Assembly (NCBI GenBank): GCA_963742115.1
Contig: CAVUKQ010000015.1
Coordinates: 113,832 to 177,831 of the forward strand
Length of the DNA stretch: 64,000 nucleotides
Reading direction: 5' to 3'
DNA from: an uncultured Gammaproteobacteria bacterium
GTDB lineage: Bacteria; Pseudomonadota; Gammaproteobacteria; Steroidobacterales; Rariloculaceae
Made by a program: the position numbers and the translations under genes. Positions 1-64,000 of the stretch are shown here, in pieces. Positions within the stretch are counted from its first letter, which is position 1; each line of letters starts with the position of its first letter. The notes under the pieces are model-generated. The model was not told the DNA's origin, did not search any database, and worked only from the letters and a program-made list of their open reading frames with translations.

Positions 1-145
1 CACGAACAACGATTCCATGCGAGACGTCGCGGCCCGATCGTGGGCGGTGACCGACTCGACGATTCTGTCTCCCGACGGCGCGGCTCGTGAGCGTACGGCC
101 GCAGTCGAACGTCAACGAATACGAACAACAAGACAGGAGACAGTC

Positions 146-634
146 ATGCCCAAGCTCATCGCACTCGCCGTATCGGTCGGCGTGCTGGCAGTGCTCGCGA
201 CTTGGATCTTCTTTCTCGAGCCCGTGGCCGCGGCTCACCTACAGGTTTGGCAAGCGTTCATCGCTTGGGGCTGCCACTATCACTCGGGCGGCAAGTTCAC
301 CGGCACTCGCAACACGATCGTCTGCATGAGCTTCGGCGCGGTCGTCGGAATGGCGGCGGTGCTGCTCGCCGCGCACCTCGGCGCGCTCGGAGCCTTTGCC
401 GCGCCCGTCGCGGTCGGCCTTGGCGCCGCGGTGATCGTGCTGTCGTCGCAGATCCCGCTGCTCGCGACGATCCCCGCGAGCGTCTACGGCTTCGCGAGCA
501 TCGCTGGGCTGATCCTGCTCGGGCAGGGAATGACCGCGACCACGTCGCTGCTGCCGACGATCCTGTCGGTGATCATCGGCGCGGTGTTCGGCTTCGTATC
601 GGAAGCGGTGGCAGGCGCGCTCGCGAAGAAGTAG
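146..634 (+). CDS. DUF1097-like inner membrane protein (YcdZ-like)
   Basis: ATG at 146 preceded by AGGAGA (135-140). The translation has four or five hydrophobic helices and resembles E. coli YcdZ/DUF1097 (WGCHYHSGGK..., GLILLGQG). Confidence 0.55.
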   Translation: MPKLIALAVSVGVLAVLATWIFFLEPVAAAHLQVWQAFIAWGCHYHSGGKFTGTRNTIVCMSFGAVVGMAAVLLAAHLGALGAFAAPVAVGLGAAVIVLSSQIPLLATIPASVYGFASIAGLILLGQGMTATTSLLPTILSVIIGAVFGFVSEAVAGALAKK

Positions 635-739
635 CGCTCCGACTTCGACTAGCCGGGCGCCGCTCGCGCCGCTTATCGGCGGCGCTCGTCGGGCGGGCTC
701 TTCCGCACGAACGGACGCGCGAGAACGCCGAACGGCCCG

Positions 740-1803
740 CTACTGTCTGATCCGGGGCGGCGCGGCGACCGGCTGGGCGGCGACTTCCCCTCTGGCGGCC
801 GCCTCGCGCTCCGCGGCGCGCTGGCCCGCGAGGATGTTCGCCATCCCGTAGTTGCCTTCCGTGCAGGCGTACTCGAACAGCACGCCGTGCAGATCCGTCA
901 GCGGATAGGTCCCGGCCCACGGCTCGGCCCAGGTCTCGGGATCGGTCACCGTGAACGAGTATTCCACGGTGTCCTTGCTCACGCGGGTCAGCCGCTCCGT
1001 CACGTGCATGTGCTCGCTCGCGTTGCGCCACGCGGTGGTCGGGTTGAAGCCCACCGTCTCGACCACGAACGTCGCGCCTTCCCAGTGGCCCACCGACGTA
1101 CCGTTCCATTGCGGGAGCTCGGAGCTGCGCGGCTTGCCGTCCGTCGGGATGATCCGCGGATCGCCCATCTCGCCTTGGATCACGACGTAGCCCGGGCTTT
1201 GGAAGATCTGCAGGTTGCTGTTGTAGCCGCCCGGGAGGATCGGCGGCAGCGTGCTCGGCCAGACGATGCAGCGCTCCGTAAGCCCGCGCATCTCGGCGGC
1301 GTCGAACTCGCGGCCCTTGCGCACCGCGGCGCGTGCGTCACGCCGCGCGATCGCGGCGGCCGTGAGCGCCGGAATCCGGCCGTTCTTCGGGCTCGTGATG
1401 ATCGACGTGCGCAGATTCGGCGAGGTCTTGCCCTCGTTCTGACTCAGCTTGAACGTGCCCATGTCGTAGTGCACGTCCTCGGGTGTGCCGGGCTTCGTCT
1501 CGTCGTCCTGGTCGACGGCCTCGAGCACCTTCTTCGCGTAGGTCTCGGCTTCCGCAGGCGAGTCGAAGTATTCCTTCTCGCCGAGCTCGGCCGGCCGCTC
1601 GAGCGGCGCGACGGTGAACTCGCTGAATTGGCCCGAGATGTCGGGCTCGCCCCAGGCGGTCTTCTGCGCCGACTTCGACTGCGCGACGGCACCGGTCGTC
1701 GCGCCGAGCGCGACGGCGACTGCGGCGGCGAGCGCCGCGCGCGCGAACGCGTTGGCGACGCGCGCCGTTCCAGCGGCATGACAGGTATCGGTCAAGTTTT
1801 CCA
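740..1803 (-). CDS. exported protein of unknown function (paralogue of 1809..2621)
   Basis: ATG at 1803 (MENLTD...). Signal peptide ...AVALGATTGAVAQ. Shares QIFQ, WEG(D/A)TFVVE(T/V), PW and E(Y/F)xC(T)E motifs with the upstream gene. Lies 5 nt after that gene's stop. Confidence 0.7.
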
Positions 1804-1808
1804 TCGTC

Positions 1809-2621
1809 TCACTCCCCCTTAGGCGCGGCGCCCTTGCGCAGATGACCGTAGAGCTTCTCTTCGGCGTACGGCTCGCACTTGAACTCCAGCAATCGGAAGC
1901 CGTCGTCGACGATGCGGTACAGCGGCATCCGGATCGTCCACGGCTTCGAGTACACGGTCGCGTCCTCGATCGTGGCCTCGTACCGCAGGTGGTTCGGCCC
2001 GAGCGGGGTATAGCGCTCGACGACCTTCGCGTTGCCGCTCGCGTAGTTGCCGGCGCGATCGAGCCACGTCTGCCCGTTGAGCCCAGTGACCTCGACGACG
2101 AACGTGTCGCCTTCCCAGCGCGCGTTCGACCAGCCCATCCAGCTGTCGAGCGGCGCATCGTCCTTGCCGTTCACGAAGATCCGGCGCATGCCCGTCGCGA
2201 ACTGATACACGATCACGACGTCTTTGACGTTCTGGAAGATCTGAAACGGGTACGGCATGTAGGTGGAGCGCGGCACCCCACCCATGTAGCACTTGCCCTC
2301 GGGATCGTCGGCAACGCGATTCGCGAAGTTCTGGTCTCGCTGTGCGACCGCCTCGGGCAGATACGGGATCTTGCCGCCGTCGATGACGCCCTGTCCGGGC
2401 GGCACCGCGAACTGCGCGCCGAGCTCGATCACCACGGGAAAGTCCGAGACGTGCGGCTCGAGGTTCCAGTGCGCGGTGTTCATGGCTTGCCAGACACCCG
2501 ACAGGTCGGGATGGCCATCGGCCGAGCGCGGGAATTCCTTCAGCGGCTCCGCCCCGACAGACCGGGCCGTGCCGAGCGCGATCGCGGCAAGCGCGACCGC
2601 CGACATGATGACGTGCTTCAC
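1809..2621 (-). CDS. exported protein of unknown function (paralogue of 740..1803)
   Basis: GTG at 2621 (or ATG at 2606). Signal peptide MSAVALAAIALGTARSVGA. PDLSGVW motif. The start overlaps the stop of the DUF6152 gene by 4 nt. Confidence 0.7.
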   Translation of the reverse strand: MKHVIMSAVALAAIALGTARSVGAEPLKEFPRSADGHPDLSGVWQAMNTAHWNLEPHVSDFPVVIELGAQFAVPPGQGVIDGGKIPYLPEAVAQRDQNFANRVADDPEGKCYMGGVPRSTYMPYPFQIFQNVKDVVIVYQFATGMRRIFVNGKDDAPLDSWMGWSNARWEGDTFVVEVTGLNGQTWLDRAGNYASGNAKVVERYTPLGPNHLRYEATIEDATVYSKPWTIRMPLYRIVDDGFRLLEFKCEPYAEEKLYGHLRKGAAPKGE

Positions 2622-3031
2622 GGGGACGGCGCCGCGGCGGCCGGCGACGAGCCTTCGAAGAACAGCGCTCGGCCGTCGGTGAACTTGATGTCGCGGCCCA
2701 CCGCGCGATTCGACCCGTCGCGCGCCTGATAGCCCTCGATCGAGAGCTCGGAGCCGACCGGCACCGACGCCTTCGTGACGCCGCGGCGCACGAGCGCGTT
2801 CGGGCTGCCGCCTTCGATCATCCAACGAACGGTGTTGCCGCTCGCGTCGACGACGTCGATGTGGATCCACGAGTGCGGATTGATGAGCTCGAGCTTCGCG
2901 ACCTTGCCCACCAGCGTGACGGGCTTCGCGACGTCGAACTCGGTCGCGAATGCGTGGTGGGCCTGGGCCGCGAGCGCGGCCCACGCGAGACCGAGACCCG
3001 CGAGGATCACGGTCAGCGGCTTGAATGCCAT
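2618..3031 (-). CDS. DUF6152-like small exported protein
   Basis: MAFKPLTVILAGLGLAWAALAAQA signal peptide followed by HHAFATEFD..., the typical DUF6152 N-terminus. About 137 aa. Confidence 0.65.
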   Translation of the reverse strand: MAFKPLTVILAGLGLAWAALAAQAHHAFATEFDVAKPVTLVGKVAKLELINPHSWIHIDVVDASGNTVRWMIEGGSPNALVRRGVTKASVPVGSELSIEGYQARDGSNRAVGRDIKFTDGRALFFEGSSPAAAAPSP

Positions 3032-3056
3032 GCAACTTCCCCCGGGAGCCTGTCGG

Positions 3057-4731
3057 CTACTCCGCAACGTCCTCCGAACCTGCGGCTATTCTCGCCGTAG
3101 CGGAGCCCGAGGTCGAGGTCGCCGCGGAGGCGATCAAGGACTCGATCAGCTCCGCCGTGTCTTTGTGCGGCTCGGCGGCCTGTCTCAAGAAATCTTCGCT
3201 GTAGTTGCCGCGGGCGAGGTCGAGAGGCGTCCGGCCGCGCGCGTCTTTGGCCTCGAGATCCGCGCCGTTGGCTGCGAGAAACTTGACGATCGAGTTGAAC
3301 CCCTTCATCGCGGCGCCGTGCAGGGCCGTGCGGTGCGGCACCGCGTCCGGGCTCGGCACCTGGCGGCCGCGCGTCGCGAACGTGTAGTTGCCCGCCCGAG
3401 CGGCGCTGTTGACGCCCTCGTACGGCCGGTCGCCGGTGTTCGGCTCCGCGATCATCCGCGCGTTCACGTCGGCGCCCGCGTCCACGAGCAACTGCATCGT
3501 CGCGAGCACGCCCTCCTCGGTGCGGTTGCGGCCGCGTGTGACGCGCAGGCCGTATTCGACGCCGGCCGCGGCCATCAGCGGCGTGACGCCGTTGTTGCTC
3601 GGCAAGTCGACGAGCGCACCGTGCTCGAGCAGGAGCTTCACGGCCGGCGCGTCGCCCGCGCGCGCGGCGCGCAGGAGCGGCGTCGCGCCGACGGACAGGA
3701 TCGTGTCGCCGCCGCGGTCGTTGGGAACGTTGCGGTACGGCGGCCGGCGCTTGAGCTGGATGTTCGGATTCGCGCCCTTGTCGAGCAGCAGTCGCGCGAC
3801 GTCGAGCCCCGTGTGCTTGTCCATGCTCGGGATCGCGGACATGGAGCCGCTGCCCTGCGTCGGCAGCGTGTTCATGTCGACCGCTTGGTACAGCGGCGTG
3901 CGGCCGAATAGGTCCCACTTGTCGACGTCGGCGCCCGCTTCGATCAGGTACGCCGCGAGGTCGAAGTGCAGATTGTTGATCGCGAGCGCGAGCGACGTGA
4001 CGCGCTCCGGGTCGGTGATGTCGATGTCCGCGCCGCCTTCGACGAGGTTCCGGGCGCAGGCAATGCAGCCTTCGCGCGCGGCATAGAGCAGTGCCGTGAA
4101 GCCGCCCCGGTTCATGTCTTTCGGCCGCGGCTCGGTGAGGATGCGGCGCTGCCAATCGCGCTCGAGGCCGCGCGCATCGGGGTCGGCGCCGTTCGCCGAC
4201 GAGGAACTTCACCATCTCGGGCTGGCTCTGCGCGGCGGCCCACATCAGCGCCGACTGGCCGCCCCATTCTTCCTTCGCGTTCACGTCCGCACCCGCCGCG
4301 ATCAGCAGCTTCGCGGACTCCACGTTGCCGGTGCGCGCGACGACCATGAGCGGCGTCTCACCCTCGGGGTTGGTATGGCGCACGTCGGCGCCCGCGTCCA
4401 CGAGCGCCTTGATGATCGGCGTCGCGCCGAGGACCGCGCCTTCGGACAGCGCGGTCGCGCCGTAATCGTTCACCGCGTTCACGTCGGCGCCGCCCTTGAT
4501 GAGCCGCGGCAACAGATCCGCGTAGCCGTGATAGGCCGCAAACATCAACGTGGTCGTGCCGTCGGCACCGCGCGCCTTCGCGTCTGCGCCCGCGTCGAGC
4601 AGCTTTGCCGCGGCCGCGTGATTGCCGGCCTCGAGCACGTCGAGCAACGTAGGCTCCGCGGCGGCGGCCCCCAAAGCGAGGGAGACGCCCGCGAGCGAGA
4701 CGGCCGCGAGCGCGGCGAAGTGGGCTTTCAT
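3057..4731 (-). pseudogene. exported ankyrin-repeat protein, reading frame broken once (about 4196-4197)
   Basis: N-terminal part (signal peptide plus ANK repeats, frame of ORF 3013..4731) reads ...PEMVKFLV. The continuation ANGADPDARGLERDWQRRILTEPRPKDMNRGGFTALLYAAREG... is in the frame of ORF 3057..4115. One extra nucleotide (coding gtcGgcgaac) separates them. Confidence 0.8.
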
Positions 4732-4734
4732 GTT

Positions 4735-6018
4735 CTAAACCTCCGTGAGCGTGCCGCCGCTGTCGCCGATCGACTCCACGGGGATTTGCGAGCGGTCGAA
4801 CAGGGTCACGAGCAAGTCGGCGAAGCGCGAGTCCTGCGGATACTTCAGATGCTGGCCGCCTTTGATCCGGCCGTGTGCGCGCCCGACGATCACCGCGGGC
4901 AGCGGGTCGTTGTTGTGGCGGTTGCTGTCGCTCATGTTGCTGCCGAACAGGATCGTCGAGTGATCGAGCACGTTGCCGTCGGTCTCCTTCGCGTTCGCGA
5001 GTCGATCGACGAACCCCGTGAACATCTTCGTGTGGAAGTTCTGGATCTTGACGAGCTTCTCCTGCTTGTCCGCGATGTTTCCGTGGTGCGACAGCGGATG
5101 GAACGCCTCGGAAATGCCGAGGTTCTGGTAGGAGCGCATGCTCGCTTCCTTGTCGAGCGAGAGCGTGATCACGCGCGTGAGGTCCGCCTGGAACGCGAGC
5201 CCCATCAGGTCGAACATCATCTGCATGTGCTCGACGATGTCGTTCGGCACGCCGATCGGCGCGTCGGGAATCTCGAGCGCGGAGTTGTCGGCCGTCGCGG
5301 CCATCTGCACGCGCCGCTCGATCTCGCGGACCGAGCTCAAATAGTCGTCGACGGCCGCGCGGTCGGCGCCGCCGAGCGAAGCCTCGAGCGCGTTCGCGTC
5401 CTCGCTGACGCGGTCGAGCAAGCTGCCCGTCTCGTGGACGATCGCCTGGCGTTCGGCGTCCGTGTCGCCCTGGCCGAACAAGCGGTAGAACACGGCCCGC
5501 GGATTGCCTTCCTGGGGCAGCGATTGCTTCGGAGTGCGCCACGCGACCTGCGCGCCGCGCAGCGCTGTGCACAGCTCGAGCGACGGTAGCCGCGTGTCTT
5601 GACCGATGTGGCGCGCTGCGAACTGGTCGGCCGTGACGCCGGCGTCGGGTCCGGCCACGCCCGCGTTGGCCATCGACACGCAGCTGAGCCACGTCCGCTC
5701 GATGTACGCGTGCGGCTCGGGGCTCTCGGCGGGCTTATTGCGCAGGCCCGACACGATCGTGAGGTAGTCGCGGTATTTGTCGAGCGGCTCGAGGATCGGC
5801 GGGATCTTGAAGTCCTTGCCGGCCTGCTCGGGTACCCAGCTCTTCATCACGGCACCCATCGGGAAACCGACGAACGCCATCCGCTGCGGGGCCTTCGCGG
5901 CGGTCGCCGCCCACGCCGTTCCGGCGGGAATCATCGCATCGAGTAGCGGCAGCGCGATCGTCGCGCCCGCACCCTTCAACACGGTTCGACGCGATAGATG
6001 CTTCTTCGTGATGAACAT
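4735..6018 (-). CDS. DUF1552 domain protein with Tat-type signal
   Basis: MFITKKHLSRRTVLKGAGATIALPLLDAM is the canonical DUF1552 N-terminus. 427 aa, intact. Stop lies 3 nt before the ankyrin gene start. Confidence 0.85.
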   Translation of the reverse strand: MFITKKHLSRRTVLKGAGATIALPLLDAMIPAGTAWAATAAKAPQRMAFVGFPMGAVMKSWVPEQAGKDFKIPPILEPLDKYRDYLTIVSGLRNKPAESPEPHAYIERTWLSCVSMANAGVAGPDAGVTADQFAARHIGQDTRLPSLELCTALRGAQVAWRTPKQSLPQEGNPRAVFYRLFGQGDTDAERQAIVHETGSLLDRVSEDANALEASLGGADRAAVDDYLSSVREIERRVQMAATADNSALEIPDAPIGVPNDIVEHMQMMFDLMGLAFQADLTRVITLSLDKEASMRSYQNLGISEAFHPLSHHGNIADKQEKLVKIQNFHTKMFTGFVDRLANAKETDGNVLDHSTILFGSNMSDSNRHNNDPLPAVIVGRAHGRIKGGQHLKYPQDSRFADLLVTLFDRSQIPVESIGDSGGTLTEV

Positions 6019-6092
6019 GTCGCTGTCTCCTAATCTCTCGCCAAATCTGCTCTCAAACCCTCGAAACTACGAACGCGCGGCTCGCGGACCGG

Positions 6093-8552
6093 TCATTTGC
6101 CGGACACGGCCTGGGCCGTCACTTGCGCTGGAATCGCTTCTTTCGACGTCACGCTCTCGGGCTTCTGCCGGAGCTGGAAGTCCTCGCTCTGCACGATCGC
6201 CCAGACGATCGACGCAAAGCGCCAATCGTCAGCCTTCGTCTCACGCACGATCCTGCGCACCGTCGGCATGTCGGCGTAGGTCAACGTGCGGCCGAGCGCG
6301 TAGGTAAGCAGGCGCTCGGTGAACGTCTGCACGAATTGGTCCGGGTGCTTGAGCAGCGCCGTGCGCAGGTCGTCGGGACCGTGCAGAGCCGTGCCGTCCG
6401 GCAGCTTGCCCGACGTGTCGAGCGGCGCGCCGTTGCTGAAGCGATCCACGTCGCGCCAGGTGCCGACCGCGTCGAAGTTCTCGAGCGCGAAGCCGAGCGG
6501 ATCCATGATGCCGTGGCACGAGAAGCACGTGGGATTCGTGCTGTGAGCCGCCATGCGCTCGCGAACGGTCGCGAAGTTCAGCGCGTTCGTCTCGTTCTCC
6601 TTCAGCGCGGGGACTTCGGCGGGCGGCGCGGTCGGCGGTGTGCCCATGAGATGCTCGAGAATGAACGCGCCGCGCAACACCGGCGACGTGCGGTTCGGAT
6701 ACGCGGCCGCCATGAGGATCGCGCCCTTGCCGAGCAGGCCGAAGCGTGTCGAGTCCGTCAGTTTCACGCGCTGGAACGTGTCGCCCTTCACTTCGGTGAT
6801 GCCGTACAGCAGAGCGACGCGCTCGTTGACGTAGGTGTGATCCGCGGTCATGAGATCGAGCACGCTGCGGTTCTCGTCGAAGATGCTCTGCGCGAACAGC
6901 TCGAGCTCGGTCATGAAGTCGCTGCGCGGGTCGCCGCTGCCGGAGGCGTACGGATAGACGGCGCGGTCCGGGTCCACTTCGTCCAAGCGCGCCATGTTGA
7001 GCCACTGCGGCACGAAGTTGCTGCCGAGCGTCGCGGCACGCGGGTCGGCGAGCATTCGGCTCACCTGGGCCTTGAGCGCGGCTGGCTTGCTGAGCTCGCC
7101 GCGGCTCGCGATGTCGCGCAGCTCGTCGTCGGGGATCGTGTTCCAGAGGAAGAACGAGAGCTTGGAGGCGAGCTCGAGATCGTCGATCTTGTAGCGCTCG
7201 CCGACGGCCAATGTCTCGGGTACGCGCTCGCCGCGATACAGGAAGTTCGGGTTCGCGAGAATGCCGGTGATCGCGCTGCGGATGCCTTCCTCGAATCCGC
7301 CGGCCGCGGACCCGTCGCGGTAGTAGCGCAGCAGCTTCTGCAGATCCGTCTCGGCGAGCGGCCGCCGGTACGCGCGCGTGCCGAGCGACGACAGGATCTT
7401 CTCGGCGCACAGCTCCGCGTCGTCGCCGCGCGACGGGTGACAGCTGAAGATGCGCTCGCGGCTCGGCGTCGGGCTCAACCCGCTCGCATTGAACGGGCCC
7501 GCGACCTGGAACGAGCTCACGCGGTAAATACGGTCTTGTCCGCCCCCCGGGACGAAGATCTCGAGCCGGTCGTCGGACTCGGCGTAGGTTCTACGCAGGA
7601 ACGTCACTCCGAGCTTGTGAGGACCCGCGGTCGCGCGGAACTTGATGTTCTTGAGGCCCGCGTTGATCGCGTCGAACGCTCCGGCCGGTTCCTGATCGTA
7701 GCGCTTCATGTCCTTGTCGCCGCCGATCACCGTCCTGTAGATCTCCTTGCTGTCGAGCGTCACGAGCACGGTGTTCTCGAACTCCATGTCGTTGCCCCAG
7801 ATGTGGCCCGCCATGTCCGCGATGTTGATCTCGTAGTCGCCGTCGGATGGGAAGTAGTGCTCGGCCAAGATCCCGCCGCGCGTGCCTAGCGGCAGACCCG
7901 GCAGGTGCGTTTGCTGCGTGCCGGGCTTCGCGTTGTACGTCGTGCTGCCGGGCCGCGCATCGGGCCGGCCCACGGCCTGCACGGCAACCGTGCGCGCCGC
8001 GATCATGTACTGCTCGATGAACGACGGGGACACCTGCAGCGCGCTCGCGATGTTGTCGAAGCCGCCGGCGACCTCGTCCTGCGGGAGAATCGTGGCCGCG
8101 TCGATGTCGAGGTCGAGCAGGTCGTGCACCGCGTTCGCGTACTCCTTGCGATTGAGGCGCTGCAGCGTGATCCGCTCGGGGACGCGATTCGCGGCCGCTT
8201 TGTCGAGCGACCCCTCGAGCCACGACACGAACGAATAGAGCTGCTGCTCGTCGGGCCGCGGCTCCTTGGGCGGCGGCATCAGGTGGCCGCGGAGCTTGCG
8301 CACGGCCTTCTCGAAGGCCTCGGCGTTCGCCGCGACGTTCTCGGGCCCCATCTTGTCGAACGAGAGCTGGCCCGCGAGCTCGGTGTCGTTGTGGCACTCG
8401 ACGCAATACTTCTTCACGAGCTGCCACTGCTCGCCGCCATCCGCGGCGGCGCGCGACCCCGCGTCGAACTTTCCGCAGCCCGCGACGAGCGCGAGCGCGC
8501 AACCTAGCGCGACGCGCTTCGTAGTTAGGAGTTGCATTAGGACCCCGCTCAT
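6093..8552 (-). CDS. DUF1592/DUF1588/DUF1587/DUF1585/DUF1595-type multidomain lipoprotein with two CxxCH haem-c motifs
   Basis: 819 aa. Lipobox LVAGC. CVECH near the N-terminus and CFSCHGIMDPLGFALENFD near the C-terminus. This is the usual partner of DUF1552. Confidence 0.85.
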   Translation of the reverse strand: MSGVLMQLLTTKRVALGCALALVAGCGKFDAGSRAAADGGEQWQLVKKYCVECHNDTELAGQLSFDKMGPENVAANAEAFEKAVRKLRGHLMPPPKEPRPDEQQLYSFVSWLEGSLDKAAANRVPERITLQRLNRKEYANAVHDLLDLDIDAATILPQDEVAGGFDNIASALQVSPSFIEQYMIAARTVAVQAVGRPDARPGSTTYNAKPGTQQTHLPGLPLGTRGGILAEHYFPSDGDYEINIADMAGHIWGNDMEFENTVLVTLDSKEIYRTVIGGDKDMKRYDQEPAGAFDAINAGLKNIKFRATAGPHKLGVTFLRRTYAESDDRLEIFVPGGGQDRIYRVSSFQVAGPFNASGLSPTPSRERIFSCHPSRGDDAELCAEKILSSLGTRAYRRPLAETDLQKLLRYYRDGSAAGGFEEGIRSAITGILANPNFLYRGERVPETLAVGERYKIDDLELASKLSFFLWNTIPDDELRDIASRGELSKPAALKAQVSRMLADPRAATLGSNFVPQWLNMARLDEVDPDRAVYPYASGSGDPRSDFMTELELFAQSIFDENRSVLDLMTADHTYVNERVALLYGITEVKGDTFQRVKLTDSTRFGLLGKGAILMAAAYPNRTSPVLRGAFILEHLMGTPPTAPPAEVPALKENETNALNFATVRERMAAHSTNPTCFSCHGIMDPLGFALENFDAVGTWRDVDRFSNGAPLDTSGKLPDGTALHGPDDLRTALLKHPDQFVQTFTERLLTYALGRTLTYADMPTVRRIVRETKADDWRFASIVWAIVQSEDFQLRQKPESVTSKEAIPAQVTAQAVSGK

Positions 8553-8573
8553 AGCCAGCCTCGGTAGGTGTAA

Positions 8574-9512
8574 TCAAGCATCGGGCGTTAGATAGGCCCA
8601 TAGACTTCGAAACGACCGCGCCACGAATTCGTCCGGGTTGCCCATCGCGGCGTCGAACTCTTTGGTCGGATTCGCGGCGACGGCTTCGTCGGGCCCGCGC
8701 CCCGTGTACAGCAGCTTGGCGAGCCGCTCCCAGACGACGTTGTACATGTCGTATTGGCGCTGCAGCTCCGCAAACTTGAGCACCGGGCCGCGGGCCGGGA
8801 CGATCCGCGTGTCGGCGTTCGCGATCTTCAAGAGATGCTGGAGCCCGCCGACGAGGCCGCCGATCCAACCGCCGGTCCACCAATCGGGCAGCTGCCAACC
8901 GTCTCCGGAGAGCGCGCCGCCCACGGCGAGCACGTTGGCATCCGGCAGGAACACGTACATGTCGCCGTCGGTATGCGGGCAATCACGCAGATGGCCGTAC
9001 TCGATGTGCTTGTCGCCCGCCGCGAGCTCGCCGCGCGAATAGAACGTCTTGTTCGGGCGCGCGCCTTGCGGCAACGGCTGAACGGTTTCGTGGCTCCACG
9101 GCCAAGTGACGTCGGTCGTCAACCACAGCCGTGTGTTCTCTTGCGCGATGATCGTCGCGCCGGCCTTGCCGAGCGTCTCGTTCAAGCCGGTCTGCTCGGG
9201 GTGCCAATGCGTGTTGAACAGCGTGTGGATCGGACCCGCGCCGGGGAGCGCCGCGACGGCCTTCATGAGCGCCGCCGAGACGCCGGCCGACGCGCCGTCG
9301 ACGAGCGCGGCGCCGTCGACGCCCGTGAGCGCGAGCACGTTCGAACCCGCGGCCGTGAGCACGTGCAGGCCGTCGCCGAGCTGCTGCACGAGTACGTCGT
9401 CCGCGCGCGCTTGCGCGCGCGCGCTGCCCGGGCGCAGCGCCGGAAGCCCGAGCGACATTCCGGCGAGGCCGAGCGCCCCGTGCAGTACCTTCCTTCGCGA
9501 CGCGTAGCGCAT
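8574..9512 (-). CDS. MBL-fold metallo-hydrolase with Tat signal and atypical metal motif
   Basis: MRYASRRKVLHGALGLAGMSLG Tat-like signal. THWHPEQTG replaces the HxHxDH motif. 312 aa. Start lies 4 nt after the TBDR stop. Confidence 0.75.
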   Translation of the reverse strand: MRYASRRKVLHGALGLAGMSLGLPALRPGSARAQARADDVLVQQLGDGLHVLTAAGSNVLALTGVDGAALVDGASAGVSAALMKAVAALPGAGPIHTLFNTHWHPEQTGLNETLGKAGATIIAQENTRLWLTTDVTWPWSHETVQPLPQGARPNKTFYSRGELAAGDKHIEYGHLRDCPHTDGDMYVFLPDANVLAVGGALSGDGWQLPDWWTGGWIGGLVGGLQHLLKIANADTRIVPARGPVLKFAELQRQYDMYNVVWERLAKLLYTGRGPDEAVAANPTKEFDAAMGNPDEFVARSFRSLWAYLTPDA

Positions 9513-9515
9513 GGG

Positions 9516-12500
9516 TTAGAAGCTCACAGCCAGACCGACGTAGTAGCGGCGGCCCAACGTGTCGTAGTTGCCCGCGACTCGTGACACCCATCGCATTCGT
9601 CGGGTTGTTCGCGTTGGTCGGGTTCGCGCCGACGATCGGCGGCTGCTGATCGACGATGTTGTCGACACCGCCGCGCACCCGCATGCGCTCGTTGAATCGC
9701 CACGAGAAGTTCATGTTGAACAGATTGTAGGCCTCGGTGTTCTCCACCGTCAGCGTCGGCGTCTGCACCTTCGCGGAGTTTACCGCCTCGGGCAGGTAGC
9801 GCCAGTTCAAGCCGACGCTGAGCTTGTCTCTGCTGTACGAGAACTGCGTGAACAACCGGTAGTCGTAGTACGAGGTGCCGGCGCCGGCGGTGCCCACGTA
9901 CTCGAGCATCGGTGAATCGGGATCGGCCGCCGCCGGCTGCTGCCACGAGAACAGGTCGTTGATCGACGACTGGATGCCGAACTCGCCGCCGAGCATTTGC
10001 TTGCGCCAGGTCAGGCTCAGATCGAGACCGGACGTATAGCGCTTGCTCAAGTTGAAGTTGCCGCCTTCGACGTAACCCGCGTTGCCGGTCTCCGGATCGC
10101 GGTGAATCGCCTGGCAGAACTCGTTCTCGACGGAGTAGCTCGGGTTGCTGACGCCGTTGACGTTGAAACACTGCTGATACGCGGTCAGGAACCCGAGGCT
10201 GTCGACGACGTCCGCGATCTCGATCTCGTAGAGGTCCGCGGACAGCGTGATGTCGCGATTCTGCGGCTGCCAGATCATGCCGAGGGTATAGGTGTCGCCC
10301 GTTTCGGCGCGCAGCCGAGGATTGCCGGTCGTGAGCAGGCGATAGACGTTGGCCGACTCGCCGCCGTCGATCGGGAAGTTGTCGCGGCCCGCGTCGAAGC
10401 GGTTTTGGCCCGGTATGCCGCCTTCCTTGTAGATGAGCTCGGCGCAGAGCTGCTGCATCGCGGCCCGGTTCGGGTTCGACGCGAGGTTGCCCCACGGGTG
10501 CGTCGTGTCCGCGCGGCATGCGTCGCCGGCCGCCCACGTGTACACCTGGCCGGTCGGGCCCGAGTACAGCTCGGCGACGTTCGGCGTGCGGTTGGCGCGC
10601 TGCCAGCCGCCGCGGAACCGGAAGTTGTCGGTCGCTTCCCAGTTGAACAAGAACTTGTAGGACATCGCGTCGAGCTGGAAGTCGCCGGTTTGGAAGTCCG
10701 AATAACGCGCGCCGATCTCGAGCTCGAACTTGCCCACGACCGGCATCAGGACCTCGCCGTAGACCTCGTCGACGTTGGTCTCGCCCGAGGCAGGCACGGT
10801 CGCGAGGAACAACGCATCGGGCTCGAACACGCTCTCGTTCATGCGCGAGCTCAGGCCGAACGCGCCGCGCAGCTCGCCCGCGGGCATATCGGCGAGCTTG
10901 CCCTGGAAGTTCGCCTCCGCCACGCGTTGGTCCACGACGTTGCTTTTGCGTCATGCGTGCGGTGACGGCGGTGAGGCAGTCCTGCGAGATCTGGAAGTCG
11001 TTGTAGTACTGCGCCTCGCCGTGGTCGCCGAGAATCCAGGGCTCGAACAGCGGCAGACCCGACGTGCAGGTGAAGTCTTGGGTATTCGTGCTGTTCGCGG
11101 CCTGCGCCGTGAAGGCGCCGCCTTTGCCGTAGTTCGGCTGCCGCACGAGATTGGCGTAGCGGTCGAGCCACACGAAGTTCTTCATGTCCGTCAGAAGAAC
11201 CGTCTCGCCGTACGACGTGTAGGCCTCCCACGTCCAATCGGTGTCGCCGATCTTACCGTCGACGCCGACGACGAACTCGGCGAGCTTCGTGTTGTTCGAC
11301 GACGCGCGGTTCGGGTACCAATAGGCGATGCGGCTCAGGGTAAAGTCCGCGTTCGGATTCACGCGAGAATCGAGCAGCGCCCCGAGCTCGGCGGGCACGG
11401 GCCACGCTTCCGAGGTCGTGCAGCCGCCCGTGGGCGCGCAGTTGAGGCCTTTCGAGCCGCCCGGCCGATAGGCAGTCAGCGTGTTGCCTTGCGCGTCGAC
11501 CGACGGCGCGTAGATCGCGCTGCCGTGCGGCACCAGGACGCCCGTGAGCGGCGTCGGGTACAGCACCGTGTCGACCTCCGTCATCACGAACGTTCCCTGC
11601 ACGAACACGGACATCTTGTCCGTGAGGTCGTAGTTCGCGCGGCCGAATGAGGAGTAACGGGTCAGCGGCGTGGACGCGTACGAGCGCGGGCTGCCCTCCT
11701 CCAAGCTGCCGTTGTGAGTCCGGATCTTGTAGGGAAACGTCTGTGGTCCCGTATAGGCGAGCGCGTTCTGCTGCCGGAACACCGTGGCGTCCAACGGATT
11801 GGTGTAGAAGTCCACGGTGCGCGATTGGTTCGTCGTGGTGCCGAGCACCTGATTCACGACGGCCTGCGACGGCAGGTTGTTGGCCGCCGGCGTGTAGTAC
11901 GGGTAGTCGATGCGCGGATAGTTCGCGGGCGTGCCGGGGTCGTTGAAGCCCTCGACGAAGAAGTCCCGGTTCATCTCCCACGCGGGCTCGCGGTTCGCAT
12001 AGCCGACGCTGAACATCGCGTTGCCGCGGTCCTCGTCGAAGTTGCCGCCGACCAGGACGTCGAAGCGGCTCTCTTCACCGTCGTTCGCATCCGTGAAGCC
12101 GGTTTGATAGTTGATGTCGATGCCTTCGAAGTCCTTTCTCAACTTGAAGTTGACGACGCCGGCCATCGCGTCCGGGCCGTAGGTGGCTGCGGCACCGCCG
12201 CTGATGACTTCGACGTCCGCGATCGCGGCGGCCGGAAGCGTGTTGACGTCCACCGTCATTGCGGCGTTGACGGGCTGCGCGCGCCGGCCGTCGAGCAGCA
12301 CGAGACTGCGGTTCGCGCCGAGGCCGCGCATGTTGAGCGTCGAGGCGCCGGGCGACGTCGTCGCCGTCGGCTGAATCTCGCCGGTCGTGAACTGCGTGGC
12401 CCCGGGGTTGAATTGCGGGTACTGATTCAGAACGGCTTCGATCGCGACGCTGCTGTTCTGCTGAAAGACCTCGGTGCCGACGGTGATGATCGGGCTCGGT

Positions 12501-12730
12501 GCATCGAAGTCGCGGCGCACGATGCGCGAGCCGGTCACGAGCACTTCCTCGAGCTTTTCGGTGCCCGGTTGCTGCTGTTGGCCGAAAGCCGGGCCACCGG
12601 CGCCCACTCCGGCCGCGATTGCGCACAGAGCGGCGGCAATCGGTGTGAGCTCTAAGCGCGCGAGCGACGCGCGATTGTTTCGTACGGCAGACCTACTTGC
12701 GGCAGGAATAACAGAAGGTGGAGAAACCAT
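9516..12730 (-). pseudogene. TonB-dependent receptor, frame broken twice (about 10944-10947 and about 9571-9573)
   Basis: Plug plus barrel N-terminus is in the frame of ORF 9524..12730 up to ...TARMTQ. The middle part (NVVDQRVAEANFQGK...PTNAMGVTSRG) is in the frame of ORF 8983..10935. The C-terminal NYDTLGRRYYVGLAVSF* is in the third frame, with its stop at 9516. Paralogous to the receptor at 50648..54251. Confidence 0.85.
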
Positions 12731-12927
12731 TGACGCCCCCGATTATGACTTTTGTATATTGTTTTCCGTGCTGGACGGATTTATAGAACAGAGCATGACA
12801 CGACCCCCAATGCCCGGCTTCGTGCTCGCGGAACGCTGTGAGCATTGCGCTCGACCAGCCTCGCGATTCTCGATGCTCCGTCCGCGTCCGTAGGGTTGAT
12901 AGGCCCGCGGAAGTTCTACTAGCTGGT

Positions 12928-12939
12928 GATACTAGTATC
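12928..12939. promoter_or_regulatory. perfect 12-bp AT-rich palindrome GATACTAGTATC, candidate operator
   Basis: Lies in the 446-bp divergent region between the TBDR operon and the MmyB-like regulator. The neighbouring TACTAG is repeated 13 nt upstream (12917). Confidence 0.3.
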
Positions 12940-13176
12940 TGAAATACCACCATTCGGCTGACGAACCGGATGGACTGGCGGGGGACGAATGGCGCTGCGC
13001 GCCTGGGGTGCCGCAGCTTGGTCAAGCGCTCGAACGATCGCGGATCGATCGAGCCCGCGCGCCTCGTGGGCGGCGTCATGCGGCGAAATAGGTATGGAAA
13101 AAGCGGTTCAAGCGCGCATCCTGCTGTAACGTTTTAGCGGATCCGCTCGATTCGACCGCGCACTCAACCGGGGGGT

Positions 13177-14073
13177 ATGGGGGCAATGGCGGCACGTAAG
13201 GAACAGATCAGAGAGCTTCTCAGGCGCGCGCGTGCGCGCATCGATCCGACGGAAGTGGGCTTCCGCCAGGCCGAGAGGCGCCGGAGCCCGGGCCTGCGCC
13301 GCGAGGATGCAGCCGTGCTCGCGGGCATGAGCCTCAAGTGGTACACGTGGCTCGAGCAGGGCCGAGACATCAACTTCTCGCTCGACGTGCTCGATCGGGT
13401 GTCGCGCGCGCTGCGGCTGTCCTCGGCCGAGCGCGAATACCTTCTCGGGCTCATGCAGCGGCGCGCAGCGCCGAGCGTCGACCGCGGCGACACGCTGACC
13501 GAAACCGTTTGGCGCACGGTGCAATTCGTGCCGGTGCCCGCGCTGGTGATGACGCTGCGCTGGGACATCGTCGCGTGGAACCATCTGATCTCGCGGATCT
13601 ACCGCGATTACTCGACCGTTCCGCGGAGCGAGCGCAATCTGCTGCGGATCATCCTCACGGATCAGAAATATCAGAGCGATCCGCAGTCGTACGACGTGAT
13701 CGCGCGCAAGCTGCTCGGCGAGTTCCGCGTCGATTTCGGCCAATACGCCGGCGACCCCGCGTTCGAGCAACTCGTCGAGGAGCTCAAGCAGACCGTCCCC
13801 GGGTTCGAGCAGCGCTGGAACGACGTGGAGATCTGCAACTCGCCGCGCGGCAGCATCGTGCAGCACGACGAGCTCGGCGAGCTGTCGTTCGATCGCGTCT
13901 CCTATCTGCCCGAAGGGAGCACGTTCCTGCGCGTGATTATGTTTACGCCGCGCGACCCGCAAACGGCGCGAACCCTCGACGCGATTCGCGCAGAGAAGGG
14001 CGTGGGGTCGTCGTCGCCCAAGGCGAGCCAGGTCAGCGAGTTCGAAGTCCTGCGCCACACCAATCGTCACTAG
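13177..14073 (+). CDS. XRE-family HTH regulator with MmyB-like ligand-binding domain
   Basis: N-terminal HTH (RREDAAVLAGMSLKWYTWLEQGR) followed by the SAEREYLLGL segment typical of MmyB-like regulators. 298 aa, intact. Confidence 0.75.
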   Translation: MGAMAARKEQIRELLRRARARIDPTEVGFRQAERRRSPGLRREDAAVLAGMSLKWYTWLEQGRDINFSLDVLDRVSRALRLSSAEREYLLGLMQRRAAPSVDRGDTLTETVWRTVQFVPVPALVMTLRWDIVAWNHLISRIYRDYSTVPRSERNLLRIILTDQKYQSDPQSYDVIARKLLGEFRVDFGQYAGDPAFEQLVEELKQTVPGFEQRWNDVEICNSPRGSIVQHDELGELSFDRVSYLPEGSTFLRVIMFTPRDPQTARTLDAIRAEKGVGSSSPKASQVSEFEVLRHTNRH

Positions 14074-14284
14074 CGGTCGGCGAAGACGCGCGGCTCGCTT
14101 GCACGGCGCGGCGAGCCGCCTTCATAATCGCCGGACTATGACGTCCTCGATCCCACGCTTCGACAGCGCCTTCGCCCCGATCCCGGGCTCGATCCTGCGC
14201 GCGCCCTCTTTCGTACTCGACCTCGTAGTCGTAGCGAAGATGCGCGCTGGCCGGGTTTAGAGAGACGTAACGAACGAATCAAAA

Positions 14285-14320
14285 CCCCCGCCGGTGCGAA
14301 CCGGCGGGGGTTTTCTGTTT
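14285..14320 (+). terminator. intrinsic terminator hairpin (possible attenuator)
   Basis: CCCCCGCCGG-tgcgaa-CCGGCGGGGG followed by TTTTCTGTTT. Located about 50 nt upstream of the ALS start codon. Confidence 0.6.
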
Positions 14321-14368
14321 CTAGGGCTCCTGCCGGCAACGCCGGAAAAAACACGAGGAGCTCCTGTC

Positions 14369-16083
14369 ATGACACGCCACACGGGCGCAGAGATCACAGT
14401 CCGCTTGCTGGAGCGGCAAGACGTCGCAACGATCGCGGGCATTCCGGGCGGCGCCGTCCTGCCGCTCTACGACGCGCTCGCACGCTCGCCGCACGATTCG
14501 CCACGTGCTCGCGCGCCACGAACAAGGCGCCGGCTTCATCGCCCAAGGCATCGCACGCGTGACGGGACGGCCCGGTGTCTGCATCGCGTCGTCGGGCCCC
14601 GGCGCCACGAATTTGCTCACGGCCATCGCCGACGCGAAGCTCGACTCGATTCCGCTCGTCGCGATCACGGGCCAAGTGCCGCGCGCGATGATCGGCACCG
14701 ACGCGTTCCAAGAGGTCGACACGTTCGGTCTCTCGCTGCCCATCACGAAGCACAACTATCTCGTCCAAACCGCGAGCGATCTCACGCGCGTGATTCCGGA
14801 GGCGTTCGCGATCGCTTCGTCGGGGCGGCCCGGCCCCGTGCTGATCGACATTCCGAAAGACGTGCAGACCGAGATGGCCGAAGTCGCGGACTGGCCCGAT
14901 CCCGGCGCAGCGGCCCCGCTCCGAGCCGCGCCGGACTCGGCGATCGAGCGCGCGGCTGCGATGATCGAGGCCGCCGAACGGCCGATTCTCTACCTCGGCG
15001 GCGGCATCGTGCACTCGGGCGCGGCGTCGGCCGCGGTCGCAGTCGCCGAGCGCTCGGCGCTGCCGACGGTGATGACGTTGATGGGGCTCGGCGCGCTGCC
15101 GACGAATCACCGGCTGTCGCTCGGCATGCTCGGGATGCACGGCGCGCCGTACACGAATCGCGCGCTCGACGAGTGCGACCTCCTGATCGCCGTCGGTGCA
15201 CGGTTCGACGATCGGGCGACCGGCAAGCTCACGGAGTTCTGTCCGCGCGCCGCGGTGATCCACGTCGACATCGATGCCGCCGAGCTCGGCAAGCTCCGGA
15301 GCCCCGAGCTGGCGATTCGCGGCGACGCGCGCGGCGTGCTCGACCGCTTGCTCCCGCGGCTGCGCGAGCGCCCGCGCTCGCGCTGGCTTGCGCGCGTCGC
15401 GCAATTGCAGCGCCGCCACCCGCTGCACCTTCCGGAGCGTCGATTCGGTGCGCAGCCCCTATGGGCTCATCCGCGCCGTCGCGGCGGCACTCGATGACGA
15501 TGCGATCGTCACGACGGACGTGGGTCAACACCAGATGTGGGTCGCGCAGGCATTCCCGCTGCGCCGCGCGCGCAGCTGGCTCACCTCGGGCGGCCTCGGC
15601 ACGATGGGTTTCGGCTTGCCGGCCGCGATCGGCGCCGCGCTCGCGGCACCCGATCGAACGGTCGTGTGCTTCTCGGGCGACGGTTCGATCCTGATGAACC
15701 TGCAGGAGCTCGCGACCGCCGCGGAGGAGGACGTGAACGTGAAGATCGTGCTGATGAACAACCGCTCGCTCGGGCTCGTGTATCAGCAACAGACGTTGTT
15801 CTACGGCCGACGCGTGTTCGCGTCTGCGTATCGCAAGTCGCCGGACTTCGTCGCGTTGATGCGTGGATTCGGGATCGAAGCGCTCGATCTCGACGGCGCG
15901 CGCGACGCACGGGGCGCGCTCGCGGCCGCGCTGCGCCGACCCGGGCCATGCCTGATTCACGCGACGATCGACACCGCGGAGCAAGTGCTGCCGATGGTGC
16001 CGCCGGGCGCGGCCAACACGCAAATGATCGTGCGAGGAGCGCGAGCCGAGCCACACGAGCTCGAGACCGTCGCGACGGAATGA
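14369..16083 (+). pseudogene. ilvG: acetolactate synthase large subunit (IlvG-like), frame broken twice (about 14486-14496 and about 15425-15450)
   Basis: GAGGAG RBS plus ATG at 14369. MTRHTGAEITVRLLERQDVATIAGIPGGAVLPLYDALARSP / IRHVLARHEQGAGF...PGPVLIDIPKDVQ... / ...SPYGLIRAVAAAL...TTDVGQHQMW...GLGTMGFGLPAAIGA... lie in three successive frames. Confidence 0.85.
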
Positions 16084-16105
16084 CCGGCGCCTGGCCGACG
16101 AGGCC

Positions 16106-16139
16106 GTGCCGATCCCGGCTCTCGCAGCCGGGTCGGCAC
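16106..16139. terminator. GC-rich hairpin between convergent genes
   Basis: GTGCCGATCCCGGCT-ctcgc-AGCCGGGTCGGCAC with one bulge and no clear U-tract. Confidence 0.35.
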
Positions 16140-16186
16140 ATCGAGGTGGCCAGCCTAGGCGAGGCGCGGCGAGCGCGCCGAGCCCA

Positions 16187-16555
16187 CTAGCGGCGGCGCT
16201 TGGTCTTCTTCTTGTTCGTCTTCTTGTTGTTCTTGGGGGCCTTCGCCGACTTCTTTGCGCCCGCGCGTTGCGCTTTCTTTGCAGACTTCTTCTTGCCGGA
16301 CTTTTTCGCCACTTTCTTTGCGACTTTCTTGGCGGACTTCTTTTTCGCGGTCTTCTTCTTGCCGACCTTGCTACCCTTCTTCGCCGCGCCTTTCTTCGGG
16401 GCTTTCTTCGGGGCAGCCTTTGCGGCCTTCTTCGGCTTGACCTTCGCGGGCTCCACAACCTTGGCTACTTTTGCGGGCACCGGCTTCGGCGCCGCGGCCG
16501 CCGCAGGCTTCGCCGGCTGTGGGGCCGCTGCAGGCTTCGCCGCCTGCGAGGCCAC
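16187..16555 (-). CDS. Lys/Ala/Pro-rich histone-H1/AlgP-like ORF, probably the displaced C-terminal tail of the upstream VOC protein
   Basis: AAKPAAAPQPAKP repeats followed by KKAAKAAPKKAPKKGAAKK...KKTKRRR. This frame stays open upstream into the VOC gene. Confidence 0.5.
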   Translation of the reverse strand: MASQAAKPAAAPQPAKPAAAAAPKPVPAKVAKVVEPAKVKPKKAAKAAPKKAPKKGAAKKGSKVGKKKTAKKKSAKKVAKKVAKKSGKKKSAKKAQRAGAKKSAKAPKNNKKTNKKKTKRRR

Positions 16556-17400
16556 TGCCGGTTTCGGCGGCTTCGGGGCCGCTGCCGGTTTCGGCGGCGT
16601 TTCGGGGCCGCTGCCTTCTTGGCCGGGGCGGCCTGCACGTCCTCCGCGAGCGTGTGCCCGGCGAAGAACGCGCCGTGCGGATCCGTGAACTGCGCGATGC
16701 GATGGCCGCCCGGGACCGCCATCGGGCCGTTCAGGACCTGGCCGCGCGCGGCTTTCACGTCGTCGGCCATCTTGTCCACGTTCTTCGTCCGCACGTAGCC
16801 GACCCAGTACGCCGGTCCGGGCTTGCCCAAGTCGCCCTTCTTGAACATGCCGCCGAGCTGCTTGCCGTTTCGCCCGAACAGAAGGTAGATGCCGATCGAT
16901 CCCATGTCGTGTTGGCCGAGATCGTCCCAGCCGAACAGCTCTTTGTAGAACGCAAACGCGTCCACGGGGTCGACGGTCGTCGCGAGCTCGTGCCAGCAGA
17001 ACTCGCCCTCTTGCGGGTCGGTCTCCGGACGCGGCTCACCGGGCGAACCGTGCACGCCGAACGTCGCGCCGTTCGGGTCGGTGAGCACCGCGTAGCGGCC
17101 CGCGTTCGGCAGCGTCTCCGGCTCTTTCGCGACTTTGGCCCCGAGACGCTTCGCCGTCTCGACCGTCGCGTCCACGTCGAGCGTGCCGATGTACGGCACC
17201 CACTGCGGCACACCGTCGCGTGTCTCGACCGACGCCCCGAGCGGACCCGTCGGCGCGGCAAACATTCGATACGAGGGGTCCTGCTCCCAGCCCTGAGTCT
17301 TCCAACCAGCCGTCTTCGAATAGAACTCGTGCGCCCCGTCGCCGTTCGGCGTGTAGAGCTCGTGCCAGACAAAGCGCCCGCGTACGGTGTTATCGGCCAT
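16465..17400 (-). CDS. VOC (glyoxalase/bleomycin-resistance fold) family protein, two tandem VOC domains, 3' end out of frame
   Basis: AAGGGGA RBS plus ATG at 17400. MADNTVRGRFVWHELYT...FCWHELAT.... After ...AEDVQAAPAKKAAAPK the frame turns into Arg-rich nonsense that is out of frame with the KAP repeats. Confidence 0.75.
   Translation of the reverse strand: MADNTVRGRFVWHELYTPNGDGAHEFYSKTAGWKTQGWEQDPSYRMFAAPTGPLGASVETRDGVPQWVPYIGTLDVDATVETAKRLGAKVAKEPETLPNAGRYAVLTDPNGATFGVHGSPGEPRPETDPQEGEFCWHELATTVDPVDAFAFYKELFGWDDLGQHDMGSIGIYLLFGRNGKQLGGMFKKGDLGKPGPAYWVGYVRTKNVDKMADDVKAARGQVLNGPMAVPGGHRIAQFTDPHGAFFAGHTLAEDVQAAPAKKAAAPKRRRNRQRPRSRRNRQWPRRRRSLQRPHSRRSLRRPRRRSRCPQK
16501..16610. repeat. four tandem 27-nt (9-codon) coding repeats, the last unit being 29 nt
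   Basis: Units at 16501-16527, 16528-16554, 16555-16581 and 16582-16610. Units 3 and 4 are identical except for an extra GT at 16599-16600. Confidence 0.7.
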
Positions 17401-17556
17401 CGAATTCCCCTTGTTGTTTTGGGTGTGATCGAAACACCGATCATAGCCCATGATGCGCTCGAGACCAGGATGGTCTCGAGCGCTCGACGCCTGGCGGAAC
17501 GGACAGTCTCGGGCGAGCTCCGCGAGAAGCGTCGGCGCGAGATCGCGCTGCGCGCG

Positions 17557-17967
17557 CTAGGGCGATCGGCGCAGCGGCAGCAGCGCGCGTACGCGCGCGT
17601 CTCGCAGGTACAGGCCGCCCCAGAGCAAGAGCCCGAGGTAGACGCCGAACAGGTCGTGCGTGAGCAGCGGGCTGCCCACGCGTAGGTGCGTTGCGACGGC
17701 GCCGCCGAGATAGCCAGTCGTGAGGATCGCGCCGAGCACCGCCGTCTGCGGCGCGGCGTACAACAAGGTGCAGACGAGCAGCAGCGCGCCGAGCGTGCGC
17801 GCCATTTCCGCCCCGGCGAAACCGAGCGGCCCGCTGGTTTCGAGAACGATCGGCAGCGCGAGCAGCTTCATCGTCGCGTCCATGAGCAGGAAGGCGATCA
17901 CGAGCCCGCTCATCACCCAACCGATCCAGAATGCCCGGCCGCGGTCCGATTGCACGTCGTTCGCCAT
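17557..17967 (-). CDS. DoxX-like small membrane protein
   Basis: ATG at 17967. 136 aa with four hydrophobic helices. The family assignment is by resemblance only. Confidence 0.5.
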   Translation of the reverse strand: MANDVQSDRGRAFWIGWVMSGLVIAFLLMDATMKLLALPIVLETSGPLGFAGAEMARTLGALLLVCTLLYAAPQTAVLGAILTTGYLGGAVATHLRVGSPLLTHDLFGVYLGLLLWGGLYLRDARVRALLPLRRSP

Positions 17968-18182
17968 CGCTTGCTCCTCGCCCGTGTGATCCTCGTGACC
18001 GATCGGCTCGTCGCTCGTCGTCGATCGAGCGGCCCGCGAATTCTTCCCGAACGGCGATTCGGGCTCGCATCCCGCGTCGGCGGCGATGAGCACGGCGTAC
18101 TTCACAAGATTCTGCAGCCGCTCACAAGAGTCGGGCGCCGCGCGCCCGTGCTCGTTCGGCCGGAGGCGAGCCGCTCGCCGGT

Positions 18183-18374
18183 CTAGATTCGGGTCGCCGA
18201 CTTGGGTCCGAGCAGCCACCAAAGGATCAGACCGAGCAGCGGCAACAGCAGGATCACGACGACCCAGAGGACCTTCGTCCCCGTCGTCGCGCTGCTCCCG
18301 ATCGTCTTCACGATGGCGTAGACATCCAAGACCAGCAATATCAGGCCCAGCAGGCCGCTGACTTCAACGTGCAT
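18183..18374 (-). CDS. PLDc_N-domain small membrane protein
   Basis: 63 aa. LLVLDVYAIVKT...KVLWVVVILLLPLLGLILWWLLGPK matches the PLD-nuclease N-terminal domain pattern. Confidence 0.65.
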   Translation of the reverse strand: MHVEVSGLLGLILLVLDVYAIVKTIGSSATTGTKVLWVVVILLLPLLGLILWWLLGPKSATRI

Positions 18375-18587
18375 AACGCTCCCTTCACTTCACTTCCGAA
18401 GCAGGAGTGTGGGAGCAATATCCGTGCCAGACAATGCGGCGCGCGCGCACGCAGCGGCGACGGTCGCCGAACGCTCGTGCGCGGCGACTGCGCGCTCGAC
18501 GACGTGTGGCGCCGCGCCGCTCGACGGGTACACTCGGCGCTGGTCCGTGCAGGACCAATTTTTTCGACGCACCGCAGCATGTAAAGG

Positions 18588-19106
18588 GTGATCGGCATGA
18601 ACGACACGATCGAGTCTTTGCTCACTGGCTACGAGCACGGCGCGCTGAGCCGCCGCGATCTCGTGCTGACGCTTGCCGCGCTCGCCGCGGCCCCGTTCCC
18701 CGCGGTGGCGCAAACACCGGCGCTGCGCGCGCGCAGCTTGAACCACGTAAGCCTGATCGTCTCCGATCTGAACCGCTCCGTCGCGTTCTATCAGAAGACG
18801 TTCGGGCTTGCCGTGAAAAGCACGCAGACGGGGGGAGTGAATCTCGCGGTCGGCGACGCGTTCGTCGGCATTTACCAAGGCGGCGCGAATGCGCCCGCGC
18901 AAATCAATCACTTCTGCTTCGGCCTCGAGGAGTTCGACGCGGACCGCGTGACGGCCGCGCTCGGAGAGCAAGGTTTGCAAGCCGAATCGCGCGTGCGCGA
19001 CGGTGTGCCGCAGGTCTACTGCAACGACCCCGACGGACTGCGCGTGCAACTCCAGGACGTGAGTTTCTGCGGCGGTCTCGGCGCGCTCGGCAACGAGTGC
19101 CGCTAG
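18588..19106 (+). CDS. VOC/glyoxalase family protein with Tat-like leader
   Basis: SRRDLVLTLAALAAAP leader, then NHVSLIVSDLNRSVAFYQKTFGL and INHFCFG. 172 aa. Confidence 0.7.
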   Translation: MIGMNDTIESLLTGYEHGALSRRDLVLTLAALAAAPFPAVAQTPALRARSLNHVSLIVSDLNRSVAFYQKTFGLAVKSTQTGGVNLAVGDAFVGIYQGGANAPAQINHFCFGLEEFDADRVTAALGEQGLQAESRVRDGVPQVYCNDPDGLRVQLQDVSFCGGLGALGNECR

Positions 19107-19167
19107 GCTCGCGCGCAGTGCGCGCTGACCGCCCGCGTCCCGCCCGGCGTGCCGGCGTCGCGCGGCG

Positions 19168-20268
19168 CTAGAGCACCATCAAGTCCTGGCCGACGATCAC
19201 CTCGCCGCCGAACTGTGCGCGCACGCCGTCGATGAAGCTGGTCACCGGAAAATCCACGCCGCCCGGAGCTCGCGCGGCAGGCAGCTGGTGATTGAGCACC
19301 ACGGTTTTGACTTTGGCCTCGGCGGCCATTCGACCGACGACCGTCGGCGTCGAATGCGTTTCCGCAACGTGGCGCGAGACGCTGTTCGGGTTGCCCGCGT
19401 CCGCGTCGGCTTGCGCACGCGCCATCATCTGCTCGTAAACGCTCTGCGCCATCACCTCGCAGACGAAGACGTCCGCGTCGCGGGCAAGCGCAACGAGATT
19501 CTTCGAGTACGGCGTGTCGCCCGAGAACACGATCGAGCGTTCCTTCGTATCGATCCGGTACGCGAGCGCGCGGTGCGGCATCTGCGACCTCGCGCGTTCG
19601 AGGAAGTGCTCGCTCTCCGCGGCCGTCACCCGGACGCGCTCGTCTTTGAGTACTTCGGTCGGCGTCGCGGTCGCCTGCACGTCGTGCCCGTGATATAGCG
19701 CCGCGGGCGGCGCGTTGCGGCCCTCGTCGACGGTGCGGATCTCGACGTCCGCACGGAAGAACTCGATCGCGCCTGCGACGAGCCGCGCGGTGCCGTACGG
19801 CCCGTAGATCTCGGTCGGCGCGGTCTTGGTGCCTGTCCACTGGAGCGACAACAGCGCCGCGATGTCGGAAGTGTGATCGTTGTGCAGATGCGTCAGGAAC
19901 AGAGTGCTCACGCGCTGAATGCCGACGCCCGACGCAACGAGCTGGCGCACGGCTCCGTACCCGCAGTCGAAGAGATAAGGCACGCCGTCGACGACGACGA
20001 CACTCGCGGCTTGGTTGCGCACGAGGTCGACGCCGGGCCCGCCGCGCGTGCCGAGCAGCACGAGCTTGGTCCCCTCGGCAACCGGCGGGGGCGGCACGCC
20101 GGGCGCCGGGCGCGTCGCTGGTACCGCCGCCGGCGCGGCGCTTTGTGCGCTGGCGCGCGCGGCCCACGAACCGCTCAGCGCGGCGCCCAGCGCAAGCTGC
20201 ACCGAGCCCGCCAGCACCCGGCGGCGCGTCGGCAAGGCCTGAGCAATCGTCTCGTCCACTCTATCCAT
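19168..20268 (-). CDS. MBL-fold hydrolase (RNase Z/ElaC-like fold) with Tat signal
   Basis: MDRVDETIAQALPTRRRVLAGSVQLALGAALSG signal and HLHNDHTSD motif. Start chosen at the internal ATG at 20268. Confidence 0.7.
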   Translation of the reverse strand: MDRVDETIAQALPTRRRVLAGSVQLALGAALSGSWAARASAQSAAPAAVPATRPAPGVPPPPVAEGTKLVLLGTRGGPGVDLVRNQAASVVVVDGVPYLFDCGYGAVRQLVASGVGIQRVSTLFLTHLHNDHTSDIAALLSLQWTGTKTAPTEIYGPYGTARLVAGAIEFFRADVEIRTVDEGRNAPPAALYHGHDVQATATPTEVLKDERVRVTAAESEHFLERARSQMPHRALAYRIDTKERSIVFSGDTPYSKNLVALARDADVFVCEVMAQSVYEQMMARAQADADAGNPNSVSRHVAETHSTPTVVGRMAAEAKVKTVVLNHQLPAARAPGGVDFPVTSFIDGVRAQFGGEVIVGQDLMVL

Positions 20269-20286
20269 CGCTGCTCCTCTGAAAAG

Positions 20287-20300
20287 AGAATCTCGATTCT
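20287..20300. promoter_or_regulatory. inverted repeat AGAATC-tc-GATTCT, candidate TetR operator
   Basis: AT-rich 6+6 inverted repeat in the divergent region between the MBL gene (start 20268) and the TetR gene (start 20485). Confidence 0.3.
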
Positions 20301-20484
20301 TGATACTGCCGCAATGGCCGATCGAAACCAACTGGGGCACGCAAACCACCGGGTTCGGAATGCCAGGCGCCCGCGTCCGGGTTCTTTTTCCGGTGCCGGC
20401 GTGAGACGATCGCCCGGCACGTGCCCGCGGCCGGAATTAGCGCCCGCAGCCGTCGTCCAGTCCGGCCAAAAAAGAACCAACGAT

Positions 20485-21126
20485 ATGAGTGATGCGAGCG
20501 CGCCGCTCAAGCACGGGCGCAAGATCAAGCAGGAGCGAGGGCGCAAAACCTACGACGCGCTGATCGCCACTGGCTTCAAGCTTCTCGAGCAGCGCGAGCT
20601 CGACGCCATCTCGATCGCCGAGCTCGCGAAGGCTGCGGGCTATTCGGTTGGCGCGTTCTACGCACGCTTCCACAGCAAGGACGAATTCTTCGACGCGATG
20701 ATCGCGAAGCATCTCGAGCATCGCGACCGGATGCGCGCGCGGCTGCTCGCGACGACGCCGGACGACGTGCTGATCGACAAGCTGATCGAAGAGCTGGTGC
20801 GCTACTACTGGAAACGCCGCCGGTTCTGGCGTGCCGCGTTGGTCCGCAGCATCCGCAGCCCGGACTTTTGGGAGCCGATCAGCAAACACGGCCGCGCGTT
20901 CGCGACGGCGCTGATCGCACGCATCAGCGAGAAAGCCGGCCGGCCGCTCACCGCGACCGAGGACACGAACGTCCGCTTCGCGTTCCAGCTCGCGCTCGGC
21001 ACGATCAACAACGCAATCATCAACCGCCCGGGCCCGATCATGCTCGGCCAGGCACAGTTCATCGCGAACCTCGTGCGCGCAGTGCGCATCGTCTCCGACT
21101 ACGACAAGTTGGTCGGGCTCGAGTAG
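20485..21126 (+). CDS. TetR/AcrR family transcriptional regulator
   Basis: N-terminal HTH ISIAELAKAAGYSVGAFYARFHSKDEFF. 213 aa. Confidence 0.85.
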   Translation: MSDASAPLKHGRKIKQERGRKTYDALIATGFKLLEQRELDAISIAELAKAAGYSVGAFYARFHSKDEFFDAMIAKHLEHRDRMRARLLATTPDDVLIDKLIEELVRYYWKRRRFWRAALVRSIRSPDFWEPISKHGRAFATALIARISEKAGRPLTATEDTNVRFAFQLALGTINNAIINRPGPIMLGQAQFIANLVRAVRIVSDYDKLVGLE

Positions 21127-21142
21127 GGCGCGGCGAGTCCGC

Positions 21143-22318
21143 ATGCACCTGTTCGACGAGAAGCGCCACGAACGGCTCGTCGACGACCCCTGGGACGCCG
21201 CCGCGGCCGCGAACGCCATTCGCGACGTGGCCGCGGAGGCACTCGCCGCGTCGCGCAACGGGCTATGGCCCGCGCATCCGCTCGACGACATGCCGGACGA
21301 CTGCGCAACGCTCTACACGGGCGCGGCCGGCATGCTTTGGGGGCTGTCGCACCTTGCGAGCGTCGGCGCTATCGAAGCCGACGAGCGTATCGGCGCGTGG
21401 GCGTGCGAATTGCCGGCGCGCTATCGCGCCGCGCCGGACACGGGCTCGCGCGTCCCGTCGTACCTGCTCGGCGAGACGGGCGTGCTGCTGACCGCGCTGC
21501 GCGCGCGGCCGTGTGCGGAATGGTTCGACGACCTGCTCGCCGCGGTAAATAGCAACATCGAGAACCCTACGCTCGAGGCCCTTTGGGGTGCGCCCGGCAC
21601 GATGCTCGCCGCGGTGTTCGCGGCCGACCTGAACGCGGACGAGCGTTGGCGCGAAGCCTATGCCGCGAACGTCGCGTCGCTTGTCCGCACCTGGCTGCCA
21701 CACGAAGGCGACGCTTGCGACCTATGGATGCAGGATCTCTACGGTAAGCGGCAGAAGTACCTCGGCCCGGCGCACGGCTTTGCCGGCAACGTCTATGGGA
21801 TGCTGCGCCGGCCCGACTGGCTCGCAAGCACGGAGCGAGCTTCGATTCAGGCGCGCGCGATTCATGCGTTGCACGCGACGGCCGTCGTCGACGGTGATTG
21901 CGCGAACTGGCCGCCCGTCGCGGGCCGGTTCGACAAGATGCTCGTGCAGTGGTGTCACGGCGCGCCCGGGATGGTGACCGCGTTCGGCACCTTGCCGCGC
22001 GACGACGTGCTCGACGAGCTCCTTGCGAAGGGCGGCGAGCTCACCTGGCGGGCCGGACCGCTCACGAAGGGTTCGAGCCTGTGCCACGGCACCGCCGGTA
22101 ACGGCGCCGCGTTCCTTACGCTGTTCGCGCGAACGGGCGATTCGACATGGCTCGAGCGAGCGCGGCGGTTCGCGATGCACTCGATCCGGCAACTCGCGGC
22201 CGCACGCGCGCAGTACGGCCGGGGGCGCTACAGCCTGTGGACCGGCGACGTCGGCGTGGCGATCTATCTACGGCAGTGCATCGCCGGCACGAGCGGGCTG
22301 CCGTCGCTCGATTTCTGA
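21143..22318 (+). CDS. LanC-like (lanthionine synthetase C family) protein
   Basis: WCHGAPGM and LCHGTAGNG zinc-ligand motifs with the alpha-toroid repeat pattern. 391 aa. Lies 16 nt after the TetR stop. Confidence 0.75.
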   Translation: MHLFDEKRHERLVDDPWDAAAAANAIRDVAAEALAASRNGLWPAHPLDDMPDDCATLYTGAAGMLWGLSHLASVGAIEADERIGAWACELPARYRAAPDTGSRVPSYLLGETGVLLTALRARPCAEWFDDLLAAVNSNIENPTLEALWGAPGTMLAAVFAADLNADERWREAYAANVASLVRTWLPHEGDACDLWMQDLYGKRQKYLGPAHGFAGNVYGMLRRPDWLASTERASIQARAIHALHATAVVDGDCANWPPVAGRFDKMLVQWCHGAPGMVTAFGTLPRDDVLDELLAKGGELTWRAGPLTKGSSLCHGTAGNGAAFLTLFARTGDSTWLERARRFAMHSIRQLAAARAQYGRGRYSLWTGDVGVAIYLRQCIAGTSGLPSLDF

Positions 22319-22328
22319 CACCGTCGTT

Positions 22329-23327
22329 TCAGCGCGCGAGCGGTCGGATGCCGATCCGCTCGCGGATCTCCGCGAGGAACGGCCGGCTCAGCGCGCGAGC
22401 GCGCTCCGCGCCGGCGAGCAGCAGCTTCTCGACCTCGCCGGGCGAGGCGACGAGCCGCTCGTACTCGGCACGCGCGGGCGCGAGCTCGGAGTTGATGCGC
22501 TCGAACAGCAGCTGCTTCATCTCGCCCCAGCCGATCCCGGCGGCGTAGCGCTCGCGCACGGCAGCGGTCTCCTCCGGAGTCGCGAACGCACGGTAGATCG
22601 CGTAGAGCGCGCTGTCCTCGGGATCTTTGGGCTGGCCCGGCTCGAGCGAGTTCGTCTTGATCTTCATGATGAGCTTGCGCAGTCCCTTCTCGCCCTCGAA
22701 CAGCGGCACGATGTTGCCGTAGCTCTTCGACATCTTGCGGCCGTCGAGCCCGGGCAACAGCGCCACCTCGTCGCGGGTTACCGCTTCGGGCAGCACGAAG
22801 GTCTCGCCGTAGTGGTGGTTGAAGCGCTGCGCGATATCGCGCGCCATCTCGACGTGCTGCTTCTGATCGCGTCCGACGGGCACCTTCGCCGCCTTGAACA
22901 TCAAGATGTCGGCGGCCATGAGGATCGGATAGGAATAGAGATTCATCATCACGGCCTGATCGGGATCGGTGCCCGCGGCCGTGTTCGCGTCCGACGCCGC
23001 CTTGTACGCGTGTGCGCGATTCATCAAGCCTTTCGCCGTGACGCTCGTGAGGATCCACTGCAGCTCGAGGATGTCCGGGATGTCGGACTGCCGATAGAAC
23101 ATCACCTTGCTCGGATCGAGGCCGAGCGCGAGCCAGCTCGCGGCGATCTCGAGCGTCGAGCGCGCGACGGCGTCCGCGTCGCGGCCGATCGCGTGATAGT
23201 CCGCGAGGAAGAAGAACGACTGGGCGCCCGGCGCCACGCTCGCGGCGATCGCAGGCTTGATCGCGCCCACGTAGTTGCCGATGTGCAGCGTGCCCGTGGG
23301 CTTGATGCCTGTCAGAACGATGTCCAT
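22329..23327 (-). CDS. trpS: tryptophan--tRNA ligase
   Basis: MDIVLTGIKPTGTLHIGNYVG (HIGH-type motif) and KMSKS. 332 aa, intact. Confidence 0.93.
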   Translation of the reverse strand: MDIVLTGIKPTGTLHIGNYVGAIKPAIAASVAPGAQSFFFLADYHAIGRDADAVARSTLEIAASWLALGLDPSKVMFYRQSDIPDILELQWILTSVTAKGLMNRAHAYKAASDANTAAGTDPDQAVMMNLYSYPILMAADILMFKAAKVPVGRDQKQHVEMARDIAQRFNHHYGETFVLPEAVTRDEVALLPGLDGRKMSKSYGNIVPLFEGEKGLRKLIMKIKTNSLEPGQPKDPEDSALYAIYRAFATPEETAAVRERYAAGIGWGEMKQLLFERINSELAPARAEYERLVASPGEVEKLLLAGAERARALSRPFLAEIRERIGIRPLAR

Positions 23328-23377
23328 CCGTACTCTCTCTTCGCAGTGCCGCGCCGCCGGCGCTCGGCGTTGCTCCG

Positions 23378-25080
<1,703 letters not shown>

Positions 25081-25262
25081 GCGGGACCTGAAGGGCGCGG
25101 CGCGGCGGGTCGGGTTGGTGCGTGCCGCGCGGGCCGTCTATTATTCCCGACTTTGAACTGCGGATCGAACCGAGACGAAGCCCTAGGACCGTGCCCGTGC
25201 GCCCGCGAGCGGCCCCCGGCTGACCGGCGCCCCGAAACGACCGACCCAAAGCGAGCAAACGG

Positions 25263-26687
25263 TTGAGCAACGTCCGCACCATTGGCCCCGCCGCCGTCGA
25301 CAGCGACGCCCGCTCGCCCGAGGAGCTCGGCGCTCGGCTCGAAAGCGAATACGGCGCGCACCTCGCGATCATGGACCAGCGGCTCGACGACGCGCTGCGC
25401 GCGGCCGGGTTCGACGGGGCGATCATCTTCGCGGGCGACGAGAAGATCGTGTTCCGCGACGACCAGCCTTATCCGTTCAGCACGGAGCCGTACTTCAAGG
25501 CCTGGGTGCCGCTCACGAGCACGCCGGGCTCGTTCCTGCGGCTCGTGCCCGGCCAGCGGCCGATGCTGGTCTACAAGCAGCTCGAGGACTATTGGCACGA
25601 GCCGCCGAGCGATCCGACCGGCTACTGGACCTCACACTTCGACATCCGCGTCGTGCGCACCGAAGCCGAGGCGCAAAAATTGAGCGGCGCTGGGCCGCGC
25701 TGGGTTGCGATCGGCGAGACGGCCGGCACGGGGGCGCAGGTCGGCACCGCCGCGTCGCAGCCGATGGTGAACGATCCGACCTTCGTGAGCCATCTCGACT
25801 TCTTCCGCGCGGCCAAGACCCACTACGAGATCCTGTGCATGCGCGGCGCGCAGCTCATGGCCGTGCGCGGCCACAAAGCCGTGGCCGCGGCGTTCGGCTC
25901 CGGCGTGTCGGAGCTCGAGCTCCAGCAGGTCTACTGCGGCGCCGCCGAGCAGCGTGAAAACGAGCTGCCCTACGGCAACATCATCGCGCTCAACGAGCAC
26001 GCTGCGACGCTGCACTACCAGCACTTGCGCACGCGCCCGCCGGCGGTCACGCGCTCGCTGCTCATCGACGCCGGCGCGGAGTTCAACGGCTACGCGGCCG
26101 ACATCACACGCACGTATTCCGCCGCGAGCGGCGACGACTTCGGCGCGCTGATCGCGGCCGTCGAGGCGCTGCAGCAGCGGGTTTGCGGCGAGGTAAAGGC
26201 CGGCGTCGACTACGTGGCCCTGCACATCCTCGCGCACCGGCTGCTCGCGGAGCTGCTGCGCGACCACGGGATCGTGAAATGCAGCGCCGACGAAGCCGTC
26301 GCGACGGGGCTCACACGCGTGTTCCTGCCGCACGGCCTCGGCCATCTGCTCGGGCTGCAAGTCCACGACGCGGGCGGCCGGCAGAAGGATCACGACGGCT
26401 CGTTGCGCGAGCCGCCGTCGCAGGACCCGTTCCTGCGGTTGACGCGGGTGCTGCAGCCGGGCTTCGTGGTCACGATCGAGCCGGGCCTCTACTTCATACC
26501 CACCCTGCTGCGCACGGCGCTAGCTCAGCACGAGGACAAGCTGAACCGTGCGAAGCTCGAGCGGCTACTGCCGTTCGGCGGCATCCGGATCGAGGACGAC
26601 GTCGAGGTCACGGTCGAGGGGTGCAAGAATCTTACTCGTGAGGCGTTCGCCGCAGTTCCGGACGCGCCGCGCGGCCGCTCGCGCTGA
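25263..26687 (+). CDS. pepQ: Xaa-Pro dipeptidase (M24B)
   Basis: HGLGHLLGLQVHD and GGIRIEDDV metal-ligand motifs with a PepQ-like N-terminal domain. TTG start as given in the ORF track. 474 aa. Confidence 0.85.
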   Translation: MSNVRTIGPAAVDSDARSPEELGARLESEYGAHLAIMDQRLDDALRAAGFDGAIIFAGDEKIVFRDDQPYPFSTEPYFKAWVPLTSTPGSFLRLVPGQRPMLVYKQLEDYWHEPPSDPTGYWTSHFDIRVVRTEAEAQKLSGAGPRWVAIGETAGTGAQVGTAASQPMVNDPTFVSHLDFFRAAKTHYEILCMRGAQLMAVRGHKAVAAAFGSGVSELELQQVYCGAAEQRENELPYGNIIALNEHAATLHYQHLRTRPPAVTRSLLIDAGAEFNGYAADITRTYSAASGDDFGALIAAVEALQQRVCGEVKAGVDYVALHILAHRLLAELLRDHGIVKCSADEAVATGLTRVFLPHGLGHLLGLQVHDAGGRQKDHDGSLREPPSQDPFLRLTRVLQPGFVVTIEPGLYFIPTLLRTALAQHEDKLNRAKLERLLPFGGIRIEDDVEVTVEGCKNLTREAFAAVPDAPRGRSR

Positions 26688-26726
26688 TCCAAAGGCAACG
26701 CTCTCGTTTTCGAAGGAAATTCGTCG

Positions 26727-27326
26727 ATGTCACACCGAACCGAACATTTGCCGCCGTTGACGGGCGTCGCGCACCTGATCCGCGAGCTGCGTTATCACGA
26801 GGGCACGCGCCAGGGCTTCGCGATCGTGCTGGTCGTGCTCTATTCCGCCACGGCCGCCCCGATTCCGGCGCTCGCGGCGATCGGGCTCGCCATCGCGTTC
26901 GTCGGCGCGCTCGTGCGCCTCTACGCGAGCGGCTTCATCGTGAAGAACGAGGAGCTCGCGACCGACGGGGCCTACCGTTTCGTGCGCCATCCGCTCTACA
27001 CCGGCAACATCCTGCTCGTCGTCGGCTTCGCGCTCGCAGGCTCGCGCTGGTGGGGGATTCCGCTCGCCTTGTTCTTCTTCTGGTTCTACTACCCCACCGC
27101 GATCGAGTACGAGGACCGAAAGTTGCAGCGGATCTTCGGCGCGACCTGGGAGGAATGGTCCGCGCGCACGCCGGCGCTGCTGCCGCGAATGGGTAGCTCG
27201 CGCCCGCCGCAACCCGGCGACCGGCGCTGGTCGGTCGCCGTGAGCAATCAACGCAACGGCGAAATCTTGCTCGTGCTGTTCTGCTTCGGGTGCATCGGCT
27301 GGGTCGCTTGGCAGACTTGGTTCTGA
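26727..27326 (+). CDS. ICMT/phospholipid-methyltransferase-family membrane protein
   Basis: DGAYRFVRHPLYTGNILLVVGFAL signature in a polytopic membrane protein. 199 aa. Confidence 0.7.
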   Translation: MSHRTEHLPPLTGVAHLIRELRYHEGTRQGFAIVLVVLYSATAAPIPALAAIGLAIAFVGALVRLYASGFIVKNEELATDGAYRFVRHPLYTGNILLVVGFALAGSRWWGIPLALFFFWFYYPTAIEYEDRKLQRIFGATWEEWSARTPALLPRMGSSRPPQPGDRRWSVAVSNQRNGEILLVLFCFGCIGWVAWQTWF

Positions 27327-27357
27327 GCACGGCTAGCTCGCGGCGCCATCCGAACCC

Positions 27358-28101
27358 GTGACCGAAGCGCCGCGAGCCGCCACCTCCGACGACGCGGTTG
27401 CCCGCTTCCTGCACGACGCGATCCACTCGTCGGGCGGACGGCGGCTCGGTCGCGGCTATCAGGCCACGGTCGAAATCTACTCGACCGCCGCCGGCGACAT
27501 CGTCGTCAAGAGGCCGCATCGCTCGGCGCTGCTCGGGTGGCTATGGCGTCGTCTACTGCGGCGCGAGCACGCCGTCTATGAGCAGCTGGCCGGCGTGCCC
27601 GGCATTCCACGCACGTTCGGCTTGATCGACTCGGAGTACCTCGCGCTCGAGTACGTGCCGGGCCCGTCGCTGCGCGAGCACGAGCCGCACCTGAAGGATC
27701 GCCCTGCCTTCTTCGCGCATCTGCTCGAGACGCTGCACGCGATGCACGCGGCCGGGATTGCCCACGCCGATCTCAAGCGCAAAGACAACGTCATCGTTGC
27801 CGCGGGTGAGCGCCCCTTCCTCATCGATTTCGGCATCGCGGCGCGCCGAGGCGCATCGCGGCTCGGCCGCGCCTGGTTCGAGCACCAATGTCAGGCCGAC
27901 TACAACGCGTGGATCAAGCTCAAGCACGGGCGGCGTATCGACTCCGCCGAAGCCGCCGCGATCTTGTCGCCCGACGACGCGGCTCTCTTCAAGCCGTTGT
28001 GGACGGAGCGCGTCGCACGGACGCTCCGCGTGCCTTGGCAGAAGATCACGCTCCGCCGGCCGCGCCAGCGCTGGCGCGCGCGGCGCAAAGGCCGCGACTA
28101 A
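27358..28101 (+). CDS. small protein-kinase-fold protein (RIO/Kdo-kinase-like)
   Basis: IAHADLKRKDNVIV catalytic loop and FLIDFGIA (DFG). 247 aa. GTG start. Confidence 0.65.
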   Translation: MTEAPRAATSDDAVARFLHDAIHSSGGRRLGRGYQATVEIYSTAAGDIVVKRPHRSALLGWLWRRLLRREHAVYEQLAGVPGIPRTFGLIDSEYLALEYVPGPSLREHEPHLKDRPAFFAHLLETLHAMHAAGIAHADLKRKDNVIVAAGERPFLIDFGIAARRGASRLGRAWFEHQCQADYNAWIKLKHGRRIDSAEAAAILSPDDAALFKPLWTERVARTLRVPWQKITLRRPRQRWRARRKGRD

Positions 28102-28117
28102 CGACGACTCGGGGCGA

Positions 28118-29488
28118 CTAGGGGCGCGCGCTCGAGTCGCCGGGCAGCACGTCCGCGGCGAGCCGCGCGACCTGCACCGCGCCCGCGAGCCGGACTTCCG
28201 GTGCGGCGTAGTGCCGGCTGTCGTTGCGGAGCCAGATGTTCTGCCGATCCGCGATCGCGACCGTATCCGCGCCCGGCGAAGCGGCGAGCGCACCGATCGC
28301 ACCGCCGTGGTTGAACAACGGTTCACTGCCACCTCCCGCGAGATCGTACGTCCGCACGGCGACGAGCTCTGCGAGCAGCAGCCGGTTCTGCGCGGAGATC
28401 GCGAACGCGCCGAGGGGCGAAAGCAGCGAGAGCGACTCTTGCCGTCCCACCTGCAGATCGAGCACGGCGACGGCCGTACCGCCGTCCGACACTGCGAGGA
28501 ACCGCCCCTTACGGTCGGAGCGAATCGCGCGCGGCACGGCCCGCAGCGGACCCGGCAGGCTGACGTCGCGACGCGTGAGATCCGCGGCGGCCGGCACATA
28601 GAACGCAAGCGTGGAATCCGCGAACCCGACGACCACATCGTGCTCGCCGTAAGCGGCCGCGGTCAGCGCGGCGGCGGGCAGCGACACCGAAACGAGCGCC
28701 TGTCCGGGGTCTTCCCACGCGCGGACGCTGAGCTCGCTGCGTGCGAGGGACGCGAAGCGCCCGCCGTCGAGCGCGACGGCAGCAAGCGCGCCGTTCAACA
28801 CCGTGAGTTGCTCGGCGGCGCGCGCAGCCGGAAGACGCCACACGCTGAGCCGGTCCCCTGCGAGGGACGCCGCGAAGCGTCCGTCGTCGCTCACGACCAG
28901 CGCGGACGCGGAGCCTTGCTCCGGCAGCAGCCAGCTTTCGGCTTCGAGCGCGCGCTCGGCGTACCACTTCTTGAGGACCCCGGTGCGATCGAGCGAATAG
29001 AGCGCGGTTCCGTCCCGCGCGAACTCCATGAGCTGCACAGCCCCGTCATGCGAAGGTTGATGACCGCGGTAGTATCGATACGCTTGCGACAAGCCGCCGA
29101 CGACGCACACGATCGCAACCGCGACCGCGACGCGATTCCGCAGCGAGAGCGACGCGGCCGAGCGTGCCGGCCCCCGGGTCATGAGCCGGCGGATTTGCAG
29201 AGCCACCGTGATCGATCCCACGATGCCGCTCGCAACGGCGATGGCGAGCGCGACCCAGACGACGAGGATCCCGGCGCTGCCCGGGCTGTCCCAACCCATT
29301 TGCTCGCCGGCGCGGTAGACCTCGAACGCGCCCCAGGTTCCCGCGACCGCGCCCACTGCGGGCAACAGCTTCAGCACGAACGCCACGACGCGGCGGGCGA
29401 ACCACATGACGAGCGCAAGCAGCAGCAGCGCGAGGGCGACGTAGACGTCGGCGGCGGTCATCGCCTCAGCATAAACGCGCACCGGCAT
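28118..29488 (-). CDS. membrane-anchored beta-propeller-like repeat protein
   Basis: Four N-terminal TM helices, then repeated ...S(D)DGRF(A/L)A(S/V)...L(S)VW(R)... blocks suggestive of WD40/PQQ-like blades. 456 aa. Confidence 0.55.
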   Translation of the reverse strand: MPVRVYAEAMTAADVYVALALLLLALVMWFARRVVAFVLKLLPAVGAVAGTWGAFEVYRAGEQMGWDSPGSAGILVVWVALAIAVASGIVGSITVALQIRRLMTRGPARSAASLSLRNRVAVAVAIVCVVGGLSQAYRYYRGHQPSHDGAVQLMEFARDGTALYSLDRTGVLKKWYAERALEAESWLLPEQGSASALVVSDDGRFAASLAGDRLSVWRLPAARAAEQLTVLNGALAAVALDGGRFASLARSELSVRAWEDPGQALVSVSLPAAALTAAAYGEHDVVVGFADSTLAFYVPAAADLTRRDVSLPGPLRAVPRAIRSDRKGRFLAVSDGGTAVAVLDLQVGRQESLSLLSPLGAFAISAQNRLLLAELVAVRTYDLAGGGSEPLFNHGGAIGALAASPGADTVAIADRQNIWLRNDSRHYAAPEVRLAGAVQVARLAADVLPGDSSARP

Positions 29489-29534
29489 ACGAGCCGATAC
29501 GGCGGTCTCACTTGCCCCGGCGGAAGCGGCGCAA

Positions 29535-29570
29535 ATGAAAAGGCCCGCAGCGCGGAACGCGGCGGGCCTT
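29535..29570 (-). terminator. intrinsic terminator after rplQ
   Basis: On the minus strand AGGCCCGC-(13 nt)-GCGGGCCT is followed by TTTTCATTT. Lies 35 nt downstream of the rplQ stop. Confidence 0.65.
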
Positions 29571-29604
29571 CGATTCGAGAGCGCGACGGGCGCCGTGCGT
29601 CGAG

Positions 29605-30087
29605 CTATTCCTCGTCCGCGGCCGCCTTCTTGGCCTTTTTCTTCGGAGCCGCCTTGGTCTTCTTCTTCGCGGACTTCTTCGCCTCGGCCATGTCCTCCTC
29701 CGCAGCGGCCTGCGCCGCTGGGACATTCGCCGGCTGATCGAGCAGTTGCACGATCGCCATCGCGGCGGAATCGCCCGGGCGATAGCCCATCTTCAGGATC
29801 CGAAGATACCCGCCCGGACGCGCCTTGAAGCGCGGACCAAGCTCCGTGAACAAGCGGCCGACCGCGACTTCGTCGCGCAGGCGGCTGAACGCAAGCCGGC
29901 GGCGGTGCACGCCGTCTTCTTTCGCGAGCGTGATCAGCGGCTCGACGACCCGGCGCAGCTCCTTCGCCTTCGGCAAAGTCGTGCGGACGGTCTCATGCCG
30001 CAGCAGCGACGCCGCCATGTTGCGGAACATCGCGGTGCGATGCGGCGAGTTTCTGCCGAGCTTGCGGCCGGATTTCTGATGACGCAT
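29605..30087 (-). CDS. rplQ: 50S ribosomal protein L17 with about 40-aa Lys/Ala-rich C-terminal extension
   Basis: [28 protein letters not shown]... Confidence 0.95.
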
Positions 30088-30152
30088 AACAAACTCCGTT
30101 CAAGCGCCGCGGGCCGACCCGCGCGCGCTTCTGCGATCGAAGACGGATCGCG

Positions 30153-31175
30153 TTAGAAAGCGATCGAGGACGTCGGCGGCGCGGCCGGCTCTTCGCTGCG
30201 CAGGCCCGGGGGCGGCCAGTTGTCGAGGCGCATGCCGAGAGCTAGCCCGTGTTGCTCGAGGACCTCTTTGATCTCCGTGAGCGACTTCTTGCCGAGGTTC
30301 GGCGTGCGCAGCAGCTCGACCTCGGTCCGCTGCACGAGGTCGCCGATGTAGTTGATGTTCTCGGCCTTCAAGCAGTTCGCCGAGCGCACCGTGAGCTCGA
30401 GCTCGTCCACCGGGCGCAGCAGGATCGGATCCACCTGCGTCTCGGCGCGGCCGAAACCGATCTCGTCCTCGCCTTGCAGATCCACGAACACGTCGAGCTG
30501 ATTCTTGAGAATCATGCCGGCGCGGCGGATCGCCTCTTCGGCGTCGATCGTGCCGTTCGTCTCGATGTCGATGATCAGCTTGTCCAAGTCCGTGCGCTGC
30601 TCGACACGCGCGCGCTCGACCGTGTAGGTCACGCGGCGGATCGGGCTGAAGGACGCGTCGAGCTGGAGGCGTCCGATGGGGCGCGTCTGCTCGTCGAACG
30701 TCGCGATCTGCGTCGCGGGGCGATAGCCCCGGCCGCGCACGACCTTCAAGAACGCGCGGATTTCACCCGCGGACGTGAGGTTCGCGATCACGAGGTCGGG
30801 ATTCACGATCTCCACGTCGTGGTCGACGACGATGTCGCCGGCACGGACCGGGCCCGGGCCCTTCTTCGACAGCGACAGCTCGGCCTCTTCGCGCGAGTGC
30901 ATGCGGATCGCGATCGACTTCAAGTTCAAGAGAATGTCGACGACGTCCTCTTGCACGCCTTCGATGCTCGTGTACTCGTGCAGCACGCCATCGATCTCGG
31001 CTTCGACGACGGCCGCGCCGGGCATCGAAGACAAGAGCACGCGCCGCAGCGCGTTGCCGAGCGTGTGACCGAATCCGCGTTCGAACGGCTCTACCGTCAC
31101 TCGCGCGCGATTGGTGCCGAGCGGTTGAACCTTGACGGCTCGCGGCCGCAAGAATTCCGTTGCTGATGCTTCCAT
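30153..31175 (-). CDS. rpoA: DNA-directed RNA polymerase subunit alpha
   Basis: 340 aa. ...[15 protein letters not shown]... and a C-terminal domain with [10 protein letters not shown]. Confidence 0.97.
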
Positions 31176-31192
31176 CTAAATTTGACCTCGCA

Positions 31193-31813
31193 TTACTTGG
31201 AGTACAGCTCGACCACCAGATTCTCGTTGATATCCGGCAATATCTCGTCGCGCTCCGGCAGGGCCTTCAGCGTTCCCTGCATCTTCTGATCGTCGACCTC
31301 GACCCACTCCGGGAAACCCACTTGGCTCGCGATCGACAGCGCAGACTTGATCCTTAGCTGCTCTTTCGCTCGCTCGCGAACCGCGATCTTGTCGCCAGCC
31401 TTCAGCTGGTACGACGGAATGTTCACGATGTGCTCGTTCACCATGATTCCGCGATGGCCGACGAGCTGCCGTGCCTCGGCACGCGTCGACGCGAAACCCA
31501 TGCGGTAAACGACGTTGTCGAGCCGCGCTTCGAGCATCCGGAGCAGGTTCTCTCCGGTCGAGCCTTTGACCTTCGACGCCTTCTTGTAATAGCCGCGGAA
31601 CTGCCGCTCGAGCACGCCGTACATGCGGCGCAGCTTCTGCTTCTCGCGCAGCTGCACGCCATAGTCCGAGAGCCTCGTACGCCGTTGACCGGCGCCGCCG
31701 GGCGGCACTTCGAGCTTGCACTTCTGCTCGAGCGGCTTCAGGCCGCTCTTCAAGAACAGGTCCGTGCCTTCGCGACGGGCAAGCTTGCAGGTGGGTCCTC
31801 TGTATCGAGCCAT
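31193..31813 (-). CDS. rpsD: 30S ribosomal protein S4
   Basis: [24 protein letters not shown]... Confidence 0.97.
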
Positions 31814-31815
31814 GA

Positions 31816-32292
31816 TTATACTCGCCGCTTCTTCGGCGGCCGGCAGCCGTTATGGGGGATCGGTGTCACATCTTCAATCTGCGTGATGCGGAATCCGACC
31901 GCGTTCAGCGCGCGAACCGCGGACTCGCGCCCGGGGCCCGGGCCTTTCACGCGCACCTCGAGATTCTTCACGCCGTATTCCTTCGCAGCCGTGCCCGCGC
32001 GCTCGGCGGCGACCTGCGCCGCGAACGGGGTGCTCTTGCGCGAGCCTTTGAAGCCGCAGTTACCGGCGGTTGCCCACGAAATCGTGTTTCCCTGACGATC
32101 GGTAATGCTGATGATCGTGTTGTTGAACGACGCGTGGACGTGCGCGACGGCATCCAAGATCTGCCGTTTGGCTTTCTTGCGGACCTTCGTCGCTCCTGCG
32201 GCTGCGGCCGGCGCGGCCGCGCCGGATGCGGCGGCGGGCGCTGTGGGCGCCGCGGGTGCGGCCGGTGCTGCGGGATTGGGCGGTTGGGCCAT
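31816..32292 (-). CDS. rpsK: 30S ribosomal protein S11 with about 30-aa Ala/Pro-rich N-terminal extension
   Basis: AGGAG RBS 8 nt upstream of the ATG at 32292. Core reads [20 protein letters not shown]. Confidence 0.93.
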
Positions 32293-32308
32293 AGTTCAAA
32301 GCTCCTGC

Positions 32309-32665
32309 TTACTTCCTGACCGGCCGGCGCGGGCCCTTGCGCGTGCGCGCGTTCGTGCGCGTGCGCTGACCCCGCAGCGGTAGGCCGCGGCGGTGACGGA
32401 TGCCGCGGTAACAACCGAGGTCCATCAGCCGTTTGATGTTCATTGCGTTCTCGCGGCGCAGATCGCCTTCGACCGGGAACTTCGCGATCACGTCGCGCAG
32501 CCGCGAGACTTCCGCCTCGGTGAGGTCCTTCACCGCGGTCGACGACTTCACCTCAGCGGCCTTGCAAACCGTCAGCGCTTTGCTGCGGCCGATGCCGAAG
32601 ATGTGAGTCAACGCGATGCCGACGTGCTTGTTCGTCGGGATGTTGACGCCTGCGATACGTGCCAT
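32309..32665 (-). CDS. rpsM: 30S ribosomal protein S13
   Basis: [26 protein letters not shown]... Confidence 0.97.
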
Positions 32666-32698
32666 TCTTCTATCTCACTCTGTTCTGGGCGCTGTGCT

Positions 32699-32812
32699 TC
32701 AGCCCTGCCGCTGCTTGTGGCGCGGATCCTCGCAGATCACGCGGACCACGCGATTGCGCCGGACGATCTTGCACTTTCGACAAATCTTGCGAACCGACGC
32801 TCGTACTTTCAT
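32699..32812 (-). CDS. rpmJ: 50S ribosomal protein L36
   Basis: Hand translation gives [37 protein letters not shown]. Absent from the ORF track because it is shorter than 60 aa. Confidence 0.9.
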
Positions 32813-32834
32813 TTCAAACTCCGGAGAGACCTGC

Positions 32835-34172
32835 TCAACTGTTCTTGCCGTAGCCGCGCAAGTTCGCTTTCTTCAGCAGGCCTTCGTATTGGTGGGTCAT
32901 CATGTGCGCCTGCAACTGCGCCATGAAGTCCATCGTGACGACCACGATGATCAAGAGCGACGTACCGCCGAAGTAGAACGGCACGTTGAACTCGAGAATC
33001 ATGAACTCGGGCAGCAGGCACACCGCGGTGATGTACAGCGCACCCCAGAACGTGAGACGCGTGAGCACCTTATCGATGTATTCCGCCGTCTGCTGGCCCG
33101 GTCGGATGCCGGGGATGAACGCGCCCGAGCGGCGCAGGTTATCCGCCGTCTCGCGCGAATTGAACACGAGCGCCGTGTAGAAGAAGCAGAAGAACAGGAT
33201 CAACGACGCGTACAAAATGATGTAGATAGGCTGACCGGGCGACAAGCTCGACGCGAGCCGCTGCAGCCACGGAAGCGCATTGCTGGTGCCGGCCCAGCTC
33301 GCGATCGTCGCGGGGAACAGGATCAAGCTCGACGCGAAGATCGGCGGGATCACGCCCGACATGTTGATCTTGAACGGCAGGTGGCTCGTCTGGCCCGCGT
33401 ACATTTTGCGACCCTGCTGGCGCTTCGCGTAATTCACCGCGATCCGGCGCTGTGCGCGCTCCATGTAGACCACGAAGGCGGTGACGCCGAGGATCAGGAA
33501 AGCGAGCAGGAACGGCATCGCTTGATTCATGCCGCCCGTGTTGACGAGCTCGAGCGTGCCGCCGATCGCAGAAGGCAGGCCCGACAGGATCGACGACAAG
33601 ATGATCATCGAGATGCCGTTGCCGATGCCGCGCTCGGTGATCTGCTCGCCGAGCCACATCAGGAACATCGTGCCGGTCACGAGCGTGATCGCGGCGGTCA
33701 TCACGAACGCGGGGCCCGGATTCAGCACGACGCCTTGCGTCTGCAGCGCGGTAGCCGCGGCAACCGACTGAAACGACGACAACAGGACGGTGCTGTAGCG
33801 GGTGTACTGCGTGATCTTGCGGCGGCCCGACTCGCCTTCCTTGCGCAGCTGACCCAAAGCCGGAATAACGTGGGTGCCCATCTGCAAGATGATCGATGCC
33901 GAGATGTACGGCATGATCCCGAGCGCGAAGATCGACCAGCGCCGCAACGCGCCGCCCGAGAACATGTTGAACATGCTCAGGATCGTGCCGGACTGCTGCT
34001 CGAAGAACTGCTGCAGGGCGACCGGGTCGATTCCCGGAACCGGAATGTAGGTACCGATGCGGTAGACGACGAGCGCGCCGAGCAAGAAGAACAGACGCTG
34101 ACGAAGATCGGCGAAGCGTGTCGCATCGCCGAGCAACGCAGCGGGGTTCGCCGTTGTGCCCGTCTTCGCCAT
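32835..34172 (-). CDS. secY: preprotein translocase subunit SecY
   Basis: 445 aa, 10-TM pattern, conserved spc-operon position. Confidence 0.96.
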
Positions 34173-34180
34173 CTAGAGAC

Positions 34181-34615
34181 CTACTCCAATACCTTGCCGC
34201 CGGCGGCTTCGATGATCTTGCGTGCGCCCGGCGTAACTTTGAGACCGCTCACCGTCACGGCTTTGTCGAGCGTGCCGGACGCGATGACCTTGCAGCGCTC
34301 CGCGCGCTTGCTGACCAAACCCGCGGCCTGCAGCGACGCGAGGTCCGCCGTCTTGCCCGCGAAGCTCGCAAGCTCGTGCACCCGAAGCTCGGCCGACAAG
34401 CCCTTCGAGGGTGACACGAAACCGATCTTCGGCAGACGCCGTTGCAGCGGCATCTGGCCGCCTTCGAATCCCACCTTGTGGTAGCCGCCCGCGCGAGCAC
34501 GCTGACCTTTGACGCCGCGGCCGCCGGTCTTGCCGAGGCCCGAAGCGCCGCCGCGGCCGCGCCGCTTGTGCTCGAAGCGGCTGCCGTTGGCCGGGTGCAA
34601 ATCGTTGAGCTTCAT
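34181..34615 (-). CDS. rplO: 50S ribosomal protein L15
   Basis: MKLNDLHPANGSRFEHKRRGRGGASGLGKTGGRG... Confidence 0.96.
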   Translation of the reverse strand: MKLNDLHPANGSRFEHKRRGRGGASGLGKTGGRGVKGQRARAGGYHKVGFEGGQMPLQRRLPKIGFVSPSKGLSAELRVHELASFAGKTADLASLQAAGLVSKRAERCKVIASGTLDKAVTVSGLKVTPGARKIIEAAGGKVLE

Positions 34616-34616
34616 C

Positions 34617-34823
34617 TCAAATCTCCTCGACCTGCACCATGTAGTGGATCTTCGCGATCATGCCGCGGTTCTCCGGGGTGTCGATGACCTCTACCGTCTG
34701 GTGGCGGTTGCGCAGCCCCAATCCGAACGCGCACTCGGCGTGTCCCTTGCTGCGTCCGAACCTGCTCTTCAGCAGCGTGACGCGAATCTTCTTGCCGCTG
34801 GTTTTGCTCAAGCCTTTCGCCAC
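34617..34823 (-). CDS. rpmD: 50S ribosomal protein L30
   Basis: ...[59 protein letters not shown] at 34823 chosen just after the rpsE stop. The track ATG at 34859 would overlap rpsE. Confidence 0.85.
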
Positions 34824-34827
34824 GATC

Positions 34828-35316
34828 TCACCCAAGTATTTCTTCGACCGTCTTGCCACGCTTCGCCGCGATCTGATTCGGCGAGCGCATCTGGCTCAAC
34901 GCGTTCAGCGTCGCACGCACCACGTTGATTGGGTTACGCGATCCGTAGCTCTTCGCGAGCACGTTGCGCACCCCCGCGCACTCGAGCACCGCGCGCATCG
35001 CGCCGCCCGCAATGACGCCGGTACCGTCGGAAGCCGGCTGCATGAACACGCGCGTCGCGCCGTGGCTGCCGTGCAGCTCGTACTGCAGCGTGTCCTTCTT
35101 CAGGTTCACGGTGTACAGATTCTTGCGCGCGGCCTGCATCGCTTTCTGGATCGCGAGCGGCAGCTCGCGAGCCTTGCCGTAGCCGAAGCCGACGCGGCCC
35201 GCGCCGTCGCCGACGACGGTGAGCGCCGTGAACCCGAATTGCCGGCCGCCCTTGACGACCTTCGCAACGCGGTTCACCGCGACCAGCTTCTCTTGGAATT
35301 CTTCAACGTTTGCCAT
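34828..35316 (-). CDS. rpsE: 30S ribosomal protein S5
   Basis: 162 aa. ...[25 protein letters not shown]... Confidence 0.97.
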
Positions 35317-35328
35317 GGTTCAGCTCTG

Positions 35329-35688
35329 TTAGATTTTCAGCCCGGCTTCGCGCGCAGCGTCGGCCAGCGCTTTCACGCGGCCGTGATACTTGAAGCCCGA
35401 GCGATCGAACGCGACCTGCTCGATGCCAGCTTGCTTTGCCCGCGCGGCAATTTCCTTGCCGACGGCCGCAGCGGCTTCCTTGTTCCCGGTCGACTTGAGC
35501 GACTCGCGGACTTCCTTCGTGAGAGTCGAAGCGCTCGTCACGACCCGATTGCCCTCGGGCGCGATGATCTGCGCGTAGATGTGCTGGGAGCTCCGGTGCA
35601 CGCACAGGCGATGAGCCCCGGCCAGAGCGATCCGGATTCGTGTCTTGCGCGCACGGCGCTGGCGCGTCGTCTTCTTGTCGGTCGCCAT
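35329..35688 (-). CDS. rplR: 50S ribosomal protein L18
   Basis: 119 aa. ...[24 protein letters not shown]. Confidence 0.96.
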
Positions 35689-35690
35689 GA

Positions 35691-36224
35691 CTACTTCTTC
35701 TTCGCCTCTTTGAGAACGATCTTTTCGGTCGAGTACTTCACGCCCTTGCCCTTGTAGGGTTCCGGCGGACGGTAACCGCGAATCTCGGCGGCGACCTGGC
35801 CGACCTGCTGACGGTCCATGCCCTTGATGACGATTTCCTGCTGGCTCGGCGTCTCGATCGTGATGCCCTTCGGCACGGGATACTCGACCGGATGCGAGAA
35901 GCCGAGCGTGAGATTGAGCTTCTGGCCCTGCACGGCCGCGCGATAGCCGACGCCGACGAGCTCGAGCTTCTTCTGGAAGCCCGTGGTGATGCCCGTGACC
36001 ATGTTCGCGATCAACGCGCGCGTGGTACCGGCCATCGCGTCCGCGAACTGGGCGCCCGAGCGCGGCGACACGTTCACGGTGGACCCTTCGACTTTGACCT
36101 CGACCTCGGAGTTCACGTCGAGCGAGAGGCTGCCCTTCTTGCCCTTGATCGTGATGGCTTGGCCCTGCACCTCGGCGGTCAGGTCCTGGCCGAGCTCCAC
36201 GGGTCGTTTACCTACTCTAGACAT
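35691..36224 (-). CDS. rplF: 50S ribosomal protein L6
   Basis: [31 protein letters not shown]... Confidence 0.96.
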
Positions 36225-36254
36225 CGCGTCTTCTCCACTCCTCGTCCGTCTCGA

Positions 36255-36650
36255 TCAGAGCACGATGCAGAGGACTTCGCCGCCGTGACCTTCGGCGCGC
36301 GCCCGTCGGTTCGTCATCACGCCGCGCGAGGTCGAGACGATGGCGCAACCCAAACCGCCCTGGACCACCGGCAACTGGTCGACGCGCTTGTAGATCCGTA
36401 GGCCCGGTCGGCTCACGCGCTGGATCCGCTCGATCACGGGCCTGTCCTGGTAGTACTTGAGCTCGAGGACCATCTGGTCCTTGCCGTCGACGTTCTCTTG
36501 CGTCACGGAGCCGATGTAGCCCTCGTCCGCGAGCACGTTCGCGATCGCGAGCTTGCGCTTCGACACCGGGACGATGACGGACGTCAGTCGGGCCGTCTGC
36601 GCGTTACGGATACGCGTCAGCATGTCGGCAATCGGGTCGGTCATACTCAT
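36255..36650 (-). CDS. rpsH: 30S ribosomal protein S8
   Basis: [20 protein letters not shown]... Start set at the internal ATG at 36650 of ORF 36255..37007. Confidence 0.95.
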
Positions 36651-36691
36651 AAAATTTCCTTGCGGCCTCGAGCTCCCTGGGGGCCCGTGAC

Positions 36692-36997
36692 TTACCAGCT
36701 CGCCTTCGTCATGCCCGGGATCTCGCCGCGCATCATCGTTTCGCGCAGCTTCGTCCGCGACAGACCGAACTTGCGGTAATACCCGTGCGGCCGGCCCGTG
36801 AGCGCGCAGCGGTTGCGCAGGCGAACCGGGCTCGCGTCGCGGGGCAGCTTCTGCAGCGCTGCTTGCGCCGCGGCCTTGTCGTCTTCCGAGACCTTCGGAT
36901 CGCGGATGAGCTCCTTGAGCTCGGTGCGCTTCTTCGCGTACTTCGCCACTGCCGCCACGCGACGCTTCTGCCGCATCAGCATCGACTTCTTCGCCAT
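36692..36997 (-). CDS. rpsN: 30S ribosomal protein S14
   Basis: [20 protein letters not shown]...KASW. TAATG overlap with the rplE stop. Confidence 0.96.
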
Positions 36998-37545
36998 TAG
37001 CGATCACTCCTCAGTGGAAACTTGAACGCTTCGAGCAGCGCCCGGCCCTGGTCGTCGTTCTTCGCGGTGGTCGTGATGGCAATGTCCATGCCGCGGATGG
37101 CGTCCACTTGGTCGAAATTGATCTCGGGGAAAATGATTTGCTCTTTGACGCCCATGTTGTAGTTGCCGCGGCCGTCGAACGCACGTCGCGACATGCCGCG
37201 GAAGTCGCGGATGCGCGGCATCGCCACGCTGATGAGGCGATCGAGGAACTCGTACATGCGCTCGTTGCGCAACGTGACCTTGCAGCCGATCGCGACGCCG
37301 TCGCGCACCTTGAAGCTCGCGACCGAGGTGCGCGCGAGGCACTGCACGGGCTTCTGGCCGCTGATCTTCGCGAGGTCGCCCATCGCGCTGTCGAGCACCT
37401 TGCGGTCCGCGAGCGCTTCGCCGACACCCATGTTGATCGTGACCTTGGTGATCCGAGGAACGGCCATCGGGTTCGCCACGCCGAGCTGCTTCATCAGCGC
37501 CGGCACGACTTCCTTTCTGTAGAACTCTTGCAATCTCGCGGCCAT
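36997..37545 (-). CDS. rplE: 50S ribosomal protein L5
   Basis: [44 protein letters not shown]... Confidence 0.97.
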
Positions 37546-37547
37546 AT

Positions 37548-37865
37548 TTATCGATCCACGACTTCGCCGTTGGACTTGAAGAAACGAACCTTGCGGCCGT
37601 CCGAGAGCTTGCGGACGCCCACGCGGTCACCCTTGCTCGTCGTCGGGTTGTAGAGCATCACGTTCGACGGATCGAGCGCCTTTTCCTTTTCGACGATTCC
37701 GCCCGCGACGCCCCCTTGCGGATTCGGCTTCTGGTGCTTGCGCGCGATGTTCACGCCTTCCACGACGAGCCTGCCGCCGGGAAACACCTTGACCACGTTG
37801 CCGCGCCGACCCTTGTCTTTGCCGGCGATCACGACGACTTCATCGCCTTGCTTGATGCGTTGCAC
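37548..37865 (-). CDS. rplX: 50S ribosomal protein L24
   Basis: [22 protein letters not shown]... Confidence 0.96.
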
Positions 37866-37877
37866 TGCCGTGACCCT

Positions 37878-38246
37878 CTAGAGAACTTCCGGAGCGAGCG
37901 AGATGATCTTCATGAACTGCGTCGTGCGCAGCTCGCGAGTCACCGGCCCGAAGATACGCGTGCCGATGGGCTCGAAACGCGGCGTCAGAAGCACGGCGGC
38001 GTTGCCGTCGAAACGAATGACCGAGCCGTCCGAGCGGCGCAGGCCATGGCGTGTGCGGACGACCACCGCGTGGTAAACCTCGCCCTTCTTGACGCGGCCG
38101 CGCGGGATCGCGTCCTTGACCGTCACCTTGATGATGTCGCCGATGTGCGCGTAGCGGCGCTTCGATCCGCCGAATACGCGGATGCACATGAGGCTCCGCG
38201 CGCCGCTGTTATCGGCGGCATTCAACAATGTTTGTGTCTGAATCAT
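37878..38246 (-). CDS. rplN: 50S ribosomal protein L14
   Basis: [33 protein letters not shown]... Confidence 0.97.
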
Positions 38247-38255
38247 CGGCCGCCC

Positions 38256-38552
38256 CTACGCGTGGGTCCCCGTGTCGACCGGCGCGCGCTCGAGCACCTC
38301 GACGACCTTCCAAGCCTTTCGCTTGCTGATCGGCCGGCACTCGACGATCGCGACCGTGTCGCCTTCGCGGCAGGTTTGCTCTTCGTCGTGCGCCATGATC
38401 TTCGTCGTGCGGCGAATGAATTTGCCGTAGACGGGATGCTTGATGAGGCGCTCGACCGAAACGGTGACGCTCTTGTTCATCTTGTTGCTCACGACACGGC
38501 CGACCGTTCTACGGGTCGTGGCGGTCGTCTTGGTAGTCTGCTCAGCGCTCAT
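38256..38552 (-). CDS. rpsQ: 30S ribosomal protein S17
   Basis: ...[29 protein letters not shown]... Confidence 0.95.
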
Positions 38553-38584
38553 CCGCTTCTCGTCCTTCTCGCCGTCGTCTTCGC

Positions 38585-38776
38585 TTACGTCTTGATTCGT
38601 TCGCGCTGAACGGTCTTCAGCCGCGCGATGGTCTTGCGCACTTTGCCGTGCTGGTCGGGCTTCGCGCCCTGACCCGTGGCCGACTGCATCCGCAAGTTGA
38701 ATTGCTCGCGGCGCAGCTTGAGCAGCTCTTCACCGAGTTGCTCGTCGGACATGTCTCTGAGCTCTTTCGCGTTCAT
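38585..38776 (-). CDS. rpmC: 50S ribosomal protein L29
   Basis: [31 protein letters not shown]... ATGA overlap with the rplP stop. Confidence 0.93.
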
Positions 38777-39189
38777 CAGAATGCCGTCCGTTTGATGACC
38801 GCGGTCTTCACCGAGAGCTTGGCCGACGCGAGCGTGAACGCCTCGCGCGCAACCGCTTCCGTGACGCCGGCGATCTCGTAGAGCATGCGGCCCGGCTGCA
38901 CCAACGCGACCCAATACTCGACGTTGCCCTTGCCCTTGCCCTGCCGCACTTCGAGCGGCTTCTTCGTGATCGGCTTGTCCGGGAAGACCCGGATCCAAAT
39001 GTTGCCGCCGCGCTTCACGTAGCGCGTCATCGCGCGGCGCGCGGACTCGATCTCGCTAGCCGTGAGCTGGCCGCGCTCGAGCGTCTTGAGCCCATACTCG
39101 CCGAACGAGACGTTGTTGCCCCGTTGCGCGAGACCGCGGTTGCGGCCTTTGAACTGCTTGCGAAATTTGGTCCGTTTGGGTTGCAGCAT
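38776..39189 (-). CDS. rplP: 50S ribosomal protein L16
   Basis: [21 protein letters not shown]... Confidence 0.97.
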
Positions 39190-39247
39190 CTTCGTCTACT
39201 ATCGATTCGTCTCTCGCGATTTCCTGAGCAAAGCCAACGCCTGCGCG

Positions 39248-39943
39248 TTACGCCTGTTGCGGACGCGGCGCCTCGGCCTGCTCGGCCGCCGGCGCGCCAT
39301 CCGGCGTGTCGAACACTTCGCCGCGGAATACCCAGACCTTCACGCCGATCACGCCGTACGTGGTCTTCGCCTCGGCCAAGCCGTAGTCGATGTCCGCGCG
39401 GAACGTGTGCAGCGGCACGCGGCCTTCGCGGTACCACTCGGAGCGCGCGATCTCGGCGCCATTCAAGCGGCCCGACACGCGGACCTTGATGCCCTGCGCG
39501 CCAATGCGCATCGTGTTCGTGACCGCACGGCGCATCGCGCGGCGGAACTGCACGCGGCGCTCGAGCTGCTGCGCGATGCCTTCGGCGACGAGCAGAGCGT
39601 CGAGCTCCGGCTTGCGGATCTCGGAAATGTTCAGGCGCACGTCCTGCAGCGGCATGCTCAGAAGCTTGGCGACTTCCGAACGCAGCTTCTCGATGTCCTC
39701 GCCCTTCTTGCCGATCACGATGCCCGGGCGCGCCGTGTGGATCGTGATGTTCGCTTTCTTCGCCTGCCGCTCGATGTGGATGCGGCTCACGGAAGCCTCT
39801 TTGAGCTTTTTCTGCAGGAACGAGCGGATCCGGTGGTCCTGCTCGATATAGTCCGGGAACAGCTGCGAATTCGCGTACCACTTCGAAGACCACTCTTTGG
39901 TGATCCCGAGGCGAATGCCGATCGGATTTACTTTTTGACCCAT
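39248..39943 (-). CDS. rpsC: 30S ribosomal protein S3
   Basis: [24 protein letters not shown]... with a short acidic/Pro-rich C-terminal tail. Confidence 0.97.
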
Positions 39944-39947
39944 ATCG

Positions 39948-40280
39948 CTACTCGTCGCCTACGCGAACCGTGATGTGGCTGTTGCGTTTCAAGATGCGGT
40001 CGCCGCGGCCTTTCGCACGCGGCATATAGCGCGCGAAGAACGGCGCGCCGTCGACGTGGATCGTCGAGACCTTGAGCTCGTCGATGTCCGCGCCGTGGTT
40101 GTGCTCGGCATTCGCAATCGCGGACTCGAGCACCTTGTGCAGCATCCGCGCGGCCTTCTTGCGGCTGAACGCGAGGATCTTCAGGGCCTGCGCAACGGAT
40201 AGCCCGCGGATCTGGTCGGCGACGAGCCGGCACTTCTGCGGCGAGATGCGTGCGTAGCGGAGCTTGGCTGCGACTTCCAT
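39948..40280 (-). CDS. rplV: 50S ribosomal protein L22
   Basis: [26 protein letters not shown]... Confidence 0.96.
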
Positions 40281-40310
40281 CGAATGTTCCTCTATCGTGC
40301 GCGCCGCGTC

Positions 40311-40652
40311 TTAGGCGCCGGGGCCGGGCTTCGGACCCGAGGGGGCCCCGCCGCCGCCGCCAGCCGCCGCGGCCGCCGCTTCCTTGGTCTTGCGGTCGCC
40401 CGAGTGGCCCTTGAACGAACGCGTCGCCGCAAACTCGCCGAGCTTGTGTCCGACCATGTTCTCCGACACGAGCACCGGGATATGTTGCCGGCCGTTGTGC
40501 ACCGCGATCGTGAGCCCGACCATGTCGGGAACCACCATCGAGCGGCGCGACCACGTCTTGATCGGACGGCGGTCGCTCGTGGCGGAGGCTTTCGCGACCT
40601 TCGCCAGCAAATGAGCGTCGACGAACGGGCCTTTCTTGATCGAACGTGACAT
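40311..40652 (-). CDS. rpsS: 30S ribosomal protein S19 with Ala/Gly/Pro-rich C-terminal extension
   Basis: [19 protein letters not shown]...[16 protein letters not shown] followed by an extra tail of about 22 aa. Confidence 0.95.
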
Positions 40653-40684
40653 GACTCTCGACTCTCGCTAGTTGCTTGTGCCGA

Positions 40685-41515
40685 CTACTTCTGCCGACGA
40701 TCGCGAACGATCATCGCGCGCGTGCGCTTGTTGCGGCGCGTCTTGTAGCCCTTCGTCTTCTGGCCCCACGGCGAGACCGGATGCGGGTTGCCTTGACCCG
40801 ACTTACCTTCGCCGCCGCCGTGCGGATGGTCGACCGGGTTCTGCGCGACGCCGCGCACCGTCGGCCGAATACCGCGCCAGCGCTGCGCGCCGGCCTTACC
40901 GATCTTGCGTAGGTTGTGCTCTTCGTTGCCGACCTCGCCTACGGTCGCGCGGCAATTGACGTGGACCTTGCGCAGCTCGCCGGAGCGCAGGCGCATCGTC
41001 ACGTACTCGCCTTCGCGCGAGACGATCTGCACGCCGGCGCCCGCGCTGCGCGCGAGCTGTGCGCCCTTGCCGGGCTTGAGCTCGATGCAGTGCACTTGCG
41101 TGCCGAGCGGAATGTTCTTCAGCGGCAGCGTATTGCCGGGTTTGATCGGCGCGTCGGCGCCCGACATGATCGCGTCGCCGGCCTTCACGTTGCGCGGCGC
41201 GAGGATGTAACGGCGCTCGCCGTCGGCGTACAGCACGAGCGCCAAGTGCGACGTGCGGTTCGGATCGTATTCGAGCCGCTCGACGCGGCCCGCGACGCCG
41301 TCCTTGTCGCGCTTGAAGTCGATGACGCGGTAGGCGCGCTTGTGACCGCCGCCTTGATGGCGCGTCGTGATTCGGCCCTGGTTGTTGCGGCCGCCGCGCT
41401 TCGGCAACGGACGGAGCAAGCTCTCGTGGGGCTCGCCCTTGTACAGGCCTTCCTGGACGACCCGGACGACGAACCGTTGGCCCGGCGATGTCGGTTTGAG
41501 CTTACGTAACGCCAC
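40685..41515 (-). CDS. rplB: 50S ribosomal protein L2
   Basis: 276 aa. ...[19 protein letters not shown]... Confidence 0.97.
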
Positions 41516-41536
41516 AATGCTTCCTTGAGGAGTCGC

Positions 41537-41845
41537 CTACTCGGCGCCCATGAAGTTGATGTCGCTGCCCGGCGCCAACCGGACGTAGGCCTTCTTCCAG
41601 CCCGTGCGCTTGCCGACGCTCGTGCCGAAACGCTTGGTCTTCGACGGCATCCGCATCGTCGAAACGCGCGCGACCTTCACCTCGAACAGCATCTCGACGG
41701 CCTGGCGGATGTCGCCCTTGGTCGCGTCCGAGCGCACCTTGAAGACCACTTGGTTGCTGCCGTCGGCGAGCGCCGTGGCCTTCTCGGACACGTGCGGCCC
41801 GATCAGCACTTGCAGCAGTTTCTCGCGATGCGCCGGGCTGCTCAT
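41537..41845 (-). CDS. rplW: 50S ribosomal protein L23
   Basis: MSSPAHREKLLQVLIGPHVSEKAT... ATGA overlap with the rplD stop. Confidence 0.93.
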   Translation of the reverse strand: MSSPAHREKLLQVLIGPHVSEKATALADGSNQVVFKVRSDATKGDIRQAVEMLFEVKVARVSTMRMPSKTKRFGTSVGKRTGWKKAYVRLAPGSDINFMGAE

Positions 41846-42447
41846 TTCAGGCGCTCCTCGATGATTTTCATCGCGCCGGCCGACGCGACGATCTTGTCCG
41901 CCCCGACGAGCGCGACGGGATCCACGAACTGCGCTTCCTCGACCATCACGTTCGGCAAGTTGCGCGCGGCGAGCCAGAGGTTCGCGTCGAAGCCCTCGAC
42001 GAGGATCAACCCGGTGACGAAGCCGAGCTTGTCGAGCTTGCCCTTGAGCTCCTTCGTCTTCGGCGCGGATACGCCGAGCTCGTCCGTGACGAGCACGCGC
42101 TCTTGGCGCAGGAGCTCCGAGAACACCGAGCGCAGCGCGCCGCGGTACATCTTGCGGTTCACCTTCTGCTCGAAGCTGCGCGGGCGCGCGGCAAACGTGC
42201 GGCCGCCGCCAACCCAGATCGGGCTGCGGATCGAGCCCACGCGCGCGCGGCCGGTGCCCTTCTGCTTCCACGGCTTCTTGCCGGAGCCGCTCACGTCGGA
42301 GCGGTTCTTCTGCGCCTTCGTTCCGGAACGCCCGGCCGCGAGGTAGGCCGTGACGACTTGGTGCACGAGCGGCTCGTTGAACGCCGCATCGAACGTCGCA
42401 TCCGCGAGCTCGAGCGTGCCACCTTTACCTTGAATTGTTACTTTCAT
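41842..42447 (-). CDS. rplD: 50S ribosomal protein L4
   Basis: 201 aa. ...KPWKQKGTGRARVGSIRSPIWVGGG... Confidence 0.96.
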   Translation of the reverse strand: MKVTIQGKGGTLELADATFDAAFNEPLVHQVVTAYLAAGRSGTKAQKNRSDVSGSGKKPWKQKGTGRARVGSIRSPIWVGGGRTFAARPRSFEQKVNRKMYRGALRSVFSELLRQERVLVTDELGVSAPKTKELKGKLDKLGFVTGLILVEGFDANLWLAARNLPNVMVEEAQFVDPVALVGADKIVASAGAMKIIEERLK

Positions 42448-42467
42448 CGCTCGGTCCCGCGCCGCCG

Positions 42468-43178
42468 TTACTTCTTCTTGGCTTCTTTACCGTCTTTGTC
42501 CTTGCCCTTCTTGGCCTGGACTTGGACGGGCTTCGGCTGGCCCTTGGCCGCCGAGGTCACGATCAGACGGCCGTTCTCGGCACCCGGAACCGCGCCCTTG
42601 ACGAGCAAGATGTTCCGCTCGGCGTCGACGCGCACGACTTCGAGGTTGATCGTCGTCGCACGCTCGTCGCCCAAATGACCGGACATCCGCTTCCCCGGGA
42701 ACACGCGGCCCGGCGTTTGCCGCTGGCCGATCGAGCCCGGCGCGCGGTGCGACAGCGAGTTGCCGTGCGACATGTACTGGTGCGAGAAGTTGTGCCGCTT
42801 GATCACGCCGGCATAACCCTTGCCCTTCGTCGTGCCGCTCACGTCGACGAGCTGGCCCTTCTTGAAGAGATCTACCTTGAGCTCGGCGCCGGGCGCGAGC
42901 TCGCCGCCTTCGCCGTCGTCGAGGCGGAATTCCCAGAGTCCCTGCCCGGCCTCGACCTTAGCGCCTGCGAAGTGACCCGCGGCCGGCTTCGTGAGCCGAT
43001 GGGCCTTCGGGGAGGCGCCCACGGTAACTTGCACGGCGCGATAGCCGTCGCGGTCCGCGGTCTTGAGGGTCGTGACGCGATTGGGCAGGGCTTCGATGAC
43101 GGTGACCGGCACGGAATCGCCGTTCTCCGCAAAAATGCGGGTCATGCCGCACTTTCGGCCCACTAAACCGACTGACAT
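42468..43178 (-). CDS. rplC: 50S ribosomal protein L3 with Lys-rich C-terminal extension
   Basis: [16 protein letters not shown]... plus the tail ...[16 protein letters not shown]. Confidence 0.96.
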
Positions 43179-43419
43179 CTCTATTCCTCTGTATCCGCAC
43201 CGACTCCGTCGGCCGGCGCTTCAGCCAGACGCGCTTTGCGCTCTGGCACCAAAGGGACTCCGCCGGGTTGTACGGCCGGTGGATTCCCTGCTTTTAGGCT
43301 GGCGCGCGTCGCCGCGCGTCATCCCGTGTTTCTCTACCCCTGTTGAGGGCCCTCTCGAGGAGGCCTTCCGATCGGGCTCGCCGGCGAGTTAGGTACCGGA
43401 GCCCGTTAAAGAGCCCGGC

Positions 43420-43449
43420 ATTATAACCATCGGCAAATCACCTCGGCAA
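43420..43449 (-). promoter_or_regulatory. sigma70-like promoter inside the rpsJ-rplC spacer
   Basis: On the minus strand TTGCCG (43449-43444), 18 nt, TATAAT (43425-43420). This would give a leader of about 230 nt before rplC. Confidence 0.35.
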
Positions 43450-43501
43450 TCATTCCCGAGCAATCAGTGCCGGGAAAAATCGAATCCGGCCCAGTCGAGG
43501 A

Positions 43502-43816
43502 CTAGTTGAGCTTGATCTGGACGTCCACGCCGGCCGGCAACTCGAGCTTCATCAGCGCATCCACGGTCTTGTCCGTGGGGTCGACGATGTCCATGAGCCG
43601 CTTGTGGGTCAAAAGCTGGTACTGGTCCCGCGCATCTTTGTCCGCATGCGGCGAGATCAGGATGGTGTAGCGCTCCGTCTTCGTCGGCAGCGGCACGGGC
43701 CCGCGCACGGTCGCGCCGGTCCGCTTTGCGGTTTCCACGATCTCCCGGGCCGATTTGTCGATCAGGCGGTGGTCGAACGCCTTGAGCCTGATTCTAATGT
43801 TCTGATTCGTCGCCAT
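43502..43816 (-). CDS. rpsJ: 30S ribosomal protein S10
   Basis: [35 protein letters not shown]... Start set at the internal ATG at 43816. Confidence 0.96.
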
Positions 43817-43935
43817 ATTCCTGTTTCCGCCTGTTTCGCTTTTCGCCACCGGGGGCGCCATTTCGGGCGCCGCTCGGCTGCCGTTGTTCCGCTATTTTGC
43901 GCCGGTGCGAAGCTGCCCCGGACGCGCCTTGACTG

Positions 43936-45126
<1,191 letters not shown>

Positions 45127-45180
45127 GGCGACTTCCTCTTGCGGCTTCGACTGACTGGTTTTCCCGTGACGTCGCGCCGC

Positions 45181-47292
45181 TCAGGCGGCGCGATCCCTGA
45201 TGACATCCTGCGCGACGTTGCCCGGCACTTCGGCGTAGTGCGAGAACTCCATCGTGAACGTGGCGCGGCCCTGACTCATCGAGCGCAGCGCCGTCGCGTA
45301 ACCGAACATCTCGGACAGCGGGACCTGCGCCCGGATGATCTTGCCGGTCGGCGAATCGTCGAGATCTTGCACGGTGCCGCGGCGGCGGCTCAGCTCGCCG
45401 TTCACCAACCCCAAATGCTGCTCGGGCGTCACGACGTCGACGTTCATGATCGGCTCGAGCAGCACCGGTTTGGCCTTGCGAACGCCGTCTCTGAACGCGG
45501 TGCCGGCTGCGATCTTGAACGCCAGCCGAGTCAACTCGGGGTCGGTCGAATCCGCGCCGCGGTGCGATCCGCCGAATAGCGTGACCTTCACGTCGACCAC
45601 CGGATAGCCGGCGACCACGCCGTTCGCCGCCTGCTCGCGCACGCCCTGATCCACGGCCGGCACGAGCTCGCGCGGCACGGCACCGGCCGCGACCGCGTCG
45701 ACGAACTCGTAGCCTTGGCCCGCGGATCGCGGCTCGATCTTGAGCCACACGTGACCGAATTGATTCTGTCCCGCCGTGGCGCGCGTGAATTTGCCTTCCT
45801 GCTCGGTACCCACGCGAATCGTCTCGCGGTACGCGACTTGCGGCTTACCGACGCTCGCCTCGACCTTGAACTCGCGCTTCATGCGCTCGACGATCACCTC
45901 GAGGTGCAGCTCGCCCATCCCGCGGATGATCGTCTGGCCCGACTCCGGATCGGCGCCGACGCGCAGCGTCGGGTCCTCGCGGGTGAGATTGCCGAGCGCA
46001 ACGGCCATCCGCTCGCGATCCGCCTCGGTTTTCGGCTCCACTGCCACGGCGATCACGGGCTCGGGGAACTCCATCCCCTCGAGCTTGATCACGTTGTCCG
46101 GGTCGCTCAGGCTGTCGCCCGTCGTCACGTCCTCGAGGCCGACGGCTGCGGCGATGTCGCCGGCGCGTACCTCGTCGATCTCGAAACGCTCGTTCGCGTG
46201 CATCTGCACCAGGCGGCCGACGCGCCCGCTGCCGCTCCCGTGCGGCTCGTGAATCGCATCGCCCGCGCGCAACACGCCCGAATAAACGCGGAAGAACGTG
46301 AGATGGCCGACCGCGGGATCCGCCGCGATCTTGAACGCGAGCGCAGCGAACGGTACGTCGTCCGACGGAGCGCGCGTGGCGGCGCCACCGTCCTTCGCGA
46401 CGCCCCTGACCGGCGCGCGGTCCGACGGCGCGGGCAGGTAGTCGACGACTGCGTCGAGCAGCGCCTGCACGCCCTTGTTCTTGAACGCCGAGCCGCAAAG
46501 CACCGGCACGATCTCGCCCTTCAGGCAGCGGCTCCGAATGCCGCGCTTGATGTCCGCGACGCCGAGCGCGCCCGCCTCGACATACTTCTCCGCGAGCTTC
46601 TCGTCGCCTTCGGCCGCGGCCGCGACGAGCTTGTCACGATATTCGGCCGCGCTCGCCGCGAGCTCTTCCGGGATCTCACTTTCTTTGAAGCGCATCCCCT
46701 GGGTTTTGTCGTCCCAAGTGATCGCCTTCATCTTCACGAGATCGACGATGCCGACGAACGCGTCCTCGCGGCCGAGCGGCAGGTGGAGCGCGACGGGCTC
46801 GCATTTCAAACGATCCTTGATCTGCGCGAGCACTCGGAAAAAGTCTGCGCCGGGGCGGTCCATCTTGTTCACGAACGCGAGGCGCGGCACGCCGTACTTG
46901 TTCGCTTGCCGCCAGACCGTCTCGGACTGCGGCTCGACGCCGCGCACCGAGCAGAACACAGCGACCGCGCCATCGAGCACGCGCAGGCTGCGCTGCACCT
47001 CGATCGTGAAGTCGATGTGCCCCGGCGTGTCGATGATGTTGATGCGGTGCTCGGGGAGCTTGCGGCTCATCCCTTTCCAGAAGCAGGTCGTGGCAGCGGA
47101 CGTGATGGTGATGCCGCGCTCTTGCTCTTGCTCCATCCAGTCCATGACGGCGGCGCCGTCATCGACCTCACCGATCTTGTGCGAGACGCCCGTATAGAAA
47201 AGGATCCGCTCGGTAGTCGTAGTTTTGCCGGCATCGACGTGCGCCATGATGCCGATGTTCCGGTACTGCTCGAGTGGGGTCTTCCTTGCCAC
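45181..47292 (-). CDS. fusA: elongation factor G
   Basis: 703 aa. [18 protein letters not shown] motifs. Confidence 0.98.
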
Positions 47293-47323
47293 GGTGCTGC
47301 CTCAAATCAATCTCTTGATTTGA

Positions 47324-47803
47324 TTACCAGCGGTAATGAGCGAACGCACGGTTGGCGTCCGCCATGCGATGCGTGTCTTCGCGTTTTTTCACGGCGGCGC
47401 CGCGATTATCGGCCGCGTCGATGAGCTCGTGCGCCAAGCGCACCGCCATGCTCTTCTCCGAACGCGAACGCGCGGCATCGATCGCCCAACGCATCGCGAG
47501 CGTCTCACGGCGGGCCGCGCGGACTTCGACCGGTACTTGGTACGTAGCGCCGCCGACGCGGCGCGACTTCACTTCGACGGCCGGTTTGATGTTGTCGAGA
47601 GCTTGGCTCAGCATCTCGAGCGCGCGCCCCTTGTCCTGGCCGGTGCGCTCCGACATGCGCTCGAGCGCGTCGTAGACGATTCTTTCGGCGACGGATTTGT
47701 TGCCGCTCTTCATCACCATGTTGATGAACTTCGCGAGCATCGTGTTCCCGTACTTCGGGTCCGGGAGGCCAGCGCGGCGGGGGGCTTGTGCTCTTCTAGA
47801 CAT
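47324..47803 (-). CDS. rpsG: 30S ribosomal protein S7
   Basis: 159 aa. ...[19 protein letters not shown]... Confidence 0.97.
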
Positions 47804-47819
47804 GTTTCAACCTTGCCGA

Positions 47820-48194
47820 TTATTTCTTCGGACGTTTCGCGCCGTACTTCGAACGACCCTGACGACGATCGCCGACGCCGCCGCAATCGAGCGTGCCGCG
47901 AACGATGTGATAGCGCACACCGGGCAGGTCCTTGACGCGACCGCCGCGGATCAGCACTACCGAGTGCTCTTGGAGGTTGTGGCCTTCGCCGCCGATGTAG
48001 CTCGTGACCTCGAAGCCGTTCGTGAGCCGCACGCGCGCGACTTTGCGCATCGCGGAGTTCGGCTTCTTCGGTGTCGTGGTGTAGACGCGCGTGCACACGC
48101 CGCGTTTTTGCGGTGAGGCCCCGAGCGCCGGAACGGTGCTCTTCGCCTTACGTGTTGTGCGCGCCTTACGAACGAGTTGGTTGGTCGTCGCCAT
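47820..48194 (-). CDS. rpsL: 30S ribosomal protein S12
   Basis: [48 protein letters not shown]... Confidence 0.98.
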
Positions 48195-48488
48195 TCAGTG
48201 CTTCCAAATAAATTTTGGCCCGTTGCCGATTATCTTTTCGGCATCCGGGCCAGCTTGAGACATCCTCCGCGCCGCCGGTCCGCGAAGCTTTGGGATCGCG
48301 GGAGCCGTCATAGAGTCGCAGAGAGCCGAGGATTCTAGGGGTCCAGCCTCGTGCCCGTCAACTTGGCGCGCGCCGCGCCGCCCTCGCGAGCCGTGCAACT
48401 CCGCCTGCGCGCAGCGATCAGCGCCGTGGACGGGTCAGGAACCCCGGAGTAGATTGGCCTGGAGCGCGGAATCGAGGGCCTTTTGCCA

Positions 48489-48854
48489 GTGCCGGATCGA
48501 GCCTGGTGCCTACTGGCCGCAGCCCTGCTCTCGGCAGGGTGCGCGTCCGCGCCCGACAAACCAGCCACCGGCATCGCCCCACACGGCGCGGCTGCGGAGC
48601 CGGCGGAAGCAAGCGCCGCCGCGGCACCCAGCGCCGCGTCGTCGGCGCCGGCGAAGATCGCGCCCATCCCCACGGTCGACGTGAACAGGCAGCCCCCGGC
48701 GGAGAATACGGGGCTCGTCTGTCGCGAGATGCTGAAGCCGTTGTCGAACGTGATCATCACGAAGTGCATGACGCCCGCGGCGTGGAAGAACTACCGGCAG
48801 GCTGAGGCGCGCCAAGCGCAGGAATTGCTGCGCTTCATGCAGAGCGGGCGGTAG
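48489..48854 (+). CDS. small lipoprotein of unknown function
   Basis: GTG at 48489 (the track uses TTG at 48483). Lipobox LLSAGC. Ala/Pro-rich linker, then VCREMLKPLSNVIITKCMTPAAW. Confidence 0.6.
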   Translation: MPDRAWCLLAAALLSAGCASAPDKPATGIAPHGAAAEPAEASAAAAPSAASSAPAKIAPIPTVDVNRQPPAENTGLVCREMLKPLSNVIITKCMTPAAWKNYRQAEARQAQELLRFMQSGR

Positions 48855-48900
48855 CCCATCGGCCGGGTGGGGCTATCGCGTCGGGCTGTCGCCCGGCGTG

Positions 48901-50499
48901 TCAGCGCTCACGTCGAGCGCTGGCGGCCTCCTTGCTCTTTTGCCGCAGCTCCATCAGGTGCTGTAGCGCGTCGAACAGCTCCCGGTCCTCGCGCACGAGC
49001 CCCCGCATCTGCTCCTGTAGTTGTCGATATTGGTAGCTGCTCACCCCCGCATAGTACTGCTCGCTGCCGGCGCCGAAACTGAAGCCCTGAAGACCCAGGA
49101 CGGTGTCCGTCCCCGCACGTGCTTGGGCGTCGCGTAAGAAAACCGGCGCGCAGACGCGCTGCGGAATGTGCGTGCCGGTCGCGATCTCCATCGTGCAATG
49201 GATGTCGAAGTCGTCGCTCTTATTGAGCGCGTTGAAGCGGTCGAACACCGCGTTCTCCGCGCGCTCGATCTCGAGGCGTAGGGCCGGCAGCGTCCGCCCC
49301 AATACGACGATCTCGTCGGTGACGGCCGGCGCACCTTCCGCGCCTTCGGCCACGAACAAGATCGGCGTGTACTGCGTGCCGTCGCGCCGGCAGCCCGGCT
49401 GCGCGGCGGGCGCAACCTCGATGCGCCACTCATCTGCGACCGCCGCGACCGCCTCGCCGAATGAGCCCGAAGGAATCGCGGCGGCGATCTGCCGCTCGAC
49501 GATCTCGCCTCGAGTGTCCGTGCGCACGCGCATCACGACCGCGCCGAACCCCGATCCGAGCAGCGCATCGCGCGGATAGTCGGGAGCCGGCTCCGCGACG
49601 AGCCGAACCGCGCAGCGTCCGCTCGCCGTCGCTCCGCTGAAGTTCGTGTCGCGGCAGTGAGTCGCCTTGGCCTTGGAGCTTTGCGCGGAGCGCGCCTTCC
49701 CACGCCAGGGCTTGCGCGTAGGCACGTTGCGCAAGCGTGAGCGCCGTCTCGCCGCTTCCGTCCGCGAACGGTCGCAGACGGGCGAGGGCTTCGGCGAACG
49801 CGGCGCTCGCTTCGCGCGCGGCGCGCGCATCGAGGGCGGCGACCGGTATGGCCGCGGCGCCCGGCCCGTGCTTGCGTGACTGCTTGCATGAAGATCGCCG
49901 CGCCTTCGCCGGTCCGCGCGAGGCCGCGCGCGACGTCTGCCTCGTCCGCGGAACCTGCGGCCAATCGGGCCGACGCGGCCCACGCTTCGCGCGCCGTCGC
50001 GTACTGGCCGCGCTCGAAGCTCGCGCGGGCGAGGTCGACGGAGGCCGAATAGGCCTCGCTGTCCGAATCGCCGCGCCGCTCCGCTTGCGCGATCGCGTCG
50101 CTCAGGCGCGCGGTTCCGGCCGCGTTGTCGACGGCGAGCTCCGCCCGGCCGAGAGCGAGGGCCGCGATCAGCGGATCGACGCCGGACGCCCGGTCGGCGG
50201 TCGCAAGCTCGTGCGCGCGCCGCGCCGGCGCGTAGGCCGCATCCGGCTCGCCGCGATCGAGCCTGAGCGTGGCGAGGTTGAGCGCTAGCACTGCGGTCTT
50301 CGGGCCGTTCTCGCGCTTCCGATTCCTCGAGCGCGCGCGCCGCGGCGGCGTCCGCTGCCACGCCATCGCCGCGCTCGAGAGCGGCGCGAAACTCGCGAAA
50401 ATTCGCCGTAACGGGATCGACGGGGACAGAAGCTCGCGGCTGCGCCGCGGCTGACGCGGCCAACGACAGTAAGATAACGAGCACGAGCCGTGTGGTCAT
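48901..50499 (-). pseudogene. exported TPR-like / TonB_C-domain protein, frame broken three times
   Basis: MTTRLVLVILLSLAASAAAQP...ALEESEA / (RE)NGPKTAVLALNLATLRLDRGEPD...GEGAAIFMQAVTQA / GPGAAAIPVAALDARAAREASAAFAEALARL...QGQGDSLPR... / ...VRLVAEPAPDYPRDALLGSGFGAVVMRVRTDTRGEIVE... (TonB C-terminal domain pattern) plus a C-terminal Cys-containing domain. One segment lies in a frame with no ORF-track entry. Confidence 0.75.
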
Positions 50500-50647
50500 C
50501 GCGGGTCCCCGGCGCCAAGTCGAACGTAGCTCGATCGCGGGACTGGCCGGCGCAGCACGAGAGTGCGCCCTCGGCGTCGCCAAAAAAAGCGGCGGGCTTT
50601 CGCCCGCCGCCATCGTACCTAAACAGGTTCCTGACGAGTCCGGTCTA

Positions 50648-53600
50648 TTAGAAGTCCATCGTAAAGCTCACGAAGCCGCGGCGCCCGAGGGGGTCGTAGG
50701 TCGCGAGCAACGTTTGCGGGAGGAAGCCGCCCGCATGCGTCGCCGGCAGCGCGAACGGCAGCTGATCGGGATTGCCGTTGATGAGCGGCGGCTCCTCGTC
50801 GAACAGATTGTCGATACCGGCGCGCAACGTGTACCGCTCGCCGAACCGGTAGCTGCCCGCCAGACTGAACAGCTGGTAGCTGTCCGAGACACCGGGGGAG
50901 TTCGCGTTGCCTTGCCGTTTCGCAAGATCGCAGGCGGTCGGAGTCGCGAGCGGCGTAGCGCACGGGCCCGGGTCGATCGAGGGCCAGAATTGGTGCCGCA
51001 GCGACAAGCTCCACGGTCCGCGGAGGTAACTCAACGTCGTGAAAACCCGGTATTCGAATCCCTGGCATTGGATCTGCAAAGCGCAGCCCGAGGTCCCGGC
51101 GTAGTCCGTCGTCGTCGCGCCCGGTTGATCCTGGGTCTCGGAACCCATGTTGTAGTTCATGACCGAGTTGAGGTTGAACCCGCCGCCCGCCAGCATCGTC
51201 GACCAGTTGAGCTGAAGATCGACGCCTTCGACCTTGGCTCTGCCCTTGTTCGTATACGGCAAATCGATATTCGCGGCGTTGCCGTTGGTCGGATCCCTGA
51301 AGATCTGCACGCAACCGGGCGCAGTAGCGCTCCCCGTCGGGTTGTCCGCGAGGCTCAGACAACGGCCGTACACCGAGTCGATACTCTCGAGCGCGATCAT
51401 CCTCTCGATCTCGATCGTGTAGTAGTCGACCGTGAGCGTCCAGTTCTCCGCGAGGTCCATGACCATGCCGATCGTGAGCGTGTCGGCGTCTTCCTCGGTC
51501 AGCTCCGGGTTGCCGAGCTGATTCTGGATGCCGGTGCCTCCCGCTGTCGCCTGAGTATTGGCGTAGAACGTGGCCGCGCCGAGCGGGCCCATCAGCGCCC
51601 TGCAGATCGCCTCGGTCTGAGCGGCTTGCGCCGCGCCCGCTATGGCGGCGTTGGCACTATATGGTCCGGCGGAGTTCAGCCTCGAGCACTGATCGCCGAC
51701 GATCGACGGCGCGCCGCCGAACAGCTGCGTGCGCTCGGTGAACAGCTCGCTCAGATTCGGGGCGCGGTGCGCGCGATTGACGCCGCCGCGCAGCCGATAC
51801 CTCTCCGAGAATCCCCAGTCGATCAACGCCTTGTACGAGTCGAGTGTCTCGACACCGTCCATGCTCCAATCCGATAGGCGCCCGCCGAGCTCGACGTTGA
51901 AATGCTCGAAACCCTTCGGGCCGTTCGAGACGATCGGGATCAGCAGCTCGCCGTACAGCTCCGCCACGTCGTAGTCGCCGCCGCTGTTCTGGTTCGGGAA
52001 CAGACCCGCGATCGGATCGATGAAGTTCTCGTTCTGACTCAGGTTATCGGGCTTGAAGCTGTAGCTGTCTTCGCGATAGTCCGCTCCGAGCGCGTACGAG
52101 AGAGTTCCGGCCTTCATCTCCGCGAGGTCGCCGGTGATATTGGCCTCGAGCACGCTCTGCGTGATTTCGTAAGTGTTCTTTAGGTCGGGGGACAGCGCCG
52201 TGACGCAGTCGGGCGAGACCGCGAAGATCTTCAGCACCGGCAGGCCCGTGTTGCAGGTCGCGATACTTTCTGCGAAGCCGGTGATGTACGCGTTCGGATC
52301 GGCGATGAACCCATGACCGAAGTTCGGCGAGGCCATGATCGCTCGATAAGTGCTGAGTCGCACGGAGCCGGTCTGGGTGGTGATGTTGTCCGTAAACCCG
52401 GTCGAGAGCGTCACGTCCCAGTGGTGCTTGCCCTCGGCCAAGGCGCCTTCGAAGCCGAGCGAGAACTGCGACGTCGAGGTCGTGGTCTGGCCTCCACGCG
52501 GGCCGATCACTTCTCTGATGTAATCGGGCGGCGCGCTGAGCCACAGCGGCGCCGTGGCGCCGTTGCCGAACCCCGAGGCTGCCGCGCGGGTGCTGTAGAG
52601 CTGCGAAACCTCGGGCGGCACGGGCCAGGCCTGCTTCTCCGTGCAGCCGCCCGTAGCTGGGCAGTTGAGCCCGAAGCGGCCGCCCGCCAGGTATTCGGCG
52701 TTCGTCGTGCCGTCCAAGTTCAATGACGACGGTATTCCGCGCAGTGCGTCGCCCGTGTAGACGTTGTCGCCGAACGGGATCGGCGCGCCCCAAAAGGTGA
52801 TGTTGTCGGCGCTGAGCCCGAGGCTCGTCTCGGTGGCCGTGCGCGTGAACATCGCTTGGCCCGTCACCGTAACGTTATCGGAGACGTCGAAATGGCCCTT
52901 GGCAAACACCGAGTTGCGCTCCAACGGAGTCGAGGACCACTGCCAGAAGTTGTTCTCCTTGATGCCGCCGTCGGGCTGGACCACGCGGTACGGCAGGCCT
53001 TCGAAATTGCCGTAAGAGTCTTGGTCGTAAGCGCCGGCGTAGCGATACGAGCCCGCGTTGCCGGGAGCGTTCATGAGACCGCCGTACACCTGGCCCGTGG
53101 CCCGGTCGACGAAGAAGTTGGCAGTGTTCGGTACGCCCAGGTTCCTTCCGATCGAGCCCGGCTGCGTGCTCGTGTTGCACACGCTGCCGTTATTCCCGAA
53201 GAAACCGAAACCGTTAGCGGGGCTGGGCGGGGCTTCGACGCATTGACCCGCGACGCCCGCCTTGTTGAACAGCGCGTCGACGCCGGCTTGGCTCGGGTAG
53301 TTACCGGCGTTGAATGCATCGAGGTTGGCGGCGCTGCCGGGCCCGAAACCCGGAATGGTGCTGCTGATCCACGGATCGCTGCCCCAGAAGAATGCGGTGG
53401 CGTTGGTGGCGGGGTTGCGCATGTCTTCGACGCGCCAGTCACGTTCCCACGTCTCGACCTTCGCGCGCGTCGCGCGCTCGAGGCCGATCATGACGTTGCC
53501 GCGGCCCTCGGCGGCGTTGACGCCGAGGAGTCCCGAGATCAGGACCTCCTGGCCGCCGCCAGCCTCCGTGTCCGAGAGGCGGGTCTCGACCGAGGCACCT

Positions 53601-54251
53601 TCGAAGTCGTTCTTCAGAATGAAGTTGACGACGCCGCCGACGGCGTCCGCGCCATACACGGCCGAGGCACCGCCCGTGATCAACTCGACGCGTTGGATCG
53701 CCGAAGACGGGATCATGTTCGTGTCGACGAACATTTGTGCGTTGAACGGCTGCGCGCGCTTGCCGTCGATCAGCACGAGGTTACGGTTCGCACCGAGGCC
53801 GCGCAGGCTCACGAAGGATCCGCCGATACTGTTGTTGGCGGTTTGCTGAACGTCGGTGGTCGAGAACTGCGTGATGGCCGGAACGAACTGCGGCAACTGG
53901 TTCAGGATGGTCTCGACGCCGACGGTGCCCGTCGCCTGAAAGGCAGCCTGGTCGATCGTCGTGATCGGGGCATTGGCCTCGAAATCGCGACGCAAGATAC
54001 GCGAGCCCGTGACGGTGATCTCTTCGAGCGGCGCTGCCGGCTTGCTCCTGCGCCCCCGCCCGATTCGCCGGGGCGATTGCCAGCGCCGACGCGATAATCG
54101 CGCTGCCCGAGGCGGCCAGCATCGTCGACCTCAAGCCCTTGCCGTGCAACCTGCGACTTGCGGTCGACATCGCTCCAAGCGCGTCCGCGATTGCGGTGGC
54201 CAGCACGCCAGTCTGCAGACGGACGAATCCGCCATCGGTGCTTGCGTTCAT
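50648..54251 (-). pseudogene. TonB-dependent receptor, signal peptide separated from plug and barrel by one frame break (about 54030-54060)
   Basis: GGAGGA RBS plus ATG at 54251. MNASTDGG...LAASGSAIIASALAIAPANRAGAQEQ is in one frame, and (P)LEEITVTGSRILRRDFEANAP... plus 1115 aa is in the next. C-terminus reads ...GRRGFVSFTMDF*. Confidence 0.85.
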
Positions 54252-54472
54252 TGATTCCTCCCCATTTGACGACGGCACCCTCACAAGGGCGCAAACCTTG
54301 TTCGGTTCGTCGATTCGCTTAACCCGGGCGGATCGGCGAAGGGCCGCTGTTGTTGTATTTAGTCGGCTCCGATCGGGGACGCTATCAAACACCGGATGGT
54401 CGCGCAACTCTCAGTTGATGTTCGGTCGCAACAGCCTCTAGTGCGAGACTAAAATCGCAGCCGACGAAAAGC

Positions 54473-55102
54473 TCAGCGTACTCGTTCGACTTGGATGAAG
54501 CCGTTCAGGCTATCGACGCTGAGCCGGTAGGAATGACCCCACCTCGTCGCGCGCAGAGTCACCCGCTGCCCAGGCTGCAACAGGTACTCCTGCGGACGGT
54601 TCTGGCGCCAGACCTGACCGTTGTCGAGCGTGATCAGGATAAGCGTTCGGAACGGTTTCCCGCAGCGCCGTTACGGTCGCCACGAATTCAGCCGGCGACT
54701 CGTCGAGCGGCCGCGCCGAGGAAGCGGTTTGCTCGGGCTGCTTACTTGTTGGGTGGTCAGCCGACGTCGGGGCGCCCGCCGACTCTGGCTGAGTCCCGGC
54801 GTCGCGAGCCGACTCCGGAGTGACGGCGCGGCACGGCCGGCGCAGAGCCAGGAGGAGCGTGTTTCGGGCTGCGCTGCGGCGGGCGCGGTGCGACTTTGCG
54901 GCGCGACCGCGTCGACCTGACGCTCGAAGCAGGCGAGCCGCTCTTCCGGCGACTGCAGATTCACGCATTCGCCGACTTCGATAGTTAGGTTGCTGGCGCC
55001 CTGTGCGAGGGCGACCGAAATTACGCCTTGGCCGCCGAGAACGGCGCCAAGTGCGATGCTCGCACGCCGGATCGTCACGCCGGCAACGATTCGCTTTGCC
55101 AT
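54473..55102 (-). pseudogene. small exported protein of unknown function, frame broken at least twice
   Basis: MAKRIVAGVTIRRASIALGAVLGGQGVISVALAQG...CVNLQSPEERLACFERQVDAV... / Pro/Ser/Ala-rich linker ...DESPAEFVATVTALRETVPNAY / LITLDNGQVWRQNRPQEYLLQPGQRVTLRATRWGHSYRLSVDSLNGFIQVERVR*. The break at 54637-54638 is clear. The one or two in the linker (about 54830-54870) are ambiguous. Confidence 0.65.
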
Positions 55103-55214
55103 GTGCCCCCGGTCTTCCGAGCGCGGTGAGTGCAGCTCGATCAGACGCCCAAGCATACCGACCGCCGTCGCGGTCAAGCAATTCGCGTGCGCGCGATCTC
55201 GAGCGTCCCCGGTT

Positions 55215-55916
55215 CTATCTCACCTGCAACAAGAGTAGGAGCCCTAACACGGCAGAATGCCAATCGGATCCGCCGCTGCGTTCCTTGGGACGCCCCCAGC
55301 CCCCGTCGGCATTCTGGCTCGCGACGACGCTTTCGACGAAACCATCCTGGACCAAGGCGCCCCGCCCGGCCAGGTGGAGAAACGCCGCAGCTTCGAGTCG
55401 CAGATCAGTCACCGTCGTGGGGTCGGCGTCGACTAGCGCAGCGTTCGCTCGGTACACGGCCTCGATAAACCCGTCCGGCAACGGGAGCGCGCAGCCGTTT
55501 TCCTGGATACGCACCAACGTCAGTAGCACGTGCGGAAGGTTGTACCCCCCAGCCTTCGCGGCGTTTTGCAGCACCTCCGGAAACGAGCCCGGTAACCCGA
55601 CCCGATCGCAATAGAGAGCGGAAACGAGGATGCGGTCGGACGGAGTCGTCACCGCATCCCAGTCATCGGGTTGCAGCGCGGTTTCGCGATCGGCGAAACG
55701 TCGCAGCACACGCAGCAAAGCCGCGGTTGCAGGCTGCTCGATCAGTCGTTGGTCGTAGCGCTGCAGAGCGTCCGCGAACTCCGCGATTGCGAATCGCCGG
55801 TGCATCACAGCGAGCCACAGCAGGGCGTGTGGCTCGCGCGACTTCTCGAAGAACCTGATCGACTTCGCGATTGCTTTATTCAGGTCGTCCGTCGTCAGCA
55901 CGAGCTCGTCCCTCAA
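55215..55916 (-). CDS. hypothetical protein with terpenoid-cyclase/prenyltransferase-like QxxDGGWG motif
   Basis: 233 aa, mostly helical-looking, with SQNADGGWG near the C-terminus. Confidence 0.55.
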   Translation of the reverse strand: MRDELVLTTDDLNKAIAKSIRFFEKSREPHALLWLAVMHRRFAIAEFADALQRYDQRLIEQPATAALLRVLRRFADRETALQPDDWDAVTTPSDRILVSALYCDRVGLPGSFPEVLQNAAKAGGYNLPHVLLTLVRIQENGCALPLPDGFIEAVYRANAALVDADPTTVTDLRLEAAAFLHLAGRGALVQDGFVESVVASQNADGGWGRPKERSGGSDWHSAVLGLLLLLQVR

Positions 55917-56061
55917 CTACGGCGCCGGTTAGCCGCAGCAGACTACACCCGAACTACGAGTTGGGCGCGCGTGCCCGGCAGCATCCCGACTCGCTGCCAA
56001 TCGATCCGTTCGCGGGCGTTTTTTCGGACTGCGCTCGGTGGCAGCCGCGTCGTCGCGGGAG

Positions 56062-56096
56062 CGGCGCCGCCGGCTCGCCAGCGCGAGCGGCGGCGC
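56062..56096 (-). terminator. GC-rich hairpin downstream of the M48 protease gene
   Basis: GGCGCCGCCGCTCGC-gctg-GCGAG(C)CGGCGGCGCC on the minus strand, with one bulge and no adjacent U-tract. Confidence 0.35.
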
Positions 56097-56119
56097 CCTA
56101 ATCGGCGCGCCTTCGAACC

Positions 56120-56953
56120 CTAGCGCGACGCGACCGCGACCGGGTGGCTCGGCGCGTCGCTGCGGGCCTGGTTGTAATAGGCCATCATCTGCGGCGCGAG
56201 CGCGGCCAACTTCTCCTGCCGGTTCGCGGGGCTCGGATGGGTGCTCAGGAACTGCGGCGGACCCGAGCCCGATGCCTTTTCCATCTTCTGCCAGAGACTC
56301 AGGGCCGCGTTGGGGTTGTATCCGGCCTTGGCCGCGAGCTCGAGACCGATCTCGTCGGCCTCGGACTCGGCACTGCGGCTGTTCGGGAGCTGGATCGCAA
56401 GCTGCGCCGCGATGGCCGCGGCGTTCTGCGCGGCCTGTGGATGGTCGTCGGCGACCACTCCGGCGAGCGCCACGCCGGCGCTGGTCGCGAGCGCGACGGA
56501 CATGCGTTCGGCGGTGTGGTTCGCGAGCGCATGGCTGATCTCATGGCCGAGCACTTGCGCGAGCTCGTCGTCGGTCGGGTCGAGCTTGTTCAATAGGCCG
56601 GTATACACGGCCATCCGGCCCCCGGCCATGCACCAAGCGTTGATCATTTCGGGGTCGTCGATGACGGCGACGCTCCACTCCCAGTCGGCCGTATCGGGGC
56701 GTTTCACGATGGCCTGCGCGACCAACCGCTCGGTGATCTTGTCGATCCGGCGTGTCACGCGCGTGTCGGTGACGATCTTGCCGGCCTGACGTAGCTCGGC
56801 GAGCTGGGATACGTAGGCCTCCTTGGACGCGCCGATCGCGACGTCCTCGGACACGAGCGACAACTGCCGGCGGCCGGTAGGGCTCACCACGCACGCCGTC
56901 GCAGTCAGAGCGACCAGCGCCGGGACCCAGAGAACGAGCTTCCTGATCATCAT
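56120..56953 (-). CDS. M48-family zinc metalloprotease lipoprotein
   Basis: GGAGG RBS, MMIRKLVLWVPALVALTATAC lipobox, HEISHAL (HExxH). 277 aa. Confidence 0.85.
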   Translation of the reverse strand: MMIRKLVLWVPALVALTATACVVSPTGRRQLSLVSEDVAIGASKEAYVSQLAELRQAGKIVTDTRVTRRIDKITERLVAQAIVKRPDTADWEWSVAVIDDPEMINAWCMAGGRMAVYTGLLNKLDPTDDELAQVLGHEISHALANHTAERMSVALATSAGVALAGVVADDHPQAAQNAAAIAAQLAIQLPNSRSAESEADEIGLELAAKAGYNPNAALSLWQKMEKASGSGPPQFLSTHPSPANRQEKLAALAPQMMAYYNQARSDAPSHPVAVASR

Positions 56954-57212
56954 GAGTGCCTCCTTCGCGTACGTGGCTCGCTGAAGGAAGCGGTGCAAGA
57001 GTGATGCCACCAAGGGCCGCCCGAGTGACAGGTAAGCCATTACGGCCGCAGATCCGAGCGATCGTCTCAGTTTGCAGATTCTGAGAGGGCGGACCCGGCG
57101 CTGGCGGCCAGTCGTACCGCGGGATCGTCCCGCGGAACACGACGCAGTAACGCGTTCACGACGAGTAGCCGTGAACGTTGACGGGTCGGCGATTTGAGGT
57201 CGAGCCTCGGGC

Positions 57213-57239
57213 GCGTGCCCGGCGCGAAGCCGGGCACGC
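57213..57239 (-). terminator. hairpin immediately after the rpoC stop
   Basis: GCGTGCCCGGC-ttcgc-GCCGGGCACGC (11-bp perfect stem), 10 nt after the stop, with no U-tract. Confidence 0.45.
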
Positions 57240-57249
57240 TGCCGATCGA

Positions 57250-61509
<4,260 letters not shown>

Positions 61510-61571
61510 TCCGTGCACCTACGCCTAAGTGTTTTCGATCGCGCTCAACGGACCACCGACCCCAGCCGACG

Positions 61572-64000
61572 CTAGTCGGCCGTGTCGAGCTCGATGTTGA
61601 TAGCGAGCGACCGAATTTCCTTGACCAACACGTTGAACGACTCGGGCATGCCGGCCTGCATCTCGTGCGTGCCGTCGACGATGTTTTTGTACATCTTCGT
61701 GCGGCCCTGCACGTCGTCCGACTTGACCGTGAGCATTTCCTGCAGCGTGTACGCCGCGCCGTACGCCTCGAGAGCCCAGACTTCCATCTCGCCGAAGCGC
61801 TGACCGCCGAACTGCGCCTTGCCGCCGAGCGGCTGCTGCGTGACCAAGCTGTACGGGCCCGTCGAGCGCGCGTGCATCTTGTCGTCGACCAAGTGGTTGA
61901 GCTTCAGCATGTACATGTAGCCGACGGTGACTGGACGATCGAAGCGGTCACCCGTCCGGCCGTCGTACAACGTCGTCTGGCCAGACTCCGGCAAGTCGGC
62001 GAGCTTGAGAAGATGCTTGATCTCCTCCTCGTTCGCGCCGTCGAACACCGGGGTCGCGATCGGCACGCCGTCGCTCAAGTTCACCGCGAGCTCCGACAGC
62101 TCGTCGTCGGTCAACGACCCGATGTCTTCCTTCTGCCCGCCCGTCTGGTTGTAGATCTTGTCGATGAACGTGCGCAGCTCCTTGACGTTGCTGCCGACAC
62201 GGATCATCTCGCCGATCTTGAGCCCGAGCCCCTTCGCGGCCCAGCCGAGATGGGTTTCGAGCACCTGACCGACGTTCATGCGCGACGGCACGCCGAGCGG
62301 GTTCAGCACGATGTCGACCGGAGTGCCGTCCGCCGCGTACGGCATGTCTTCCACCGGCACGATCGTCGAGATCACGCCCTTGTTGCCGTGGCGGCCCGCC
62401 ATCTTGTCGCCCGGTTGCACGCGGCGCTTCACGGCGAGATAGACCTTCACCATCTTCAAGACGCCGGGAGCGAGGTCATCGCCCGCGGTGATCTTCGTCT
62501 TCTTCTCCTCGAAGCGACGATCGAACTGCTCTTTCTGCGAGCGCAGCCGCTCGGCGGCCTGCTCGAGCAGCGCGGTCGCGTCGTCCGCTTTCACGCGGAC
62601 TTGGAACCACTGCTCGCGCGGCAGCGCGTCCAGGTACTGTTTCGTGATCTTCGAGCCCGCGGCCAGGCCTTCCGGACCGCCCGACGCAACCTTGCCGATC
62701 AGCGAGTTCTGGATGCGCTGATAGATGTCGTCCTCGAGGATGCGCTGCTGGTCGCCCAAGTCCTTGCGAACCGACTCGAGCTCCTGCCGCTCGATCGATA
62801 GCGCGCGGCCGTCCTTCTCGACGCCGTCACGCGTGAAGACGCGGACATCGATAACGGTGCCGTCCATGCCGGGCGGCACGCGCAGCGAGGTGTCCTTCAC
62901 GTCGGACGCCTTCTCGCCGAAGATCGCGCGAAGCAGCTTCTCTTCCGGCGTGAGCTGGGTCTCGCCTTTCGGCGTGACCTTGCCGACCAAGATATCGCCC
63001 GCGCCGACTTCTGCGCCGATGAACGCGATGCCCGACTCGTCGAGCTTGGTGAGCGCGGCGTCACCGACGTTCGGAATGTCCGCCGTGACCTCTTCGGGCC
63101 CAAGCTTGGTATCGCGCGCGACGCAAGTCAGCTCTTCGATATGGATCGTGGTGAAACGATCCTCGATGACCACGCGCTCCGAGATCAGAATCGAGTCCTC
63201 GAAGTTGTAGCCGTTCCACGGCATGAACGCGACGAGCAGGTTCTGGCCGAGCGCGAGCTCGCCCAAGCTCGTCGACGGGCCGTCCGCGAGAACGTCGCCC
63301 TTCTCGATCGCGTTGCCGGCTTTCACCAGCGGCCGCTGATTGATACAGGTGTTCTGGTTCGAGCGCGTGTACTTCGTGAGGTTGTAGATGTCGACGCCCG
63401 CCTCGCCCGCTTTCGTCTCCTCGTCCTTCACGCGGACCACGATGCGCGACGCGTCGACCAAGTCGACGATGCCGCCGCGGCGTGCGACCACGGTGACGCC
63501 CGAGTCGACCGCCACCGCGCGCTCCATGCCCGTGCCGACGAGCGGCGTCTGGGTGCGGAGCGTCGGAACCGCTTGGCGCTGCATGTTCGAGCCCATCAAC
63601 GCGCGGTTCGCGTCGTCGTGCTCGAGGAACGGGATCAGCGACGCTGCGACCGACACGATCTGCTTCGGCGACACGTCCATGTACTGGACCTGATCAGCCG
63701 TGAGCAGCGCGAACTCGTTCTGATGGCGGCACGACACGAGGTCGTCCGTGAACTCGCCCTTCGCGCTCAAGGTCGCGTTCGCCTGCGCGATCACGTACTG
63801 GCCTTCTTCGATCGCCGAGAGGTAATCGATGTCGGCCGTGACCTTACCGTCCGCAACGCGGCGGTACGGCGTCTCGAGGAAGCCGTATTCGTTCGTGCGC
63901 GCGTACACGGACAGCGAGTTGATCAGACCGATATTCGGACCTTCCGGCGTCTCGATCGGGCACACGCGGCCGTAATGCGTCGGATGCACGTCGCGGACTT
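61572..64000 (-). CDS. rpoB: DNA-directed RNA polymerase subunit beta (C-terminal about 809 aa; 5' end lies beyond the window)
   Basis: ...[25 protein letters not shown]...[32 protein letters not shown]... Confidence 0.98.

Follow-up and report, generated by a model that had tools for sequence, protein, structure and literature searches.

The question raised by this locus is whether eight tightly packed genes, all of whose products appear to be exported, form one pathway. In the window, the whole 64,000-nucleotide stretch of DNA that was analyzed, the array occupies positions 740-12730 of the minus strand and encodes, in this order, a TonB-dependent receptor (TBDR, g1), an MBL-fold protein (g2), a DUF1592-type lipoprotein (g3), a DUF1552 protein (g4), an ankyrin-repeat protein (g5), a DUF6152 protein (g6) and two secreted paralogues (g7 and g8), with an MmyB-type regulator gene transcribed divergently. 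The original prediction held that fusion of these genes into one transcription unit had created a dedicated uptake-and-processing system. Its description of the genes was largely accurate: Pfam confirmed the domain calls and placed no member in a family with a known substrate (g7 and g8 fell into no family), the export signals were seen again as Tat motifs (SRRKVL and SRRTVL), a lipobox (LVAGC) and Sec-type leaders, all judged by eye only, and g7 and g8 are paralogous (BLASTP, 37% identity over 126 aa, E = 8e-14). The packing is tight, with spacings from g1 to g8 of 3, 21, 74, 3, 25, -4 and 4 nt; the first six are as predicted, and the last is 4 rather than 5 nt if g8 starts with the ATG at 1804. 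The array does exist and is expressed in soil, but as a composite of three separately inherited units that have been joined: the regulator and TBDR (unit A), g2 to g5 (unit B) and g6 to g8 (unit C).

As given, the window contains frame changes at ~10942 and ~9575 in the TBDR gene and at ~4196 in the ankyrin gene, which were absent from the original account. They could mean that the locus is decaying, with both genes reduced to pseudogenes by frameshifts and the array out of function. However, contigs from the DNA of four independent soil metagenomes and the RNA of two metatranscriptomes have one base fewer at exactly 4196, 9575 and 10942, and deletion of the extra bases restores intact, full-length ORFs of 1070 aa (TBDR) and 557 aa (ankyrin). 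Because independent contigs omit one base at these sites, and because the adjoining acetolactate synthase gene is hit by the same kind of error (14488/9 and 15438), the frame breaks are errors of the consensus and both genes are whole. Decay is thus very improbable.

In soil metatranscriptomes, near-identical RNA contigs cover stretches of the array, among them the g2/g3 and g3/g4 junctions and, between units B and C, the g5/g6 junction; the contigs are strandless and may include DNA, and the g1/g2 and g4/g5 junctions lie outside their coverage. Co-transcription, as originally proposed, is thus supported for three of the junctions.

The original prediction had also tied the single pathway to conservation of the full gene order in relatives, and the gene-neighborhood comparison found that this order is not conserved. 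The part that is strongly kept runs from the MBL-fold gene to the ankyrin gene; the TBDR, which heads only 2 of 80 loci, and the DUF6152 trio do not belong to it. A block of ~11.2 kb carrying the regulator, the TBDR and the four genes of unit B (3002..14215) is present in the window and in L003, and is absent from L001, which is collinear with the window on both sides. By blastn, L001 7524-9359 corresponds to window 16034-14216 and L001 9618-11787 to window 3001-797, with only 258 bp between the two segments, so that the trio lies directly beside the acetolactate synthase gene. This difference may reflect either an insertion here or a deletion in L001. Since the full order is unconserved, L001 lacks the block and the trio stands alone elsewhere, sequence comparison indicates that the eight-gene "operon" is a recent juxtaposition in this lineage and not a co-inherited pathway. 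The A and B block lies between the acetolactate synthase gene and unit C, and therefore unit C comes to stand 25 nt behind the ankyrin gene, from which it is probably read through.

Unit C begins with g6 (2618..3031, minus strand, 137 aa; PF19649, 1.2e-32), in which His-His comes immediately behind the signal peptide (AQA|HHAF). In all readable DUF6152 homologues, HH[AST][FYWN] adjoins the leader, and ~35 aa further on there is an NPH[ST]W-type motif. The secreted 270-aa g7 protein (1809..2621, minus strand) matched no Pfam or NCBIfam model, yet belongs to an abundant and highly conserved family (>8000 homologue clusters, the best 120 being 76-93% identical); its AF2 model, of low confidence, has a beta-rich C-terminal half and gave no significant match in a structural search. 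Its 354-aa secreted paralogue g8 (740..1804, minus strand) always follows g7 in relatives. In four other contexts (L085, L086 and L087/88) the three genes form a conserved unit on their own, and only the nearest relative, L003, has them behind unit B in this order. We therefore consider unit C to be an independent unit made of DUF6152 and two beta-rich paralogues.

It is possible that all eight genes nevertheless serve one substrate and are functionally united. The short gaps (including the 25 nt between g5 and g6), the RNA contig across this same junction and the identical eight-gene layout of L003 are all consistent with such a pathway. In other phyla, g7-family genes occur near unit B orthologues in 24 of 80 loci and DUF6152 genes in 14 of 80, with both recurring within 10 kb in Acidobacteriota; L012, L014, L041 and L049 have the order ANK-G7F-DUF6152-DUF6644, and in L085 the trio is 4 kb away from a paralogue of unit B. 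Because of this recurrence, unit C may yet be linked to unit B in function. However, at the corresponding chromosomal site L001 carries the trio but none of the other five genes, L086 and L087/88 have it alone, L004 combines the TBDR and unit B with no adjacent trio, and the flanking genes vary in order and composition. A single pathway for all eight genes is thus unlikely, and we favor the joining of three units.

Unit A is specific to this lineage, its TBDR being found in the same 2 of the 80 related loci. The regulator (13177..14073, plus strand) has HTH_31 and MLTR ligand-binding domains (PF13560, 1.4e-08; PF17765, 9.7e-32); it accompanies the TBDR and unit B in L003 and is missing from L001 along with them. 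The divergent intergenic region of 446 nt (12731..13176) is AT-richer just upstream of the TBDR start and contains a minus-strand TATAAA(T) (12785-12779) as well as an inverted repeat of 12 nt (13028-13054). A consensus promoter scan of this region gave nothing above chance, and one RNA contig ending at 12774 hints weakly at a transcript start. The TBDR (9516..12730, minus strand; 1070 aa as restored, C-terminus ...YYVGLAVSF) has Pfam Plug and TonB barrel domains, and an orthologue of 1018 aa heads unit B in L083/L004. Family and structure-database matches assigned it to no substrate class. In the TBDR-headed utilization loci of Proteobacteria, a receptor is combined with periplasmic enzymes and a dedicated regulator. 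The locus shares their layout, with a divergent regulator, a large TBDR first and periplasmic enzymes behind; unlike them, it has no inner-membrane transporter, glycoside hydrolase or enzyme of known specificity, and its TBDR matches solved receptors in the plug domain only.

Unit B, the core of the array, is a four-gene periplasmic cassette conserved across bacterial phyla. Of the 61 loci whose flanks are long enough, 58 have all four of its genes in the same order and on the same strand. Identity is 55-96% across Gammaproteobacteria, Vicinamibacterales, Bryobacterales and Terriglobia, and paralogous copies contain the same four components. That the cassette has been inherited and transferred as a block forms part of the explanation that we hold at even confidence.

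The first member, the MBL-fold protein (8574..9512, minus strand, 312 aa; Lactamase_B, 3.1e-08), is periplasmic, has a Tat-type leader and carries the variant motif T-H-W-H-P-E-Q. Residues H102, H104, E106, H180, D182, D184 and D210, which would include its metal ligands, are each kept by 90% or more of the orthologues, and H102 and H104 by all 65. After the generic class B core, its best named matches are the SoxH-related zinc metallohydrolases of the "quinoprotein relay system" (TIGR04558/TIGR04559), likewise periplasmic MBL-fold proteins near PQQ dehydrogenases and c-type cytochromes and themselves of putative, unproven function. Membership was rejected, as the score of 29 bits falls far below the cut-offs (300 and 280), and the motif here is HxHxEQ as against HxHxDH. 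The 819-aa lipoprotein g3 (6093..8552, minus strand; lipobox LVAGC) consists of a class-I-like N-terminal cytochrome c domain (CVECH; borderline in Pfam), PSD3, PSD5, PSD4, PSCyt3 (CFSCH) and PSD2; a PDB sequence search gave weak matches to cytochrome c subunits only. Its two CxxCH motifs, at C50 and C676, are kept in 68/69 and 76/76 orthologues. The Tat-exported DUF1552 (HXXSHH) protein (4735..6018, minus strand, 427 aa; PF07586, 1.8e-83, with TAT_signal) had no sequence relatives in the PDB. In Foldseek, its AF2 model (pLDDT 58) gave 50 top PDB matches that are all of the alkaline-phosphatase superfamily (best E = 8e-4, TM ~0.33), and such a fold is probable at low confidence; the first metal-binding Asp typical of the superfamily was not evident by eye. 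The gene for the secreted ankyrin protein (3057..4731, minus strand; Pfam ankyrin families) invariably comes after DUF1552 in the orthologous loci.

In other genomes the gene that most often heads the cassette encodes a PQQ-dependent dehydrogenase rather than a TBDR. Of 80 loci, 29 have such a gene within 10 kb, and in ~22 it lies immediately upstream in the same orientation; GSDH is nearby in 6 loci. In L079, a PQQ dehydrogenase precedes MBL, DUF1592, DUF1552 and ANK; the gaps are 66, 7, 13 and 3 nt, and the flanking ORFs that were scanned yielded no cytochrome c domain. The suggestion of a redox link, originally made only as a possibility, thus gains support, because both haem motifs are conserved and PQQ dehydrogenases recur by the cassette.

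Several known systems resemble the cassette in part. Planctomycetes and Verrucomicrobia have the same PSD3-PSD5-PSD4-PSCyt3-PSD2 architecture (DUF1585/1587/1588/1592/1595), likewise with the PSCyt3/PSD gene directly beside a Tat-signal DUF1552 gene. Here, by contrast, the MBL-fold gene precedes the pair and the ankyrin gene follows it in a fixed cassette of four, which a TBDR or PQQ dehydrogenase heads and which occurs in Gammaproteobacteria and Acidobacteriota; of such a setting we found no description in the literature searched. An ankyrin gene adjoins a haem protein gene also in Pseudomonas aeruginosa, where the periplasmic, signal-peptide ankyrin protein of KatB-AnkB reportedly supports the haem enzyme; AnkB, however, is small and its partner is a catalase, whereas the ankyrin protein here has 557 aa and DUF1552/DUF1592 partners. 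Cellvibrio japonicus Cbp2D, a proposed electron donor to LPMOs, is also a secreted multidomain protein with a c-type cytochrome domain and DUF1587 (PSD3) (PMC8981238), but it has carbohydrate-binding and other X domains, and lacks the PSCyt3/PSD2/4/5 set and a DUF1552 partner; the present locus has no LPMO.

The dehydrogenase association might instead point to metal or cofactor supply for periplasmic quinoproteins, in which the TBDR would import a metal chelate (perhaps a lanthanide carrier), and the cassette and His-His DUF6152 would release, handle or insert the metal. About 30 of 37 PQQ dehydrogenases beside cassette orthologues have W-D-[YF]-D, whose extra Asp marks lanthanide-dependent enzymes (PMC10875860), and TBDRs function in methylotroph lanthanide uptake (PMC7391723). 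The conserved His-His of mature DUF6152 and the trio divergent from GSDH-DarP-PQQ-DH in L087/88 would also fit. However, the 64-kb window contains no PQQ dehydrogenase, the locus has no ABC importer or known lanthanide-binding protein, and two conserved haems would be left unexplained. His-rich sites, moreover, suit copper or zinc better than lanthanides. Metal supply is accordingly improbable.

A similarly slim chance attaches to the scavenging of phosphorus or sulfur, with the TBDR importing an organic phosphate or sulfate ester, DUF1552 and the MBL-fold protein hydrolyzing it, and the cytochrome and ankyrin proteins accessory. MBL-fold enzymes include phosphodiesterases and alkylsulfatases, the Foldseek matches of DUF1552 are phosphatases, phosphotransferases and sulfatases, and a GDPD phosphodiesterase gene lies near the cassette in L079. 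Sulfatase genes also adjoin PSCyt genes in Verrucomicrobia (PMC5615132). Against this, the regulator is not of the PhoB type, neither the catalytic nucleophile nor the first metal ligand of the superfamily was identified in DUF1552, and it would go unexplained why both haem sites are strictly conserved and why PQQ dehydrogenases are paired with the cassette.

What the sequences establish is that the genes are intact, that the locus has a modular history, that the cassette is conserved and associated with PQQ dehydrogenases, and that there is transcription in soil. No characterised relative of any component was found, so that substrate and reaction, like every biochemical step below, can only be inferred. 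In the explanation that we prefer, the regulator would sense a small ligand and switch on the TBDR, which would take the substrate into the periplasm. There, DUF1552 and the MBL-fold protein would act as metalloenzymes on the imported substrate, or on the product of a periplasmic dehydrogenase, a hydrolase role supported by the conserved MBL metal-ligand residues and by the DUF1552 structural matches. The membrane-anchored DUF1592 protein would use two c-type haems to move electrons between this chemistry and the respiratory chain, and the ankyrin protein would hold the partners together. Where a PQQ-dependent dehydrogenase stands first in place of the TBDR, as it most often does in other genomes, DUF1592 would be the only cytochrome of the operon to accept its electrons. 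We give an even chance to this explanation as a whole, in which the host is an uncultured soil gammaproteobacterium with a mosaic locus of units A, B and C, where a regulator-controlled importer would feed a periplasmic, haem-linked hydrolase module.

Between 12730 and 740 of the window, eight genes lie on the minus strand: a TonB-dependent receptor (TBDR; g1, 12730-9516), a metallo-beta-lactamase-fold protein (MBL; g2, 9512-8574), a DUF1592-type lipoprotein (g3, 8552-6093), a DUF1552 protein (g4, 6018-4735), an ankyrin protein (ANK; g5, 4731-3057), a DUF6152 protein (g6, 3031-2618), and g7 (2621-1809) and g8 (1804-740), which are paralogues of each other and match no Pfam family. The original prediction had read these genes as a single co-transcribed uptake-and-processing operon. 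Its domain calls were all confirmed by Pfam, and its gaps of 3, 21, 74, 3, 25 and -4 nt were reproduced, except that the last gap is 4 nt instead of 5. NCBIfam added no specific family for the array proteins. The divergent regulator (13177-14073) is of MmyB type, as had been proposed, and combines an N-terminal HTH (PF13560) with an MLTR ligand-binding domain (PF17765). Since the G+C content of the window is approximately 67%, spurious ORFs are abundant in it; the true reading frames were evident from composition and homology. Positions 29600-64000 are core chromosome (ribosomal protein operons, secY, rpoA, tuf, fusA, rpoB and rpoC), and a second large TBDR-like ORF occupies 50651-54130.

In the window as given, the frame of the TBDR gene switches near 10942 and 9575 and that of the ankyrin gene near 4196, which would be expected of a decaying locus. 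We compared the region with contigs of four independent soil metagenomes, in which 44-55% of its 31-mers were contained. Every metagenome contig covering these sites left out exactly one base at 4196 (or 4194), 9575, and 10942 (or 10944), and RNA contigs likewise lacked the extra base at 4196 and 9575. Deletion of the three bases yielded uninterrupted ORFs of 1070 aa (TBDR) and 557 aa (ankyrin). The acetolactate synthase large-subunit gene (14294-16083) also contains two frame changes, and independent metagenome contigs are one base shorter than the window at each of 14488/9 and 15438; the same holds for the intergenic positions 14311, 12958 and 13138. Thus, single-base insertion errors occur approximately every 2-3 kb in this part of the window. 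The rpoBC, fusA and tuf genes of the window are long ORFs without interruption. The nearest public genome, L003 (MAG MFD02242.bin.1.297), is 91.6% identical in nucleotide sequence and differs from the window by around 100 indels over 14 kb, 16 of which are single extra bases inside the DUF1592 gene, so that its gene calls in the region will be fragmented. The frame changes are consensus errors of long-read-type assemblies, and the read and contig evidence rules out a pseudogene reading of the TBDR and ankyrin genes.

Conservation of gene order was assessed in a DUF1552 scan with one genome per species, which returned 80 loci at 64-96% identity, onto which all window proteins were mapped. MBL, DUF1592, DUF1552 and ANK occurred in this order on one strand in 58 of the 61 loci with enough flanking sequence; two further loci had DUF1552-ANK only. 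Independent gene calls with precomputed Pfam annotation also supported the order. An insertion separates DUF1592 from DUF1552 in two of the 58 cassette loci, both from Bryobacterales (L057, 7526-10001, ~2.4 kb; L063, 9053-10001, ~0.95 kb). The cassette loci came from Gammaproteobacteria MAGs, Vicinamibacterales, Bryobacterales and Terriglobia. Where these loci carry paralogous copies, the copies contain the same four components, at times reordered (DUF1592-DUF1552-MBL-ANK or DUF1592-DUF1552-ANK-MBL). Between phyla, all four proteins are 55-72% identical, which suggests that the cassette may have been transferred as a block. Several further MBL-fold genes lie in clusters close to the cassette in Bryobacterales (L079 15397-18595, L076, L081, L082, L035 and L053); L079 has three consecutive ones and, behind them, another ankyrin gene.

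The remaining genes have a different distribution. All eight genes were found together only in L003, and a TBDR heads the cassette in just two of the 80 loci, L003 and L004; the L004 receptor is 58-62% identical, and gene calling places its intact 1018-aa ORF 53 nt ahead of MBL. Another relative, L001, matches the window collinearly (78-90% nucleotide identity) on either side of the regulator-TBDR-cassette block, with acetolactate synthase on one flank, DUF6152-g7-g8-DUF1097 on the other and 258 bp between them. At the same site, the window holds 11.2 kb (3002-14215) containing the regulator, the TBDR gene and four further genes. The DUF6152-g7-g8 trio sits 25 nt behind the ankyrin gene in the window. 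Its stop and start codons abut or overlap, and four other contexts (L085, L086, L087/88 and, as a fragmented copy, L002) contain it as a three-gene unit; the trio is therefore an independent unit. A single co-evolved eight-gene pathway, the rival reading closest to the original prediction, would account for the tight spacing. With order conserved in 58 of 61 loci for the four-gene core, a TBDR in two of 80 and a separable trio, neither conservation of the eight-gene order nor inheritance as one operon was borne out, and the "operon" is less of a unity than its tight spacing alone had suggested. We also considered whether the C-terminal tail of the ankyrin protein was a product of insertion into the old intergenic region; this idea was dropped, since orthologue tails vary similarly and the tail is uninformative on insertion. 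Four Acidobacteriota loci (L012, L014, L041 and L049) share the order ANK, g7-family, DUF6152, DUF6644 (a membrane protein), all in one orientation, downstream of the cassette, which hints at a g7-family/DUF6152/DUF6644 unit.

Soil metatranscriptomes contained near-identical RNA contigs over parts of the array. These contigs, which carry no strand information and may include DNA, crossed three junctions: g2/g3 (8409-8608), g3/g4 (5763-6319 and 5903-6137) and g5/g6 (2866-3189). Another extends as far as 12774; this position lies upstream of the TBDR start by 44 nt, and a TATAAA is found immediately upstream of it. In four runs, RNA coverage of the g1/g2 and g4/g5 junctions was absent. These results support, without proving, co-transcription of the array genes. 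Scans for consensus promoters and terminators gave results at chance level, including the terminator-like sites.

To characterize the surroundings of the cassette, flanking ORFs of the cassette loci were clustered and representatives were run against Pfam. The commonest neighbour was a PQQ-dependent dehydrogenase (PF01011): 29 loci have one no more than 10 kb away, and in around 22 it is the gene immediately upstream in the same orientation. The Bryobacterales locus L079, for example, reads PQQ dehydrogenase, MBL, DUF1592, DUF1552, ANK, DUF3738, with gaps of 66, 7, 13, 3 and 56 nt; the flanking ORFs that were scanned there yielded no cytochrome c domain. Just upstream of the full-length dehydrogenase heading that cassette, an HNH endonuclease gene comes after a 328-aa fragment of a PQQ dehydrogenase (L079 2447-4524). 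Members of a second PQQ enzyme family, GSDH (PF07995), were near the cassette in six loci, and one gammaproteobacterial locus combines the cassette with a GSDH and two PQQ dehydrogenases. The 64-kb window itself contains no PQQ dehydrogenase. About 30 of the 37 PQQ dehydrogenases beside cassette orthologues have the motif W-D-[YF]-D (L026, L037, L049, L054, L057, L063, L068, L071-L074, L076, L079-L082 and others); the extra aspartate was reported to be essential for lanthanide binding in XoxF-type enzymes (PMC10875860). A rival explanation that would also accommodate this motif is that the locus is a metal or lanthanide supply system.

The window TBDR has an N-terminal plug (PF07715, 9.9e-17) and the C-terminal domain of the 22-strand barrel (PF00593, 8.2e-26), and the corrected ORF ends ...LAVSF, with the terminal aromatic residue present. 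It could not be assigned to a siderophore, B12, haem or carbohydrate type, as NCBIfam scores were far under the cut-offs (e.g., 48 vs 317 bits). No riboswitch or other Rfam family reached its gathering score anywhere in the 64-kb window, and therefore the TBDR leader offers no substrate clue. A Pho-box-like direct repeat upstream of the gene was rejected by eye because its spacing was wrong. Searches of PDB sequences with the MBL, DUF1592, DUF6152 and TBDR proteins and with DUF1552 and g7 profiles returned only generic domains and nothing informative, the TBDR matches being confined to the plug.

The DUF1592 protein carries a lipobox, an N-terminal class-I-like cytochrome c domain and a PSCyt3 haem motif. 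As in planctomycete cytochromes, PSD3, PSD5, PSD4, PSCyt3 and PSD2 follow in order, all above their cut-offs. Both CxxCH motifs, the predicted c-type haem sites, are present and essentially invariant in orthologues; CFSCH at 676 was kept in 76 of 76. The MBL protein has a Lactamase_B domain (34 bits vs a Pfam cut-off of 22.7). Its motif HWHPEQ retains both histidines of the canonical HxHxDH, with D replaced by E and H by Q, and the putative metal ligands H102, H104, H180, D182, D184 and D210 are conserved. Class B core aside, its nearest named families are the SoxH-related "quinoprotein relay system" metallohydrolases (TIGR04558/TIGR04559). It is not a member of these, and since its scores of 29.3 and 28.8 bits are far under the cut-offs of 300 and 280, the match is a lead.

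The DUF1552 protein (PF07586, 281 bits vs a cut-off of 30) has a twin-arginine leader (TAT_signal match) and an invariant HPLSHH motif (H307-P-L-S310-H311-H312). Its AF2 model is poor (pLDDT 58); only homologues at least 74% identical were available for the alignments, hence the low confidence of this model and that of g7. On the pLDDT 58 model, the top 50 Foldseek matches all belonged to the alkaline-phosphatase superfamily (E 8e-4 to 0.3, TM ~0.33), including iPGM-like PH0037, LtaS/LtaP, sulfatases, phosphonate monoester hydrolase, alkaline phosphatase and YejM, and the sequence profile had no match in the PDB. Judging from the model, an alkaline-phosphatase-superfamily fold is moderately likely. 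Such a fold would suit a rival role of the locus in scavenging phospho- or sulfo-esters, a role that would not explain the invariant haem motifs of DUF1592 or the neighbouring PQQ dehydrogenases.

DUF6152 (PF19649, 112 bits vs a cut-off of 27) was compared between the window (2618-3031) and L001, L004, L014, L019, L022, L023, L028, L039, L049, L052, L085 and L086. Every readable homologue has His-His directly after the signal peptide, followed by [AST][FYWN], and a second conserved histidine (NPH[ST]W or QANHAE) approximately 35 residues later. This pattern suggests a putative metal site using the mature N-terminus. More than 8000 clusters of the protein collection belong to the g7 family, which is very common in MAGs of soil Gammaproteobacteria; the 120 best share 76-93% identity with the window protein. 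No Pfam or NCBIfam model covers the family, and a predicted-fold search with g7 gave no significant match.

We are confident of the architectural part of this account: the genes are intact and have a modular history, the four genes form a fixed unit, with invariant haem and metal-ligand motifs, PQQ dehydrogenases are associated with this unit, and it is expressed in soil. The mechanism that we propose as a whole is tentative. The regulator would control the TBDR-cassette block, and the TBDR would supply a substrate to the periplasm. DUF1552 and MBL may be metallohydrolases whose target is either that substrate or the product of a periplasmic dehydrogenase; DUF1592 would relay electrons through its two haems and the ankyrin protein would serve as a scaffold for the set. 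The trio would be a separate periplasmic binding or metal module, read through in the window. A more specific proposal, which we regard as a long shot, is that MBL-DUF1592-DUF1552-ANK forms a new periplasmic electron-relay/processing complex for lanthanide-signature PQQ dehydrogenases, with DUF1552 as a new redox-coupled branch of the alkaline-phosphatase superfamily and DUF1592 as the dedicated cytochrome partner. If true, the relay complex would be widespread in soil Acidobacteriota and Gammaproteobacteria and would provide the first function for the 'planctomycete-specific' PSCyt3/PSD proteins.

The pairing of DUF1592 with DUF1552 was noted earlier, with no function given (PMC5615132); in that paper, the only one found to discuss such gene pairs, nothing was known of their function as of 2017, and the other mentions of DUF1552/DUF1592 were incidental. 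The LPMO-linked cytochrome protein Cbp2D carries a DUF1587 domain (PMC8981238). In a search that covered a limited share of the subscription journals, no paper was found on DUF6152, the four-gene cassette or the PQQ-dehydrogenase link. The fixed four-gene unit is defined here for the first time; it is preceded in many genomes by a PQQ dehydrogenase, and in this lineage by a regulated TBDR. The g7-family and His-His DUF6152 proteins are further abundant soil families without any annotation. PSCyt/PSD cytochromes and their DUF1552/DUF1501 partners are among the most numerous uncharacterized exported proteins of Planctomycetes and Verrucomicrobia, and this analysis extends the statement to soil Acidobacteriota and Gammaproteobacteria. 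For this large family of unexplained exported cytochrome proteins, the unit provides the first defined partner set and a testable context, in which a vague "DUF pair" becomes a set of partners whose roles in electron donation, metal binding and hydrolysis can be assigned by experiment.
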